A stretch of 64,000 nucleotides of DNA from assembly GCA_965116875.1 (NCBI GenBank), contig OZ220733.1:2976001-3040000 (forward strand). Direction: 5' to 3'. Every line of letters starts with the position of its first letter. Position 1 is the first letter of the stretch. Below, in pieces: positions 1-64,000 of the stretch. The notes under the pieces were generated by a model, which was given only the letters and a program-made list of their open reading frames with translations, did not search any database and was not told the DNA's origin. The stretch comes from Candidatus Latescibacterota bacterium. Its GTDB lineage: Bacteria; Latescibacterota; UBA2968; GCA-2709665. The position numbers and the translations under genes are program-made.

Positions 1-412
1 TCCTTACCACCTCCACCACACCCTCCGACGGCCGCATGCGGACGGTATCGCCGGTCCGGATGGTCGCCAGCGGGTCGGGTTCGAGTTCGTGCATCAGCGC
101 CACGTTCGCCAGAACGGCGCCCTGTACCATCACCGGATTCGTGCGTCCGAAGATGAAACCCGCCGGGCAGGTTCCCCTCTCAACCATATCCAGCATCATC
201 CACGACGTGGCCACGCCGCCCTTGGACGTGCGGAACACGACGATTTTCGCGGAGATCGACTGCCCGTAGAGCGGATGGGTCTCCCGGCTGATCACGCCCC
301 GGTACCGGTCATAGTCGTACCGGGCGCTGAAGCCTTCGTCGCATACCAGCGCGACCCCTTCCGCGTGGGGTCCGACACCCGGATGCCCGTGAAGAACAGT
401 GGTCTCAGTCAT
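1..412 (-). CDS. Aconitase X swivel (small) subunit, DUF126 family; 3' end runs off the window
   Basis: Hand translation from the ATG at 412 gives MTETTVLHGHPGVGPHAEGVALVCDEGFSARYDYDRYRGVISRETHPLYGQSISAKIVVFRTSKGGVATSW...DPLATIRTGDTVRMRPSEGVVEVV. This matches the DUF126 pattern (HPL.GQS, SKGG) and lies directly downstream of the AcnX catalytic subunit. Not in the ORF track because it has no stop in the window. Confidence 0.85.
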   Translation of the reverse strand, partial: MTETTVLHGHPGVGPHAEGVALVCDEGFSARYDYDRYRGVISRETHPLYGQSISAKIVVFRTSKGGVATSWMMLDMVERGTCPAGFIFGRTNPVMVQGAVLANVALMHELEPDPLATIRTGDTVRMRPSEGVVEVVR

Positions 413-472
413 TATTGTGTTCTTTCTATCCACCGGCGAAGCCTCGGAAGACAAGGTCCCGTCGCCGCCCCT

Positions 473-1711
473 TTATCCAACTCTTCCCGTCACCGCCGCA
501 TCGATACACGTCTCCACAGGCCGGAATACCGGGTTGTATCCATATCCGGAAATGATATTCGCCAGTTTTGCCGAATTCGTCACGAGCGTGCGGTACTGAA
601 ACCGCTGTTGCAGGACGCGGGCGTTCATGATATAGAAACAAACACCCGTGAGGATTCTCCCTCCCGCACTTTCGACGATTTCCGTGTATCCCATCCGGTC
701 CGCCAGCGCTTTGATCTGATAATTGGTGGTGAGATACAGCTTCGAGCCGGAATGGACGCGCCGACCCCGCAGCAATTCCGCGATCGACTGAAGTTCGAAA
801 AGAGAAAGCTGTGGCGTGCCGCAGACCACGAGGTCGACCGCTTCCTTCTCCGGCTGGAAGGATTCGTACGCCGCCCGCAGCGTCCCCGGCGAAATCACGA
901 TCGTCTCGTCCGGTATTCGACCCCCGTACGCCTCTTCGGTCGTTCGGGCCTCGGGCGTCACCCCCACCATGTGGAACATCGCCAGCGATCCGTAACTGGC
1001 CAGCGCCGCGCCCAGGTGCTTCAGGTCGTCGATCGACGGCTTTACGTCAATCCCCTCAAATACCGGCACCCGCCAGTAGTCGTCCGCCCGCCGCCCCACC
1101 GCGCAGCCAAGCGCGCCCCAATCGCTGTTTGACCGCGGCTGGTCCTCGACCATCACGCGCACCGATCCCCGCCGCGTTTCGGGAAGGTGGAATCCGTAGC
1201 GCGGCACCCTGCCCGTAAGGCCCGCCCACACGGCCGCCGGTCCGGCCTCGAAGTTCGATCTGGCGCCGGCAACGGAGTTCGCGAAAATCACCGTGCCGGT
1301 ATCGCCCCAGCCCAGGTGTTCGCCGAATCGCGGCGGGTCCACCGTCTGATAATTGATGCAGGTGTTGCACGGCAATGCGCCCATCGCCGTGAGCGCATCC
1401 ACGATACGGCGTTCCCTGTTTACGGTATCCTCGTCCTGTCCTACGTCCCGCCACAGGGCGAAGTCCACGCTCCTCGGGTTGGTCGTTACCGGGACACGGA
1501 AACGTGCGCCCGCCGCAGCGGTTTCTTCCAGAAAGCGGAGGCCCGGCTCCGCCAGCGCTTCGATGTCCGCCATCACGTGCACCGTCCGTACGGGCACGAA
1601 GTCCTCGGCGCGAAAGAACCTCCCCACCTCCATCTGCCGGGCAAGCGCTTCGCCCGCTGCCGTCCCCATCTCTCCGGCCAGCATCGCCTTCTCTTCGCAC
1701 GTTAATCGCAT
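473..1711 (-). CDS. Aconitase X catalytic (large) subunit, DUF521 family (hydro-lyase)
   Basis: ORF 473..1855; start moved to MRLTCEEKAML (GGTGAG upstream). Motifs TTNP, NTCINY, ANSVAGARSNFE, LKHLGAALASYGSLAMFHMVGVTPEA, GTPQLS and TNSAK are typical of AcnX. Confidence 0.88.
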   Translation of the reverse strand: MRLTCEEKAMLAGEMGTAAGEALARQMEVGRFFRAEDFVPVRTVHVMADIEALAEPGLRFLEETAAAGARFRVPVTTNPRSVDFALWRDVGQDEDTVNRERRIVDALTAMGALPCNTCINYQTVDPPRFGEHLGWGDTGTVIFANSVAGARSNFEAGPAAVWAGLTGRVPRYGFHLPETRRGSVRVMVEDQPRSNSDWGALGCAVGRRADDYWRVPVFEGIDVKPSIDDLKHLGAALASYGSLAMFHMVGVTPEARTTEEAYGGRIPDETIVISPGTLRAAYESFQPEKEAVDLVVCGTPQLSLFELQSIAELLRGRRVHSGSKLYLTTNYQIKALADRMGYTEIVESAGGRILTGVCFYIMNARVLQQRFQYRTLVTNSAKLANIISGYGYNPVFRPVETCIDAAVTGRVG

Positions 1712-1869
1712 CAGTATCTCACCGAAGGCCAGGCTGTGGATTCCAGATGTTTGAAGTCTTCGTTGCCTCCAGCACGTAAAGAAACCCTTCAAGGCATGTA
1801 ATCTCTTCCCGCTACCGTGACTCCCCGCATTTTGACGACCTCTTCGGAGGTGCACCCCGGTGGTAACAT

Positions 1870-2658
1870 TTAACTCGACTCAGCTTCGTTCCGTACGTCC
1901 TGGAAAATCGTCTGTTTGATTTCGGCGACAATTTCGAAGAAATGGGGTTCGGCGGTCACGGACAGCGGCCGCGGGCGGGGCAAATCGATATCGTAGATTC
2001 TTGAGTTCCTGCCCGGTCGGGGCGTCATCACGTAGACCCGGTCGGAGAGGTACACGGCTTCGGGGATCTGGTGGGTGACAAAGACGATGGTCTTGCGGGA
2101 CTGTTCCCAGATGTTCAGGAGCATCAGGTTCATTTCGTCCCGCGTGAAGGCGTCCAGGGCGCCGAAGGGTTCGTCCATCAGCAGGACCTGCGGGTCGTAC
2201 GCCAGCGCCCGGACGATGGAAGCCCGTTGCTGCATACCGCCCGAGAGTTCGCCCGGATAGTGACGCTCAAAACCCTTCAGGGCCGTAATCTCGATCAGTT
2301 CGTCGATACGGTCCCGGTAGCGTTCCGGGTCTTCCCGCATGATCTCAAATGGAAACCGGATGTTCTGCAGCAGGTTCCGCCATGGCAGCATGTTGGAGGT
2401 CTGGAAGACCATGCCGATCTCCCTTCGCGGCTCCAGGACCTCTTTTCCGTTTACCGTTATTCTGCCCTCGGTGAGCGGCCAGAGCGCCGCCATGGCCCAG
2501 AGCAGGGTGCTCTTGCCGCAGCCGCTCGGGCCCACGATCGACACCAGTTCGCCTTCCGCCACCGAGAGATTGAAGCCGTCCAGCGCATGGACCTCCCCGC
2601 GGTCTCCGGTGAAGGTTTTCGATGCGTTTTCGACTGTGATGATGGGCTGGCTTTGCAT
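1870..2658 (-). CDS. ABC transporter ATP-binding protein, NitT/TauT family
   Basis: Walker A GPSGCGKST, signature LSGGMQQR, Walker B LLMDEPFGALD, H-loop FVTH, C-terminal PRPR motif. Confidence 0.93.
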   Translation of the reverse strand: MQSQPIITVENASKTFTGDRGEVHALDGFNLSVAEGELVSIVGPSGCGKSTLLWAMAALWPLTEGRITVNGKEVLEPRREIGMVFQTSNMLPWRNLLQNIRFPFEIMREDPERYRDRIDELIEITALKGFERHYPGELSGGMQQRASIVRALAYDPQVLLMDEPFGALDAFTRDEMNLMLLNIWEQSRKTIVFVTHQIPEAVYLSDRVYVMTPRPGRNSRIYDIDLPRPRPLSVTAEPHFFEIVAEIKQTIFQDVRNEAESS

Positions 2659-2827
2659 CTGCAGTACAAAAGGGAACGCCGCGATCGCGCGGTACGAGGG
2701 CGACTCGTTCAGGCCCAGCGAATTGGGCGTATCGCGGCGGGTTGGAATCGATTAAGACAGCTTCTAAGGGCGAACGGGAGTATATTCGATTTCGGGAGAT
2801 GGAACAAGGGATTTCTGGCGAGCAAAC

Positions 2828-3048
2828 CAGCGACAGGGAGGGCAACCACAAGGGTTGCCCCTACAAATACAAGGTTGCCACGCGGGTCGGCGATATCAAT
2901 TCACGAACGCATGATTGTGTAGGGGCGACCGGCCGGTCGCCCATTTGCAACCCACAAACCGGGCTCACACAAAGACACGAAGGCACAAAGGAAATCGGAA
3001 ACAGCGACAAGGCGGGCAACCACAAGGGTTGCCCCTACAAATACGAGG
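2828..3048. repeat. Cluster of three GTAG-type REP-like palindromes, including a 47-bp direct repeat
   Basis: Direct repeats at 2828-2874 and 3002-3048 (3 mismatches) each contain GGGCAACCACAAGGGTTGCCCCTACA (reverse complement TGTAGGGGCAACCCTTGTGGTTGCCC). Between them, in the opposite orientation, is TGTAGGGGCGACCGGCCGGTCGCCC at 2918-2942. Confidence 0.85.
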
Positions 3049-3140
3049 ATATCGCCCGGCGGGTGGGACCTGCCTGCCAACCATAACCTGGCGCAGGCAG
3101 ATGCCCTGGCACAAAAGCATCTGTATTTTAACCTTTTCGC

Positions 3141-3170
3141 TTGACAAGGTCTACCTCTTTGGCGTACTTT
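3141..3170 (+). promoter_or_regulatory. Putative sigma70 promoter for the small membrane protein
   Basis: TTGACA (3141-3146), 18-nt spacer, TACTTT (3165-3170); GGAGG RBS at 3184-3188. Confidence 0.45.
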
Positions 3171-3194
3171 TTTCATACAGATCGGAGGTACGCC

Positions 3195-3425
3195 TTGAAT
3201 GGGAAAATCTTCAACGAAGACAATATGCGACTGGTACTTTTGCTATTGGCCATCTGGGGTCTGATGTGGAACTTTTCCTCCGGAATCAATAAAAGAATAG
3301 ACAGATTGGAAGACAAGATGGAAACGAAATTCGATACGGTTGACCGGAAATTGGAAAGAATAGATGCACGCCTGGACTCCTTCGGGGAACGTATCGCCGC
3401 AAACGAAGCAAAACTCAAAGAGTAA
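3195..3425 (+). CDS. Small hypothetical protein with one TM helix and a coiled coil
   Basis: TTG start 6 nt after GGAGG; hydrophobic LVLLLLAIWGLMW followed by heptad-like IDRLEDKMETKFDTVDRKLERIDARLD; AT-richer than its flanks; followed by a terminator. Confidence 0.7.
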   Translation: MNGKIFNEDNMRLVLLLLAIWGLMWNFSSGINKRIDRLEDKMETKFDTVDRKLERIDARLDSFGERIAANEAKLKE

Positions 3426-3455
3426 AATTCCATTGCATCCATAACGTCGTCAACG

Positions 3456-3489
3456 GCCTGCCAGTAAGACAAACTGGCGGGCTTTTCTT
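3456..3489 (+). terminator. Intrinsic terminator
   Basis: GCCTGCCAGT-loop-ACTGGCGGGC stem followed by TTTTCTT. Confidence 0.65.
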
Positions 3490-3627
3490 GTCTCCCCTAC
3501 TTTCCCCGTAATCCTTGCCTCCATTCGTGCATTTTCTTAAAATTACATGCCCGTGGGTGTTGCGCGGGAGGCAACCCGACGCGTTGTTTTCGAAAGACGA
3601 CTGCCGTTTCTATCAACAGGTGAACCA

Positions 3628-4911
3628 ATGCAGACCGACTACGCGTTTGAGATGGGGACTTCGAATTTGCGGTTCGGACCGGGCGCGACGAGAGAAGTGG
3701 GGATGGACCTTTCCGAACTGGGCGCCAGGCGGGTGATGCTGCTGACGGACCCCAATCTCGTGGACCTGCCGCCGGTGCGGACGGCGGTCGAATCCCTCAG
3801 GAGCGAGGGGGTCGATTACGCGCTCTACGACCGCGTCCGGGTCGAGCCCACGGACGTTTCGTTTCAGGAGGCGATTGACTTCGCACATGATGGAGATTTC
3901 GACGCCTTTGTCGCCGTGGGCGGGGGCTCCTCGATCGATACGGCAAAGGCCGCGAATCTCTATTCCACCTATCCGGATGATTTCTACGCGTACGTGAACG
4001 CGCCGATCGGGAGCGGCAAACCGGTTCCCGGCGCGCTCAAGCCGCTGATCGCGATTCCAACGACCGCCGGAACCGGCAGCGAGACCACGGGCGTCACGAT
4101 ATTCGATATCTCCGCAAAACACGTCAAGACCGGTATCGCCCACCGCCGCCTGAAACCGTCGCTGGGCATTGTGGACCCCGAGAATACGCGCACCATGCCG
4201 CCGGTTGTGGCGGCCTCGACGGGGCTGGATGTGCTCTGCCACGCCCTCGAGTCCTATACCGCGATTCCGTACGATCAACGCCCGCTGCCCGAACGCCCGA
4301 TTCTCCGGCCGGCGTACCAGGGCACCAATCCGATCAGCGATATGTGGGCGCTCAGGGCCATCGAGCTGGTCGCGCAAAACATCGTGCGCGCGGTTGCGGA
4401 CCCGGACGACGACGAGGCCCGGTCGAACATGATCCTCGCGTCGAGCATGGCGGGGATGGGGTTCGGCAACGCGGGCGTTCATCTGCCCCACGGGATGTCC
4501 TATCCCGTCTCGGGGATGGTGCGGGATTACCGGCCCGAAGGGATGGTTAGCGACCATCCCATCGTACCCCATGGGATGTCGGTCTTCATGAACGCGCCGG
4601 CTTCCTTCCGGTTTACCGGACCTGCCTGCCCGGAACGCCATCTCAGGGCCGCGCAGTTGCTGGGCGCGGACATTTCCGGCGTGAAAGACCCTGAGGCGGA
4701 GGCGGGAGGCGTTCTCGCGGACCGCATCGTGGCGTTGATGAAGCGGCTGGAAATGCCCAACGGACTTTCGGCGATCGGGTTTGCGGAAGCGGACGTGCCC
4801 GCGCTGGTGGAGGGCACGCTGCCCCAGCACCGTGTGACCAAACTGTCACCGAAACCCGCCGGCAGAGAGGACCTGGAAGCGCTGTTCCGGGACGCGCTGA
4901 CTGCCTGGTAG
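3628..4911 (+). CDS. Hydroxyacid-oxoacid transhydrogenase (ADHFE1/HOT-like iron-containing alcohol dehydrogenase)
   Basis: N-terminus DYAFEMGTSNLRFGPGATREVGMDL, GGGSSIDTAK, PTTAGTGSETT, DVLCHALESYT, RPAYQGTNP, GVHLPHGMSYP and PHG are characteristic of HOT. Start moved to ATG 3628. Confidence 0.92.
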   Translation: MQTDYAFEMGTSNLRFGPGATREVGMDLSELGARRVMLLTDPNLVDLPPVRTAVESLRSEGVDYALYDRVRVEPTDVSFQEAIDFAHDGDFDAFVAVGGGSSIDTAKAANLYSTYPDDFYAYVNAPIGSGKPVPGALKPLIAIPTTAGTGSETTGVTIFDISAKHVKTGIAHRRLKPSLGIVDPENTRTMPPVVAASTGLDVLCHALESYTAIPYDQRPLPERPILRPAYQGTNPISDMWALRAIELVAQNIVRAVADPDDDEARSNMILASSMAGMGFGNAGVHLPHGMSYPVSGMVRDYRPEGMVSDHPIVPHGMSVFMNAPASFRFTGPACPERHLRAAQLLGADISGVKDPEAEAGGVLADRIVALMKRLEMPNGLSAIGFAEADVPALVEGTLPQHRVTKLSPKPAGREDLEALFRDALTAW

Positions 4912-4944
4912 AAGTACAGCGGACATCAGGAGGATGAGACTCGC

Positions 4945-6015
4945 ATGGCTTCGACAGGATCGTCAGAGCCACAGGTCAGTTCCGCCAGAGAACGCGGCGC
5001 TGCCGAAACTGATCATCTGCCCCCGTTCCCCGAGGGTTGGTATCTGGTAGACACGCGGCAGTCCCTTCTGCGGGAGAAATTGATCGAAAAGACCTGGATG
5101 GGAGAGGAAATCGTCGCCTGGTGCGATGAGGAGGGCCGTGTCTGCGTGGCCGACTCGATATGTCCGCACCTCGGCTCGTCCCTGGGACCGGACGTTGGCG
5201 GGAAGGTCTGCAACGGACGTCTGGTCTGTCCGTTTCACGGGTTTGAATACGATGCGACCGGCCAGTGCGTCGCGACACCGAACGCCCCGGCGCCCAGAGC
5301 GGCGAAGCTGAAGGTATACGAAACCAGGGAGATCCTCGGCCTTGTCTTCGCCTGGTTCGGGAACGGCGGCAGGCCGTCACACTGGGAACTTCCCGGCGAG
5401 CCGACCACCGGTCCCGAGTGGAGTCAATTGGGTTTCCGGCGTCTCCGCTTCCGCAGCCATCCCCAGGAAACGGCGGAGAACGCCGTGGACCTGGGACACC
5501 TGCGCTACGTGCACGGCTACGACAAGGTCAATCCGGTCGGCGCGCTAACAGTGGACGGCGCCTATCTGAAGAGTTGCTTCGACTTCAGACGCACCCGCAG
5601 TTTGCTGGGTCTGATCGATCTCGTGTATGAAATCTCCGCCGTCACCCACATCCATGGACTCGGCTACTCCTACGTTGAAATCCACGAGAAAACCATCGAT
5701 ATGCACGCGAGACTCTGGGTGCTTCCCACGCCTGTTGACGGCACCGTCATCGATCTCGTTCTGGCCGGCCAACTGATGGAATTCCGCAAGCCCGGGCGGT
5801 TCATCACGGGTCTCGGCTTCGTGCCGATGAAGCTGCGCCAACGGCTGATGAATCACATACTGCTTGGGCAGCAGAAACGGGATGTGCTGCAGGACGTGGT
5901 GATCTGGGAAAAGAAGCGGCACCGGTCGCCTCCCAGGCTGTGCCGCGCCGACGGCCCTATCGGCGCCTACCGCCGCTACTGCAGGCAGTTCTACCCGGAA
6001 AAGCATGTAACTTGA
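4945..6015 (+). CDS. Rieske non-heme iron oxygenase, KshA / Neverland-DAF-36-like sterol oxygenase family
   Basis: Rieske ligands CPHLG...CPFHG; mononuclear Fe motif ENAVDLGHLRYVH; C-terminal DVVIWEKK and DGPIGAYRRYCRQFY resemble the KshA/Neverland C-terminus; N-terminal FPEGWY; AGGAGG RBS. Confidence 0.85.
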   Translation: MASTGSSEPQVSSARERGAAETDHLPPFPEGWYLVDTRQSLLREKLIEKTWMGEEIVAWCDEEGRVCVADSICPHLGSSLGPDVGGKVCNGRLVCPFHGFEYDATGQCVATPNAPAPRAAKLKVYETREILGLVFAWFGNGGRPSHWELPGEPTTGPEWSQLGFRRLRFRSHPQETAENAVDLGHLRYVHGYDKVNPVGALTVDGAYLKSCFDFRRTRSLLGLIDLVYEISAVTHIHGLGYSYVEIHEKTIDMHARLWVLPTPVDGTVIDLVLAGQLMEFRKPGRFITGLGFVPMKLRQRLMNHILLGQQKRDVLQDVVIWEKKRHRSPPRLCRADGPIGAYRRYCRQFYPEKHVT

Positions 6016-6214
6016 TCGATGCGGCATCCCCCGGTAGCGGGTCGCCGGAGATCGGATCCTGGGGGAGGGGGCACAAACCTGCCTGCATCTGTCGACTGAG
6101 GAGCGATCCGTCGTTCCCCTACGCCGCCAGGGCTTCCGGTACCGTCTGCCGGACCAACTCCCCGGAGGGGTCCCGCGCCGGTAGTCCAGCCGCCTTCGGA
6201 AGTTCCGCGAAGGC

Positions 6215-6243
6215 TTGACAAGGCACCTGAAATGCTGTATCAT
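6215..6243 (+). promoter_or_regulatory. Putative sigma70 promoter for the P450-SDR-5alpha-reductase unit
   Basis: TTGACA (6215-6220), 17-nt spacer, TATCAT (6238-6243). Confidence 0.65.
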
Positions 6244-6465
6244 ATCGTAATATGAACAAGTTACCCACTTCCAAAGCGAGTTCGAGTCCTTCACCTTTAC
6301 TCTTGTTGATGGAGTTTAATAAATCCGCTTAATTGGGAACAAGCCGCAATTTCAAACTGAGACACCACCCAAATACCCGTGCCCTTGCAAGGGCACGCGC
6401 GAAATGTCAAAAATCGTGTTCAGAACGCTCGAAATCCTGCGAGGGAGAGGATAACTGGTTAACTG

Positions 6466-8499
6466 ATGACACGAGAAACAGCAGTTGGAACGGGCCCGGG
6501 GGCGTCCACGGTGAGTCTGCCTGAGGAGCTGCTGCTGGCGCTGCTGGACGAGGAGAGCGGTTATTTTCGTCAGGTGCCCGGCTGGAACCTGAACTGCGCC
6601 ATGACCGGCGCAGCGCTGGGTGAACTGTCGCTGCTCGGCCGTATCGACACCGATCTGGAGTCGCTGTCGCTGTTGGATGCGACCGATACGGGTCGTCCGC
6701 TGCTCGACCCGATCTTGCGGGAGATCGCCACCGAAACGGAACCACACGACGCCCGCTACTGGGTTGAAAGGCTTGCTCCACAGTCCGAGGAGATGATCCC
6801 CCAGGCGCTGGACGGGCTCGTTCGGCGACAGATTCTCGACCTCCACCCGGGCGATTTCTATACCTTCACCAAGCGCCAGCGGCAGGGCGAAACACCGCCG
6901 GAAGAAGAACACCTGGCGGGCGAGTCCGTAAAGGCCCGGCTGACCAGGATCATCTTCTCGGACGAGATTCCGGGGCCGCGTGACGTGATTATCACCGGCC
7001 TGGTCAACGCCTGCCGCGTGTTCCATCTGATGTTTCAGATCGACGAGGAAGTGGAAGAACGGATTCAGTTCGTCAGCCAGATGGACCTGATCGGCCAGGC
7101 GATTGCGGCGGCGGTGGGCCAGAGCATCGTCGCGCCCACGCTTCGGCATCCATCGCTGACCAAACCGATTCCAACCGTGTCCCTGCGTGATCTCGTGTTC
7201 AATCGAGAGCTGCGAGAGGGCAGGCTGCCGGCAGGGTTCGCCATTCTGGCCGAAAAGTACGGTCCGGTATTCGAGCTTCGGCTCCCGTTCCGCCAGAACA
7301 TGATTGTACTGGCAGGGTTGAAGACAAACGAATGGGCCCATCGCATGGGGCGGGTGTTCTTGCGGTCGAAGGAGTACTTCGAGGGCGTCGACAAAGCGTA
7401 TGGCGTGTCCCGCTCGATGCACTCGGTTGACGGTGCAGATCACTTTCGTTTTCGCAAATCGTTGCAGCCCGCCTACTCTCGCAGGACTTTGACCAGGCGT
7501 CTGGATGAGGTCTATGACCTGGCCCGCGCGCATATGGCGAGTTGGGAAGTCGACGAAACGTTCCCGGTTCAGGAGATGCTGCGGCCGTTGCTGAACGCGC
7601 AGTCATCGCCGCTCCTGGCCAGCATTGACACCCAGGGCGAGATCGTCGACGCGCTGGAATACAAGATACGGGTGCTCAATGTAGGCATCGTCAAGATTCT
7701 GCCGCGTTTCATGCTCTATACCCCGTCGATGCGCCGCCGGGCGAAGGCCATGCAAAAGATCATCGAACGCATGGAGAGGACGCATACGGCCGCGCAGCGG
7801 GCCGGGATGCATGAGGACGTGGTTGACGCGTATCTGGCCCTGAACGCGTCCGATCCCCAGTTCCTACCCGAATCGGACCTGACGCTGCCGCTGGGGGCGA
7901 TCCTGATGACCGCCATGTACATGGGCGATCAGGTTGGCTTCGCTCTTTACTGGTTGGTGCAGAATCCCGAATTGTACGAGCGCGTCACGGCTGAAGCGGA
8001 CGCGTTGTGGGCTGAGGGCGATCCCGGCGAGGAGGACTTCACTCGAGAACGGATCGACGTGACCCACCGGGTGCTGATGGAGACTTTGCGGATGTCGCCG
8101 ATCGTGGCCATGTCGATGCGGACGGTGATGAATACCAGCGTGGTGGAGGGATACGAGCTACCGGTCGGGTCGCAGCTCCTGATTGCGCAGACGGCCACGC
8201 ATTACTCGGAAGAGGCGTTTTCCGATCCGTGGACGTTCGACATTGACCGCTACCTGCCCCCGCGGAGCGAGCACCTGGGCAGAGGCTACGCGCCCTTCGG
8301 GCTCGGCACGCACTCATGTCTCGGGAGCCGCTGGGCCGAAATGCATATGGCGATCAACCTCCTGATGCTCACGCATCACTTCAAAATCGAACTGGCCCGC
8401 CCCTACAAGCGGTTGCCGATGGATCCGTTTCCCTCCCAGTCTCCCAGCAACAAACTTAAGTTCAGGCTCGCCGAGCAGCGGCACGAAATTCGTGTCTGA
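6466..8499 (+). CDS. Fusion protein: N-terminal GPP34/GOLPH3-like domain plus C-terminal cytochrome P450
   Basis: aa ~15-215 (SLPEELLLALLDEESG...GAALGELSLLGRID...TGRPLLD) match the bacterial GPP34 pattern. aa ~230-677 carry KYGPVF, ExxR (ETLR), FDIDRY and the heme motif PFGLGTHSCLG. Confidence 0.88.
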   Translation: MTRETAVGTGPGASTVSLPEELLLALLDEESGYFRQVPGWNLNCAMTGAALGELSLLGRIDTDLESLSLLDATDTGRPLLDPILREIATETEPHDARYWVERLAPQSEEMIPQALDGLVRRQILDLHPGDFYTFTKRQRQGETPPEEEHLAGESVKARLTRIIFSDEIPGPRDVIITGLVNACRVFHLMFQIDEEVEERIQFVSQMDLIGQAIAAAVGQSIVAPTLRHPSLTKPIPTVSLRDLVFNRELREGRLPAGFAILAEKYGPVFELRLPFRQNMIVLAGLKTNEWAHRMGRVFLRSKEYFEGVDKAYGVSRSMHSVDGADHFRFRKSLQPAYSRRTLTRRLDEVYDLARAHMASWEVDETFPVQEMLRPLLNAQSSPLLASIDTQGEIVDALEYKIRVLNVGIVKILPRFMLYTPSMRRRAKAMQKIIERMERTHTAAQRAGMHEDVVDAYLALNASDPQFLPESDLTLPLGAILMTAMYMGDQVGFALYWLVQNPELYERVTAEADALWAEGDPGEEDFTRERIDVTHRVLMETLRMSPIVAMSMRTVMNTSVVEGYELPVGSQLLIAQTATHYSEEAFSDPWTFDIDRYLPPRSEHLGRGYAPFGLGTHSCLGSRWAEMHMAINLLMLTHHFKIELARPYKRLPMDPFPSQSPSNKLKFRLAEQRHEIRV

Positions 8500-9583
8500 G
8501 TTCGCTGCGTCCGCTCTTCCGGCGCCCGATCTGGTCTACGACTCGCGAATTGAGCCTTTCACAATGAATTCATCTGGCGGCGGACGACCTCACACCGTAC
8601 GGGTGATCACGGGGGCGAGCGGGCAGATCGGTGGGGTGTTGGCGCGGGCTCTCGCCGACAAGTACGGGCCCCGTCAGGTTCGTGCGATCTTTCGGAAGCG
8701 TCGAGGGACGGCGGCGGATCTCGACGTCGCATGGGTCAAGGGCGACATTCTCAGCAAGCAATCGCTGATCGCCGCCTTCGCGGGCGCGGAGACTGTGTTC
8801 CATTTGGCCGCGTTGGTCTCGATCGGTACCGTCAGGGCACAGGAATTCCATCGCACGAATGTCCTGGGCACCCGCAACGTCGTGGAAGCGGCCCTCGAAT
8901 GTGGGGTGAGACGTCTGGTTCATGTCTCCTCGATCCACGCTTACGACCCGTTCCCGCTGGACGAAGTGCTTGACGAGAGTCGCCGCCCCGCGGACAGCCC
9001 GCGCGACGCGCCGTACGACCGTTCGAAAGCCGCCGGCGAAGCGGAGGTCCGGCGCGGTATCGACCGCGGTCTGGACGCCGTAATCCTGAATCCAACCAGC
9101 GTGATCGGCCCCTATGACGGCGCCCCGTCGCCTATGGGGCAGTTTTTTCTCGACCTCCACCGCAGGCGTCTTCCCGCACTGATCGCGTCTGGCTACGACT
9201 GGGTTGACGTGCGCGACGTCGTGGCGGCCACGATGGCCGCCGAGACACAGGCGAGACGTGGCGAGAACTACATCGTCTCAGGTCACTGGCACACCGTCCG
9301 CGAACTGGCGGAGCTGTCTCAGCAGGCGACCGGGGTAGCCGCACCTCGCCTCCAGTTCCCGATGTTCGCCGCCCGGTTATGGGCGCCCTGCCAGGTCGTC
9401 CTGGATCGGTGTCGCGGACGTCGTCCTCTCTACACGCCGGTGTCCGTCCGCGTCATGGCCCATGGCAATCGGCGGATATCAAGCGCCAGGGCGAAGGCGA
9501 AACTCGGGTTCCACCCGCGCCCGCTCGCCGAATCGGTCAGGGACACGTACCGCTGGTTCGACGAACACGGCATGCTGGATTAA
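8492..9583 (+). CDS. NAD-dependent epimerase/dehydratase family extended SDR (3beta-hydroxysteroid dehydrogenase / HpnA-like)
   Basis: ITGASGQIG Rossmann motif, VFHLAA, TNVLGTRNV, HVSS, catalytic YDRSK, VDVRDV. GTG start overlaps the P450 stop; the true start may be the later ATG (MNSSGG). Confidence 0.85.
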   Translation: MSEFAASALPAPDLVYDSRIEPFTMNSSGGGRPHTVRVITGASGQIGGVLARALADKYGPRQVRAIFRKRRGTAADLDVAWVKGDILSKQSLIAAFAGAETVFHLAALVSIGTVRAQEFHRTNVLGTRNVVEAALECGVRRLVHVSSIHAYDPFPLDEVLDESRRPADSPRDAPYDRSKAAGEAEVRRGIDRGLDAVILNPTSVIGPYDGAPSPMGQFFLDLHRRRLPALIASGYDWVDVRDVVAATMAAETQARRGENYIVSGHWHTVRELAELSQQATGVAAPRLQFPMFAARLWAPCQVVLDRCRGRRPLYTPVSVRVMAHGNRRISSARAKAKLGFHPRPLAESVRDTYRWFDEHGMLD

Positions 9584-9681
9584 CAGTCCGTTGGAAAAGT
9601 CGCTCTGCAGGCCTGCCGGTGAAGTCTTGGCAGGCAGGTAGCCCGGATGGACTTTTTCAACGGGCTGTAAAGGTGCGTGAG

Positions 9682-10443
9682 ATGATCGAAGAGCGTCTGC
9701 ACGGGATGCTGATATGGGCTGTCGTCGCGTTGGCGCCTGTGACGTTCCTGTACCTTCTCCGCAGGCCCGCGCCCTACGGGCGCCACTACGCGGGCGCGGG
9801 CTGGGGGCCCCACGTCTCCGCCAGGCTCGCATGGATCATCATGGAACTGCCGGCGCCCGCCGCCTTCCTCGTCGTCTATCTCAACGGCAAGGGCGCTTTC
9901 CAGATCGTGCCGCTGCTGTTCCTGGTCATGTGGCAGGGCCACTATCTGAATCGGACGTTCGTCTATCCGTTTCGTGTCCGGGCATGCGGTCGGAAGACGC
10001 CCCTTCTGCTGGTCGGATCCGGCTTTCTCTTCAATGCGATCAACGCGTACCTCAACGCCCGCTTCATCTCGGAATTCGGCGAGTACGGCACTGAATGGCT
10101 AGCCGACCCCCGCTTCCTGGTCGGCGTTGGGATATTCCTCGCCGGGCTCGCGCTCAATCTCCACGCCGACAACACGCTTATGCGCCTGCGTCAACCCGGC
10201 GAGACTGGCTATGCGATACCGCAGGGCGGCGGGTTCCGCTTCGTCTCGTGTCCGAACTACCTGGGGGAAATCCTCGAATGGGCGGGCTGGGCGGTGGCGA
10301 CCTGGTCGTCGTGCGGCTTTGCATTCATGCTGTTCGCATTCGCCAATCTCGCCCCGAGGGCGTGGAGCAACCACCGATGGTATCGAGAGACGTTCAGCGA
10401 TTATCCGGCACATCGCAGGGCCCTGATACCGGGCATCTGCTGA
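9682..10443 (+). CDS. 3-oxo-5-alpha-steroid 4-dehydrogenase (steroid 5alpha-reductase, SRD5A/DET2-like)
   Basis: APYGRH, AWIIMELPA, HYLNRT, NLHADNTL, YAIPQGGGFRFVSCPNYLGEILEW, NLAPRA..NHRWY..F..YP..R.ALIP are SRD5A family motifs; multi-TM protein. Start moved to MIEERLHG. Confidence 0.92.
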   Translation: MIEERLHGMLIWAVVALAPVTFLYLLRRPAPYGRHYAGAGWGPHVSARLAWIIMELPAPAAFLVVYLNGKGAFQIVPLLFLVMWQGHYLNRTFVYPFRVRACGRKTPLLLVGSGFLFNAINAYLNARFISEFGEYGTEWLADPRFLVGVGIFLAGLALNLHADNTLMRLRQPGETGYAIPQGGGFRFVSCPNYLGEILEWAGWAVATWSSCGFAFMLFAFANLAPRAWSNHRWYRETFSDYPAHRRALIPGIC

Positions 10444-10576
10444 CGCCTGAGCAATCCCGCGCGCCAGACGGCGCCCGTGATCCTCTGAATTGGCCAACGC
10501 GCCTTGAGTTGAAGCCGGCAGACGGCGGCGTTCGCTGAGAGCGATGTGCAGCGCGTCCGAATGGCGCCCGTTTACG

Positions 10577-13500
10577 TTACCGGACGGGAACCAGATGCAG
10601 ACGGATGGCGTAAAGCGCGGGGACGATCATCAGCAGGATTGACGTGGCGATGAGGATTCCGAAGCCCAGCGACGCGGCGAACGGGACGAGGAACTGGGCC
10701 TGAATGGCGCGTTCCAGGATGAGTGGAAAGAAGCCGAGGAAAGTCGTCAATGAAGTGAGCATAATCGGCCGAAATCGTCCCTTTGCGCCTTCGATGATCG
10801 CGGTTCGCACAGGGGTGCCTTCCTCGAGTTTCTGATCGATGAAATCGATCATCACCAGGGAATCGTTCACAACCACGCCGCTCAGACCGAAGACGCCCAT
10901 GAAGGAAACGGCGCTCAGTGCCAGCCCCAGGACCCAGTGGCCCAGGATCACGCCGATCAGACCGAACGGAATGACCGCCATGATGATGAACGGTTTGGTG
11001 TAGGACCGCAGCGGGATGGCAAGCAGCGCGAAAATCAGGAGCAGGGCAATCGCAAACCCGCGGAACAGCGCGTCGAGGGACTCGAGCTGCTGTTGCTGCT
11101 CCCCGCCAAAGGTGTACGCCAGGTCCGGGTACAGGGCGGTCAATTCCGCGAGGATCGAACTGGCGAGGATATTGTTGGCTTCGTCGCCGCTGATTACCGC
11201 CGCGTCCACGTCAGCCGTGACCGTGACCACCCGCTGTCCGTCTTTCCGCCGGATGGCAGGCGGCGACCTTCCTGAATTCATGGTGGCAACGCTGGTCACC
11301 GGCACCTCCGCTCCGCTCGGGGTACGGATCAGGTACCCTTCGATATCTGTAATGGAATTCCGCTCATCGCCGGGCAGTCGTACGTAGACCCGGACTTCTT
11401 CCCGTCCTCGCTGCACACGGACCGCTTCCTCTCCGAAAAACGCGGCGCGCGCCTGTCCGGCCAACCCCTCAAGCGTGAGACCGAGGGTCTGCGCTTCCGG
11501 CCGCAGCTGGAGCTGGACTTCCGGAACGCCCGGGGTGTGATCCGAACGTATATCGTGGACGCCTCCGATGCCGCGGAGCCCTTCGACCACGGCGTCTGCG
11601 ATCCCCAGGAGGCGCTCAGGATGCGGATGAGACAGCACGGCCTCCACGGGGTTGCCGAAGTCGATGACCTCGCCGCTGTAGGTGATACCGCGCACGTAGG
11701 GCAGCACCCCCACCTCCTCTCGCCACGCCTGCACGAAATCCACGGTGGAGATCTCTCGTTGCTGCGCGCCCAGGAGTTTGAATTCGATGGTGGCGATATT
11801 GGCTTCCGGATTCAGGGTTGGCGCGGGGTTCAGTCCGCCGCCCTGGACCCGCGGCCGCTGCCCGACGGTCACGATAACGCCGGAAAGCAGCGGCGGCGCA
11901 TCCGCGGCGCGGTCGCGAGAGAGGCGTTCGATGACCCGGTGTCCGGCGTCCTCCAGTTCCCGCGCCGCCTGGTACGTCCTGGGAGCGGTCGTACCGTCCG
12001 GCATCTCCAGAGTGACCGTGGCGAAGTCCCCTTCGACTTCGGCCGCCAGGGTCGTCGGGATGATGCCGGTTCTCACCAGAGAGAAACTCAGCACGAGCAT
12101 TCCCACCGCCCCCGCCATTGTCACCCAGGGCTGGTCGGCCGCGAACTGCAATGCCCGGTCCAGGGGGCCCTGCACGAACCGGTTCAGCAGCACATCCACC
12201 CGTCCCTGTACCCGTGCGAAGAACCGGTCGAAGGCATTTGCCGGCGCCCATTCCGGGCCGTGCATGTGCGACAGGTGGTTTGGCAGGATCAGCAGCGATT
12301 CGACCAGGGAAACCAGAAGGATGGAGATCATGATGATCGGCAGCGCCCGCCAGGACTCACCGATGCCGCCCGGGATGAACAGCAGCGGCACGAAGGCGAC
12401 CACCGTCGTGAGGACCGCGAATATCAGCGGCACCTTTATGCGCCGCGCGCCCCGGATCGCAGCCTGAACCCCGGGGGTTCCACGCTTGCGTTCGCTCTGG
12501 ATGAGTTCGGACACGACAATGGCGTCGTCAACGACGATTCCTATGGCGAGGACGAACGAGAACAGGCTTTGCGCGTTGATCGCAACGTCGAGTACCAGCA
12601 TCACCGCCAGGGCGCCGATACCCGAGACCGCAAGGCCGACGGCGACCCACATGGCAAGCCGGATCTGGAGAAACAGGCTGAGCGAGACCAGCACCAGCAG
12701 AAGGCCCAGTATGCCGTTCTTCAGGAGGATCTCGGTACGTTCCTTGAAGTCCTGTGACTCGTCGTTCCATATCGTGACGCCCACGCCGTCCGGCAGTGCC
12801 GGAATCACCTCGTCCGCCAGGTGCTCCCGCACGGCCGTGGCGACTTCCATCACGTGCTCGCCGTCGGCCCGGAAGACCTCCACGAATACAGCGGGATGGT
12901 TCTGATGCCGGACAATCAGGTCGGCTTCCTGAAAGCCGTCGCGGACTTCGGCGATATCGCCAACGCGCAGAACCGTGCCATCGCTGTTGCTGAGGAGGAT
13001 GATTTCCTCGAAGTCCTGCTGGTCGTAGTTCTGACCCAGAGTCCGGACCCTCACCTGAGATTCCCGTGTATCGATACTTCCTGCAGACAGGTCCAGAGAA
13101 CTGCGGCGAATCGTGTTGGCGACATCGTTGAGTGTCAGCCCCAGTGACCTGAGTCGATGAAGCGGCACCTCGATGGAAATCTCGTAATTCCTGACGCCGC
13201 TGACCTCCACCTGGGACACGGAGGAAAGCGTCTTGAGCTCGTCCTCGATCTGGTACGCCAATTCCTTCAGCGAGCGTTCCGGCACGTCGCCGTAGACAAT
13301 GAGCCGCATCATGCTCTGGCGATTGGTCATCTCCCAGAACAGGGGACGTTCGGCGCCGCCGGGGAAGGTCTGTATACGATTGACCGCAGACTCGATATCG
13401 TCCAGGGCCCGCGCCATGTCCGTCCCGGAATCCATCTGGATTCTCACGGACGCGATCCCCGGCGCCGCCACCGACTTGACCGCCTTCACGTCGTCCAGTC

Positions 13501-13750
13501 CGCTGACCCGGTCCTCGATCTTGACAACGATCGACTCCTCCACCTCCTCAGGCGTAGCCCCGGGATAGGCCATCGAGACTTCAATGTGATAGAAGGGGAC
13601 CGTAGGCCACGCTTCCCGCTCCAGGCCGGTCAGCGAAACCAGACCGAACGCGATAATTGCCCACATCAACAGATTGGCCGCAATGCCGTTGTCGGCCATG
13701 TAGGCGATCGGCCCGGGCCGTTCGCCGTGGCTGTGTCCGTTTGTGCTCAT
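10577..13750 (-). CDS. RND efflux transporter inner-membrane subunit (AcrB/CzcA superfamily)
   Basis: 1057 aa; YPGATPEEVE, GIVVDDAIVVSE, GVVVNDSLVMID, RFRPIMLTSLTT; two-repeat TM pattern. Confidence 0.95.
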   Translation of the reverse strand: MSTNGHSHGERPGPIAYMADNGIAANLLMWAIIAFGLVSLTGLEREAWPTVPFYHIEVSMAYPGATPEEVEESIVVKIEDRVSGLDDVKAVKSVAAPGIASVRIQMDSGTDMARALDDIESAVNRIQTFPGGAERPLFWEMTNRQSMMRLIVYGDVPERSLKELAYQIEDELKTLSSVSQVEVSGVRNYEISIEVPLHRLRSLGLTLNDVANTIRRSSLDLSAGSIDTRESQVRVRTLGQNYDQQDFEEIILLSNSDGTVLRVGDIAEVRDGFQEADLIVRHQNHPAVFVEVFRADGEHVMEVATAVREHLADEVIPALPDGVGVTIWNDESQDFKERTEILLKNGILGLLLVLVSLSLFLQIRLAMWVAVGLAVSGIGALAVMLVLDVAINAQSLFSFVLAIGIVVDDAIVVSELIQSERKRGTPGVQAAIRGARRIKVPLIFAVLTTVVAFVPLLFIPGGIGESWRALPIIMISILLVSLVESLLILPNHLSHMHGPEWAPANAFDRFFARVQGRVDVLLNRFVQGPLDRALQFAADQPWVTMAGAVGMLVLSFSLVRTGIIPTTLAAEVEGDFATVTLEMPDGTTAPRTYQAARELEDAGHRVIERLSRDRAADAPPLLSGVIVTVGQRPRVQGGGLNPAPTLNPEANIATIEFKLLGAQQREISTVDFVQAWREEVGVLPYVRGITYSGEVIDFGNPVEAVLSHPHPERLLGIADAVVEGLRGIGGVHDIRSDHTPGVPEVQLQLRPEAQTLGLTLEGLAGQARAAFFGEEAVRVQRGREEVRVYVRLPGDERNSITDIEGYLIRTPSGAEVPVTSVATMNSGRSPPAIRRKDGQRVVTVTADVDAAVISGDEANNILASSILAELTALYPDLAYTFGGEQQQQLESLDALFRGFAIALLLIFALLAIPLRSYTKPFIIMAVIPFGLIGVILGHWVLGLALSAVSFMGVFGLSGVVVNDSLVMIDFIDQKLEEGTPVRTAIIEGAKGRFRPIMLTSLTTFLGFFPLILERAIQAQFLVPFAASLGFGILIATSILLMIVPALYAIRLHLVPVR

Positions 13751-14958
13751 GGCGACTCGTCCGTCTCCGTCTGGACGGACATTCCCTCCGTGGCGAACTG
13801 GATCCCGCCGGTGATTACCGCCTGACCGTGTACCAGCGTACCTGTCACGTACACTTCATCGTTGGCGCGCTGCAATACCCGGACCGGAACGATGTTCACA
13901 ACGCCGCCTTTCACCATCCAGATCTCGTTTCCGGGTCTCAGTGATGCCCGCGGTACTTTGAAATAGCCCTCCAGCGCCAGGCCATCGATTTTCACCCGGA
14001 CGAATCCGCCTACCAATAACGGTGGATTGCCACCCGGACTGCCGATTCCATTCGACGCAACGCCCGCGGAAAACGGATCCGGAACGCGCACGATGACGTT
14101 GATGGTGCGTGATTGCTCGTCCAGGGCCGCCTCGGCCCGATCCACGAAACCTTCCCATTCATAATTCGCATCGCCGTACCGGGCAACCACCCGGGCGGCC
14201 GCGCCACGATTCCAGTCACCGGCCTTCAGACGCCACAGGTCCGGGATCAGGGCCGCGTCGCTTTCGGGCAGGGGTACGACCACTTCCACCGCATCGGAGG
14301 CGAAGAGCCGTCCCACCGGCTGGCCGGGATTGACGACCTGACCCACGTCCACGGTTTCCTCGCGCACACGGCCGTTGAAAGGCGCGGTTATCCTGGTTCT
14401 GGACAGGGCGAGCCTGGCGTCGGCAAGCCTGGCCTCGTCGCGACTCAGCGCGGCGGTTGCCGCGTTCAACTGGGGCTCTCTCAGCGTGAGAGGACTCGTA
14501 TCGGAAGGCGACGCCGGATTTCCCTTCTGTCCCGCATAAGACTCATACTGCGAGCGGGCAATCGACGCCTGTTCCTGTTCCCGGAGCAACGCCACCCGGC
14601 TGGCCGCGAGAATGGCCTCCGCTTCCTGCACCCTGAACCGATAGTGGACCTCTTCGATTCGGAACAGGCGCTGTCCGGCCGTCACCCGGCCCCCGCTCTT
14701 GAATCCCGGATCCACCCAGACCACCCGGCCGCCCACTTGAGGAACGATATCGACCTCCGCGCCGGGCCGAACGGTACCGGAACCGAATACCGGTATGGGC
14801 CCGGATCCGGCCGCAACCCGACCCGTCTGCACGAACGGTATCTGGGGAGGCTGTTCGATCCGCGTCGGTTCGGGCGACAGTAACCCCAGAAGGGCAGCCA
14901 GACCCACTGAAAACACGACAATGGCGACGGAAATCAGAATGCTGGATGTACGGGACAT
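13747..14958 (-). CDS. RND periplasmic adaptor (membrane fusion protein)
   Basis: N-terminal TM anchor, lipoyl-like halves (PQVGGRV; TRITAPFNGRV), coiled hairpin; 4-bp overlap with the RND gene. Confidence 0.93.
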   Translation of the reverse strand: MSRTSSILISVAIVVFSVGLAALLGLLSPEPTRIEQPPQIPFVQTGRVAAGSGPIPVFGSGTVRPGAEVDIVPQVGGRVVWVDPGFKSGGRVTAGQRLFRIEEVHYRFRVQEAEAILAASRVALLREQEQASIARSQYESYAGQKGNPASPSDTSPLTLREPQLNAATAALSRDEARLADARLALSRTRITAPFNGRVREETVDVGQVVNPGQPVGRLFASDAVEVVVPLPESDAALIPDLWRLKAGDWNRGAAARVVARYGDANYEWEGFVDRAEAALDEQSRTINVIVRVPDPFSAGVASNGIGSPGGNPPLLVGGFVRVKIDGLALEGYFKVPRASLRPGNEIWMVKGGVVNIVPVRVLQRANDEVYVTGTLVHGQAVITGGIQFATEGMSVQTETDESP

Positions 14959-14964
14959 GACGAT

Positions 14965-16494
14965 CTACTCCATCGGTGGTCGGGAGATGCTCCCCCCCGG
15001 CGGTTCCTGGCCGAAGGCCTGGCGGGCGTCGGGGGTCCACGCGCCGCCCAGCGCCCGGTGAAGGGCAAGCCGGGCAAGACCCAGATCGCGTTCCGCCGTC
15101 GAGAGTAAGGACAGCGCGGTCAACCGCATCTGCATTGCGGAAAGCAAAGCCTCATAGTCGACCACACCCGAAACGTACCGCTGTTCCTGCAGCAATTCCT
15201 CCGCTTGAGCCGCATTCGATCGAGCCGTCAGCAGCGAATGGCGCCGGCGGCTGGCCTCCAGCCCGGCAAGGGCGGCTTCAACCTCGTTGACGGCGGTGAT
15301 CACGGATCTCCCGTAGGCCGCGACGGCGCCTTTCAGTCCGGCTTTCGCAAGCGCAAGATTACCGCGAAGCCGGGTTCCCTGGAATACGGGTCCCAGCAGG
15401 TTCATGCTCAGATTCCGGAACCATTGCTCCGGGTTGAACCACTCGCTCGACTCCGTACTCTGCAGCCCGATGGATCCGTGAAGGGACAGTCTCGGCGCCA
15501 GGTCCGCGCGGCGGGCGCCAACCTGGAATCGGGCCGCTTCCATCCGCTGCCTCGCCGCGATAACGTCCGGACGCTGCATCAGCATACGGGTTGGAATACC
15601 CGGTGGAACGGGCTGAAGGTCGCCGTCGCCGGCCGGGGAATCGGACATCAACCGCGCGAGGTCCACACGGTGGTCTCCCATAAGCACCCGGAGCCGGCCC
15701 TCGGCATTGGCCAGCAGCGCTTCGATCTGCGGGAGTCCGGCCTGTGCGCCGCGCGCATCCTGCCGCGCCCTGAGGAGGACGCTCACGTCGGTCAGCCCGC
15801 GGTCGTAGCGGGACTCGGCCAGCGACTCTCGTTGTCCGGACACCTCCGCCATATCGGATGCCAGCGTCCGTTGCCGGCGCAGGTTGACGATTTCAAGGTA
15901 GGTCCGGACGGTTTCGGCCAGAACGCCCATCCTGGCCGTCATATAGTCCGCCTCGGATGCAAGGCGCTCGGCGCCCGCGGCCAGACCGTCGTTCCGGTTC
16001 CTGCCCCAGAAATCCAGTTCGTAGGCGAACTCCACACCGGCCGTGTAGGTCGTCAGCCCGAGTCGTTCCGGGAGCGTGATTCCCGGCACGCCGGCTGCTC
16101 CCGAACCGACTCCCAGTTCGTCCAGCTGGGCGCCGATTCCCGCGTTGGTGGGCGCGTCGAACTCGTTGACGCCGGCTGTTGGCTGAATGGATGGAAAAAG
16201 GGGCGCCCTGGCGATACGTGCCCGCGCTCTTGCCTGTTCGACGCGAGCGACCGCGGCGGCCAGGTCGAAGTTCGATGCCAGCACGCCCTCGATGATCCTG
16301 TTCAGGGCCGGGTCGGCGAACGTCTTCCACCATTCCCGCCGCTGGATGGAACCGGCGGACTCATTTCCGTCGGATTCGTCGTTCAGCGCCACGACCGATT
16401 CGGCGACCGGCGGCGCTGAACGCGGCGCCAGGGTGCAGCCGGAGACGAGAAAGCCGAGAAAAGCGGTTGTCAGTGGTTTCAGCGAATGAGACAT
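14965..16494 (-). CDS. RND outer-membrane factor lipoprotein (NodT/OprM family)
   Basis: Lipobox LVSGC, WWKTFADPALNRII, NFDLAAAVARV, YELDFWGR, RPDVIAA, ALGGAW. Start moved to MSHSLKP. Confidence 0.92.
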   Translation of the reverse strand: MSHSLKPLTTAFLGFLVSGCTLAPRSAPPVAESVVALNDESDGNESAGSIQRREWWKTFADPALNRIIEGVLASNFDLAAAVARVEQARARARIARAPLFPSIQPTAGVNEFDAPTNAGIGAQLDELGVGSGAAGVPGITLPERLGLTTYTAGVEFAYELDFWGRNRNDGLAAGAERLASEADYMTARMGVLAETVRTYLEIVNLRRQRTLASDMAEVSGQRESLAESRYDRGLTDVSVLLRARQDARGAQAGLPQIEALLANAEGRLRVLMGDHRVDLARLMSDSPAGDGDLQPVPPGIPTRMLMQRPDVIAARQRMEAARFQVGARRADLAPRLSLHGSIGLQSTESSEWFNPEQWFRNLSMNLLGPVFQGTRLRGNLALAKAGLKGAVAAYGRSVITAVNEVEAALAGLEASRRRHSLLTARSNAAQAEELLQEQRYVSGVVDYEALLSAMQMRLTALSLLSTAERDLGLARLALHRALGGAWTPDARQAFGQEPPGGSISRPPME

Positions 16495-16800
16495 GCCGGT
16501 GAACCGAAGCCAATCGACCCGGCGCTTCGGGAGGCGCCACGTCGTTTTCTGAACGTCCAGTCGAGCTTCGCGATGAAACAGTCCCGGCGGCAATGCCATG
16601 CGAGACCGCAACTTTCCATACGAAAATCTGCCCATCTTGTCAAATTAAAAATCGGATTCGGGGTCCCCATAGGCCGTCTTCCGGAGCGTGCCAGGGCGAG
16701 CCTTTTTCCTTGAATTAGTCGTTGCCAATCGTGGGTTTTCTTCATACCTTGCCGGGCCTGTACCTCGTTTTTCTCCATTTCCATGGGAGGGTAGGACGTT

Positions 16801-18762
16801 GTGGAAGCCAAACTGATCTGGTTGCTGATATTTGTGGGCCTGTACTGGGCCTATTGTCTTTTCTGGGGGTTTCGGGGGGCCCTGCGGTCGCGCACGTCCG
16901 CGGATTATTTCGTGGCCGGCCGGAGCATTGGAATCTGGGTCTTCGTGCTGGCCGCCACGGCCACCAGCTTCTCGGGCTGGACCTTCGTGGGGCATCCGGG
17001 TCTCATTCTGGAGGCCGGCCTTCCCTATGCGTTCGCTTCCTTCTATGCGCTGACGATCCCGTTTACCGGCGTGCTCTTTCTTCGGCGCCAATGGCTCATC
17101 GGGCGGGCATTTCAGCATATCACCCCCGGCGAGATGTATTCCCACTACTACGGCGGCGATACCATCCGGCTATTGACAGTTCTGGTGGCATTTCTGTTCA
17201 GCGTGCCGTATCTGGGTGTCCAGCTTCGCGCCTCGGGGTTTTTGTTCAACGTGCTCTCCGACAACCTGCTGAGCGTGGAAGTGGGTATGTTCGCCCTTTC
17301 CGCCATCGTGATGATCTACGTGGCCGCCGGAGGGCTTCGATCGGTGGCCTACGTGGACTGCGCGCAGTGCATCCTTCTGGCGTTCGGAATCGTTGCGCTG
17401 GGTTTCGTGGCCATCCACTTTGCCGGCGGATGGACCGCATTTACGGACGGAATCGGGAATCTCGTCCGGCAGGACCTCGTGTCCGGCAATGAGCTAACGC
17501 CGGCGGGGCATTCCCGTTACGTGGCGTTGCCCGGCTCAATCCAGGTTGTTTCCGAGGGGTCGAAAGCGGTTGGCGGCGTCTGGACCGGCATGATGTGTAT
17601 GACCTATATGTTCGCGCTGATGGGCATTCAATCTTCCCCCGCGTTTTCCATGTGGGCTTTTTCCAACCGTACCAGCGAACCCTTTCGCTGGCAGCAGGTG
17701 GTGGCGTCCTCGGTGATCATCGGCATCATCCTGTTTACGTTCACCATTTTTCAGGGCCTGGGCGGTAACGTACTGCTGGCCAACGGAGTTTTCGAAGAGG
17801 TGAGCCGCCCGGAACTGGTGCCCCAGTTGATCAACCTGCTGGCGGACAGCTATCCGTGGCTGGTGGGACTGCTTGCCGTTTGCGCGCTGGGGGCCATGCA
17901 GAGTACGGGGGCGGCATACATGTCCACGTTCAGCGGGATGGTGACACGGGACCTCTACCGGCGTTATGTTTCGCCAGATGCTTCGGACAGCACGCAGAAG
18001 CTCTACGGCCGCATTTTCGTGATCGTCGTTACGCTTGCGGCGCTGATCGTGGCGGCCAGGTCCACGCAGGCGATCGTGATGCTGGGCGGGCTGGCCGTGG
18101 CGTACGGATTCCAGATGTATCCGGCGCTGATGGGGCTTTGTTATTTCCGTTTCTTTACCCGCAAGGGGGTGGTATGGGGGCTGGTGGCCGGACTGGCAGC
18201 GGTGACGCTTACCGACCGCACGGTCAGCGAGGTGCTTCCCGTGATCATGGGATTTGTGAAACTGTTCCTGCCGGACCGCATCGCTTCCACCGTCAGCGAC
18301 ACGCCCTGGGGTGCGTACCCGCTGACGATTCACAGCGCGGGCTGGGGTATCTTCTTCAATATGCTGGTTGCCGTTCTTGTATCGTACCTGCGGCCTGAAA
18401 CCGGGGAGGACCGGGAGAGAAAAGCGGACCATCACCGCTTCGTTCAGGCTGTCTCGGGTATTTCGCAGGATCGGCGCAGGCATGTACCCCTGGCCTGGCT
18501 GCTCACTGTGGCCTGGTTCCTCGTGGGCTTCGGGCCCTTTGCCGTGGTCGGCAACTCGCTGTTCGGCGACCCCAACGTTCCCGCGACGTGGGGGCCGTTC
18601 GGGCTGCCATCGCTGTGGATCTGGCAGTTGTTGATGCTCGGCTTCGGCATCTTCGTCATGTGGTACCTGGCGTTTTACGTGGGGCTTTCCAGGTCGATCC
18701 CGCCCGAAAAGGTGGAGGAGGCGCGAAAGACGCACCTGGCGGAACCGGACGACGCGACCTGA
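16801..18762 (+). CDS. Sodium:solute symporter (SSS) family protein
   Basis: DYFVAGRSIG, SGWTFVGHPG, GGLRSVAYVD, AMQST; about 14-15 hydrophobic segments; GGAGG before the GTG start. Confidence 0.92.
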   Translation: MEAKLIWLLIFVGLYWAYCLFWGFRGALRSRTSADYFVAGRSIGIWVFVLAATATSFSGWTFVGHPGLILEAGLPYAFASFYALTIPFTGVLFLRRQWLIGRAFQHITPGEMYSHYYGGDTIRLLTVLVAFLFSVPYLGVQLRASGFLFNVLSDNLLSVEVGMFALSAIVMIYVAAGGLRSVAYVDCAQCILLAFGIVALGFVAIHFAGGWTAFTDGIGNLVRQDLVSGNELTPAGHSRYVALPGSIQVVSEGSKAVGGVWTGMMCMTYMFALMGIQSSPAFSMWAFSNRTSEPFRWQQVVASSVIIGIILFTFTIFQGLGGNVLLANGVFEEVSRPELVPQLINLLADSYPWLVGLLAVCALGAMQSTGAAYMSTFSGMVTRDLYRRYVSPDASDSTQKLYGRIFVIVVTLAALIVAARSTQAIVMLGGLAVAYGFQMYPALMGLCYFRFFTRKGVVWGLVAGLAAVTLTDRTVSEVLPVIMGFVKLFLPDRIASTVSDTPWGAYPLTIHSAGWGIFFNMLVAVLVSYLRPETGEDRERKADHHRFVQAVSGISQDRRRHVPLAWLLTVAWFLVGFGPFAVVGNSLFGDPNVPATWGPFGLPSLWIWQLLMLGFGIFVMWYLAFYVGLSRSIPPEKVEEARKTHLAEPDDAT

Positions 18763-18841
18763 TTCGTGCCTCAGGATTAAGAATAGTAAGGTCATTTCAT
18801 ACAGGGCGCAAATCCACACATGTGAATGTGGATTGTGATCG

Positions 18842-18876
18842 AAAAAAGGACGGGTTCCCGCGGAGCCCGTCCTTTT
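18842..18876. terminator. Bidirectional intrinsic terminator between convergent genes
   Basis: AAAAAAGGACGGGTTCC-CGC-GGAGCCCGTCCTTTT hairpin flanked by A and T tracts. Confidence 0.75.
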
Positions 18877-18907
18877 CTGCTTTCTGAATACGCTGACCTG
18901 AAGAAGC

Positions 18908-21235
18908 CTACGGCAGCAACTCCGGTCCTCGTTCGTCTTCCCAATCCATACGCACGCGGTCCCGCCCGCCGCCGGTATGGTCGATACTGACGGTCCACAC
19001 GTTCGCGCGCCGGACGGTTTTCGTCGTGATTCCGGCGGTGACGCGGTCCGCGCCGAAGGGGTATATCACGTACCCTGTCCGGAACGGGAGCCGCGCCCGT
19101 CTCCTATATATGGCCACCGGCGCCGGCACGTCCTGTCCGCTGACCGCCAGCCAGCCCTGGACCGGGTCGTGCCGGCCGCAGACCGTCCGGGGCTTCATCC
19201 GGGTCAAAGGAAGCAGTTCCAGGTTGGGTGCGTCCATGCGCCCCGTCCGGACGGCGCCCGTATCCGGATCGATGAGCAGACGGAACGGCATGAAGTGGAA
19301 CAATGCCTCGTACGTATGGCTGCCTTCGCCTGTCAGTTCATCGAAGACGATGAAATAATCCGGTTTGACGAAAATCACCGCACGGCGATGCCGGACCGCC
19401 GCATCCAGATCCGCGTAGGCCGCGTCGTAGCTCGCAGCGGCAACGTCGGATCGGTCGTCCGAATTCCAGAACGTGGAATCGTGGGCGGACCGGGTCCATT
19501 CATCGATGGTCTGACTTCGGCCGCGGGCCTGCGCGCAGCCGTCGACAAGGACGGTATTGTGGGCCTGCGTGGTCGTATAGAACCGGGTCCACGGGTTGGT
19601 GTAGTACGAGGCGATGCCCGGATCCACGATGTACGGCGTGCCATGGGCGTAGACTTCGATGCTGAGTTTGTCCTCGTGCTGGTGCCAGCGGCCGTAGGGT
19701 CCTCCCTCGAAGAACAGATACCGGGCGTCGCGGTCCCAGCCGCTGCGCATGATGAAGTAGCCCGAGTCGCGCAGGGCGATCGAATGGTAGTCCGGCGGCG
19801 CGCCCTCGCGGCCTTCGGTGCCCACCCAAACGGCGGCGGGATTGTCGAAAATACGGCCCGGGCACGCCAGCGAGTCTCCGTATTTCGAGTCCATGCTTCC
19901 GGCATCGGAAACAGAGGGGTGGGTGAAGTCCGGGCGGGTGATGGCCACGCACCAGTCGAACATCGATCGAATGCCGGCTTCCAGTTCCGGGTCGATCGGA
20001 TGGTTGAATTTTCGCGCAACCCGAAATGACTCGAGAAACCAGGTGGCAATGCTCATCTGGTAACCGGGCGTCAGCTCGTAAGAAGCCCCGTCGGGCATCA
20101 CCTGGATGCGCATGTCCTCCAACAGCCGGCGATACCCTTCTTCGCGCCAGCTCGCTGCGTCCCTGAATTCGGGAAAGGCACAGCCCAGAGCCGCAATGGT
20201 CCGGGCTTCGGCGATGGTTTTGTTCGAGGGTGGGAAGGATTCGAAGCGCAGCAGACAGGCCTGGTGCTCGTAGATGGACTTGAGCATGTCGATGATCGTG
20301 GCGTCACCGGTTTCCGGACATGCGCAGAGTACGCGGAAAACGTCCACGAGTGTGCTGAACGGCCGGATGGCCGCCACAAGCGAATGGCCCCACGGGAATC
20401 CGCCGGCGCGAAGGCCGCGGGGGACCGGACAGCGCCGCATCCAGTCCGCGATGTATCGCTCGATGCCCTTCGCGTATTTCGCGTCTCCGGTCTGCCAGAA
20501 CGCGTCTATCGCCGGCCTCAGGAACAGGAGATAGTGAATGGCCAGCGTCCATTCGATGTAGCCGGTGGGATTGGCTTCCCAGTCGATCTCCGCCGACCAG
20601 TCCTGTCCCAGCACCCTGCCTTCCAGCACGCGGTCGGCCTGATCCGGATCGGTATTCGGCTCTTGTTCGCTCGGGACCAGTTCCCGGTCGAAGCCGCTGG
20701 ACCGGAAATACCTTGCAACCTCCGAAAGCGTAGATCCGCTCGGCGCGGCCTTCAGAAACTCCAGGCCGGTGTGGTCCGGATTCAGCGCGGCGATGAGGGC
20801 TTCATCCGTCATCCGCGGGCCGGGCGTTATTGCCCGTTCCACTAGGCGAATATTGCGAAACCGGCTGCCCTGGGGCCCCTCAATCGATGCCGATCGCATC
20901 TGTTGCCATCCCGAAGGAATCCCCTGCGTATAGAAACACTCGGCTGGGATCCGGAACTCCCGCCAGCCCTCCCAGATGTTTCCGCCGCGAGGCGAGACGA
21001 TGGCGTGGAACAGATAGCCGTCGTCCTCACTCATGCCCTCGGTGCGATGGCCCGACGTCATCCGGCACCAGAGCAGTCCGTTCGCGCCAGGCGGCAGAAA
21101 GACGTCGGCGCGAATCTCGTTTGACCGCCGCCAGTCCCCCGTATCCACCGGCAGGTCGACGTTTTCTTCGCGCTCGGATTCAAAAAGAAGCTGCTCCGAG
21201 ACGACCGTATCGTCCTTAAACTTCGCGAGGTCCAT
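18908..21235 (-). CDS. Heparinase II/III family polysaccharide lyase
   Basis: DGASYELTPGYQ, SGYFIMRSGW, HQHEDKLS, IVDPG..Y, AHNTVLVDG, HRRAVIFVKPDYFIVFD. Start at MDLAKF (AAGGGA upstream); no obvious signal peptide. Confidence 0.85.
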   Translation of the reverse strand: MDLAKFKDDTVVSEQLLFESEREENVDLPVDTGDWRRSNEIRADVFLPPGANGLLWCRMTSGHRTEGMSEDDGYLFHAIVSPRGGNIWEGWREFRIPAECFYTQGIPSGWQQMRSASIEGPQGSRFRNIRLVERAITPGPRMTDEALIAALNPDHTGLEFLKAAPSGSTLSEVARYFRSSGFDRELVPSEQEPNTDPDQADRVLEGRVLGQDWSAEIDWEANPTGYIEWTLAIHYLLFLRPAIDAFWQTGDAKYAKGIERYIADWMRRCPVPRGLRAGGFPWGHSLVAAIRPFSTLVDVFRVLCACPETGDATIIDMLKSIYEHQACLLRFESFPPSNKTIAEARTIAALGCAFPEFRDAASWREEGYRRLLEDMRIQVMPDGASYELTPGYQMSIATWFLESFRVARKFNHPIDPELEAGIRSMFDWCVAITRPDFTHPSVSDAGSMDSKYGDSLACPGRIFDNPAAVWVGTEGREGAPPDYHSIALRDSGYFIMRSGWDRDARYLFFEGGPYGRWHQHEDKLSIEVYAHGTPYIVDPGIASYYTNPWTRFYTTTQAHNTVLVDGCAQARGRSQTIDEWTRSAHDSTFWNSDDRSDVAAASYDAAYADLDAAVRHRRAVIFVKPDYFIVFDELTGEGSHTYEALFHFMPFRLLIDPDTGAVRTGRMDAPNLELLPLTRMKPRTVCGRHDPVQGWLAVSGQDVPAPVAIYRRRARLPFRTGYVIYPFGADRVTAGITTKTVRRANVWTVSIDHTGGGRDRVRMDWEDERGPELLP

Positions 21236-21272
21236 GGATTGTCCCTTTCGCGCAAGCGGTATCAAATCCACT

Positions 21273-21947
21273 TCAAGTGATACGAAGACACTCAACATTC
21301 GTCCGCACTACAACCGTACCGGCGATAAAATCATGTACCGCCCGACGCTTATCATTCGTGAGCATAGTAACGCATTCTGCAACCCACCAGGCCAGTACGA
21401 CGACAGACGTCCACATCTCACGTGAAGTCGTTGCATCGGTATCAGTTTCGGCGCCAGTTAGCAACTCACCAATGGGTAATCCCACTAAGAATCGATACGA
21501 CTCGTAAATAAGTAAGGGGGCCAAGATAAGCAATGGGATGCTGTCTCGGATCAAAGCATGTTTAAAAGTTATCGGTTCCTCGGTTTTTGCATCAACAACC
21601 CTTACGTATGTAGAACGCTTCCCGACAGTTTGTCCAAATCGACCATGCATATAAATTGTATAAACCCACCAATAAGCAGTATTCACTACCAAGACAATCA
21701 CGAAAAACCAACGCATATTCGCCCAGAATGAAACCTCTAGAGTAACATAGTATTGTAGAATCAAGGTAACTGGAAAGAGCACCACTCCATCAGTATAACT
21801 TGCCCATAGTCGAGGCCAGAAGGTTCGATATTTCTGGTCAGGATAAGCAGAATATCCCTTATAGAATCGCCAAGTATACAATGGAACAACAAGAAGTGAC
21901 ATACCAAAAGCTGCAAGAAATACGAACGCAAAAAAAGCAAATATCAT
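21273..21947 (-). CDS. RDD family membrane protein; AT-rich gene
   Basis: FWPRLWASYTD, GQTVGKR...VRVVD, ALIRD, KRRAVHDFIAGTVVV; AGGAGG RBS; roughly 40-45% GC by eye. Confidence 0.85.
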   Translation of the reverse strand: MIFAFFAFVFLAAFGMSLLVVPLYTWRFYKGYSAYPDQKYRTFWPRLWASYTDGVVLFPVTLILQYYVTLEVSFWANMRWFFVIVLVVNTAYWWVYTIYMHGRFGQTVGKRSTYVRVVDAKTEEPITFKHALIRDSIPLLILAPLLIYESYRFLVGLPIGELLTGAETDTDATTSREMWTSVVVLAWWVAECVTMLTNDKRRAVHDFIAGTVVVRTNVECLRIT

Positions 21948-22152
21948 ATATGCCTCCTGGTCCCACTCCCAAGATCATATGTAATTTCCACCCAGACAAG
22001 ATTTTATTTTACTACCCTGACAATGTTGAAAAAGACAGGCTGATATGTATCCGGGCGGCCCGGTTACGCCGACTGGTCGGGCAGCTTTCGAACCTGCCTC
22101 CGCTGTGCCCTTTCACGCCAGGACGTCGCCAAGCCCGGCTTGAACACGGGGG

Positions 22153-22180
22153 TTGACAACAGGACCGGGAAGGGTACATT
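22153..22180 (+). promoter_or_regulatory. Putative sigma70 promoter for hemB
   Basis: TTGACA (22153-22158), 16-nt spacer, TACATT (22175-22180). Confidence 0.5.
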
Positions 22181-22240
22181 CAGATTGTGCGTGGATTGGC
22201 ATCCCGCGCCGCATTTTGCTCTTTTTGCTCTTTGTTTCCG

Positions 22241-22360
22241 ATCCTGCTAATCCTGGTCCGTTTTGGTCTTGCTTTTGGTTCTTAATCCTGTTAATCCTGC
22301 TAATCCTGTGAATCCTGATCCGGTTTGGCCTTTCTCCTGTCCATCCTGTCTATCCATGTA
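22241..22360. repeat. 9-nt-period ATCCTG micro-repeat array
   Basis: ATCCTGCTA ATCCTG at 22241; TTAATCCTG TTAATCCTG CTAATCCTG TGAATCCTG at 22282-22317; CTCCTGTCC ATCCTGTCT ATCCATG from 22334. Confidence 0.8.
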
Positions 22361-22388
22361 AGTTTGCGTTTTTGAGAGAAGAGGTCAT

Positions 22389-23381
22389 ATGGAACTGACC
22401 TATCGACCCCGGCGGTTGAGGCGCACGGAACCCATACGGACCCTGGCGAGGGAGACCGTACTGAACGTCGGGGACCTGATCTATCCCATGTTCGTGACGG
22501 AAGGCGCCAACGTTCGCGAAGCCATCGACTCGATGCCCGGGCAGTTCCGGTTCTCTGTCGACGAACTCGTTCGGGAATGCGAGACGGTGTACGGCCTGGG
22601 CATCTGCGGCGTGAATCTGTTCGGCTATTCGGAGGAAAAGGACGAGCGCGCCACGATGGCGTACGCGCCGGATGGTTTGATCCAGAGGGCGGTCCGGGCA
22701 CTGAAGGCGGCGCTGCCTGATCTCTGCGTTCAGACGGACGTGGCGCTGGACCCCTACACCACGCACGGACACGACGGCCTGCTGATCGACGGCGAGATCG
22801 CCAACGACGAGAGCGTCGGGGTGCTGTGCAGAATGTCGCTTTCTCACGCCGAGGCGGGCGTGGACTGGGTGACCCCGTCGGACATGATGGACGGCAGAAT
22901 TGGCGCCGTCCGGGTGGCGCTGGACGACCATGGATTCAGCAATGTGGGCATCATGGCCTATTCCGCCAAATACGCATCCTGCTTCTACGGACCGTTTCGG
23001 GGCGCGCTCAAGTCCGCGCCCGTAAAGGCGCAAGGCGTCCCTGAGGACAAGAAGACGTACCAGATGGATCCCGCCAATATCCGGGAGGCGATGAAGGAAA
23101 TCACGCTGGATATCGAGGAAGGGGCGGACGTGGTGATGGTGAAACCCGCACTGCCGTACCTGGACGTCATCTCGAGCGCGCGGCAGAGCTTCGAAACGCC
23201 GATCGCGGCCTACAACGTGTCCGGCGAATACGGGATGGTCCTCGCGGCCGCCGACCGGGGCTGGGTGGAGAAGGAGCGCGCTATGGTCGAAACGCTGACG
23301 TCCATCAAACGGGCGGGCGCAGATATGATCCTGACCTACTTCGCCGTTGAAATGGCGCAATTGTTGAAGAATGCGACATAG
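22389..23381 (+). CDS. hemB: Porphobilinogen synthase (delta-aminolevulinic acid dehydratase), Asp-rich non-zinc type
   Basis: RPRRLR, DVALDPYTTHGHDG, PSDMMDG, YSAKY, FYGPFR, YQMDP, MVKP, YNVSGEY. Confidence 0.97.
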   Translation: MELTYRPRRLRRTEPIRTLARETVLNVGDLIYPMFVTEGANVREAIDSMPGQFRFSVDELVRECETVYGLGICGVNLFGYSEEKDERATMAYAPDGLIQRAVRALKAALPDLCVQTDVALDPYTTHGHDGLLIDGEIANDESVGVLCRMSLSHAEAGVDWVTPSDMMDGRIGAVRVALDDHGFSNVGIMAYSAKYASCFYGPFRGALKSAPVKAQGVPEDKKTYQMDPANIREAMKEITLDIEEGADVVMVKPALPYLDVISSARQSFETPIAAYNVSGEYGMVLAAADRGWVEKERAMVETLTSIKRAGADMILTYFAVEMAQLLKNAT

Positions 23382-23432
23382 GCGTCTCTCAGGCGCGTCA
23401 CGCGTGGAAAAACCGGATAAAGCAGAATTCCC

Positions 23433-23461
23433 TTGACAGGGCATTGAGAATTCGATATCGT
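23433..23461 (+). promoter_or_regulatory. Putative sigma70 promoter of the trpS leader
   Basis: TTGACA (23433-23438), 17-nt spacer, TATCGT (23456-23461). Confidence 0.6.
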
Positions 23462-23501
23462 TGACCGGTCATACACAATCCTGATGAAAAGGAAATTGAA
23501 A

Positions 23502-23579
23502 ATGGCGGCGCGCTGTGGAAATTCCGGAAGCTGGTGGCGGTACGACCTCAATCGTACCGGCCAGCTGACTGCGTGCTGA
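23502..23579 (+). CDS. Trp-Trp leader peptide of the trpS attenuator (MAARCGNSGSWWRYDLNRTGQLTAC)
   Basis: Hand translation; tandem TGG TGG at 23532-23537 followed by Arg, as in trpL peptides; AAGGA upstream. An in-frame alternative ATG lies at 23484. Confidence 0.8.
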   Translation: MAARCGNSGSWWRYDLNRTGQLTAC

Positions 23580-23608
23580 ATCTGAGAATCGATTTTTTGA
23601 GATCAACG

Positions 23609-23638
23609 TCCCTGCCGGCCCCCGGCGGGGATTTTTTT
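23609..23638 (+). terminator. Attenuator terminator upstream of trpS
   Basis: TCCCTGCCGG-CCC-CCGGCGGGGA stem followed by seven T, located between the leader peptide and trpS. Confidence 0.85.
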
Positions 23639-23651
23639 GGAGATTATGGAG

Positions 23652-24728
23652 ATGGATGAACGAAAACGGATCCTCACGGGCGACCGGCCCACGGGGAGAA
23701 TGCACCTGGGACATTACGTCGGCTCGTTGAAGAACCGGGTGCGGCTGCAGGACGAATACGAGTGCTTTTTCCTGGTGGCGGACCTGCATATGCTCACGAC
23801 CCGGCCGCAGAAGGAGCACATCCATGCCCTGCGGGAAAACGTGCGGGAGATGCTGCTGGACTATCTGGCGGTGGGTATCGATCCGTCCAGGTCGACCATT
23901 TATCTGCAGTCGGCAATCCACGCCGTATACGAGATGAATCTGTTCTTCGAGATGCTGGTGACGCTGCCGAGAGTCGCACGTTTGCCCAGCATCAAGGACA
24001 TGGCGCGCGCCGCCAGGCTGGACGAAGAGGCGATCCCCTTCGGGCTGGTCGGATACCCAATCTTGCAGGCGGCGGATATATTGACCCCCAGGGCGCACCT
24101 GGTTCCCGTGGGCAAGGACAACCTGGCGCACGTGGAGGTCACCCGGGAAATCGCCCGCCGGTTCAACAGCTACTACGGGGAGGTCTTCCCGATTCCGGAC
24201 GCGCTGATCGGCGAGGTCCCCGTTCTGGTGGGTACGGATGGCCAGGCCAAGATGAGCAAGAGCCTGGACAATGCGATTTTTCTGTCCGACGACGCGCAGA
24301 CCGTGAAGAAGAAGGTGCGCGGGATGTTTACGGATCCCAATCGGATCAGAGCCGACGTACCCGGTAGGGTGGAAGGGAATCCCGTATTCGTCTACCACGA
24401 CGCGTTCAATCCGGACAGGGAGGAAGTAGCGGACCTGAAGTCGAGGTACCGCGAGGGGACGGTCGGCGACGTGGAGGTGAAGGAGAAGCTCACGCGGGCG
24501 CTGAACGACTTTCTCGACCCGATCCGGGAGCGGAGGGCGCGATACGAAGCGGATTCCGGGTACGTGGAAAAGGTACTATACGAGGGAACGCAGCGCGTCC
24601 AGGTGGTCGCCGATGAAACGCTCAAGGCCATGAAGAAAGCGATGGGGCTCACAGGCGTCTGGAACCGCATTTCCAGAAAGGCCCGGGACCGGATGCGGAA
24701 GCAGGAAGCTACGGACTCAGGATCGTGA
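23652..24728 (+). CDS. trpS: Tryptophan--tRNA ligase (TGDRPTG / TrpRS-II-like type)
   Basis: [14 protein letters not shown] (HIGH), [22 protein letters not shown]. Start is ATG 23646 or 23652. Confidence 0.96.
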
Positions 24729-24788
24729 GAATATCCCTGGAACAACGTCCGGGCAATTCGACACGTATCGAATTCCGGTAATCGCAGT

Positions 24789-25730
24789 TCACCCCGCGGG
24801 AACAGCCCGCTCGCTGTCGGCCGCCTCGAAGAGGCCGGCGGCGAGCGCTTCAAGGCGGTCGCGCCAGGCCAATTTTTCGAGCCATCGGGCGGGGGCGCCC
24901 GACAAGCCCCACAGCGCGCCGGCGAGCTGTCCGGTCACCGCGGCCACCGTGTCGGCGTCACCGGCGAGATTGGCCGCCAGAATCAGGGCATCCTCAATCG
25001 AATCAGTCCGGTCCACGCACCACAGCGCCGCCTCGAGCGTGTGCACGACGTATCCCGAAGAGGAGATGTCATCGCGCTCCTTTGCGCGCCACGATCCGGC
25101 GGCCGCGTCAGCGATCAGGTTATCGCCGGTCCAGTCTCTGGCGCGCATGACGGTCTCCTTCGGCGCGCCGGCGATCGCCTCGATCAGCAGTTCGGCGTAG
25201 AGCGCGCAGGCCTCCACTGCGTGAGGGGCGCCGTGCGTAGTACGGCTCTGCAGCCGGGCGGCAGCCGTCGCTTTGCCTCGATCGCGCCACCAGCGGATCG
25301 CCACCGGCGACAGCCGCATCAACGAACCGTTGCCGGCGGTCCGGGGATCGGTGCTGCCGCTCAGCGGCTCTCCGGTTTTCTTAAAAGACAGGAGCGCGGC
25401 GTCCGTGGCATTCCCGATATCGAAACACACGCCGGTGACCGAATTGTATCCTTCCTCACGCCACCGGAGGAACCGCACCATCAGGTCGTGAATGTCCAGC
25501 CCACCCCGTTCCATCAGCGACTCCGCGAGACACAGGGCCATGCTGGTATCGTCGGTCCATTCCCCGGCGGCCAGCCCGAACGGACCCCCGCCCACCAGAT
25601 CGGTAACCGGCGGATTCGAGTCCCGCCCGGAGAATTCCAGCGTCGTGCCGAGCGCGTCGCCCAGCGCCAGCCCCACCAACGCCCCCCTGGCGCGATCAAG
25701 CGCCGCGATATCTGCCGTGGACTCAGCCAT
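24789..25730 (-). CDS. ADP-ribosylglycohydrolase (DraG/ARH family)
   Basis: GLALGDALG, WTDDTSMA, DIGNAT, GNGSLMR, TTH, GDADTVAAVTGQLAGA; GGAGGG RBS before MAESTAD. Confidence 0.93.
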   Translation of the reverse strand: MAESTADIAALDRARGALVGLALGDALGTTLEFSGRDSNPPVTDLVGGGPFGLAAGEWTDDTSMALCLAESLMERGGLDIHDLMVRFLRWREEGYNSVTGVCFDIGNATDAALLSFKKTGEPLSGSTDPRTAGNGSLMRLSPVAIRWWRDRGKATAAARLQSRTTHGAPHAVEACALYAELLIEAIAGAPKETVMRARDWTGDNLIADAAAGSWRAKERDDISSSGYVVHTLEAALWCVDRTDSIEDALILAANLAGDADTVAAVTGQLAGALWGLSGAPARWLEKLAWRDRLEALAAGLFEAADSERAVPAG

Positions 25731-25798
25731 ATCCCTCCACGATTCCGGTTTCTCTGCTGCCCGCCTGCTGCCAGGTATGAAAAGGGGTACTCGTCCTC

Positions 25799-25840
25799 GC
25801 AAAAGAGGGGGTGCGGCGGTCGCCGCACCCCCTCTTTTGC
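25799..25840. terminator. Strong hairpin, probably the terminator after the TBDR gene
   Basis: Perfect inverted repeat GCAAAAGAGGGGGTGCGGCG-GT-CGCCGCACCCCCTCTTTTGC. Confidence 0.75.
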
Positions 25841-25855
25841 CATCCTGCGGCTACA

Positions 25856-28813
25856 TCAGAACCGCATGCTGACCTGGCTGAACACGAGCCGACCCACTTC
25901 CGGGGCGCCGATGAATGAACGGTACCGTGTATTGAAAAGATTGCTCGCATCCAGATGCAGATCCACGTCCCTTTCGACGGGCAACCGGTATTTCAGCGAC
26001 GCGTCGACGACCGTATAGGCATCCACGTCGCCCACGTACACCCCGGACTGCATGGGAAAGGAATCGGTGAAGCGGAGCGCGCTGCCAACCGACAGGCCCA
26101 GCCCGGTGAAGTCGTATGAAGCCCCCAGTTTGAACTTGTGCCGGGGCGAATTCAGGGTGATATCGCCAACGCCAGGGACGAGCGTGTATTTCAGATTCTT
26201 GAAGAAGTTCTTGTCCACGTATGAATAGTTGCCGGTAAGTCTCCATTTTGCCGTCGGATACCAGGCCAGGCCCAGGTCCAGCCCGCGGATGGTGATATCT
26301 TCATAGTTGCGGTAGGTCAACACCATCGCGTACGGATCAGACGCCTGTTCCGGCGACACCGTTCCGTATGGAATCGCCGCCGCCCCGGCCACGAAGATGG
26401 CGGTCAGTTCGTCCACAGGAGATCCGTTCCGGTTGCCCTCAAGGAGTCCCGGCACCTGCACATTGTCAACCAGTTGGAGACCGGCGGCGAGCACCGCGTT
26501 CGACGGATCGGACAGCGTCTGTTCGAATCCACGGCTCAGGGCCTCGGCCAGACTCTCCGGTTCGAGAAACACGTTGGGGGTTTCCACCGACACCGAACCC
26601 ACGTAGTTCTGGATCCTGGACTGATACAGGTCCGCGGCCACGATGAGCTTGTCCGCAATGACGCCCTTGTAACCGAACTCGATCGTCCTGGTAATCGCAG
26701 ACCGGATGCGCGGAACGTCATAGGCCGTGACCGGGGTGGCGCCGTCCGACTCCACAAAGAAGAACGGCTGCTGAATATCTTCCGGATTTTCCCCCAGCGG
26801 CGGCGTTGCGATGTTCAGCCGGCCCATGACGTTGCGAAGACCTGTCAATCGCTCGGGAACGATGCCGGGGAAGGCCTCGGCCAGTCCGTTCGCAAAGTTC
26901 CGGGCTTCTTCGGCTCCCATGCCCTGTTGGATCAGGATGTCGACGGCCATTTCCTTTACCGTCGGCAACAGCTGCTCGAGCACCACCTCCCTGCCGATCC
27001 CCCACATCACGTTGGTGAATTCCGGGTCGTCCAGGCGAAGATACTCATCGGCCGGAAGACCGGCCATCGGGGCAAACGGCGAGCGGAAGAGCGGCCGGCC
27101 GCCTTCCCGCCGGAACGTGAAGCCGAAGTCGTTGTCCTGGTAGTTGCCCTGGGTCCAGAGATCGATCGGGTCGAACGTCAGGCCGCGCGCCGTGAACATC
27201 GGCGAGAAGATTCCGCTGAACCCGAATGGGTCTCTGGTTGCCAGCAGATCGAGATAGAGATTGTTCGAGGTGGGCGTGGTGAACGCTCTGTTATATGTCA
27301 GCCGCCACGTCTGGGTCGGCTTCGGCTTCAGCACCAGCGCGGCCCGGGGTGAGAATTCGGGGTCCGCGAGGCGGCTGTGGTAGTCGTAGCGCAGGGCAAG
27401 CACGAGGTCAACCATTTTGGACAGGGAGGTTTCACTTTGCAGGTAGACCCCGAACTCGTTCAGGTCGTCGTCATCCTCGTTCCTGCCCATGACGGTTTCT
27501 TCGGTATCCGGCCGGGTAAACAGTGCGTCCAGGCCATACGTGAACCGCTGGCGGGTACCCAGTTTCGACACGTGCTGCGCCTGGAAGACCGTGAGGGAGG
27601 ACTTGTCGACAACGGGATCGCCCGTTCGCAGCAGGAAAGTGTCGCCGGAATCGGTCCAGTTGCGGAAGGCCTGGACAAACCAGTCGCCGTACAGCACGCG
27701 CATCTGAGCGTAGTTGTACTGCCAGTCTCTCGTCTGGGAGGCCCCCACGCCGGTAAGCCCGACCAGGTCCGCCTTGTTGTGTCCGGACGAAAAAATGGCG
27801 GTGAAGTTGTCGGAAGCGCGCCAGTCCAGACGCGCTTCCAGCCCGAGATTGTTGGTTTCGGGGTTGCGCAGCGGAAGAGACGGCAGGTTCAGACCTGCGG
27901 CAATCTGCTCCTCCCGGCGTTCCCTGGCCCTCACCTCTTCCGGGTCGACATATCCCCACTCCGTCCCTGTATAGTACCGGGCGGAAACCTTGTAGCCCAC
28001 CCGGTCCCCGATCTTTCCCGCGTGGCGAATCGAAGCCTGGCGCAGGTTGCGCTCTCCGTATCCGAAATGTGCGCTCGTGCCCTGCGAGGTAAAGGGCGAA
28101 TGGGTGATGATGTGCATGACCCCGTCGGCGCTGTTGGGTCCGTACAACGCCGATCCGGGCCCAAGTACCACCTCGATTCGTTCCACGTCGTCGCTTGAAA
28201 TGGGAATGAAATTCGGGGCATTGACCCGCACGGACGGCACCCTGGCAAGCCGGTTGTCCGTCATCATGAGCAGGGTGCCGGTGAATACGCTGTTGAATCC
28301 GCGCACCACGATGCTGCTGTTCGCCAGTCCGGTTTTCGCGAAATCCACCGACGGCAGGTTCTTCACGTGGTCGGCCACGTTCATCGAGGGGTTGTTGCGG
28401 ATATCGGCGGTCTCGACCACCGAAACGGAGGCGGGAGCGTCCAGGATCTTTTCCCTGCGGCGCGAGGCGGAGACCACGCTCTTCTCGAGAAAGATGACCT
28501 GCTCCTTCAGAATCACATCCAGCGTGGTGGATCGGCCCGACTGCACCGTCACGTTCTCTCGAATCTCGGACCTGTAACCGATGAATGTAAACTCGATCCG
28601 GTATTTCCCCGCCGGAACGGCAAATCGGAACCGCCCCTCGTCGCCGGTCGCGGCCAGGGTCTGCTTCCCGAAGTCCACACCCGTAACCACGACGTTGGCG
28701 CCGGGAAGGAACTCACCGCCCTCCCCTCTCACCGTCCCTTCGATATAGCCGTTGGGCTGGGCCGAAACCGTCACCCACCCCAGCACCAGCCAGCAAAACA
28801 GGAATACGCGCAC
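25856..28813 (-). CDS. TonB-dependent receptor with an N-terminal carboxypeptidase-regulatory-like domain
   Basis: Signal peptide; GTVRGEGGEFLPGANVVV; TonB-box-like VVSASRR; plug motif ERIEVVLGPGSALYG; C-terminal NLFN..Y and terminal Phe. Confidence 0.93.
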   Translation of the reverse strand: MRVFLFCWLVLGWVTVSAQPNGYIEGTVRGEGGEFLPGANVVVTGVDFGKQTLAATGDEGRFRFAVPAGKYRIEFTFIGYRSEIRENVTVQSGRSTTLDVILKEQVIFLEKSVVSASRRREKILDAPASVSVVETADIRNNPSMNVADHVKNLPSVDFAKTGLANSSIVVRGFNSVFTGTLLMMTDNRLARVPSVRVNAPNFIPISSDDVERIEVVLGPGSALYGPNSADGVMHIITHSPFTSQGTSAHFGYGERNLRQASIRHAGKIGDRVGYKVSARYYTGTEWGYVDPEEVRARERREEQIAAGLNLPSLPLRNPETNNLGLEARLDWRASDNFTAIFSSGHNKADLVGLTGVGASQTRDWQYNYAQMRVLYGDWFVQAFRNWTDSGDTFLLRTGDPVVDKSSLTVFQAQHVSKLGTRQRFTYGLDALFTRPDTEETVMGRNEDDDDLNEFGVYLQSETSLSKMVDLVLALRYDYHSRLADPEFSPRAALVLKPKPTQTWRLTYNRAFTTPTSNNLYLDLLATRDPFGFSGIFSPMFTARGLTFDPIDLWTQGNYQDNDFGFTFRREGGRPLFRSPFAPMAGLPADEYLRLDDPEFTNVMWGIGREVVLEQLLPTVKEMAVDILIQQGMGAEEARNFANGLAEAFPGIVPERLTGLRNVMGRLNIATPPLGENPEDIQQPFFFVESDGATPVTAYDVPRIRSAITRTIEFGYKGVIADKLIVAADLYQSRIQNYVGSVSVETPNVFLEPESLAEALSRGFEQTLSDPSNAVLAAGLQLVDNVQVPGLLEGNRNGSPVDELTAIFVAGAAAIPYGTVSPEQASDPYAMVLTYRNYEDITIRGLDLGLAWYPTAKWRLTGNYSYVDKNFFKNLKYTLVPGVGDITLNSPRHKFKLGASYDFTGLGLSVGSALRFTDSFPMQSGVYVGDVDAYTVVDASLKYRLPVERDVDLHLDASNLFNTRYRSFIGAPEVGRLVFSQVSMRF

Positions 28814-29208
28814 CGTCTATCTCCCTCAAACGATCAGGGCCGCACCCTGAAGATGGCGAATCGGGACAACAATCGAATCCGGAATTCGTCGACTTACCAA
28901 TGACATAACAACCATTTCCGCCGACTCCGGACGTCGTTGGAAAACCGACCCACAATGGTTAAATTCGGCCAATTCGGAGAATCCATGACAATCAGAAATT
29001 TCCGAAAGCCTTCCTCCTGCCATTGTTCAATCGTCGAATTTTATTATATATTAAAAGTTACAACCGATGCGACGGTCTTGTCAACTTCATCGCACACCCG
29101 CCGCCGTGTGGATGATCTGAAGATCCAACAGAATCTGGCGGACGATTGAGCGAACCAGATTGCCGGGAACAACGCAACAGGAAGTCGTCCACCGTGGAGG
29201 TACTCCGG

Positions 29209-30000
29209 ATGCGTACCAGGAAATTTGTCGTGCCCGCAATCCTGTTCCTGGCAACTGCCGCCTGCGACGATGCGGCCGGACCGCGTTATATCGAGACCGT
29301 TGAAGTCACCGTGGGTCCGACCCTCGCCAGGTGCTACGGCGTCGGCGAGCAGACCTGCATGGTGGTAGACGGCAGGTTGTTTTACGACGCCATCGGTGGC
29401 TTTACCTTCGAAGCCGGCTACACCTACCGGCTGCGGATCGGAAAATACGACCCCTGGGATGGAGGAGAACCGCCCCAGGATGCAGGCCGTTACGCCTATC
29501 GCCTGCTGGAACAACTGGAAAAGACCCGCGCCCCATCCACTCCGGCGACGCTGGTTGTGGGGCCCACACGGGTTACGTGCTCGAATTCGGATGATTTCTG
29601 CCTGCTGATTGACGGTGTTCCATACGACGACATCATCACGAATTTTGATTATGAGGCGGGTTTTTACTATACACTAAATGTAAGCAAATTTGCCGATGGC
29701 CGCCATGTGCTGGATGAAATCGCCACAAAGGACGAGGCGACGGGCACGGAAGAGGAAATAATCGTGGTTGGGCCGGGCAGAGTGCACTGCGACGATAATC
29801 GTTCCATCTACTGCAAAGTTGTCAATGGAGCGCCGTTCCGAAGTGAAATCGTTGGCTTCCAGCCATTGCACGGCTATAGCTACCGATTACGCGTGGTACG
29901 ATTCAGCATGTTCCCTGGCGGGGTTACGCCGCCGTCAAACAATATCCCGACGTACGGGTATCGCTGGCTGGAAACGCTTGAGCGAAATCAGGGCAATTGA
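29209..30000 (+). CDS. Lipoprotein with three tandem DUF4377-like repeats
   Basis: GGAGG RBS; lipobox ATAAC; three copies of VGP..x.C....C.x.DG..F...I..F.x.GY.Y.L. Confidence 0.75.
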   Translation: MRTRKFVVPAILFLATAACDDAAGPRYIETVEVTVGPTLARCYGVGEQTCMVVDGRLFYDAIGGFTFEAGYTYRLRIGKYDPWDGGEPPQDAGRYAYRLLEQLEKTRAPSTPATLVVGPTRVTCSNSDDFCLLIDGVPYDDIITNFDYEAGFYYTLNVSKFADGRHVLDEIATKDEATGTEEEIIVVGPGRVHCDDNRSIYCKVVNGAPFRSEIVGFQPLHGYSYRLRVVRFSMFPGGVTPPSNNIPTYGYRWLETLERNQGN

Positions 30001-30100
30001 ATATCCGCGTGCCTGCAATGCAGGTCACAGTCGATTTATATACTGGCCGGAAGATGAACGGTCCGGTTTCGATGCAGTCCGCATATAGGAGAAGGACATA

Positions 30101-33100
30101 ATGGAAGCAGGTGGCCACACTGAATCTTCGGGAGTCATCAACGAAATTAAAGTGAATTCCGGCTCCTCCCAGCCGATAGCAATCGTGGGTATGGCGTGCC
30201 GGTTCCCCGGTGCGCCGGACATCGCTTCATTCTGGCGATTGCTCAGGGCCGGGGGGAATGCCGTCAAAGAAGGTACGCCGGGCTCGGGGACAGGGCGCTG
30301 GGGCCTGCTCTTCCCCGACGACGCGGTACGGAGCGACGGTTGCCGTTTCGGAGCGTTCGTCGACGACATCGACCTGTTCGACGATACATTCTTCCGGATT
30401 TCACCGGTGGAAGCGGAGTTTCTGGATCCGCAGCAGCGCATGATGCTTGAGACGAGCTGGGAGGCCCTTGAGGACGCGGGGATCGATCCGGAGGGTTTGA
30501 GAGAGAGCCTCACGGGCGTCTACACGGGGATCAGCAACGACGAATACCGGATGCTCGTGGTGGACTCTGTCAAGCCTGACGAGGCTGCTGGATGTCTCTA
30601 TGCGCTCAGCGGCACGAATCTGAACGGCGCGAGCGGGCGGGTTTCGTTCGTGCTGGGGCTACGTGGACCGGCCAAGGCGGTAGACGCCGCGTGCGCATCG
30701 TCCATGGTATCCGTCCACGACGCCGTGGCGGACTTGCAGCAGGGGAAGGCGGACCTGGCGATCGCCGGGGGCGTGCAGGCGATCCTGAACGGTCGCATCT
30801 ACGAGTTGCGCGCTGAAGCGATGATGCTCTCTCCGGACGGGCAATGCAAGACCTTTGACGCCTCGGCGAACGGCTATGTGCGTGGCGAGGGCTGCGGGGT
30901 CGTCGTCCTCAAGCGGCTGAGCGAGGCGGAGGCCGACGGAGACCGGATCTGGGCGGTGATCCGGGGTGCGGCCGTGAATCACGGCGGGGCCAGTACGGGG
31001 CTGACGGTACCGAATACGCCGGCGCTCGAAGAGGTGATCGAAACCGCATTGACCGACGCGGGCATCTCCCCGCTGGAAGTGGACTACCTCGAGGCGCACG
31101 GGACGGGAACCACCGTGGGCGATCCGATCGAGATCAATGCCGTGGCCAACGTCTACGGGCGTGGACGGACGGACGACCGGCCGCTCCTCATCGGATCGGT
31201 CAAGACCAACATCGGGCATCTGGAATCGGCCGCCGGCGTCGCGGGTGTGATCAAGGCCGCGCTGGTGCTGAACCGGGGCGTGATTCCCAAACACCTCCAT
31301 TTCCGGAATCCAAACCCGAGCGTGGACTGGGACGGTCTGCCCCTGCAAGTGACGTCCTCGATGTTGGACTGGCCCCAACGATCCGGGAAGACACGCCTCG
31401 CCGGGGTGAACTCCTTCGGCATTTCCGGAACCAACGCGCACATTGTCATGGAGGAATACCGCGCGCCGAACGGCGGCTCTCCGGGAGAATCCGGGAATGC
31501 CGGAGCCGCGAAGCCGGTGGCGGTTTCACTCCCGCCGGCGATGGGCGATCTGCCGCCAACCGCTGGAAGGGTCCGCTCGCGCCCGGTTCGACTCCTCCCG
31601 TTGTCGGGAAAATCCGACGACGCGCTGCGCGACCTCGGGGGTCGTTATCTTACGTGGCTTGACGAACGCAATGGCGAACTTGCTTCGGAAGAACGGGAAA
31701 TACTCGCGGACATGGCATGGACGGCGGGCGGGGGCCGGAGCCATTTCGATCACCGCGCAGGGGTTGTCTTCCACGACGTGGAATCGCTTCGAAACCAGCT
31801 GAAAGAAGTCGCGGAAGGACGTAGTTGCAAGTCGTCGCGACCGCCGTCCCGGGTTGCGTTCGCCTACACCGGACAGGGGAGCCAATGGGTTGGCATGGGA
31901 CGGGATCTGTACGAGAGTGAACCGGTGGCGCGGGCGGTTCTGGATCGCTGCGAGGCGGTCATTCTTGAAGAACGGGGAGCCTCGCTGCTGGACATGATGT
32001 TCGGGAATGACGGAGGCCGGGGAGAACTCGGCGACACAGCGTGGGAACAGCCGGCGCTGTACGCGCTGGAATGCGCGCTGACCGCGCTCTGGTCGAGCGT
32101 CGGTGTCCGTCCGGACGTGGTCCTGGGACACAGTATCGGGGAACTTGCGGCGTCGCAGGCGGGAGGGGTATTCAGCCTGGAAGACGGGATGCGGTTCGCC
32201 GCCGTACGCGGCACGCTGATGTCGACGATGGACGAGGGAAGCATGGCCGCGGTGTTTGCGCCCGCCAATCGCGTCGAGGAGGTTGTGAACGCGACCTCCG
32301 CGGATGCCGGGCTGAGCATCTCGGGATACAACGGTACCCACCAGGTTGTCAGTGGTCCTGCAGCGGGTATTGAGGCGATCTCGAATCGATTCGCCGCGGA
32401 CGGCGTCAGGGTCAGGCGGCTGAACACGAAAAAGGCGTTCCACAGCGGCCTGGTAGAGCCCATTCTGGACGAATTGGAAACCTTCGTCAGCGGCCTCGAG
32501 ATTCAGTCTCCCTCCCTTACCGTCGTCAGCAATCTGACGGGTGCGGCCGTCCGTCTCGATCAGGCTCAGGACGGTGCATACTGGAGGCGGCATGCCCGGG
32601 AGCCCGTGGCGTTTGCCCAGGGTGTGAAGACACTGGCGGATCTGGGCGTGGACGCGGTACTGGAGATCGGTCCGCGATCGGTACTTGCCCCGATGGCGGC
32701 CGCGTCCTGGCCGGAATCGTCCGGGTCGCCGGCGCCGCTGGTGCTGTCGAGCCTCCGCCCGCCGTCGAACGACGGAGAGAAACCCGGAAATTCGGACGGT
32801 TTCGTGGGGGCAGCGGCTGAGGCCTATGAAGCGGGACTCCCGATTCATTTTGCCGGGCTCTTCGCGGGAGAGACGCGGCGCCGGATTTCTGTGCCCAGCT
32901 ATCCGTTTCAGCGCCGGCGACACTGGATCCAGCCGCCGAGACGACGCGCCGGCGTCGCCGGTCACCCGCTGCTTGGCGACCGGCACGAATCCGCTCGCGG
33001 AGAGGTCACGTTCGAGACCGAAGTGTTTCCCTCGGATCCGGCCTGGCTGAACGACCACAAGGTTTTTGGCCGGATCGTCGCGCCCGGCGCGCTCTACGGC

Positions 33101-36100
33101 GCGATGGCCTGTGCCGCGTCCCGCCTCGAGGAAGGCGGACCCGTGGCCGTTGAGAATTTCCAGTTGCACAATGCCCTGGTTTTGGAAGAGGACGAAGACG
33201 GGACGGGTGACGCGGGCCGGAGGATGCAGGTCATGCTCGAAACCGGCGAACCGGGATCGCCGCGCGGTGTCCGGATCTTCAGCAGAGGAGGCGAAGGAGA
33301 CTGGACCGTCCACGTGGAAGGCGTGCTTGCTGCGGGGGCTCCGGGCCCCGAACCGGGCGGGCGAATCGATCCTGAAAGCCTGAAGTCCGTGCTTTCGCCA
33401 CTGGACGTGGCGGACTACTACCGCCACAGGGCGAGTACCGGCGTCGACCTCGGCCCGTTCTTCCGCACGCTTGGCAGGGCCTGGTCGCGTCCCGGTGAGG
33501 CGCTGGGCGAGGTGTCTCTTCCCGAGGCGCTTTCCGGGCATGGGCTGGATGTCCATCCGCTCGTGCTGGACGGCTGTTTTCAGGTTGTGGGTGCGGCGCG
33601 CAACCCGGAAGGCAGGGAAGGCGGCGCAACGTATCTGCCGTTTGCCTGGGAGCGGCTCTGGCTGGCGGGACCGCTGCCGGACCGGGTCCTCTGTCACGTG
33701 CGGCTCAGCGAAGCATCCAGCGAGGCGGAAGCCGGGCCGGGCGGGCCGCCCGAAGTACTCAGCGGTGAAGTCAACATCTACGACCCGAACGGGAAGCCTC
33801 TGGGCCGCCTGAGCGGTTATACCGTGAAACGCGCGACGCCGGAAGCGCTGCTCGCCGCGGTGGAAGGCGTCAAGGATCTCCTGTACGAGGTGGTCTGGCG
33901 CGAACGCGACCTTCCTTCCCGAATCACGTCCGCGGGCTTCTTCCCGGATCCGGCGGACGTCGCGGCCGGCACACAGGCGTTCACCGGCTATCTCAGGGAC
34001 GCGGGAGTCGATCCCGACGACCGGGACGCCCTGCTCTCAGACCTGGAAAGCTGGTCCCGGTCCCGCGCGCTCGCGACGCTGGAGGAACTTGGCTGGCAAC
34101 GGCAGGCGGGAGAAACCGTCGACCCCGAGGTGTTGCGGGACGAATTGAACGTCCTCCCGGAGCACAAGCGCCTCTTTCGGCGGCTGTTTGAGATGCTCGC
34201 CAGGTCGGGGGTCGTGACGGAAGCGGGCGACGGATTCACCGTGGTCCTGGGGCCTGGTGATCCGCTTCCCGAAGGCCTGTCCGCCAACCTCGAGGAGGTT
34301 GCCTCGCGCATGGTCGACCGGCACCCCGACGGCCTGATCGAGATCGGCCTGTTCCGGCGTTCAGGCATCGCCCTGGCGGAGGTGCTTCGCGGTCGTGAAG
34401 ATCCGCTCACGCTCCTGTTCAGCAGCGGCGAACCGACTGCGGCCGATCTGTATCTGAAAGCGCCGGTCGCGCGCGCGGCGAACCGTATGCTGGCGGATGC
34501 GGTCAAAGCGCTCGTGGCTACGCTGCCCGAAGGCCGGCGCCTGAGGGTCATCGAGGTCGGCGCAGGAACCGGATCGGCGACCGCTTCCGTACTTCCTGAG
34601 CTTCCCGACGGGCAGTTCGACTACATGTATACGGATATCTCCGCGGGTTTCTTTTCCGAGGCGGAAGCGCGGTTCGGCGACGGCGGCGGATGCATCGAGT
34701 ACCGTCCGCTGGATATCGAAAAAGACCCGGCCGAGCAGGGTTTCGACGCCCACGGATACGACCTGCTGATCGCATCCAACGTGCTGCACGCGACGCGGTA
34801 CCTGACCGAGACGCTGGGCCATTGCCGGGACCTTCTCGCGCCGTCAGGGCATCTGATCGCACTCGAAAACCTGAGTGGGCTGGGATGGATGGACCTGACC
34901 TTCGGCCAGTTGGACGGCTGGTGGCGGTTCGCCGACGACTACCGCCCACACCACGCCCTCGCCGGTCCCCCCGTCTGGCGTTTCGCTCTGGGCGGCGCGG
35001 GATTCGAAGGCGTGGAAGTCCTGGGGGTGGATGAGTCCGACACGTCCCGGACATTGGACAAGGGTGTCATCGTGGCGCAGGGTCCGGCGAAAGTAGCCGA
35101 GGCGCCCGGCGTCTGGGTTCTGGCCGGGGATCGGGCAGGCTCCGCGTCGAAACTTGCAGCCGAATTGGCCGCACGGGACCAGACAGTCGTGCTTGCCGGC
35201 AGCGGAACGCAGGACGACAGCGGTCCTGTGGGCGACGGCCCGGGGGTATTAAACGCTTCCGTGGAAACCGACCGGCGCGAGTCCTGGTGTGCGATTCTGG
35301 CAGGTCTGCCGGACGAAGTGCCGCTGCGCGGCGTTGTGCACCTCGCGGGACTGGACGGTCACGGGCCACAGGCCACGACGCAGGAAATGGCGGAAGACGT
35401 GAGAGGGGCGGGAGCGAGCGCGCTCGCGCTCGTGCAGGGCGTCGCCGACGCCGATGTCATCCCCGAAAACGGATTCTGGCTGATCACCCGGGGCGCCCAG
35501 ATACTGGAACGTGAGCGGGGCGGTGAACTCGTTGGCGCAACGCTGTGGGGCTTCGGCAAGGCCGTGGCTCGTGAAGCGGCGCATCTTCAGCCGAGGATGA
35601 TCGATCTGGACCCGGTCGAGACGGCGCCCGCGCCCGACCTCGTCAACGAGCTTCTCTATCCGGACCCCGAAAATCACATCGCGTATCGGTCAGGCCGCCG
35701 TCAGGTGGCGCGCCTGGTCCGGGCGGGGACCGAAGGGGAGCGGCTGTCGCTCCCAGAGGAGTCGGATTGGGTGCTGGCGCCGGACCCGACGGGCGTGTTC
35801 GACCGGCCGCAGGTCCTCCCCCTGCCCGTAGGGTCTCTCGAACCGTGGGAGGTTCGCGTTGGGGTGGAAGCGTCCGGGCTCAACTTCTGGGACGTCTTTC
35901 GTTCGCTGGGCTTTATCGAAGAGGGCAATCTCGGCAGGGAAATGTGCGGTCACATTCTCGAGGTCGGCTCCGAAGTATCAACCGTCTCGGTGGGCGACCG
36001 CGTGGTCGGATTGGGCTTCGGCGCGTTCGCGCAGCAGATGGTTACACACGAGCAGCTGGTGGCGCCCGCGCCATCGGGATACTCCGTCTCCGGACTTGCC

Positions 36101-39100
36101 ACGGTGCCAAGCGCGTTCGTGTCCGCGGCATTGTCATTCGAGTTCTCCGGGCTGGAGGCCGGCGAGCGGGTTCTGATTCACGCGGGGGCGGGCGGCGTGG
36201 GGCTGGCTGCCATCCAGCTGGTGCAGGCCGCGGGAGCGGAGGTCTTCGCCACCGCGAGCGCGCCCAAGCAGGCGTATCTCCGATCGCTGGGCGTGAAACA
36301 CATTTTCGACAGCCGCACGACGAACTTCGGCCGGGAAATCCTGGAGGCCACGGACGGCGCGGGCGTGGACGTGGTGCTGAACAGCCTCACGGGAGAGGGC
36401 TTCATCGAGGCGAGCCTGTCCTGCCTCAGGCACGGCGGGCGCTTCGTGGAACTGGCCAGGCGGGACATCCTCAGCGAAGAGGAGATGGCGGCGGTCCGTC
36501 CGGACGTGCCTTACGACATCCTTGAACTGGACGTGATGAAGAAGACCGACCCCGAATGGGTGGGAAGGGTCCTACGGGACGTAATGACTCGCCTCTCGTC
36601 CGGAGAACTCAAACCGATCACCCACAGCAGGTGGCCCCTCGCCGAGGCCGGAGCCGCCCTGAGCTTCATGCGCGCCGCACGCCACCTCGGCAAGATCGTC
36701 GTAACGACGCCGCCTGTGCAGAACGGCAGGTTACGGCAGGACCGGACGTATCTCGTTACAGGCGGACTGGGCGGAATCGGATGCGCCGTCGCCGCCTGGC
36801 TGGCAGACCGCGGAGCAGGGGCCATCGTATTGAACGGACGCCGTGCGCCCGATGACGAGGCCGAGGAAGCGATCGGCAGGCTGAGGGAGGGCGGAGCGAC
36901 CGTGGAGGTGGAACTCGCGGACGTGACGGACGCCGACGCGATCGATCAGATGCTGGCCAGGATGGATGCGACGCTTCCGCCGCTCGGGGGCGTGATCCAC
37001 AGCGTGGGCGTGCTCTCCGACGGCGCGCTGACCAACCAGACCTGGGACCGATTCGAAACGGTACTCTGGCCGAAGGTACTGGGCGCCTGGCACCTGCACC
37101 GGGCAACGTTGGACCGCGATCTGGAACTGTTCGTGTTGTTCTCCAGCCGGGTCGGCGTCATGGGCAATCCGGGCCAGGCGAACCACGCGTCGGCCAATGC
37201 GTTTCTGGATCAGCTTGCCGGTCACCGCCGCGCGCTGGGACTCCCGGGTCAGGCCATCGCCTGGGGGGCGTGGTCTGAGATCGGCGAGGCGGCCGAACAG
37301 CGGGACCGCATCGACCGGCAGCGTTCGGCGCTGGGCGGGCGCTGGTTCACCCCGCAGCAGGGTCTCCGGGCATTCGACCAGCTCGTACGTCAGGACGTTA
37401 CGAATTCCGTGGTGATGTCCATGGACTGGTCCGTGTTCGAGGAAGCTGTCGAAGACCGGCCGCCATTTCTCGATGATCTGCTTTCCGCGACGACGGATGA
37501 CGAGACCGGCACGGCTGCGTCTTCGGAAGACCTGATGTCGAGGCTTCAGGGAACGCCCGCGGCGCCGGAGGAACTCCTCGTTTCCTTCCTGCAGCAGGAA
37601 GTGCAGGCGGTACTCAGGCTTCCGGCGGCGCCGGAGCCTTCGGTGGGGTTCTTCGATCTGGGCATGGATTCGCTTATGGCGGTAGAACTGCGAAACCGTC
37701 TGAATCGGGCATTCTCCGATCAGTACGTCGTGCCCAATACCGTGGTATTCGACTATCCGGACATCGCCAGTCTGGCGAGCCACCTCGCTGAAGAACTGGG
37801 CGGGGTCAGCACGGAACCGGCCACTGAGGAAGAGCCCGAGCCGGAGGTCATTCCCGTTACACAACGGGAGAAAAAGCACGACGGCATTGCGATCGTGGGT
37901 ATGGCGTGCCGGTTCCCCGGCGCACCCGATATCGATACGTTCTGGCGTCAACTCGTAGCGGGAAAGGACGCGGTGACGGACGGACGCGGAGATTCAGGCA
38001 CATGGGGGGGGCTTACCAAAGAGTTGCCGGCTGAGTACGCCGCGTACCGCCAGGGCGGATTCGTGGATGAGATTGACCGGTTTGACTCCAGGTTCTTTCG
38101 GATTGCGCCAATTGAAGCGCGCACGATGGATCCGCGGCAACGCATGCTTATGGAGACAAGCTGGCAGGCGCTTGAAGACGCGGGGATGAATCCGGACTTG
38201 CTCCGGGGCAGCCGCACCGGAGTCTATGCGGGCATATCCACCAGCGAATACCGGGACCTGATGACGGGAAGCGCCTACGGCGTCAGTTACCTGGGCACAG
38301 CCGCCAGCATGGCTGTCGGGCGTCTTTCTTTCGTGCTGGGACTGGAGGGACCCACCATCCCGGTGGAACTCAACTGCGCGTCGTCACTGGTTGCGGTACA
38401 TTATGCCGCCGCCGCCCTGTGGAACGAGGAAGTGGACATGGCCCTGGTTGGGGGCTCGCACGCCATTCTTTCGCCTACGCTCACGAGAGAAATGGGCGAT
38501 CTGGGGATGCTGTCGCCAAGCGGGCGGTGCAGGGCCTTCGATGCATCCGCCGACGGTTTCGTGCGAGCGGAGGGCTGTGGAATGGTCGTTCTGAAGCGAT
38601 TGAGCGAAGCGGAGGCCGACGGGGACCGCATCTGGGGCGTAATTCGTGGTTCGGCGGTCAACCAGAACGGCGCCGCCGCCGGTCCGACGGTGCCGAACGG
38701 CCCCGCGCAGGAACGGGTCATCGAGTCCGCCCTGGCGCGCGGGAACGTGGAACCTCTGGAAGTTGATTATCTCGAGGCGCACGGGTCCGGATCGGGGTTC
38801 GGCGATCCGATCGAGGTGCAGGCCGCGGCGGCGGTCTACGGCAGGGAACGCGAAGCCGAACGGCCGCTGTTGATTGGCTCCGTGAAGACGAACATCGGGC
38901 ATCTGGAGCCTGCCGCGGGGGTCGCAAGCCTCATCAAGACCGTGCTGGCGATGCATCGCGGCGTGATCCCGCGTAATCTGCACTTCCACGAACCGAATCC
39001 GAACCTGGACTGGGACCGTCTGCCCGTGCGCGTGGTGTCGGACAACACCGAATGGCCGGCCCTCGCAGATCGACCGCCGCGCGCAGGAGTGAGCGCCTTC

Positions 39101-40366
39101 GGCATATCGGGCACGAACGCCCACGTCGTGGTGGAAGGGTACCCGTCCGAGGACGATGCGCGCACGGATGCAGACCCCGTCCTCGCGGGCGCCCCGTGCT
39201 TTGTGGACGTATCGCTGCCGGAGCCGATGGCCGACCTGCCGCTGCCGGATAAAGAGGTGTTGCAGGCGCGGAGGACGCGTTTCCTCCCCCTTTCCGGAAA
39301 GGCGGATGGCGTGCTGATCGATCTGGCTGGGCGGTATCTGGACTGGCTCGACACCATGGCCGGGACCATCGCTTCCGATGAGGGGCCGCACGACCTGCTC
39401 GCCGACATGGCATGGACCGCGGGAACGGGGCGGAGCCATTTCGACTACAGGTCCGGCGTGGTCTTCAGTGATGCCGGGTCGTTACGGGACGGATTGAAGG
39501 CGGTGGCTGACGCTCCCGAATCGCCGGAACCGGCGGAGGCGGGGAAGGTTGCTTTCGCGTTCGGAGGGTCGGGCATCCAACAGACGGGCATGGGCAGGAC
39601 GTTGTACGAAACGGAGCCGGTCGCCCGTGCGGTCCTGGATCGTTGCGAGGAAAGTCTTGGCGAGATTCGCGGCGATTCGCTGCTGGACGTGATGTTCGAG
39701 CGCGCTGGAACGGACGGTCTCCTTGAAGATCACGCGTTGGCACGACCGGCCGTCTATGCGTTGCAATGCGCGCTCACCGCACTGTGGTCCAGTGTGGGTA
39801 TTCGACCGAACGCGGTCGCGGGTCGAGGCCCCGGAGAACTCGCGGCGGCGCAGGCGGCTGGGGTTTTCAGCCTTGAGGAAGGTCTGCGAATTGCATCGGC
39901 GTGGGGAACGGATGAACTTGTGACCGAGGTCGCTTGCGCGCCGCCTTCGCTGGACTACGTCAGCAGCGTAACGGGGCGGGTCGTTGCGCCGGACGAGTCG
40001 CTCGACGCGGAGTACTGGCGCCGCCAGGCGGATCCACCGGCGCCGTTCCGCAGATGCGTCGAGACACTGGCCGAATTGGGGAACAACGTCATCATTGCAA
40101 TCGGTCCGGACGCTCTACTGAGTACGGACCTGCGTCAGGCCTGGTCGAAGGCCGCGAACGAAGGCGAGGCGCCGGTTGTGATCGACAGCCTGCGAATACC
40201 GGGAAATGAAAGTTCGGAGGCGGATGACGGTGGAATCGTCAAGGCGGTCGCAGACGCATACGAGGCGGGGATCGCAATACGCTTCGAGGGTCTGTTCGCA
40301 GGCGAAGCCCGGCGCCGCATCGCTCTCCCGCCCTATCCCTTCCAGCGGCGGCGCCATTGGATTTAA
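30101..40366 (+). CDS. supA: Type I PKS/FAS, SupA-like: KS-AT-DH-cMT-ER-KR-ACP-KS-AT(inactive)
   Basis: KS1 DAACASS/HGTGT/NIGHLE; AT1 GHSIG, AFHS; DH HKVFGRIVAP; MT IEVGAGTG; ER LIHAGAGGVG; KR GGLGGIG; ACP LGMDSL; KS2 ELNCASS/HGSGS/NIGHLE; AT2 GRGPG without Ser. The domain order matches the sponge-symbiont ubiquitous PKS SupA as I recall it. Confidence 0.85.
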   Translation: MEAGGHTESSGVINEIKVNSGSSQPIAIVGMACRFPGAPDIASFWRLLRAGGNAVKEGTPGSGTGRWGLLFPDDAVRSDGCRFGAFVDDIDLFDDTFFRISPVEAEFLDPQQRMMLETSWEALEDAGIDPEGLRESLTGVYTGISNDEYRMLVVDSVKPDEAAGCLYALSGTNLNGASGRVSFVLGLRGPAKAVDAACASSMVSVHDAVADLQQGKADLAIAGGVQAILNGRIYELRAEAMMLSPDGQCKTFDASANGYVRGEGCGVVVLKRLSEAEADGDRIWAVIRGAAVNHGGASTGLTVPNTPALEEVIETALTDAGISPLEVDYLEAHGTGTTVGDPIEINAVANVYGRGRTDDRPLLIGSVKTNIGHLESAAGVAGVIKAALVLNRGVIPKHLHFRNPNPSVDWDGLPLQVTSSMLDWPQRSGKTRLAGVNSFGISGTNAHIVMEEYRAPNGGSPGESGNAGAAKPVAVSLPPAMGDLPPTAGRVRSRPVRLLPLSGKSDDALRDLGGRYLTWLDERNGELASEEREILADMAWTAGGGRSHFDHRAGVVFHDVESLRNQLKEVAEGRSCKSSRPPSRVAFAYTGQGSQWVGMGRDLYESEPVARAVLDRCEAVILEERGASLLDMMFGNDGGRGELGDTAWEQPALYALECALTALWSSVGVRPDVVLGHSIGELAASQAGGVFSLEDGMRFAAVRGTLMSTMDEGSMAAVFAPANRVEEVVNATSADAGLSISGYNGTHQVVSGPAAGIEAISNRFAADGVRVRRLNTKKAFHSGLVEPILDELETFVSGLEIQSPSLTVVSNLTGAAVRLDQAQDGAYWRRHAREPVAFAQGVKTLADLGVDAVLEIGPRSVLAPMAAASWPESSGSPAPLVLSSLRPPSNDGEKPGNSDGFVGAAAEAYEAGLPIHFAGLFAGETRRRISVPSYPFQRRRHWIQPPRRRAGVAGHPLLGDRHESARGEVTFETEVFPSDPAWLNDHKVFGRIVAPGALYGAMACAASRLEEGGPVAVENFQLHNALVLEEDEDGTGDAGRRMQVMLETGEPGSPRGVRIFSRGGEGDWTVHVEGVLAAGAPGPEPGGRIDPESLKSVLSPLDVADYYRHRASTGVDLGPFFRTLGRAWSRPGEALGEVSLPEALSGHGLDVHPLVLDGCFQVVGAARNPEGREGGATYLPFAWERLWLAGPLPDRVLCHVRLSEASSEAEAGPGGPPEVLSGEVNIYDPNGKPLGRLSGYTVKRATPEALLAAVEGVKDLLYEVVWRERDLPSRITSAGFFPDPADVAAGTQAFTGYLRDAGVDPDDRDALLSDLESWSRSRALATLEELGWQRQAGETVDPEVLRDELNVLPEHKRLFRRLFEMLARSGVVTEAGDGFTVVLGPGDPLPEGLSANLEEVASRMVDRHPDGLIEIGLFRRSGIALAEVLRGREDPLTLLFSSGEPTAADLYLKAPVARAANRMLADAVKALVATLPEGRRLRVIEVGAGTGSATASVLPELPDGQFDYMYTDISAGFFSEAEARFGDGGGCIEYRPLDIEKDPAEQGFDAHGYDLLIASNVLHATRYLTETLGHCRDLLAPSGHLIALENLSGLGWMDLTFGQLDGWWRFADDYRPHHALAGPPVWRFALGGAGFEGVEVLGVDESDTSRTLDKGVIVAQGPAKVAEAPGVWVLAGDRAGSASKLAAELAARDQTVVLAGSGTQDDSGPVGDGPGVLNASVETDRRESWCAILAGLPDEVPLRGVVHLAGLDGHGPQATTQEMAEDVRGAGASALALVQGVADADVIPENGFWLITRGAQILERERGGELVGATLWGFGKAVAREAAHLQPRMIDLDPVETAPAPDLVNELLYPDPENHIAYRSGRRQVARLVRAGTEGERLSLPEESDWVLAPDPTGVFDRPQVLPLPVGSLEPWEVRVGVEASGLNFWDVFRSLGFIEEGNLGREMCGHILEVGSEVSTVSVGDRVVGLGFGAFAQQMVTHEQLVAPAPSGYSVSGLATVPSAFVSAALSFEFSGLEAGERVLIHAGAGGVGLAAIQLVQAAGAEVFATASAPKQAYLRSLGVKHIFDSRTTNFGREILEATDGAGVDVVLNSLTGEGFIEASLSCLRHGGRFVELARRDILSEEEMAAVRPDVPYDILELDVMKKTDPEWVGRVLRDVMTRLSSGELKPITHSRWPLAEAGAALSFMRAARHLGKIVVTTPPVQNGRLRQDRTYLVTGGLGGIGCAVAAWLADRGAGAIVLNGRRAPDDEAEEAIGRLREGGATVEVELADVTDADAIDQMLARMDATLPPLGGVIHSVGVLSDGALTNQTWDRFETVLWPKVLGAWHLHRATLDRDLELFVLFSSRVGVMGNPGQANHASANAFLDQLAGHRRALGLPGQAIAWGAWSEIGEAAEQRDRIDRQRSALGGRWFTPQQGLRAFDQLVRQDVTNSVVMSMDWSVFEEAVEDRPPFLDDLLSATTDDETGTAASSEDLMSRLQGTPAAPEELLVSFLQQEVQAVLRLPAAPEPSVGFFDLGMDSLMAVELRNRLNRAFSDQYVVPNTVVFDYPDIASLASHLAEELGGVSTEPATEEEPEPEVIPVTQREKKHDGIAIVGMACRFPGAPDIDTFWRQLVAGKDAVTDGRGDSGTWGGLTKELPAEYAAYRQGGFVDEIDRFDSRFFRIAPIEARTMDPRQRMLMETSWQALEDAGMNPDLLRGSRTGVYAGISTSEYRDLMTGSAYGVSYLGTAASMAVGRLSFVLGLEGPTIPVELNCASSLVAVHYAAAALWNEEVDMALVGGSHAILSPTLTREMGDLGMLSPSGRCRAFDASADGFVRAEGCGMVVLKRLSEAEADGDRIWGVIRGSAVNQNGAAAGPTVPNGPAQERVIESALARGNVEPLEVDYLEAHGSGSGFGDPIEVQAAAAVYGREREAERPLLIGSVKTNIGHLEPAAGVASLIKTVLAMHRGVIPRNLHFHEPNPNLDWDRLPVRVVSDNTEWPALADRPPRAGVSAFGISGTNAHVVVEGYPSEDDARTDADPVLAGAPCFVDVSLPEPMADLPLPDKEVLQARRTRFLPLSGKADGVLIDLAGRYLDWLDTMAGTIASDEGPHDLLADMAWTAGTGRSHFDYRSGVVFSDAGSLRDGLKAVADAPESPEPAEAGKVAFAFGGSGIQQTGMGRTLYETEPVARAVLDRCEESLGEIRGDSLLDVMFERAGTDGLLEDHALARPAVYALQCALTALWSSVGIRPNAVAGRGPGELAAAQAAGVFSLEEGLRIASAWGTDELVTEVACAPPSLDYVSSVTGRVVAPDESLDAEYWRRQADPPAPFRRCVETLAELGNNVIIAIGPDALLSTDLRQAWSKAANEGEAPVVIDSLRIPGNESSEADDGGIVKAVADAYEAGIAIRFEGLFAGEARRRIALPPYPFQRRRHWI

Positions 40367-40426
40367 CGATGGGGTCGACAGCACCGGGACGTCCGGAACA
40401 TCGGTCCGGCTGCGTGGCGAAAGGAC

Positions 40427-41194
40427 TCAGAGAAAGGCTTCGACGAATCGGCGCGCGGAAATGGCAGCCGGCACAGGCTGATCCCAGTCGACACCCTTGA
40501 GTTCAACCACCAGCGGGCCATCGTAACCGCGGTCTGTCAACAGATTCAGCAACTCCGCAAAAGGCGCTTCTCCTTCGCCGAAGGGCACCGGCTTGTCCGC
40601 CACCTGGTCGCGAAGATGGACGCGACCGATACGCCCCGCCAGGGCGTCGGCAAAGGGCATAATGGATTCGCCCGCCGAAAGCAGATGTCCGGTGTCCAGG
40701 AGAACGCGTGCTCGATCCGGCAACTCGGACATCACCGCCTGAAAGTCACCGAGCCCCTGGAGACGGTTTCCCTTCCCGTTGCTCAGATTGAGGACGATAT
40801 CGGCGATGTTTTCCAGGAGCGTATTCACGCCCTCGATGAGGTCGGCGAGCGCTTCGGATGTGCGGTCGCCTCCGCTCGTATTCAGGGTCTTCGTTCCCAG
40901 GGCCCGGCCCAGGTGGACGTCCCATTCGAGTTGGCGCCGGTTGTACGCGAGGTTGCGCTCGTCCGAGTCTGCCTTGCGGCCCGTGAGGTTGCGGATGTTG
41001 AAGCCGGATAGCTGCATTCCGGCGTCGGCAATGGCGGTACGGACCATTGGCACGGACCAGTCGGGGTGGACAGGCGAGCTTTGCGTACAATCGCGGAAGA
41101 GTTCCAGGCGTGTGAAGCCGGCCGCCCGGGAAAGATCCAGTATCTCGGGCAACTGCAGATCGGGACAGAGCGTCGGACTGAAGACGAGTTCCAT
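40427..41194 (-). CDS. Sugar phosphate isomerase/epimerase-like TIM-barrel protein
   Basis: AGFTRLEL, LLDTGH, RVHLRD, VPFGEG, YDGPLVVE; start overlaps the stop of the upstream PhyH gene (TGATG). Confidence 0.8.
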   Translation of the reverse strand: MELVFSPTLCPDLQLPEILDLSRAAGFTRLELFRDCTQSSPVHPDWSVPMVRTAIADAGMQLSGFNIRNLTGRKADSDERNLAYNRRQLEWDVHLGRALGTKTLNTSGGDRTSEALADLIEGVNTLLENIADIVLNLSNGKGNRLQGLGDFQAVMSELPDRARVLLDTGHLLSAGESIMPFADALAGRIGRVHLRDQVADKPVPFGEGEAPFAELLNLLTDRGYDGPLVVELKGVDWDQPVPAAISARRFVEAFL

Positions 41195-41946
41195 CAGCGG
41201 ATACCCTCCCAATGCGCCCATTGATCGTCGCAGGTCTCGAAGCGGATATCGTTGGCGTCCCTGCGAGCGAAGCGGCCGATCAACGCCATGCGGATGTTGC
41301 GGTTGACGTTTTTGGATCCCGTATGGAAGAGCTGACTGTGCCAGAAGATGGCATCGCCGGCGCTTCCGACAAATTCGCGCCCCTCCACCAATGTCCCTTC
41401 GGGATAGACGTCACTGGAAGTGCCGCCGCGGACCGACAGCAGGGAGTGCGTCCTGAAGTACTCGTACGAGACGTTGTGGCTGCCCGGCCAATAGGTGAAG
41501 CAGCCGCCTTTCGATGCGACGTCGATGACGTAAATCGTGAGGTTGATCGTCGTGTATCCAACGGTCCCCTCGGGCACGCCGTTGGTCGGCGTGTAGTACC
41601 CGTCGAGATGGCCCCGTTCCGGAAGAGACCATGCCTTGTCCGCGGACGGGTAAACCAGTGCCGGACCCGCGCTGCCGGGATTGAGCCGACCCTTGCCGAC
41701 CATTTCCTCCATCATCTCGAAGAGCAGCGATTCGTGAACCGTGGCGCGGATGGCCGGATGGTTGGCCGGCACAGGCGTACGGGGCCCCGCGTCGATCCAG
41801 GTTGCCGGATCGTCGCGGTCGGCCTCGATGCCGGTCCAGAGCGCATCCCGTGCGGCGCGAACCTGAGCGGACGTGAGCGCGCCGCGAACGATGAGGCAAC
41901 CGTTTTCCTTGAAGAAACACTTGTCTGAGGCGGAGAGATAAGGCAT
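41194..41946 (-). CDS. Phytanoyl-CoA dioxygenase (PhyH) family Fe(II)/2-oxoglutarate oxygenase
   Basis: FFKENGCLIVRGAL, HLD facial-triad motif, WPGSH, AGDAIFWHSQLFHTGSKN...R. Start moved to MPYLS. Confidence 0.85.
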   Translation of the reverse strand: MPYLSASDKCFFKENGCLIVRGALTSAQVRAARDALWTGIEADRDDPATWIDAGPRTPVPANHPAIRATVHESLLFEMMEEMVGKGRLNPGSAGPALVYPSADKAWSLPERGHLDGYYTPTNGVPEGTVGYTTINLTIYVIDVASKGGCFTYWPGSHNVSYEYFRTHSLLSVRGGTSSDVYPEGTLVEGREFVGSAGDAIFWHSQLFHTGSKNVNRNIRMALIGRFARRDANDIRFETCDDQWAHWEGIR

Positions 41947-42103
41947 GGCATTTCCCCCGGGAGTCGATATATTGTCGATGTATCGCGTTGTCCAGGCACC
42001 CAATATAGCGGAAACACCGGCCGCGGAAAGTTTTTTTCGGTATTGTGACCGGCCCGAACAGAGACCGCTTTCGCGAAACACCGATCCGCCCGAAAAAAAC
42101 GAA

Positions 42104-42132
42104 TTGACTTCACATTTGTTGATCGCTATCTT
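42104..42132 (+). promoter_or_regulatory. Putative sigma70 promoter for the ACP-hydrolase unit
   Basis: TTGACT (42104-42109), 17-nt spacer, TATCTT (42127-42132). Confidence 0.55.
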
Positions 42133-42176
42133 ATCCGTCCGTTCAAACCACCTATCCAAATGAAAGGACCGTAGCT

Positions 42177-42416
42177 ATGGCTTCAACGGAAGATCGTCTC
42201 AGAAGTCTCATCTCGGAGAATCTCGAAGTCGACGGAAAGCCGATCGCGTTGCCTGATGATCTGAACATCAGCCTGATGGAGGCCGGTATTTCCTCCGTGG
42301 ACCTGGTGGCGTTCGCAAAATTGGTCGCACAGGAATTCGAGGTCAAGTTTACGCTTGAAGATTGTGGTGAGGTCAAGAGCGTACGGGACCTTGTCAATCG
42401 TCTCGATGAAGGCTGA
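42177..42416 (+). CDS. Stand-alone acyl carrier protein, SupB-like
   Basis: 79-aa acidic protein; SLMEAGISSVDLV phosphopantetheine site; FEVKF..E; AAAGGA RBS; near supA. Confidence 0.85.
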   Translation: MASTEDRLRSLISENLEVDGKPIALPDDLNISLMEAGISSVDLVAFAKLVAQEFEVKFTLEDCGEVKSVRDLVNRLDEG

Positions 42417-42574
42417 GATGCATTCCAGTCTGAGTGCGTTCACTGCTTGAAGAATGGCCCCGGATTCCGATCCGGGGCCAAATTGGATTTGCGGCGATTC
42501 GGCAATGATCTCTTCATTCCATCCCGGATCGTGTTGTTGAATTCTCCAACCACGGCGAGACCAGCGACTTGACC

Positions 42575-43480
42575 ATGAATTCCAAAGCCGTTTGGGACAT
42601 CCCGGAACCGCTCGCCACATTCGATGTTCCCGTGGATGACAACACCCGCATCACCCTGCGGCGCCATGGAAATCCCAGGGGTCCCCGTCTCATACTCACC
42701 CATGGCAACGGTCTCGCGATCGATCTCTATTATCCGTTCTGGTCATTGCTGCTGGACGAATTCGACCTGATTGTCTACGACCTGAGGAACCACGGTTGGA
42801 ACACGGTCAGTTCCATTCATGAGCATAGTGTTCCCACGTTCGTGAATGACCACGACCGTATTCTCGAAGCGATCGACCGGCACTGGGGGAAGAGGCCGAA
42901 AATAGGCGTATTCCACTCGGTTTCGTCCCTGACCACGCTGCTTTCGCCCGTCAGAGGCGACGGATTCTCCGCGTGTGTTCTTTTCGACCCCCCTCTGTGC
43001 AAGCACGGCGCCAGTTACGAAGAATTCGATGCCGCGGCGGAGCGCGTGGCCGCGATGACGCGACGTCGCGCGAACCATTTCAATACCAGGGAGGAATTCG
43101 CGGACGTACTGCCCTATCTGCCGACGTTCCAGCGCGTCGTGCCCGGCGTCTTCGAACTTGTGGCAAGAACGACGCTTCGCAGATCCACGAACCGGCCGGG
43201 TTTTGAACTCCGGTGTCCGCGTGAATACGAAGCGCAAATCGTCGACTATGCCGCCACTTTTGCCGTGCTGGTGGACTTTCCGAAGTTTCGTTGCCCGTTA
43301 AAGGTGATCGGCGCCGATCCCACGTTGCCATTCTCATATCTTCCGACGCTCGATCTTAGCGATATCGTAACCGTCGACTACGATTTCCTCCCTGAAACAA
43401 CCCACCTCCTGCTATTGGAACAGCCCGCGGAGTGCGCCGAGGCGATGCGCGAATTCCTCGAGAGTCATTCGCTCATCTGA
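42575..43480 (+). CDS. Alpha/beta-hydrolase, SupD-like
   Basis: HGNG oxyanion motif, YDLRNHG, nucleophile in GVFHSVS, C-terminal THLL.LEQP. Confidence 0.8.
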   Translation: MNSKAVWDIPEPLATFDVPVDDNTRITLRRHGNPRGPRLILTHGNGLAIDLYYPFWSLLLDEFDLIVYDLRNHGWNTVSSIHEHSVPTFVNDHDRILEAIDRHWGKRPKIGVFHSVSSLTTLLSPVRGDGFSACVLFDPPLCKHGASYEEFDAAAERVAAMTRRRANHFNTREEFADVLPYLPTFQRVVPGVFELVARTTLRRSTNRPGFELRCPREYEAQIVDYAATFAVLVDFPKFRCPLKVIGADPTLPFSYLPTLDLSDIVTVDYDFLPETTHLLLLEQPAECAEAMREFLESHSLI

Positions 43481-43484
43481 TTCC

Positions 43485-44090
43485 ATGGCGTCCCACTTTC
43501 GTACTTCTTTCATGCCTCGCCTGTCGTTGTTTATCATTGCCGGTATTCTTGCCTGCCCGCCTGCTTCCTCGATAGCGCAGGAACAGTCCGAAGACAGCGC
43601 GAAGGCGTGGTCAACAACGCTCAGGATGATTCGCGCCAGGTTTCCTGCCGTCGCCCAGGTCCCGACCGATTCGCTGCAGTCGTGGCTCGACAGGTCGCCG
43701 AAACAGGAAGATCTCATTCTGCTGGACGCACGGGAATCAGAGGAATATGCCGTCAGCCATCTCCGCGGCGCCCTTCCGGTGGCCTCGAAGGAAGAGGCAT
43801 TGAAAGTACTCCGTGGCGCACCCGCGAACCGTCGGATCGTCGTGTACTGTTCCGTGGGGTACCGATCGTCTGAACTCGCCGGATTCCTTATGGAGAAAGG
43901 CTACAGGAGAGTCTGCAATCTGGAAGGATCGATTTTCAGATGGGCCAACGAAGGTCGGCCTGTCTACCGGGGCCGAAAACATGTGCGGGTCGTCCACCCG
44001 TACGACGGTTACTGGGGCCGCCTGTTGAAGAAGCCTCTGCATCCGGTGGATCCGGCCCAATCGCGGGATTCACAGTCGCCTTCGCAATAG
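43485..44090 (+). CDS. Exported rhodanese-like domain protein
   Basis: Signal-peptide-like N-terminus; LLDARESEEYAVSHLRGA, VVYCSVGYRS, NLEGSIFRW. Confidence 0.85.
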   Translation: MASHFRTSFMPRLSLFIIAGILACPPASSIAQEQSEDSAKAWSTTLRMIRARFPAVAQVPTDSLQSWLDRSPKQEDLILLDARESEEYAVSHLRGALPVASKEEALKVLRGAPANRRIVVYCSVGYRSSELAGFLMEKGYRRVCNLEGSIFRWANEGRPVYRGRKHVRVVHPYDGYWGRLLKKPLHPVDPAQSRDSQSPSQ

Positions 44091-44111
44091 CAGTCCGACC
44101 CGGAGTTCAGA

Positions 44112-44795
44112 GTGAAACTGATCGTTACGAACGACGACGGGATTGACGCCGAGGGGTTGAAAACACTGGTTCGCCTGGCAGCGCGGTGGGGCGACGTCGT
44201 CGTTGCGGCGCCTGCAGAGCCTCAGTCCGGGGTCGGACACAGGTTGACGACCGACCGTCCGATTCGTGTGGATCGAATGTCGCAATCTCGTTACCGGATA
44301 TGGGGTTCGCCTGCGGACTGCACGCGTCTGGCCCTGAGCCGGTTGGCGCCCGATGGCGACTGGTTGCTCTCCGGGATCAATAACGGAAGCAATCTCGGGG
44401 TGGACGTCTACGATTCCGGGACCGTGGCAGCGGCCCGAGAGGCGGCCATTCTTGGATATAAGGCCGTCGCCCTGTCACACTATCGGGAGAAGGACCGGAC
44501 CATCGACTGGCGTCTTGCCGAAAAACGGCTTGAGCCGCTTCTGAAAAGAATACTGAGGGAAGCGCTGGAACCGGGGTGTTTTCTCAGCGTGAATCTGCCG
44601 CATCCTCAACACGAAAGGGACCGTCTCGAAACAAGAACGACACACGTGGACACCAGTCCCAACCTGATTACGTTCGCGCGAACGGGGGACGAATTTCTGT
44701 ACACAGGTATCTATCAGGACCGCCCGCGAAAACCCCGTAGCGATATTGACACCTGTTTCAACGGCCATATTTCGATCTCGAAAATCCGCGTTTGA
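44112..44795 (+). CDS. surE: 5'/3'-nucleotidase SurE
   Basis: VTNDDG, QSGVG, GSPADC, SGINNGSNLG, SGTVAAAREA. Confidence 0.92.
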   Translation: MKLIVTNDDGIDAEGLKTLVRLAARWGDVVVAAPAEPQSGVGHRLTTDRPIRVDRMSQSRYRIWGSPADCTRLALSRLAPDGDWLLSGINNGSNLGVDVYDSGTVAAAREAAILGYKAVALSHYREKDRTIDWRLAEKRLEPLLKRILREALEPGCFLSVNLPHPQHERDRLETRTTHVDTSPNLITFARTGDEFLYTGIYQDRPRKPRSDIDTCFNGHISISKIRV

Positions 44796-44989
44796 GCGAA
44801 TCGTGCCGTTATCACTGTGCTGCCCGGAAACGACCCTGAGCACGCAAAGGCGGGCGTCCATCAATCGCGTTTCGCTTCGTTCTCTATAATGAGTCAGTCA
44901 AAACGTGGACATTGAGCTTGATGCGAGCCAGGTGCAATGGTGACCGAAATTCAGCGATCTCATTCCGCGATAGAACCCAAGGAGGCCCT

Positions 44990-45844
44990 ATGCCATCGCT
45001 CTCAAACACCAGCAAGGGAGTCGACAATCCCTGGTACCCGGAAGGCGGTCCGGGACGCCACCTCAAAGCCCGTCTGAAAAAGGGCGAGGTGTTGATCGGC
45101 GCGACGATCGAGGCGTACGCCCATCCTTCGCTCGTTAAGATGTTCCAACATGCCGGCTTCGACTTCGTATACATCGAGTACGAGCACAGCCTCTTCGACC
45201 TGCAGGACCTGGCCGACACCATTCTCTCCGCCCGAGACAACGGCTTGCCGGTCATCGCCAAGACCCCCCAACTCGAACGGCAAGAGGTCGCGAAGCTGCT
45301 GGAGGCGGGCGTGGTGGGAATCCAGCTTCCCCGTACGGAAACCCGGGAGCAGGTCGAGCGCCTGCTCAGCTACCTGAAATTTCCCCCCGCGGGGACCCGC
45401 GCCGTGGCGCCGGGGTGGGGCAACAGCGACTACAGGGAGGTTACGGACTGGCGGGGCTGGATGGACGAACAGGACCGGGAGACCACGCTCGTGGTCCATC
45501 TGGAGACGGTCAGGGGATATCGAAACGCAGAGGAGATTCTGAGTCACCCCGGCGTGGACATGTGCTTCGTTGGACCGGGAGACACCTCCATCGAGTTCGG
45601 ACATCCCGGCGACTTCGATCACCCTGAGGTGCGCCGCCCGATGGAAGATGCCCTGAAACTATGCAGGAAACACGGCGTGGCCTTCGGCACCATGCCCTGG
45701 AGCGCCGCCGCCGCGGGGGAGTGGGCGCGAAGGGGCGCCACGTTCTACGAAGCCACTTCGGAATTGGGATTCATCCGGGAGGGAGCCGCCGCCCTGGTGG
45801 AGGAATACCGGACTCAACTGGCGTCCTGTCCCGGGAATGCCTGA
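44990..45844 (+). CDS. HpcH/HpaI aldolase family protein
   Basis: AGFDFVYIEYEH, KLLEAGVVGIQLP, FPPAGTR, LET, FVGPGD; AGGAGG RBS. Confidence 0.88.
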   Translation: MPSLSNTSKGVDNPWYPEGGPGRHLKARLKKGEVLIGATIEAYAHPSLVKMFQHAGFDFVYIEYEHSLFDLQDLADTILSARDNGLPVIAKTPQLERQEVAKLLEAGVVGIQLPRTETREQVERLLSYLKFPPAGTRAVAPGWGNSDYREVTDWRGWMDEQDRETTLVVHLETVRGYRNAEEILSHPGVDMCFVGPGDTSIEFGHPGDFDHPEVRRPMEDALKLCRKHGVAFGTMPWSAAAAGEWARRGATFYEATSELGFIREGAAALVEEYRTQLASCPGNA

Positions 45845-45868
45845 TCATTCGGCCGCGGATCCACCGTG

Positions 45869-47611
45869 TCAGGAACCTGCCTGCGGGGACACTCTCACGG
45901 TAACGATGTCCATGCCGTGGTACTTCTGGTGCCGGACCGAAGAAGCGTAATGTCGCAGAATTCGAAACGATATCTCGCTCTCGTCCGGGGTCTCCGCCTG
46001 TTCGTCGAGATAGGCGAGACGGTCTTCCAGGTTTTCTTCGTCGAATACCGCGACGAATTCCAGTTCCACCGTCTCCCCTTCTTTGCGGGCAACGACGATC
46101 AGGCGCGGCACGTCGTCCGGAGAGCGTTTGTTGGCCGGCTCCAGCAGGCTCGCAAGCGTCTCCTCGCCCGCGGAGCGCAACCGCCCGGTCGCTTCCGCGT
46201 CCCAGCCCAACCCCTCCGCAACCTCCGTAAGAAACGCGTCGATACGCGGAAGTTCTGAATTGTCCAGCCGCGTCTCCAGGCGTCGGCGGCGCGGACTCGT
46301 CATTTCAAGGAAAACTGTGAGTCCGATGGCCGTCGCCGTACCGATGGTCATCCCGTTGCCGAGCAATGCGCCCCAGGGACTTCCCAGGATATCCTCCAGG
46401 ATATTCTGGTGTTGCATACCGAGGCCGATGGAGAACGCCAGCCCAGCCACGATCGCATGTTGCAGGTCGAGGCCGGCCCGCGACAGCGTCTGTATTCCCT
46501 CAACGAAAAACATGCCGAGTGCGAACAGAAGAAAGCCGCCCATGACCGGACCGGGAATGGTGAGCAGGACACCCGTTACCTTGGGAAAGAAGGCCAGAAT
46601 CACCAGAAGGCCGCCCATGGAATAGCCAACGGTGCGGGCGGACACGCCCGTGAGATTGATGAGCGACGTCGTAAACGACGAATAGGTGCTCGTGGGCGGC
46701 GTGCCGGCAATGCCGGACATCAGAATGCCCGCGCCGTTGGCATAGAGCGAGCCTTGAATCAATCGGAAATCGGTCGCGCGAGGCCTGCTCCGCGCCACCC
46801 GTTGCGCCACCACCCCGTCGCTGATGCCCTTGATGGCCTGTACCAGGGTCACAATGAGAAACATGGGCAGCAGCGCCCAGAAGCCGGTGCTTGGAGTCAG
46901 GTCCACATGCGGAAAACCGCCATAGGGAATTCCCACCCAAGATGTACCGCTCAATCGCGCGAAATCGAATAGCCCGAACGGCGCGGCGGCCGCACAGCCC
47001 GCGGCGATTCCTCCCAGTAGAGACCACATTCGCAATGACGGGGGAGCGCGCAATATCAGCATCGTTGAAACAACCAGCGTCACCGCCGCAACACAGGGAC
47101 CCGCCGCTCCGGGTGCGGTTTCAGGCACGTCTTTCAACCGATCGAGGGCAAACGGTATGACCATGGCCGCGATCAGCATTTGTACGGTACCGGAGACGAC
47201 AGGCGTTATGATACGGCGCAGAAGCGGAAGCCATGCGCCCACCGCGACGTAGAATAAAGAGGAGACGACAACAAGCCCGGCCAGCATTGAGGGACCGCCC
47301 TCCTCCAGGGCAAGAATCGAGACGGCGATGAAATTCGGCGTGACACCCGTTATCAGCAGGTGGCCGCCGCCCAACCGTCCGATCCTGGCGGCCTGTAAGG
47401 CGGTGGCCGCGCCGGTAAGGATCAGTGCCGCGAACACGGCCCACGACATGAATCGTTGATCCTGGCCGGCTGCAAGAACCGAAATGGCCACGACCAGCAC
47501 AGTGGGCGTCAGCACGATCACGATACCCTGAATGCCCACCCCGATTGTCAATAGCAGGGGGCAGGCCTGGTCCGTTTCGTACCGGATTCTCTCGTCTGCG
47601 GGGACCGGCAT
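45869..47611 (-). CDS. NCS2 (xanthine/uracil) family permease fused to a degenerate RsbW/HATPase-like C-terminal domain; SupE-like
   Basis: aa 1-440 are multi-TM with RRIITPVVSGTV, LTGVSAR, FFPKV..L..IPGPV. aa ~445-580 read ELPRIDAFL...GWD...RLRSAGEETLASL...ISFRILRHYASSV, an RsbW-like pattern without the catalytic boxes. Confidence 0.78.
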   Translation of the reverse strand: MPVPADERIRYETDQACPLLLTIGVGIQGIVIVLTPTVLVVAISVLAAGQDQRFMSWAVFAALILTGAATALQAARIGRLGGGHLLITGVTPNFIAVSILALEEGGPSMLAGLVVVSSLFYVAVGAWLPLLRRIITPVVSGTVQMLIAAMVIPFALDRLKDVPETAPGAAGPCVAAVTLVVSTMLILRAPPSLRMWSLLGGIAAGCAAAAPFGLFDFARLSGTSWVGIPYGGFPHVDLTPSTGFWALLPMFLIVTLVQAIKGISDGVVAQRVARSRPRATDFRLIQGSLYANGAGILMSGIAGTPPTSTYSSFTTSLINLTGVSARTVGYSMGGLLVILAFFPKVTGVLLTIPGPVMGGFLLFALGMFFVEGIQTLSRAGLDLQHAIVAGLAFSIGLGMQHQNILEDILGSPWGALLGNGMTIGTATAIGLTVFLEMTSPRRRRLETRLDNSELPRIDAFLTEVAEGLGWDAEATGRLRSAGEETLASLLEPANKRSPDDVPRLIVVARKEGETVELEFVAVFDEENLEDRLAYLDEQAETPDESEISFRILRHYASSVRHQKYHGMDIVTVRVSPQAGS

Positions 47612-47893
47612 CAGGTGCGCCTCCCGTTCAGTCTCTTGGGGAGTCGGGTGAATCTGTGGATCGGTTCTACCTCACGAAAAAGCCCTTTTAAAATCCTTTG
47701 CGGGTCGCCCGCGTGCCCACTGTCCGAATGCTCGCGCGCCGCCCGGTAATCGGAATTCTAAAAAGGCTTCCTTGCGTTCCAGGGCCGCCTGTTTCGACCC
47801 CCCGGTCACAACATCCCGTACCCATCATCGCAAGATCGTTGTTTCAGGACTCCCTCAACCATTCCGGGACTTCCGGCAGGATGGGAACTTCCG

Positions 47894-48175
47894 CTATTCC
47901 CGCCTATCGACAACCTCGCTGAGCTTCTCATCTGCCAGACTGAACAGCCCTGCCAGGTACTGTTTGCGCAACAGGTTGAGTTCATTAACCTTCTCCCAGA
48001 GCGCCTCCTCGATCCTGGCGGCCGCTTTTTCGCGCACGTCCGAAGAGAGGGTGTTGTCATTCCTGAATTCATACTTGTCGATCGTGAATTCAGCGATGTC
48101 GGAGATGTTATCGCCGATGATTTGCATGTCGATCGCGCTCTGCATCGATCCGATTTTTTCTTCATCACTGTTCAT
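47894..48175 (-). CDS. Small acidic hypothetical protein
   Basis: 93 aa; GGAG RBS; helical, charged composition; co-oriented between the STAS and permease genes. Confidence 0.65.
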   Translation of the reverse strand: MNSDEEKIGSMQSAIDMQIIGDNISDIAEFTIDKYEFRNDNTLSSDVREKAAARIEEALWEKVNELNLLRKQYLAGLFSLADEKLSEVVDRRE

Positions 48176-48244
48176 CTCGCTACTCCGTTTCGGTTGGGTC
48201 GGTCTTCGGTTTCACTGGTGAATAGATATCGCGCAAGATGCAAC

Positions 48245-48592
48245 TCAATTACTTTTGAACGCCGAAATTGCATCGGCCTGTGAGTCGTAAATGTCGATAA
48301 TTTGATCGAAACCGCTGACTGAAATAACCTCACCGACCGGATCGGTGAGCTTGCAAACGCCGAATCGCTTTCCCGGATCCTTGAATTTCCAGGCGATGAT
48401 CACACCAACGCGAAGCCCCGCGCTGCTGATGAAAGTCACCTGCTCGAAATCCAGAATCAAGGCACTGTCTTCCGGGCCGATTCCAAACTCCAGCGTATCC
48501 TGAAGAACAGCGGCATTGCTGCCGTCGATGCGACCCGCGAGCACCGCGATGAGAACGCCGTCCTTCCGCTCCCATTTGATGTCCAGATCCAT
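48245..48592 (-). CDS. STAS-domain anti-sigma-factor antagonist (SpoIIAA/RsbV-like)
   Basis: LAGRIDGSNA, LILDFEQVTFISSAGLR (phosphorylatable Ser motif), ISGFD-like VSGFDQII. Confidence 0.9.
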   Translation of the reverse strand: MDLDIKWERKDGVLIAVLAGRIDGSNAAVLQDTLEFGIGPEDSALILDFEQVTFISSAGLRVGVIIAWKFKDPGKRFGVCKLTDPVGEVISVSGFDQIIDIYDSQADAISAFKSN

Positions 48593-48991
48593 GACAAGCA
48601 GTCCTTCCTGCCTATTTTCAACCCGCCTAGAACGAATGGAACCGCCACGTTGCAGTACTCGGGAGGACAAATCACGTCTCTGAAGCCAATGACACGAAGA
48701 CAGTCGTTGACAACGAGGGTGGACTATATAAAAAATCTAAAGGAATTATCGCCAATCGCAACCCTGCGAAGCGTCATTTCGGGAATGGCGCCGCCGGGCA
48801 CATGGAGGGCGCGGGAGGAAGGGTCGCAGGGTACGGCATCGCAGGGCCTGTTTTCTCTAACGGACACGACGCCAGTGTCCCAATCGCTCCCGATAGTACT
48901 GAGGAAATTTCACGGGCCCCGAGCGGACCTGGAAATTCACGATCCGTTCAGGGCCGAGGTCGACCGGTTGGTAGGTTGTTCCGCCACAGGC

Positions 48992-49876
48992 TCAGGGGCT
49001 TTCAGGATCCTCGCACAATTCAGCTATCATACCCGCATTTTCTGCGAGTTGGTCGTTGAATTTCTGGTACATCCCCACCAGAAGGACGTCGTTGGCCTTG
49101 ATGTTTCTGAGGGCAAACGCGAATTCCTCCCGGATCTGGTTTCTCGAAGCGACGGCGCGTCCGGCCGCGAGGACTTTGAAGACGATACAGGGTTTGTCGG
49201 TATTCTGAATCAATCCACACATCCGGTCGCGATGTTCGCGGAGATAGATTTCACCAAGGGGCGGATGGCCGAATTTTCGTTCGAACTCCTCCCGGGCGCC
49301 TTCCAGATAATACAGGGCGGTCATGTAATAGTCGATGTCCCAATCTTCCTCTTCGGCAATATCGACGATACGGGGATTGTGTACCGACAAGCCGACCATC
49401 GCGCCGGTGTTTCGAATGCGTTTGAGGATATCCCGAAGATGTTCGAGGCGATTCTCCCTGAGACACCGCCCGGCGACACCGCTTCCGTGGGGGGCCATTC
49501 CGATGGGTTCATGCGTAGCGGCTTCGTCGATCAGCGAGGGTTCGTCGTACCAGTTTCCGCCCCCGCTGAGACAGAAGTAATGGATCGCGCCTCCCTCGCC
49601 GCGGTATCGCCGAAGATCGGCGGCAGAACGTTCGGTAAGCGTATTCTGCCAGGCGTTTACGCCGACTTCTTCCGCGCGGCGCAAGGTCGCCATCACCTGG
49701 TCGGAAGTATTGGCTTCTCTCTGATGTTCGGAGAGCAGTTGATTGAAATGGGAATAACCGTAGATCGGATTATCGCCCATGATGAGCCGGCTGATCCGAT
49801 ATCGCCCGAACGGTACGGTTGGCAGGGTGTGGGCATTTGATGAAGGCAAGTCGTTTCTCCTCTGTCCAGTCCGCAA
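48992..49876 (-). CDS. Conserved hypothetical protein with aldo/keto-reductase-like features
   Basis: LPTVPFGRYRISRLIMGDNP, GLSVHNP, KPCIVFKVLAAGR, LLVGMY; start uncertain. Confidence 0.65.
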   Translation of the reverse strand: MRTGQRRNDLPSSNAHTLPTVPFGRYRISRLIMGDNPIYGYSHFNQLLSEHQREANTSDQVMATLRRAEEVGVNAWQNTLTERSAADLRRYRGEGGAIHYFCLSGGGNWYDEPSLIDEAATHEPIGMAPHGSGVAGRCLRENRLEHLRDILKRIRNTGAMVGLSVHNPRIVDIAEEEDWDIDYYMTALYYLEGAREEFERKFGHPPLGEIYLREHRDRMCGLIQNTDKPCIVFKVLAAGRAVASRNQIREEFAFALRNIKANDVLLVGMYQKFNDQLAENAGMIAELCEDPESP

Positions 49877-49969
49877 CGAAAGTTTCGTCTTCTTCCCGAA
49901 GTACTTGACCGTGGTGAGGCATTCCTCAATCCAACCCTGATGACGCAGCGGTTGTCTGATGGGTACCTG

Positions 49970-51037
49970 TCATTCAAACACCAGCACCGTTCGCGCCACT
50001 TTCCCCTGGAGCATGTCTTCGAACGCCTCGTTGATCTCATCCAGAGGTCGATAGCGGGAAATGAGTTCGTCCAATTTAACTTTCCCTTGCCGATACAAGT
50101 CCAGAATCCAGAGAAAATCCACGCGGGCGCGGGCGGCGCCGTGCCAGGAACCCATCACGGCGCGGTCCATTAGCAGATCCTCACCGGCAATGCACACATC
50201 CTGTCCGGTTGGCTGCACCCCCACCATAACCGCGGTACCACTGGTGCGGACCGATGCAAACGTCTGCCTGACCAGCGCCGGAAAACCCACGACCTCGAAG
50301 GCATAGTCCGCCCCTCCCCCTGTAATCTCCACGATCCGCTGAACGGGGTCCTCACTGTCCGCGTTGACGAAATGCGTGGCGCCGAACTGTTCCGCCAGTT
50401 CCAACTTGTAGGGCACCGTGTCCACCGCAATGATCTTGCCGGCCGATGCGAGCACTCCGCCCTGGATGACGTTGAGGCCCACTCCGCCGCAGCCGAACAC
50501 GGCCATTGCGGCGCCCGCCTCCACCTGCGCGCGATTCACCACGGCGCCGATCCCGGTGATGACCGCGCAACTGATCAGGCACGCTTTCCTGAGATCCGTG
50601 TCATCCGGCACCTTCACGCACGCATCCGCCGATACAATAGTCTGTTCGGTATAGGTGGGCCTGTTGTGAAAATAGACCGTCCCGTTCCTGGATATACGAT
50701 TCGCTACTCTGCCCTGGTGGGTCTCGCACAGGGCAGGGCTTCCCTGGCTGCAATTCCGGCAGTGGCCGCACATTGCATCCAGCGAGAGGATGATCTTGTC
50801 GCCGGGACGTACGCTCGTCACGCCGGGGCCGACCTCCGCGACCACCCCCGCGCCTTCGTGTCCCATGACCCAGGGAAGCCCGCGAGGCGCGACGTGACCG
50901 TCAACGTAGTGGTAGTCGCTGTGGCAGACACCGGCGCCGACGATATCCAGAAGCACTTCACCCGCCTGGGGCGATGCGATATCCACGTCTTCGACGGAGA
51001 CGCGGGTCAGCGGTCTGTGGAGGACGGCGGCTTTCAT
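49970..51037 (-). CDS. Zn-dependent alcohol dehydrogenase (MDR, class III-like)
   Basis: GVCHSD, GHEGAG, CGHCRNC...C structural Zn site, CAVITG, GCGGVG. Confidence 0.93.
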   Translation of the reverse strand: MKAAVLHRPLTRVSVEDVDIASPQAGEVLLDIVGAGVCHSDYHYVDGHVAPRGLPWVMGHEGAGVVAEVGPGVTSVRPGDKIILSLDAMCGHCRNCSQGSPALCETHQGRVANRISRNGTVYFHNRPTYTEQTIVSADACVKVPDDTDLRKACLISCAVITGIGAVVNRAQVEAGAAMAVFGCGGVGLNVIQGGVLASAGKIIAVDTVPYKLELAEQFGATHFVNADSEDPVQRIVEITGGGADYAFEVVGFPALVRQTFASVRTSGTAVMVGVQPTGQDVCIAGEDLLMDRAVMGSWHGAARARVDFLWILDLYRQGKVKLDELISRYRPLDEINEAFEDMLQGKVARTVLVFE

Positions 51038-51124
51038 ATCTGTCTCTTTTCGCAAATGGCGTTGGAAAACAAGGCGATATATCGGAATGACAGATGTGCT
51101 GATCTCAGGGCGATTCCGGAAGGG

Positions 51125-51703
51125 TCAACCCGTCTCGACGCCGATGCGGGCAAGGACGTCCGACCACCGTTTCGCGTGACTGTCATGGGTGTGCAGGGGC
51201 CGGAAGCCGGCGGAGAGATAGCTCTTGATGGCCGGGACGCGCCAGTCGTCGGTCAGCAGGTGGGCCTGGCGATAGCCCAGGTCCCTGAGCCTGTGGAGTA
51301 CGGCCGAATTGACAAGGTGTCCCAGGCCTTTGCCGCGCTGGTCTTCGAGTACGGCAACCATGTGCACTTCACCCACGATACGCTCCGTCAGGTCCCGGCT
51401 CCAGGCGCACGCGGAACCCACAAGCCGGGAATCGAGGGTGGCAAAAAAGAGGCTGTGGGGGTGAAACCGCGGATCGTTAACGAGTTTCTCGCGACACAGT
51501 TCAGGCGTCCAGTCCCGCCCCACGTTGCCTTCCATGATTGCGCACCACCCTGCTTCGTCGCCGGAACGGTAGGTTCGCAGGCCATACCCTTCCGGGATCC
51601 GGATTTCCGGCAGGTCCTGCAACGTATCCCTCTGCATTTCCAGCTGGGGCGACGGTGGTGGCGGCGGCTTGGCGTTCAACATGGAGAGAATCCTGCGAAA
51701 CAT
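51125..51703 (-). CDS. GNAT family N-acetyltransferase
   Basis: VAVLEDQRGKGLG (motif A), AIKSYLSAGF (motif B). Confidence 0.88.
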   Translation of the reverse strand: MFRRILSMLNAKPPPPPSPQLEMQRDTLQDLPEIRIPEGYGLRTYRSGDEAGWCAIMEGNVGRDWTPELCREKLVNDPRFHPHSLFFATLDSRLVGSACAWSRDLTERIVGEVHMVAVLEDQRGKGLGHLVNSAVLHRLRDLGYRQAHLLTDDWRVPAIKSYLSAGFRPLHTHDSHAKRWSDVLARIGVETG

Positions 51704-52006
51704 GGCTTGTTTCTCGTCAGAAATCCGTGCCAGGAGCCGGACACAGACCGGACAGACGCTTTCAACGGTCCGTCAGGGGACCCCTGGAGACCGTCGTCGA
51801 CGGATTCGTGATTGGCGCATCTCACTTCAATCGTACTCCGTATTGAGCGACAATATGAGCGACGTCGCAGTCTGTGTCAACGGATATTCGCCCGTTCGAG
51901 CCGTGAATCGGCGGCCGGGATTCCCGCGTTCAGGGCTGGATTGCCGCTCCCTGCCGGACCTCATAAACGCACGCTGAAATATGCGTATTGATTGTTCTGG
52001 AATGGC

Positions 52007-52035
52007 TTGACATTTAACAATCCTTATGATATACT
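52007..52035 (+). promoter_or_regulatory. Strong sigma70 promoter of the nuo operon
   Basis: TTGACA (52007-52012), 17-nt spacer, extended -10 TGa-TATACT (52027-52035). Confidence 0.75.
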
Positions 52036-52102
52036 AACACCGCCGAAAAGCGGTCGTCGGAAGAAGTGCTGTTTTTTAGCCCGCGAGAGGTCCAGGGACA
52101 CG

Positions 52103-52468
52103 ATGCTGGTCGATTATCTTCCGATTGTTATTCTGATGGCAGTGGCCGTGGGTTTTGCAGCCGTCAGTTTAATCATTACGCATCTGTTCGGACCCCGCCG
52201 TCCCAACCCGGTGAAATTGTCGCCGTACGAGTCGGGCGTACCTCCCGTGGGGGACGCCAGGCTGCGGTTTTCCGTCAAGTTTTACGTTGTGGCGATGCTG
52301 TTTATCGTCTTCGATATCGAAGTCGTTTTTCTATACCCCTGGGCCGTTGTCTTTAAGGATCTGCTGGCTCAGGGGACCTTTGTTTTTACGGAGATGGCGG
52401 TGTTTCTCGGGGTTCTGGTTCTCGGGCTCGCGTATGTCTGGCGGAAGGGCGGGCTGGATTGGGACTGA
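52103..52468 (+). CDS. nuoA: NADH-quinone oxidoreductase subunit A
   Basis: KLSPYESG, FSVKFYVVAMLFIVFDIE, KGGLDW. Confidence 0.95.
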   Translation: MLVDYLPIVILMAVAVGFAAVSLIITHLFGPRRPNPVKLSPYESGVPPVGDARLRFSVKFYVVAMLFIVFDIEVVFLYPWAVVFKDLLAQGTFVFTEMAVFLGVLVLGLAYVWRKGGLDWD

Positions 52469-52524
52469 GATCGGCAGAGACCTGGAAACAGACTTTCAAC
52501 GACTGGAAATGATTGGGCCAACGC

Positions 52525-54297
52525 ATGCCCCAGGAAGAGAAGAACGGGACTCCGGTTGCGGACGTGGAGGTTGAAAACCTGACTTCGAAGAAGCTGGAGG
52601 AACGGTTCGGCGAAGACGTCCTGGAGGTCTCCGTGTCCCGCGGCGACTGGACGGCGGTTTGCGAGGCGGACCGGGCGCTGGATATCCTCGCGTTCCTGCG
52701 GGACGATCCGGACCTGGCGTATGACCGTCTGTCGGATGTGACGGCGGTTGACTATTCCGAGTATCCGGGACCGCGACCCGGCACCCGGTTCAACGTGGTC
52801 TACCACCTTTATTCCCACCCTCACAACCACCGGTTCAGGCTCAGGGCGAAGGTAGACGATGAGACCTGCGGCATCCCGTCCGCGTGCGGGTTGTGGAAGG
52901 GGGCCGAATGGCCGGAGCGGGAAGCCTACGATATGTTCGGCATCCGCTTCGAGGGACATCCGGATCTCCGTCGCATATTGATGCCGGTGAATTTCAGGTA
53001 TTATCCCCTGAGGAAAGATTACCCGGTAAACGGGCGCGGAGAGAGGGACGTCATTGCGCCGGAAGATCCCGGGTTCGAGGGCAATCCCTTCGAAGGTGAC
53101 GATTCACCCGATGACGACCCGCTGGCGTCGGAGCGAATGGTCCTGAACCTCGGGCCCCAGCACCCGGCAACCCACGGTACGCTTCGGCTCACGCTCGAAC
53201 TGGACGGCGAGCGCATCTCCAGGTGCCTTCCGGACGTCGGCTATCTGCATACCGGCTTCGAAAAACTGGGAGAACACCACACGTACAACCAGTGGGTCAC
53301 GGTGACGGACCGGATGAATTATCTCTCGCCGTTGTGCAATAACATCGGTTTTGCAATGACGGTGGAAAAACTGATGGGCCTGGAAGTCCCGCCGCGCGCC
53401 ACGGTAATTCGCGTCATCCTCTCGGAACTCTCCCGCATCGCGGACCATATGGTCTGGCTGGGCACCCACGCGCTGGATATCGGCGCGATGACGGTATTCC
53501 TGTACACCTTTGAACAGCGCGAACGCCTGTACGATATCTTCGAGGCCGTCACCGGTACCCGTTTGACCACGAGTTATACTCGTGTGGGAGGCCTGGGATG
53601 GGACGTGCCCGACAATTTCCACGAACTGGTTACCGATTTCACGGCGCAATTCCCCAGGGCGGCAGGGGAGGTGGACAGGCTGTTGACCCGGAACAGGATC
53701 TGGATTGACCGTACCAAGGGTATCGGAGTGATTTCCTCCGAAGACGCCATCGCGTGGAACCTGACGGGACCGATGGCCCGCGGATCGGGCGTGAACTACG
53801 ACTTGCGGAAGGCCGAGCCCTATCTGGGTTACGAAGAATATGACTTTGAGATTCCCGTGGGCGAAAAGGGTGACGTCTACGACCGCTACCTGGTCCGGAT
53901 GGAGGAACTGAACCAGAGCATCCGGATCGTCGAACAGGCCGTGAACCATCTGCCCGGGGGCGGCGTCAAGGTCGACGACGCCAAGATCATACTTCCGGAG
54001 AAAGACGACGTGTATACCGGGATGGAATCGCTGATCCACCACTTCAAGGTAACAATGGACGATCACGGGATCGCGCCGCCGCCCGGCGAGATTTACGTGG
54101 CTACGGAGAGTCCCAACGGGGAATTGGGCTTCTATATTGTCAGCGACGGAAGCGGGGCCGCGTACCGGCTTCGCGTCAGACCCCCGTCGTTCATGAATTA
54201 CCAGTGTTTTCCGCAACTGGCGCATGGACATATGGTTGCGGACGTTGTGGCCATACTGGGAAGCATCAACGTCATCGCGGGAGAGTTGGATCGTTGA
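52525..54297 (+). CDS. nuoCD: NADH-quinone oxidoreductase fused subunit C/D
   Basis: NuoC: [30 protein letters not shown]. NuoD: [31 protein letters not shown]. Confidence 0.95.
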
Positions 54298-54336
54298 GAG
54301 GCCTGAGCGCGGTGCAATTTCCAGGGAACCATTGAA

Positions 54337-54816
54337 ATGGCGATCGCCCTGTCTGAACAGACGCGGAAGAAGTGTGAGGAGATCATCACCCATTATCCGC
54401 CGGAGTGGCGCAAGGCGGCAATCCTTCCGGTTCTGCACCTGGCGCAGAAGGAGTGGGGGTATATCTCTCTGGAAGGGCTGAGATACGTCGCGGACCTTCT
54501 GGGAATCCCGCCCGCCCACGCGGCCGGCGTGATGAGCTTCTATCCGATGTTCCACAAGGCGCCCGTGGGCAAAACCGTCATCCATGTATGCGGAACCCTG
54601 TCCTGTGCGCTCTGCGGGGCCGGTGAAATCACGAATCACCTTAAGGAAAAGCTGAAAATCGACGTGGGCGAAACCACCGGGGACGGACGGTTCACGCTGG
54701 CCAAGGTGGAGTGCATCGCGGCCTGCGAGGGTGCGCCGGCGGTACTGATCAACGAGGATCTGCATCGCTGTGTGACGCGGGAGAAGCTGGACCATCTGCT
54801 GGACCGTTGCGCCTGA
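54337..54816 (+). CDS. nuoE: NADH-quinone oxidoreductase subunit E
   Basis: 2Fe-2S ligands CGTLSC...CIAAC; FYPMF. Confidence 0.95.
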   Translation: MAIALSEQTRKKCEEIITHYPPEWRKAAILPVLHLAQKEWGYISLEGLRYVADLLGIPPAHAAGVMSFYPMFHKAPVGKTVIHVCGTLSCALCGAGEITNHLKEKLKIDVGETTGDGRFTLAKVECIAACEGAPAVLINEDLHRCVTREKLDHLLDRCA

Positions 54817-54836
54817 ACCCCTGAAGCAGGACAGAT

Positions 54837-56174
54837 ATGCCGGAAGAATACAAGATCATCACCGAACTCTTCGGGGTCGAAGGCCTCTGTAATATCGACG
54901 TGTACAGGGCCCATGGCGGATATACGGCCATCGAGAAGGCCCTCGGAATGTCGCAGGACGAGGTGATCGACGAGGTGCGGGATGCGGCGCTGGCGGGACG
55001 GGGAGGCGCATGGTTTCCGGCCGGCGTCAAATGGGGTTTCATGCCGAAAGAACCCCGGGAGCCCAGCTATCTCTGCGTAAATGCCGACGAGAGCGAACCG
55101 GGCACCTTCAAGGACCGCCACCTGATGGAGCAGAATCCGCATCAGATGCTGGAAGGTACCATCATCGCCTCGTTCGCGATGCGGGTGAGCGTGGCATACG
55201 TCTATATCCGCGGCGAAATGTTCGAGGCGAGGACGATCGTGGAACGGGCGATTACCGAGGCGCGGGCGGCAGGATACATCGGCCGCAACATTCTGGGCTC
55301 CGGCTACGATCTGGAAGTCTACGTCCATCCCGGCGCCGGGGCTTACATCTGCGGCGAGGAAATGGGCCTGATCCAGTCCCTGAACGGCAACCGGGCCGAG
55401 CCGCGTTCGAAGCCTCCGTTTCCCGCCCAGCAGGGGGTTTTCGAACGGCCCACCACGGTGAACAACGTCCAGACGCTGTCCTATGTACCCCATATCGTGA
55501 ACCGCGGCGCGGACTGGTTCAAGGCAATCGGCAGCGAACGGTTTCCGGGTACATTCATTTTCTGCGTCAGCGGGCATGTGAACAGGCCGGGGATGTTCGA
55601 ACTGGAAACCGGTTCGGTTACAATGCGTGAGATCGTGGAGGATTTCGCCGGCGGCGTGCGCGACGGGCGTGAACTGAAAGCCGTGATTCCGGGCGGGGCG
55701 TCAACGCCTCCCATGACACCCGACCAGATCGATATCGTCATGGACCCGTCGAATTTCCTCGCGCCGGGCGGCGGCGACTTCCAGGGCATGTTCGGCACGG
55801 GCGGGATCATCGTGATGGACGAAACAACCTGCATGGTAGACGCGCTGCTGAATTTCATGGTCTTCTTCGCGCACGAGTCCTGCGGTCAGTGCACGCCGTG
55901 CCGGGAGGGATGTCCGTGGGCGCGAGACATCGTGTCGAGAATCGAAAAGGGACAGGGGAAGCCGGGCGACCTGGATACCCTGCTCGACGTTGCCCATAAC
56001 GTCGGGCCGTTTTTGTGTCCGCCCTCGAGGTTGACAACCATCTGCGGTTTCGGCGGGGCATTTGCGAATCCGATCCACGGCTTCGTACAAACGTTCCGCA
56101 GCGAATTCGAGGCCCACATCGAAGAAGGACGTTGCCCCGCCAGACAAGACAAATCCATCCGGGTTCCTGGGTAG
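54837..56174 (+). CDS. nuoF: NADH-quinone oxidoreductase subunit F
   Basis: GRGGAWFP, NADESEPGTFKDR, GAGAYICGEE, ESCGQCTPCREG...TIC. Confidence 0.95.
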   Translation: MPEEYKIITELFGVEGLCNIDVYRAHGGYTAIEKALGMSQDEVIDEVRDAALAGRGGAWFPAGVKWGFMPKEPREPSYLCVNADESEPGTFKDRHLMEQNPHQMLEGTIIASFAMRVSVAYVYIRGEMFEARTIVERAITEARAAGYIGRNILGSGYDLEVYVHPGAGAYICGEEMGLIQSLNGNRAEPRSKPPFPAQQGVFERPTTVNNVQTLSYVPHIVNRGADWFKAIGSERFPGTFIFCVSGHVNRPGMFELETGSVTMREIVEDFAGGVRDGRELKAVIPGGASTPPMTPDQIDIVMDPSNFLAPGGGDFQGMFGTGGIIVMDETTCMVDALLNFMVFFAHESCGQCTPCREGCPWARDIVSRIEKGQGKPGDLDTLLDVAHNVGPFLCPPSRLTTICGFGGAFANPIHGFVQTFRSEFEAHIEEGRCPARQDKSIRVPG

Positions 56175-56180
56175 ACAACA

Positions 56181-57803
56181 ATGTCGACATTTAGCATAGA
56201 CGGCAGCGAAATTGAGATCGTTCCGGGAAAGAACGTACTTCAGACGGCGATCGACAACGGAATATACGTTCCCCATTACTGCTACCACCCGGGGCTGAGC
56301 GCGCCGGCGAACTGCCGCATGTGCCTTGTGGAGATGGAAGTGGGCGGGCGGCGCAGCCTCGGGCCTTCCTGCTCTGCCATGCCCGCCGAGGGTATGGTTG
56401 TGGATACGCAGTCCGACGTCGTCAAGGAAAACCAGAATGCCGTGATGGAGTTCCTGCTGGTGAACCATCCGCTGGACTGTCCCGTGTGCGATCAGTCCGG
56501 AGAGTGCGAACTGCAGGATTACAGCTATACCTACGGATCCGACAGGAGCCGGTTCCACGAGAAGAAGCTGGTGCAGCCCAAGAAAGACGTCGGCCGGCAC
56601 GTGTTGTTGTATTCCGACCGGTGCATCCGGTGCACCCGCTGTATCCGGTTCTGTGACGAGGTTTCCGGAACGGGCGAACTGGGGTATTTCAACCGGGGCG
56701 TCTATAACGAGATCGACGTCTTTCCCGGGGAGCGGATGGACAATCGGCTGTCCGGCAATACGGTGGACATCTGCCCGGTAGGGGCGCTACTGGACAAGTC
56801 GTTCCTTTTCAAGCAGCGCGTATGGTTTCTGAAGTCGGTGGACACCATCTGCCCCGGCTGCAGTGCGGGATGCAACATCCGGGCCGATTACAACAACGAG
56901 CGGATCTACCGGCTCGTGCCGCGTCAGAATCCGGACGTGAACGAGTACTGGATGTGTGACGACGGCCGCCACGGGTGGGGCTACGTGCATGGGGACGACC
57001 GCCTGCTGTTTCCGATGTCGGGAAGAGGCGAGGAACAGGAACTGTCGCTGTGGGAGGTCGCGCTGGAGGCGGTAAGGGCGGGGTTCGAACGCATTCGGAC
57101 GGAATACGGCGACGGCGCCGTGGCCGGGGTTGCATCGACCTGTCTGACCAACGAAGAGCACTATCTGTTCGGCAGTCTCTTCCAGGACGGGCTGGCGGGC
57201 GGCCAAGTCGCGGTTCGCAGCCGGGTCAGCGACGAAGGCGACGTGGTGTTCAAGGGCGGATTCACCATCCGCGCGGACAAATCTCCGAATGCAAGAGGCG
57301 CGCGGGCCGTTCACGAGGGCATGGGGCTGCCTCTGGTGACGACTTCCGAGATCTGGCGTGGCGTGGCCGATGGCCGGATACGGGGACTCTACCTGGTGGG
57401 CGGCGATCCACTGGATTCACTGTCTGAAGAGGAACAGACGGCCCTTGAGTCCCTGGATTTCCTGGTCGTTCAGGATGTCTTGTCCCGCGGTTGGACGTCG
57501 ATGGCGGACGTGGTTCTTCCGGGCGCTGCCTTCATCGAGAAAGAAGGGACGTTCACGAACGCCGACGGACGGGTGCAACGGTTACGGCAGGGCCTGGCGC
57601 CCGTGGGCGACGCGCGGCCGGACTGGGAGATCCTGCGGGACGTCAACCGGTTGATGGGGGGCGAGGCCCCGCACACCGCGGTCGAAGAGGTCATGGTTGA
57701 AATGTCGAATGCCATCGCGGCATTTACGGGGATCAACTACGACGCGATCGGTGACGGGGGCCGGCCGCTCGTTGAGATCGAGGCAGCCGGGACGGAACGC
57801 TAG
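56181..57803 (+). CDS. nuoG: NADH-quinone oxidoreductase subunit G (compact form)
   Basis: YCYHPGL..ANCRMCLVE, HPLDCPVCDQSGEC, CIRCTRCIRFC, CPVGAL, CPGCSAGC; C-terminal EKEGTFTNADGRVQR. Confidence 0.92.
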   Translation: MSTFSIDGSEIEIVPGKNVLQTAIDNGIYVPHYCYHPGLSAPANCRMCLVEMEVGGRRSLGPSCSAMPAEGMVVDTQSDVVKENQNAVMEFLLVNHPLDCPVCDQSGECELQDYSYTYGSDRSRFHEKKLVQPKKDVGRHVLLYSDRCIRCTRCIRFCDEVSGTGELGYFNRGVYNEIDVFPGERMDNRLSGNTVDICPVGALLDKSFLFKQRVWFLKSVDTICPGCSAGCNIRADYNNERIYRLVPRQNPDVNEYWMCDDGRHGWGYVHGDDRLLFPMSGRGEEQELSLWEVALEAVRAGFERIRTEYGDGAVAGVASTCLTNEEHYLFGSLFQDGLAGGQVAVRSRVSDEGDVVFKGGFTIRADKSPNARGARAVHEGMGLPLVTTSEIWRGVADGRIRGLYLVGGDPLDSLSEEEQTALESLDFLVVQDVLSRGWTSMADVVLPGAAFIEKEGTFTNADGRVQRLRQGLAPVGDARPDWEILRDVNRLMGGEAPHTAVEEVMVEMSNAIAAFTGINYDAIGDGGRPLVEIEAAGTER

Positions 57804-57836
57804 TGTTCTTCCCCGGACGGAACGCCAGACGCGCTT

Positions 57837-58877
57837 ATGGATTATGCGATTGAGAGTACAATCAAGGTCGTTGTGGTATTCGGCGGGCTTATGGGCGCCG
57901 TTGCCTATCTCGTACTGGCGGAACGAAAAATCAGCGCGTACATCCAAAACCGTCTGGGTCCGAACCGCGTTGGGCCGTGGGGACTGCTTCAGCCGATTGC
58001 CGACGGCCTCAAGTTTCTCTTCAAGGAAGATGTGATTCCCCGGCACGTGAACCGCTTCGTCTACCTGGCCGCGCCGCCCGCCATTCTCGTCCCCGCACTG
58101 ATGGGATTCGCCATCGTGCCGTTCGGAGATTCCATTACCCTTTGGGGCCGGGAGATCCGGCTGCAGATCGCCGATGTGAATATCGGCATCCTCTACCTCC
58201 TTGCACTGGCATCGCTGGGGGTCTACGGGGTTGTGCTTGGCGGATGGGCGTCCAACAACAAGTACGCCCTGCTGGGCGGGCTTCGCGCGTCCGCCCAGAT
58301 GATCAGCTACGAACTGGCGCTGGGGCTGTCTCTCATCGGCGTGCTGATGGCCGCGGGCACATTGCAGCTGGACGAAATCGTGAGACAACAGTCGGAGCAG
58401 ACGCTGTTCGGATTTCTGCCGGGATGGAACGTATTTACGCAGCCGCTCGGGTTCGTGTTGTTCACCGCGGCGGCGTTCGCCGAGAGCAACCGTCTGCCCT
58501 TCGATCTTCCGGAGTCCGAACAGGAACTGGTGGCCGGTTACCACGCCGAGTACAGCAGCATGAAGTTCGCCATGTTCTTCATGGCCGAATACGCCCACAT
58601 GATTACGGCGTCAGCCGTAATCGCCACGCTGTTCTTCGGCGGCTGGCATATGCCCTGGCTCGTCGATCCCGGAAGTACCTCGATCGGCGCCAGCCTGCTC
58701 AAGGTGCTCGCGTTTCTGGTCAAGACCGGATTCTTCATGTTTCTGTTCCTTTGGGTGCGCTGGACCCTTCCTCGTTTTCGATACGATCAGGTGATGTGGC
58801 TGGGGTGGAAGGTCCTGCTGCCGCTGGCGCTTCTGAACGTCTTCCTGACCGGTCTGTATCTGACGCTGACGAGATGA
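57837..58877 (+). CDS. nuoH: NADH-quinone oxidoreductase subunit H
   Basis: ERKISA..QNRLGPNRVG, QPIADGLK, NRLPFDLPESEQELVAGY, PRFRYDQ. Confidence 0.97.
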   Translation: MDYAIESTIKVVVVFGGLMGAVAYLVLAERKISAYIQNRLGPNRVGPWGLLQPIADGLKFLFKEDVIPRHVNRFVYLAAPPAILVPALMGFAIVPFGDSITLWGREIRLQIADVNIGILYLLALASLGVYGVVLGGWASNNKYALLGGLRASAQMISYELALGLSLIGVLMAAGTLQLDEIVRQQSEQTLFGFLPGWNVFTQPLGFVLFTAAAFAESNRLPFDLPESEQELVAGYHAEYSSMKFAMFFMAEYAHMITASAVIATLFFGGWHMPWLVDPGSTSIGASLLKVLAFLVKTGFFMFLFLWVRWTLPRFRYDQVMWLGWKVLLPLALLNVFLTGLYLTLTR

Positions 58878-58902
58878 AGCGCGGCGCCCCGCGGGAGGGA
58901 TA

Positions 58903-59439
58903 ATGGAGCAGACCTTCTTTTTCGTTTTTGCCGCAATCGCGCTGCTCGCGGCCGTGCTCCTCGTCGCGTTTCGCAACCCGGTCTACAGCGCCCTGTCTCT
59001 GGTGGCCGCGTTCTTCGCCCTGGCGGGGCTTTTTGTTTTGCTGAATGCGTATTTCCTGGCGGCGGTGCAGATTATCGTGTATGCCGGCGCAATCATGGTA
59101 CTCTTCCTGTTTGTGATCATGCTGCTGAACCTGGGTCATTCCGATGCGCTTGAGCGCGTCGCGGGCAAATATCGGCGCGTGGCGGTTGTCCTGCTGGCGG
59201 CGGTTCTGGTGTCGCAACTGGGCTTCATGGCGGGACGGCGTTGGGCCGGCACACCGGCGTCGGGAGAGGCGCCGTTGTTTACAGACAACATCAATACCAT
59301 CGGCAAGATGCTGTATACCAGATATCTGTTTCCTTTCGAGGTGGTTTCCCTGATTCTGCTGGTTGCCCTGATCGGTGTGATGGTCATGGTAAAAGGGGAC
59401 CGCGGGAGCGGAGAAAACCAGCCCCGGAAGGCCCCTTGA
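58903..59439 (+). CDS. nuoJ: NADH-quinone oxidoreductase subunit J
   Basis: NPVYSAL, QIIVYAGAIMVLFLFVIML, FPFEVVSLIL. Confidence 0.95.
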   Translation: MEQTFFFVFAAIALLAAVLLVAFRNPVYSALSLVAAFFALAGLFVLLNAYFLAAVQIIVYAGAIMVLFLFVIMLLNLGHSDALERVAGKYRRVAVVLLAAVLVSQLGFMAGRRWAGTPASGEAPLFTDNINTIGKMLYTRYLFPFEVVSLILLVALIGVMVMVKGDRGSGENQPRKAP

Positions 59440-59558
59440 TTCGTCCAGGCGAACGCCGGTCCGCTTTTCGTTTTCGCGGCGAATTCATACTGGATACGTA
59501 TCCTGTTCACCCATGTAAATTCTGAGTTTATGAATTAAAGAGAAACAGTGAGATCGAA

Positions 59559-59864
59559 ATGGCCGTTCCGGTTACCTATTACCTGATACTGAGCGCGATG
59601 CTTTTCGCCATCGGCGTGGCGGGCGTGCTGATTCGTCGCAACGCGATCGTGATCTTCATGTGCATCGAACTGATGCTGAACGCGGTCAATCTGTTGTTCG
59701 TGACGATGGCGCGTTATATGGGTTCGGGTTCCGGACAGGTTTTCGTGTTTTTCGTGATGGCGGTGTCCGCCGCCGAGGTGGCGGTGGGACTGGCAATTAT
59801 CATTTCACTTTACAGGAACAGGCAGACACTGGACGTGGGCGAGGTGAATGTGTTGAAATGGTAG
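59559..59864 (+). CDS. nuoK: NADH-quinone oxidoreductase subunit K
   Basis: [27 protein letters not shown]. Confidence 0.96.
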
Positions 59865-59924
59865 GCGCCGTGGGAATCCGGGTCGGCGTTTGCGATTTTT
59901 CCTTCTGATTCGAATGGGCCTTGC

Positions 59925-61784
59925 ATGTTGACCGTTGTCATTCTGATCGTTCTCTTTCCGCTCGCCGGCGCGGCCGTAAACGGTTTGTTCGGGTACCGGC
60001 TGCGGGAGGCGTCCGGATATATCGGCGCCGCAGCGGTCGGTCTGTCGTGGGTTCTGTCTCTGCGCGTTCTGTTCTGGGTGATGAGCGGTGGGGAACTGAA
60101 CGAAAACGTGTACGCGTGGATCGTGGCGGGGTCGTTCAACGCCTCGGTGGGGTTCCAGGTCGATGCGCTGTCGACGATCATGATCGTGACGGTTACGACG
60201 ATCTCGTTTCTGATTCACGTGTATTCTTTCGGGTACATGCGCAATGACCCGGGGTTTGCCAGATTCTTCGCCTACCTCAACCTGTTTGTGTTCTCCATGC
60301 TGGTTCTGGTTCTGGCAAACAACTATCTGCTGATGTTCGTGGGCTGGGAAGGCGTTGGATTGTGTTCATATCTCCTCATCGGCTTCTGGTACGAGCGGAA
60401 ATCCGCTTCGGACGCCGGTAAAAAGGCGTTCATCGTCAACCGGATCGGGGATTTCGGTTTCCTGCTTGGGATCTTTCTGATGGCGAGTTACCTGGGCACG
60501 GTGCAGTACGCCGAGGTATTCGAAAAAGCGCCACTGATGTTGTCCACGGGGGTTGCAACGGCGATTGCGCTGCTGCTCTTTCTGGGCGCCTGCGGCAAGT
60601 CGGCGCAGTTTCCGCTTTACGTCTGGCTGCCCGACGCAATGGAAGGCCCCACACCCGTCAGTTCATTGATCCATGCGGCCACCATGGTCACGGCGGGGGT
60701 CTATATGGTGGCCCGTTCGAACGTGCTGTATACTCTCGCGCCCACCGCCGGATCCGTGGTCGCATGGGTCGGCGTCGCCACGGCGTTGCTTGCCGCGACC
60801 ATTGCGCTGGTGAATACCGACATCAAACGGGTGCTGGCCTATTCAACGGTGAGCCAGTTGGGGTACATGTTCATTGGCGTGGGCGTCGGTGCATATACGG
60901 CCGGGATTTTCCACCTGTTCACGCACGCGTTCTTCAAGGGTTTGATGTTCCTGGCCGCCGGCAGCGTGATGCACGCGATGCAGGACGAACTGGATATGCG
61001 TAAGATGGGAGGGCTGCTGGGCAGGATGCGGATAACCGGCGTTACGTTCTGGATCGGCGCGCTCGCCATCGCCGGAATACCGCCGCTTGCCGGCTTCTGG
61101 AGCAAGGACGAAATCCTGGTGAGCGCCTACCGCTCGGGAAACGTGGCAATCTGGGCTCTGGGGGTTTTAGGGGCGATCCTCACTGCGTTTTACATGTTCC
61201 GCCTGATCCTGATGACTTTCCATGGACAACCCCGGGATCAGCACCTGTACGACCACGCTCACGAGTCGCCGGCGAACATGACCGTGCCGCTGGTCGTTCT
61301 GGCGCTGGGTTCGGCCGTTGTGGGTTTTGTGGGCGTTCCCCCGGGTCACGGCTGGATCGATGGGTTCCTGAGCGATTCGGCCGGCGCGTCCCATCATTCA
61401 GGATCCGGAGGATTGTCCGGCGGGATGCTGGTTGGGATTTCCGTCCTCGCGGGTCTTTTGGGAATCGGATTCGCATACCGGATGCACAGGGCAGGCCGGC
61501 TGGGAGCGGCATCCTCAAACACCGTTCACGGGCTGCTGATACGCAAGTGGTACGTCGACGAGATTTACGACACTCTCATCGTGCGGCCGATTCATCGGAT
61601 TTCGCTGGTATTGGCGCGTGTCCTGGACGCAATCGTGGTGGACGGAATCGCGAACGGGCTGGGCCTGCTGGTGAAAGGCGCGGGCTGGATCGTTACCCGC
61701 TTTCAGTCCGGCAACGCGCCCACCTATGCGCTCTGGATGGTGATTGGCGTGGTCGCGGTAATCTACTACGTCTCGGGGAACTGA
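59925..61784 (+). CDS. nuoL: NADH-quinone oxidoreductase subunit L
   Basis: GWEGVGLCSYLLIGFW, NRIGDFG, KSAQFPLYVWLPDAMEGPTPVS, THAFFK. Confidence 0.96.
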   Translation: MLTVVILIVLFPLAGAAVNGLFGYRLREASGYIGAAAVGLSWVLSLRVLFWVMSGGELNENVYAWIVAGSFNASVGFQVDALSTIMIVTVTTISFLIHVYSFGYMRNDPGFARFFAYLNLFVFSMLVLVLANNYLLMFVGWEGVGLCSYLLIGFWYERKSASDAGKKAFIVNRIGDFGFLLGIFLMASYLGTVQYAEVFEKAPLMLSTGVATAIALLLFLGACGKSAQFPLYVWLPDAMEGPTPVSSLIHAATMVTAGVYMVARSNVLYTLAPTAGSVVAWVGVATALLAATIALVNTDIKRVLAYSTVSQLGYMFIGVGVGAYTAGIFHLFTHAFFKGLMFLAAGSVMHAMQDELDMRKMGGLLGRMRITGVTFWIGALAIAGIPPLAGFWSKDEILVSAYRSGNVAIWALGVLGAILTAFYMFRLILMTFHGQPRDQHLYDHAHESPANMTVPLVVLALGSAVVGFVGVPPGHGWIDGFLSDSAGASHHSGSGGLSGGMLVGISVLAGLLGIGFAYRMHRAGRLGAASSNTVHGLLIRKWYVDEIYDTLIVRPIHRISLVLARVLDAIVVDGIANGLGLLVKGAGWIVTRFQSGNAPTYALWMVIGVVAVIYYVSGN

Positions 61785-61788
61785 ACCC

Positions 61789-63315
61789 ATGCCCGGACTC
61801 CTTACAGGCCTGATCTTCATCCCTTTGATTGGCGGCGCGCTGGTCCTGCTGTTCGGTCGCGGCCGGGACGGATTCAGCCGGGTGTTCGCTCTGGCCGTGG
61901 CATCTGTGAATCTGCTGCTGTCCTTTTTGTTGTATGCCGATTTCAGAGCCGGTGTTCCGGGGATGCAGTTTGTGGAGAAGGTAGAGTGGGTGGGCCGGTT
62001 CGGCATCTCGTACTTCGTGGGTATCGACGGAATCAGCCTGTTGTTGGTACTGGTGACGACCCTGCTCACGTTCCTGGCGATTCTCGCCTCCTGGTCGTCG
62101 ATCACGTCCCGGGTGCGGGAGTACATGGCGTCGATGCTTCTGCTGGAGACCGGGATGGTGGGGGTGTTCTGCGCCCTGGACCTCTTCCTCTTCTACGTGT
62201 TCTGGGAGGCCATGCTGATCCCGATGGTTCTGTTGATCGGCGTCTGGGGCGGCGAACGCCGGATCTACGCGGCCGTGAAGTTCGTGCTGTTTACCCTGGC
62301 CGGCAGCCTGTTGATGCTCGTGGCGATCGTCTATCTCGGCCTGCAGTTCGGTACCTTCGATCTCATGGCTCTTCAGAAGATGACCTATCTACACCCGCAG
62401 CAGCACTGGCTCTTCCTGGCGTTTTTCCTGAGTTTCGCCATCAAGGTCCCTCTGTTTCCGCTTCATACATGGTTGCCGGACGCGCACGTCGAGGCGCCGA
62501 CGGCGGGCAGCGTCATCCTGGCGGGGGTTCTGCTCAAGATGGGTACCTACGGATTGATCCGGTTCTGCCTTCCGCTGTTCCCGCTGGCTGCACTGTACTT
62601 TACTCCTTATATCATGGCGCTCTCCGTGGTCGGAATCGTGTACGGCGCGCTGGTGGCGATGGTACAGACGGATATCAAGAAGCTGGTGGCATATTCGAGC
62701 GTGAGCCACCTTGGGTTCGTGGTCCTGGGAATTTTCGCCATGAACGCCCAGGGAATGCAGGGTGGAGTCATTCAGATGGTGAACCACGGGCTGTCCACGG
62801 GAGCGTTGTTTCTGATCGTGGGCATGATCTACGAACGCCGGCATACGCGTCTGATCGCCGATTTTGGCGGACTGGCCAAATCCATACCGGTATTCGCCAC
62901 CTTCTTTTTGATTACGACGCTATCTTCCATAGGGCTTCCCGGGCTGAACGGGTTTGTAGGCGAGTTTCTGATCCTTCTCGGAACTTTCAAGGCAAGTATG
63001 GTGCATGGCATCATCGCGGCGTCGGGTGTCGTCCTTGCCGCGGTGTACATGCTGTGGATGTTCCAGCGGGTCGTGTGGGGAGAGGTGAGAGACGAACGCA
63101 ACCGGAAGCTGCCGGACCTGTCCCTGCGCGAATGGCTCATTCTGACGCCGCTGGTGATACTGATGTTCTGGATTGGCGTGTACCCGGGCGCACTCCTGAA
63201 GAAAACCGAACTGTCCGCCAAGCTCGTGGTGGAACAGGTGCGGATCCGGCAGATCGAAAGCCTGAACGAACTGTACGTGATGGATCGCAAGGACGGGGAA
63301 AACCGGATAGAATGA
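61789..63315 (+). CDS. nuoM: NADH-quinone oxidoreductase subunit M
   Basis: FYVFWEAMLIP, KVPLFPLHTWLPDAHVEAP, AYSSVSHLG, GLPGLNGFVGEF. Confidence 0.96.
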   Translation: MPGLLTGLIFIPLIGGALVLLFGRGRDGFSRVFALAVASVNLLLSFLLYADFRAGVPGMQFVEKVEWVGRFGISYFVGIDGISLLLVLVTTLLTFLAILASWSSITSRVREYMASMLLLETGMVGVFCALDLFLFYVFWEAMLIPMVLLIGVWGGERRIYAAVKFVLFTLAGSLLMLVAIVYLGLQFGTFDLMALQKMTYLHPQQHWLFLAFFLSFAIKVPLFPLHTWLPDAHVEAPTAGSVILAGVLLKMGTYGLIRFCLPLFPLAALYFTPYIMALSVVGIVYGALVAMVQTDIKKLVAYSSVSHLGFVVLGIFAMNAQGMQGGVIQMVNHGLSTGALFLIVGMIYERRHTRLIADFGGLAKSIPVFATFFLITTLSSIGLPGLNGFVGEFLILLGTFKASMVHGIIAASGVVLAAVYMLWMFQRVVWGEVRDERNRKLPDLSLREWLILTPLVILMFWIGVYPGALLKKTELSAKLVVEQVRIRQIESLNELYVMDRKDGENRIE

Positions 63316-63370
63316 ACCGGTCGTCGGACGCGTTCGGCCGTCGCATATCGCGGCGTGGAGGAAACCGGGT

Positions 63371-63856
63371 TTGAGAATTCTGTTGAGTCTCGTCGTTATG
63401 TTGTTCGGTGTCTGGCTGCTCTGGTCGGGCCAATATTCAATCGAACGTACGCTGGTTCTTGTGCTGGGAATCGTATCATGCCTGGCGGTGGCAGGCATTG
63501 TCAGGCGGATGGGTATTGTCGATTCCGAGGGGCATCCCATCCATCTGGCAATACGCGCAATCGTGTACGTTCCGTGGTTGCTGCTTGCCATTCTCCGGTC
63601 CAATATCGACGTGGCATTGCGAATCCTGAATCCACGCCTCCCCGTCAGCCCCACCCTGATCCGTACCAGGGCCAGCCAGAAAACCGCGCTGGGGAAGGTC
63701 ATCTACGCCAACTCGATCACGCTCACTCCAGGGACGGTGTCGGTGGACGTGGAAGACGATCTTGTTCTGGTCCACGCGCTCTCGAGGGAGAGCGCGGAGG
63801 AACTCGCTGACGGTGAGATGGACCGGCGCGTCCGGGCGGTGGAGGGAGGGTCCTGA
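63371..63856 (+). CDS. mrpE: Na+/H+ antiporter subunit E (Mrp/Mnh)
   Basis: WLLWSG, SNIDVA, YANSITLTPGTVSVDV, LVHAL. Confidence 0.92.
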   Translation: MRILLSLVVMLFGVWLLWSGQYSIERTLVLVLGIVSCLAVAGIVRRMGIVDSEGHPIHLAIRAIVYVPWLLLAILRSNIDVALRILNPRLPVSPTLIRTRASQKTALGKVIYANSITLTPGTVSVDVEDDLVLVHALSRESAEELADGEMDRRVRAVEGGS

Positions 63857-64000
63857 TGTTTGCGGCGGCGATGGCAGCGATTCTGATCACGATGGTTCTG
63901 GCTCTGGTTCGGGCGTTCGCGGGCCCTACGGTTTACGACCGTATCCTCGCCGCGAATATGTTCGGGACCAAGATAATTCTTCTGATCGCGGTGCTGGGAT
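63856..64000 (+). CDS. mrpF: Na+/H+ antiporter subunit F (Mrp/Mnh); runs off the window
   Basis: TGATG coupling with mrpE; hand translation MFAAAMAAILITMVLALVRAFAGPTVYDRILAANMFGTKIILLIAVLG contains the MrpF GPT..DR motif. Confidence 0.9.
   Translation, partial: MFAAAMAAILITMVLALVRAFAGPTVYDRILAANMFGTKIILLIAVLG

Follow-up and report, generated by a model that had tools for sequence, protein, structure and literature searches.

A GPP34-P450, SDR and SRD5A-type reductase operon of sponge-associated bacteria as a probable sterol-tailoring module

The stretch of DNA considered here (the window) comprises 64,000 nucleotides of a Candidatus Latescibacterota bacterium whose genome (G000) is one 5.45 Mb contig, and at positions 6466-10443 it carries three + strand genes, which encode a GPP34-cytochrome P450 fusion, an extended SDR and a homologue of the SRD5A1/2-type 3-oxo-steroid 5alpha-reductases. 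These genes form the core of the cassette, P450-SDR-SRD5A, with a Rieske oxygenase gene and an RND pump as looser companions. The reading that we favour, with a confidence that is better than even but some way short of firm, is that of a horizontally mobile operon, typical of sponge-associated bacteria, which acts at the cytoplasmic membrane as a sterol-tailoring module on sterols that the genome cannot make. This reading draws on direct observations, namely the gene families with their catalytic motifs, the synteny, the sharing across phyla, the sterol genes linked to the cassette and a genome here that lacks a cyclase. If true, it would assign metabolic work to a P450 fusion that has so far been read as a host-evasion factor.

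The initial annotation had described four co-oriented genes, the Rieske gene included, and Pfam searches of the window ORFs confirmed the families named for all four and their common + strand orientation. The statement that the window holds neither ring-cleavage nor sterol-synthesis genes was likewise borne out, since members of these families were absent among the 35 ORFs scanned (11 + 24). What holds the cassette together becomes apparent in a set of 68 public loci with the fusion, labelled as at least seven phyla, where the genomes are mostly MAGs without known completeness and the taxon labels are those of the submitters. When adjacency is counted only in loci with room for the gene in question, the SDR gene lies downstream of the fusion in 40 of 55 and the SRD5A gene comes next in 27 of 49, always along with the SDR, and the 15 of 55 loci in which the fusion has neither are labelled Dehalococcoidia, Rhodospirillales or Alphaproteobacteria. 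Across the 27 loci with all three genes, pairs of orthologues are 62-100% identical (median 83% for each gene). The fusion-bearing loci carry the labels Latescibacterota, Pseudomonadota, Gemmatimonadota, Acidobacteriota, Rhodothermota, Chloroflexota and Verrucomicrobiota, and closed chromosomes are among them. The GC content of the cassette stays within 0.59-0.64, whereas that of the flanks varies from 0.48 to 0.70. Synteny across phyla holds for P450-SDR-SRD5A and breaks down for the Rieske gene, whose relatives vary in position and strand and are only 40-88% identical, so that the four genes do not constitute one unit.

Particularly relevant to function is the company that the cassette keeps. 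In a closed Paracoccaceae chromosome it abuts SMT, a fused SMO-OSC, CYP51, ERG24, SdmA and SdmB, in an Opitutales locus it stands at the end of a full sterol cluster, in two loci ERG2 is inserted within it, and the neighbours include SMT in 7 of the 68 loci and an MMPL transporter in 13. Steroid biosynthesis gene clusters have been reported from MAGs of sponge symbionts (Kelly et al. 2022, PMC9531527), as have SMT clusters (Brown et al. 2023, PMC10070321); according to these papers, symbionts from about ten phyla possess sterol genes, and there are signs that the genes moved horizontally. Their clusters, which lie directly beside the cassette in some genomes, consist of ERG24, CYP51, fused SMO-OSC, SdmA, SdmB and SMT and serve de novo synthesis, whereas the GPP34-P450, SRD5A and KshA_C-type Rieske genes are not among the genes that those papers list, and the genome of the window is without a cluster of the ERG24/CYP51/SMO-OSC type. 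A search of G000 for OSC or SHC returned nothing beyond a 273-aa protein scoring 25-28 bits, ERG24 was not found there, and neither of its only two P450s is a CYP51, yet it holds a complete, orphan sterol methyltransferase (SMT). More widely, OSC is missing from 28 of 50 carrier genomes, including closed chromosomes and G000, and 20 of these 28 fusion-bearing genomes have SMT, which is missing in the other 8. Because G000 is without oxidosqualene cyclase, ERG24 and CYP51 and retains an orphan SMT, the substrates of the cassette are probably sterols of the sponge host or of neighbouring sterol producers. The suggestion in the initial annotation, that sterols not made by the cell are tailored, has gained from the synteny, the adjoining sterol genes and the cyclase-less genome with its SMT. 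It has lost its four-gene unit, and its 'hormone-type' label and named products (delta7 or oxy-sterols) are speculative.

The reductase is the third core enzyme. Its ORF at 9379-10443 scores 164.6 bits on Steroid_dh (PF02544; cut-off 22.6), and the start is placed not at 9379 but at the ATG at 9682, because the alignment with the solved bacterial enzyme sets in at residue 12 of this shorter form, giving a protein of 253 aa (9682-10443, +) from an integral membrane, NADPH-dependent family. Against that enzyme, PbSRD5A (PDB 7C83), the match covers residues 12-252 at 2.3e-81 and 276 bits, and against human SRD5A2 (7BW1) it reaches 1.3e-44 and 156 bits; with this full-length similarity to characterised SRD5A enzymes and a Steroid_dh score above cut-off, the protein belongs to the family. 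In human SRD5A2, residues E57 and Y91 bind the C-3 ketone and the changes Q56A/L abolished activity (Han et al. 2021, PMC7815742). The equivalents of E57 and Y91 are kept in 30 of 30 orthologues, the 'MELP' and 'GHY' of the window reductase aligning to 'QELP' and 'VHY' of the human enzyme. The QEY motif is incomplete, however, as Q56 is replaced by M in 30 of 30 orthologues, so that the cassette reductases read MEY in place of the published QEY. Similarly, of eight listed NADPH-site residues seven (N160, D164, R171, N193, E197, R227 and Y235) have their equivalents in the window reductase, and at the eighth, H231, 29 of 30 orthologues have N. PbSRD5A itself, the closest solved relative, is a characterised progesterone 5alpha-reductase that was studied without its gene context.

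The SDR gene lies between the other two. Its longest ORF (8492-9583, from a GTG at 8492) scores 114.9 bits on the Pfam family Epimerase (PF01370) and 75.8 bits on 3Beta_HSD (PF01073), the latter match spanning only profile positions 1-188 of 280, and the sequence contains the motifs TGASGQIG, VSS and YDRSK of the extended SDR/3beta-HSD superfamily. In an alignment of 42 SDR orthologues a start of the form M(K/T)SSGGGRP is common to nearly all rows; in the window this is the ATG at 8564, which sets the gene at 8564-9583 (+) with a gap of 64 nt from the P450 stop at 8499, and the overlap with the P450 gene noted earlier is a property of the longest ORF only. The protein falls in the SdmB/HpnA group and is read as NAD(P)-dependent, with a proposed action at sterol C-3. 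It matches the HpnA model (NCBIfam TIGR03466) over its full length at 207.2 bits (cut-off 367.65) and the SdmB model (NF052578) over positions 4-327 of 328 at 200 bits (cut-off 600), thus remaining under both cut-offs, and forms a clade separate from SdmB and equally near HpnA. Its closest solved relative is 3WJ7 (1.9e-40), annotated as a putative oxidoreductase. An assignment as hopanoid HpnA was rejected on the score and on the lack of a squalene-hopene cyclase context in the genome. Could the cassette nevertheless tailor a non-sterol lipid, whether a hopanoid, a polyprenol or another terpenoid or polyketide lipid? The score of the SDR on hopanoid-associated HpnA is as high as on SdmB, the Steroid_dh family includes polyprenol and enoyl reductases, with the window reductase giving a weak match of 43 bits to an enoyl-CoA reductase, and a large type I PKS is encoded at a distance of 20 kb. 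We consider such a substrate unlikely, given that the genome is without squalene-hopene cyclase, that the reductase scores 276 and 156 bits against SRD5A1/2-type enzymes versus 43 bits and keeps the ketone-binding E and Y, and that the recurring neighbours are SMT, OSC and ERG2 rather than hopanoid or PKS genes.

The KshA_C-type Rieske non-haem-iron oxygenase (4945-6015, +) is a looser companion of the core. It scores 60.8 bits on Rieske and 79.8 bits on KshA_C (cut-off 23.3), and with CxH...CxxH, DxxHxxxxH and the KshA_C domain it has the features of KshA/Neverland-type proteins (PF00355 + PF19298). Its atlas neighbours include clusters auto-named cholesterol 7-desaturase, a name that serves as a lead only. 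In 20 of the 68 loci a relative, on either strand, is found no more than 9 kb from the fusion. In the window the gene starts 33 nt past that of an iron-containing alcohol dehydrogenase (3547-4911, +; Pfam Fe-ADH 149.8 bits), the 'HOT' gene of the initial annotation, and the suspicion voiced there that the two go together fits this spacing. All NCBIfam equivalog scores of the Fe-ADH are far under their cut-offs, and only L006, L007 and L012, the loci closest to that of the window, have it adjoining the cassette; it is a neighbour outside the mobile core. The best solved relatives of the Rieske protein are KshA enzymes, although over residues 27-190 only and at 80 bits, and together with the 3Beta_HSD match of the SDR this could be taken for the start of steroid catabolism, with 3beta-HSD oxidation followed by KshA-like 9alpha-hydroxylation. 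Such a role is highly improbable: 5alpha-reduction removes the delta4 bond on which the 9,10-seco route builds, the genome has this single KshA_C gene, and the ring-cleavage families are absent from the scanned window ORFs.

The first gene of the core encodes the GPP34-P450 fusion as a single ORF of 677 aa (6466-8499, +), with GPP34 at about residues 18-218 (98.4 bits) and P450 at about 258-658 (119.8 bits; limits and scores from Pfam). The public gene call is 662 aa, starting 15 residues further in. AlphaFold gives one confident model (pLDDT 89.1, pTM 0.84), and solved GPP34 structures gave no sequence match at E <= 0.01. Identity to the fusion of the window is 67-92% across the 68 loci, and its full-length relatives range from 24 to 92%. 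The P450 has the haem motif FGLGTHSCLG and an EXXR motif, whereas its I-helix, MTAMYMGDQ, is without the acid-alcohol pair, which is missing throughout its clade and kept by most of the wider fusion family; for this reason the cassette P450 could be something other than an ordinary hydroxylase. The genes that flank the cassette include none for a ferredoxin or reductase partner.

The identity of the P450 bears on whether the cassette belongs to de novo sterol synthesis, with the P450 standing in for CYP51, the Rieske oxygenase and SDR taking the parts of SdmA and SdmB, and SRD5A serving as ring reductase, in an alternative C-14/C-4 demethylation and reduction. SdmA and SdmB (NF052579, NF052578) effect bacterial sterol C-4 demethylation (cited in Brown et al. 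2023, PMC10070321), and the likeness lies in a Rieske oxygenase and an extended SDR that act on sterols. The end-to-end alignment of the SDR with SdmB, the sterol-synthesis clusters that abut the cassette in some genomes and the match of the P450 domain to Methylococcus CYP51, its best among solved proteins, all point this way. That match is weak, however (89 bits, 23% identity), P450 BM3 fits the fold equally well, and in each of the five OSC-bearing carriers checked a separate canonical P450 (180-201 bits) lies beside the OSC; CYP51 (sterol 14alpha-demethylase) was rejected on these grounds. SdmA was also rejected for the Rieske protein, which scores 34.8 bits over the Rieske domain only (cut-off 600) and has KshA_C. 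In one fully annotated cluster (G021) the canonical P450 sits with ERG24 and with genuine SdmA and SdmB alongside the cassette, the former scoring 396.8 bits and having VanA_C instead of KshA_C, and the latter, beside the OSC, scoring 302 bits on the SdmB model. With 28 of 50 carriers devoid of OSC as well, participation in de novo synthesis is improbable, and since OSC-bearing carriers keep a CYP51, SdmA and SdmB of their own the cassette appears as an extra tailoring module.

The fusion was published in 2025 as GPP34_L (Ferreira et al., Microbiome 13:4, PMC11706023), 656 of 663 long forms being GPP34 plus P450, and the window protein has the same two-domain order, as well as the sponge habitat and the spread over many bacterial phyla. 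The earlier claim that this combination had not been described therefore fails for the fusion. We found no literature linking the fusion to sterols, the words 'sterol' and 'steroid' are not in the main text of that paper, and a flanking-gene result given there concerns the short form. There, PI4P binding and control of phagocytosis are proposed for GPP34 proteins, and GPP34_L is found in sponge symbionts only, from which the fusion could be mainly a host-interaction factor whose GPP34 domain attaches to PI4P on the phagosomes of the host and keeps them from maturing, its neighbours being incidental. The GPP34 domain of the window protein is indeed a full-length Pfam match. We nonetheless see little chance of this, as the fusion gene opens a conserved operon whose other products are a cytosolic SDR and a membrane-bound 5alpha-reductase, it adjoins sterol genes, and the N-terminus of the protein, read by eye, has no hydrophobic signal-like stretch. 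A P450 also requires intracellular haem and electron donors.

For the proposed sterol-tailoring module, we infer a substrate, an order of steps, products and a GPP34 role from gene content. The SDR would oxidise the 3beta-hydroxyl with delta5-to-delta4 isomerisation, the SRD5A enzyme would convert the 3-oxo-delta4 bond to the 5alpha form, and the 3-ketone would perhaps be reduced back to give a stanol. Oxygenation or desaturation would fall to the Rieske oxygenase and to the P450, which its GPP34 domain would tether to the membrane, and the RND pump would move the product outward. Extended SDRs and P450s are promiscuous, which counts against this reading, as do the departures from QEY and H231 in the reductase clade, the lost acid-alcohol pair of the P450, the missing redox partner genes, the loci in which the fusion has neither SDR nor SRD5A, and the OSC-lacking genomes without SMT. 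The pump is a tripartite efflux system (10577-16635, -) made up of a permease (10577-13750, -; ACR_tran 546.6 bits), a membrane-fusion protein (13747-14958, -; HlyD_3 57.7 bits) and an outer-membrane factor (14965-16635, -; OEP 141.1 bits). It is a frequent companion, since 17 of the 68 loci, labelled as four phyla, have a permease of 67-92% identity at most 9 kb from the fusion, and in 13 of the 68 its place is occupied by an MMPL/HpnN-like transporter. A C-3 dehydrogenase or oxidase is coupled to an SRD5A-family reductase, turning delta4/delta5 steroids into 5alpha products, in two known systems: gut Bacteroidota clusters, where a 5alpha-reductase and a 3beta-hydroxysteroid dehydrogenase yield iso-allo bile acids, and brassinosteroid synthesis in plants, with its DET2/CYP90 steps. 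These systems differ from the cassette in hosts, substrates and enzyme clades, and neither is known to include a GPP34-P450, an RND pump or a Rieske oxygenase.

Two non-coding features accompany the core. A sigma-70-like promoter candidate, TTGACA-17-TATCAT (6215-6243, +; 11/12, a consensus match only), lies upstream of the P450 gene, within a stretch (6196-6297) that is about 85% conserved in L006, L007 and L012 only. It is the one strong site for the shared promoter previously predicted for the last three genes, although the site count in the region (3, versus 2.0 +/- 1.3 in shuffles) shows no excess over chance. The spacer between the SDR and SRD5A genes holds a dispersed repeat of about 85 nt with inverted ends (9584-9668), which is missing from this position in L006 and L007 and has 191 BLAST matches in the genome, of which some 20 span nearly the whole repeat at 86-97% identity; contig depth at 9545-9728 is about 10-fold or more over most other bins in 4 of 4 runs.

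Judged from sequence, the cassette is best supported as a putative sterol-tailoring module. Its core consists of three genes on the + strand: a GPP34-P450 fusion encoded as one 677-aa ORF (6466-8499), in which Pfam places GPP34 at residues 18-218 and the P450 at 258-658, an extended SDR, and an SRD5A-type reductase of the Steroid_dh family. Its looser companions are a Rieske oxygenase gene with a KshA_C domain (4945-6015, +), which has an Fe-ADH gene (3547-4911) upstream, and a tripartite RND efflux system downstream of the cassette on the - strand (10577-16635). Pfam recovers the four co-oriented genes of the families named in the initial annotation, and that observation is real apart from the gene starts, which are corrected here. 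The longest ORF of the SDR opens at 8492. The start M(K/T)SSGGGRP, common to nearly all of 42 aligned orthologues, corresponds to ATG 8564 (gene 8564-9583) and therefore the SDR does not overlap the P450, whose stop lies at 8499, so that the overlap described earlier disappears. For the reductase, the ORF of which runs from 9379, alignment to the solved bacterial enzyme gives a start at ATG 9682 (gene 9682-10443), and in the resulting 253-aa form this alignment begins at residue 12. A sigma-70-like site matching at 11/12 positions is found 5' of the P450 gene (6215-6243); such sites are not in excess across the cassette region relative to shuffled sequence, and Rfam, at its gathering threshold, returns no matches within window 1-17000.

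The reductase scores 276 bits against PbSRD5A (PDB 7C83), an enzyme described as reducing progesterone (PMC7815742), and 156 bits against human SRD5A2. In the human enzyme, according to the same structural account, the C-3 ketone is held by E57 and Y91, with Q56 completing a 'QEY' motif (PMC7815742). The equivalents of E57 and Y91 are kept in the window reductase, with Q56 replaced by M and H231 by N. Because M is found in 30/30 and N in 29/30 of the orthologues, the enzyme belongs to a distinct 'MEY' clade and does not represent a one-off change. The cassette also supplies a natural gene context for the bacterial SRD5A enzymes, which are used as structural stand-ins for the human drug target.

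The SDR carries the motifs TGASGQIG and YDRSK. Its alignments to the HpnA and SdmB models both span the full length, at 207 and 200 bits respectively, and both scores lie below the cut-offs. The Rieske protein has both the cluster and the iron motifs. KshA enzymes are its best solved relatives, in a match confined to residues 27-190, and its score against SdmA, 34.8 bits, is confined to the Rieske domain. A reading of these two proteins as an SdmA/SdmB demethylation pair was set aside, since a genuine SdmA elsewhere scores 396.8 bits and a genuine SdmB 302 bits. A reading as steroid catabolism was also set aside, because 5alpha-reduction takes away the delta4 bond needed by the 9,10-seco route, the genome has one KshA_C gene, and the 35 window ORFs scanned include no ring-cleavage family.

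The P450 domain of the fusion has the Cys ligand motif, and the best solved match is a Methylococcus CYP51, though at 89 bits and 23% identity. The AlphaFold model of the fusion is confident (pLDDT 89.1), and Foldseek with the full model gives CYP51 and P450 BM3 about equally as the nearest fold. Could the domain then stand in for CYP51? This was set aside given the 23% identity of the match and the OSC-bearing carriers checked (n=5), in which a separate P450 (180-201 bits) adjoins the OSC; the cassette is therefore an addition to the canonical demethylation enzymes and no substitute for them. The I-helix of the window P450 reads MTAMYMGDQ, without an acid-alcohol pair, and AG-x-D/E-T occupies this position in most of the wider fusion family, so the odd I-helix may indicate a P450 chemistry other than plain hydroxylation. 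The GPP34 domain alone found no solved structure by sequence search at E <= 0.01. No redox partners are encoded near the cassette, and among small ORFs 5' of the P450 in four loci none is ferredoxin-like and none is conserved between lineages. A 689-aa P450 ORF in genome G012, considered as a paralogous fusion, was rejected as it lacks a GPP34 domain; its neighbours are uninformative.

The case for sterols as substrate is strengthened by the company that the cassette keeps in other genomes. On a closed Paracoccaceae chromosome the fusion, SDR, SRD5A and SMT genes follow one another in order, and the opposite strand encodes a fused squalene epoxidase-OSC, a canonical P450, ERG24, SdmA and SdmB, the last two at 396.8 and 302 bits. 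An Opitutales locus has SMT, ERG2, SMO-OSC, CYP51, ERG24 and SdmA 5' of the fusion, and two alphaproteobacterial loci (L008:11557-13262 and L027) have an ERG2/sigma-1-like gene (200 bits) inserted after the P450 and before the SDR. The insert in these two loci also holds a 296-aa ORF without a family, and an MMPL transporter and a LolA-like protein are encoded upstream. Of the 68 loci with the fusion, 13 encode MMPL/HpnN-like transporters nearby, 8 encode LolA-like proteins and 7 encode SMT.

From where would the sterol come in the organism of the window? Its genome (G000), a single 5.45 Mb contig (G000:C1) estimated to be 97.7% complete, was searched for OSC/SHC and none was found, the sole and weak OSC-family match being a 273-aa repeat protein that was rejected as a cyclase. 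There is no ERG4/ERG24 match either, in a search that is equally empty in control genomes. The genome encodes two P450s only, of which the second is CYP4/CYP97/BM3-like (CYP102) and not CYP51. A complete SMT gene (Sterol_MT_C, 79 bits) is found ~135 kb upstream of the window at G000:C1:2841350-2842375 (L077:9350-10375, -). On this gene content the host genome would not make sterols of its own. Across 50 fusion-bearing genomes a genuine OSC (E <= 1e-186) occurs in 22 and SMT in 41, with SMT also present in 20/28 of the OSC-less carriers, closed chromosomes included, and in 0/14 control genomes. Most simply read, many carriers would edit sterols supplied by the host or by neighbours that make them. 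A hopanoid-tailoring reading was set aside, as G000 has no squalene-hopene cyclase and the genes that recur beside the cassette belong to sterol and not to hopanoid pathways.

A sterol-tailoring cassette could operate as follows. The SDR would act at sterol C-3, as is held for its relative SdmB, and would yield a 3-oxo-delta4 sterol that the SRD5A enzyme would then reduce to the 5alpha form, with the 3-ketone perhaps returning to a stanol by reduction. The P450, presumably docked on the membrane through its GPP34 domain, and the Rieske oxygenase would modify the ring or side chain, and export of the product may fall to an RND or MMPL system, in the manner of the Methylococcus sterol transporters (PMC10942540). 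The basis of the scheme is the gene families, their motifs, operon-like synteny, sharing across phyla, linkage to sterol genes and the absence of a cyclase; its weak points are the MEY and N231 substitutions of the reductase, the odd I-helix, the lack of redox partners encoded nearby and the loci in which the fusion stands alone. The full proposal, that sponge symbionts of many phyla share a cassette turning delta5-sterols of the host or community into 5alpha-stanols, 3-ketosteroids or further oxygenated steroids for export, is a tentative one that we hold to be possible though rather unlikely as a whole.

The 68 loci come from a scan of species-representative genomes for the fusion, with identities to that of the window of 67-92% and titles naming Latescibacterota, Alpha- and Gammaproteobacteria, Gemmatimonadota, Bryobacterales, Binatia, Rhodothermales, Opitutales and Dehalococcoidia; 12 of the records are titled 'chromosome'. 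Among the 55 loci in which at least 1.2 kb is available 3' of the fusion, the SDR follows directly on the same strand in 40; SRD5A is next in 27 of the 49 with at least 2.3 kb, never without the SDR. Fifteen loci, labelled Dehalococcoidia, Rhodospirillales or Alphaproteobacteria, have no SDR despite room. A Rieske relative (40-88% identity) lies within 9 kb of the fusion in 20/68 loci, on either strand, and an RND permease in 17/68. Of the four-gene cassette proposed in the initial annotation it is thus the P450-SDR-SRD5A core that is conserved, with the Rieske gene an occasional neighbour. In a maximum-likelihood tree built quickly from 51 fusions the branches are short and each labelled phylum falls into one to four groups, requiring 10 label changes against a minimum of 6. 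The GC content of the cassette is 0.59-0.64, that of the host flanks 0.48-0.70. Pairwise identities of SDR and SRD5A correlate with a Spearman coefficient of 0.72, and those of the P450 with SDR and SRD5A at 0.34 and 0.20, the pairs being non-independent in all cases. On submitters' taxon labels and mostly MAGs, the history may be read as one of recurrent horizontal transfer with vertical inheritance thereafter. In the loci closest to the window (L006, L007 and L012) the SRD5A gene is absent at the cassette position, and alignment shows a remnant of its first bases in L006 and L007 (~12130-12200). Each of the three genomes has one Steroid_dh gene elsewhere, ~20 kb upstream in the two with comparable contig coordinates; an intact copy at this distance adjoins a gamma-glutamyltranspeptidase gene (L074:7679-8437).

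The two best-matching runs aside, among which may be the source of the window itself, a 'sponge metagenome' run contains 26% of sampled window words, with contig pieces showing 0-4 differences over 180-306 nt, and a 'coral reef metagenome' run contains 23%. No RNA run is among those listed as matching the stretch. The GPP34+P450 form is reported by its describers solely in sponge symbionts (Ferreira et al. 2025, PMC11706023), and a distant member of the family carries the name Candidatus Poriferisodalis. The combination had been taken as undescribed; the fusion itself is already published, under the name GPP34_L and with a hypothesis of a role in phagocytosis, in a paper whose main text makes no mention of sterols (PMC11706023). 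The genes listed in accounts of sponge-symbiont sterol synthesis and SMT clusters exclude GPP34-P450, SRD5A and the KshA_C-type Rieske protein (PMC9531527, PMC10070321). The full-text literature searched, which covers few subscription journals, links neither GPP34 to sponge sterols nor sponge symbionts to '3-oxo-5-alpha-steroid 4-dehydrogenase'. The cassette is a new variant within the known bacterial sterol gene clusters, and the published fusion, among the clearest sponge-symbiont marker proteins and one whose role has so far been guessed, gains a new functional reading that is testable. If correct, it would make the sponge-specific GPP34-P450 a membrane-docked sterol enzyme and not, or not only, a PI4P decoy. 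Sponge sterols and fossil steranes serve as animal biomarkers to which the contribution of symbionts is debated (PMC10070321, PMC9531527). A tailoring cassette in cyclase-less bacteria, often with an orphan SMT, means that symbionts may edit sterols made elsewhere; the attribution of sponge sterol profiles would then change, and part of the unusual sterol and stanol inventory credited to the sponges, and hence of the sterane biomarkers, would be made or finished by bacteria that do not make sterols.

A number of further features were observed around these genes. The spacer between SDR and SRD5A holds an ~85-nt repeat with inverted ends (9584-9668) that has 191 BLAST matches in G000, of which ~20 are close to full length (86-97% identity), and that resembles an element of MITE or REP type; contig depth at 9545-9728 exceeds that of most other bins ~10-fold or more in 4/4 metagenome runs. 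The second P450 of G000 (G000:C1:539846-541207; L004:9846-11207) scores 298 bits on Pfam and neighbours a GH3-family adenylating enzyme, an enolase-superfamily gene and a PhyH gene, and the SMT gene adjoins a PhyH dioxygenase and a heparinase-like protein. Genes for heparinase II/III and polysaccharide lyases, present near the cassette here and in related genomes (window 18908-21298, -; L017:17763-20030; L077:6481-9312), would be consistent with the use of host glycosaminoglycans as food. The type I polyketide synthase encoded at 30101-40366 (+) is 3421 aa long, with KS, AT, DH, methyltransferase, ER, KR and ACP domains and a second KS and AT, and may resemble the methyl-branched fatty-acid PKS of sponge symbionts. 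On a Bryobacterales chromosome (L017:4616-7638) two KshA_C-type Rieske genes stand on either side of an incomplete P450 domain of the fusion (337 aa, ~77% identical), and a methyltransferase fragment comes next, and in two gammaproteobacterial loci (L014:1959-2831, -; L021) a protein of DUF1295, a family related to steroid reductases, is encoded just 5' of the Rieske gene. On a closed Dehalococcoidia chromosome (L065:8992-11017) the fusion appears as two ORFs, 8992-10035 and 10052-11017, which a frameshift or else an error in sequencing would explain.
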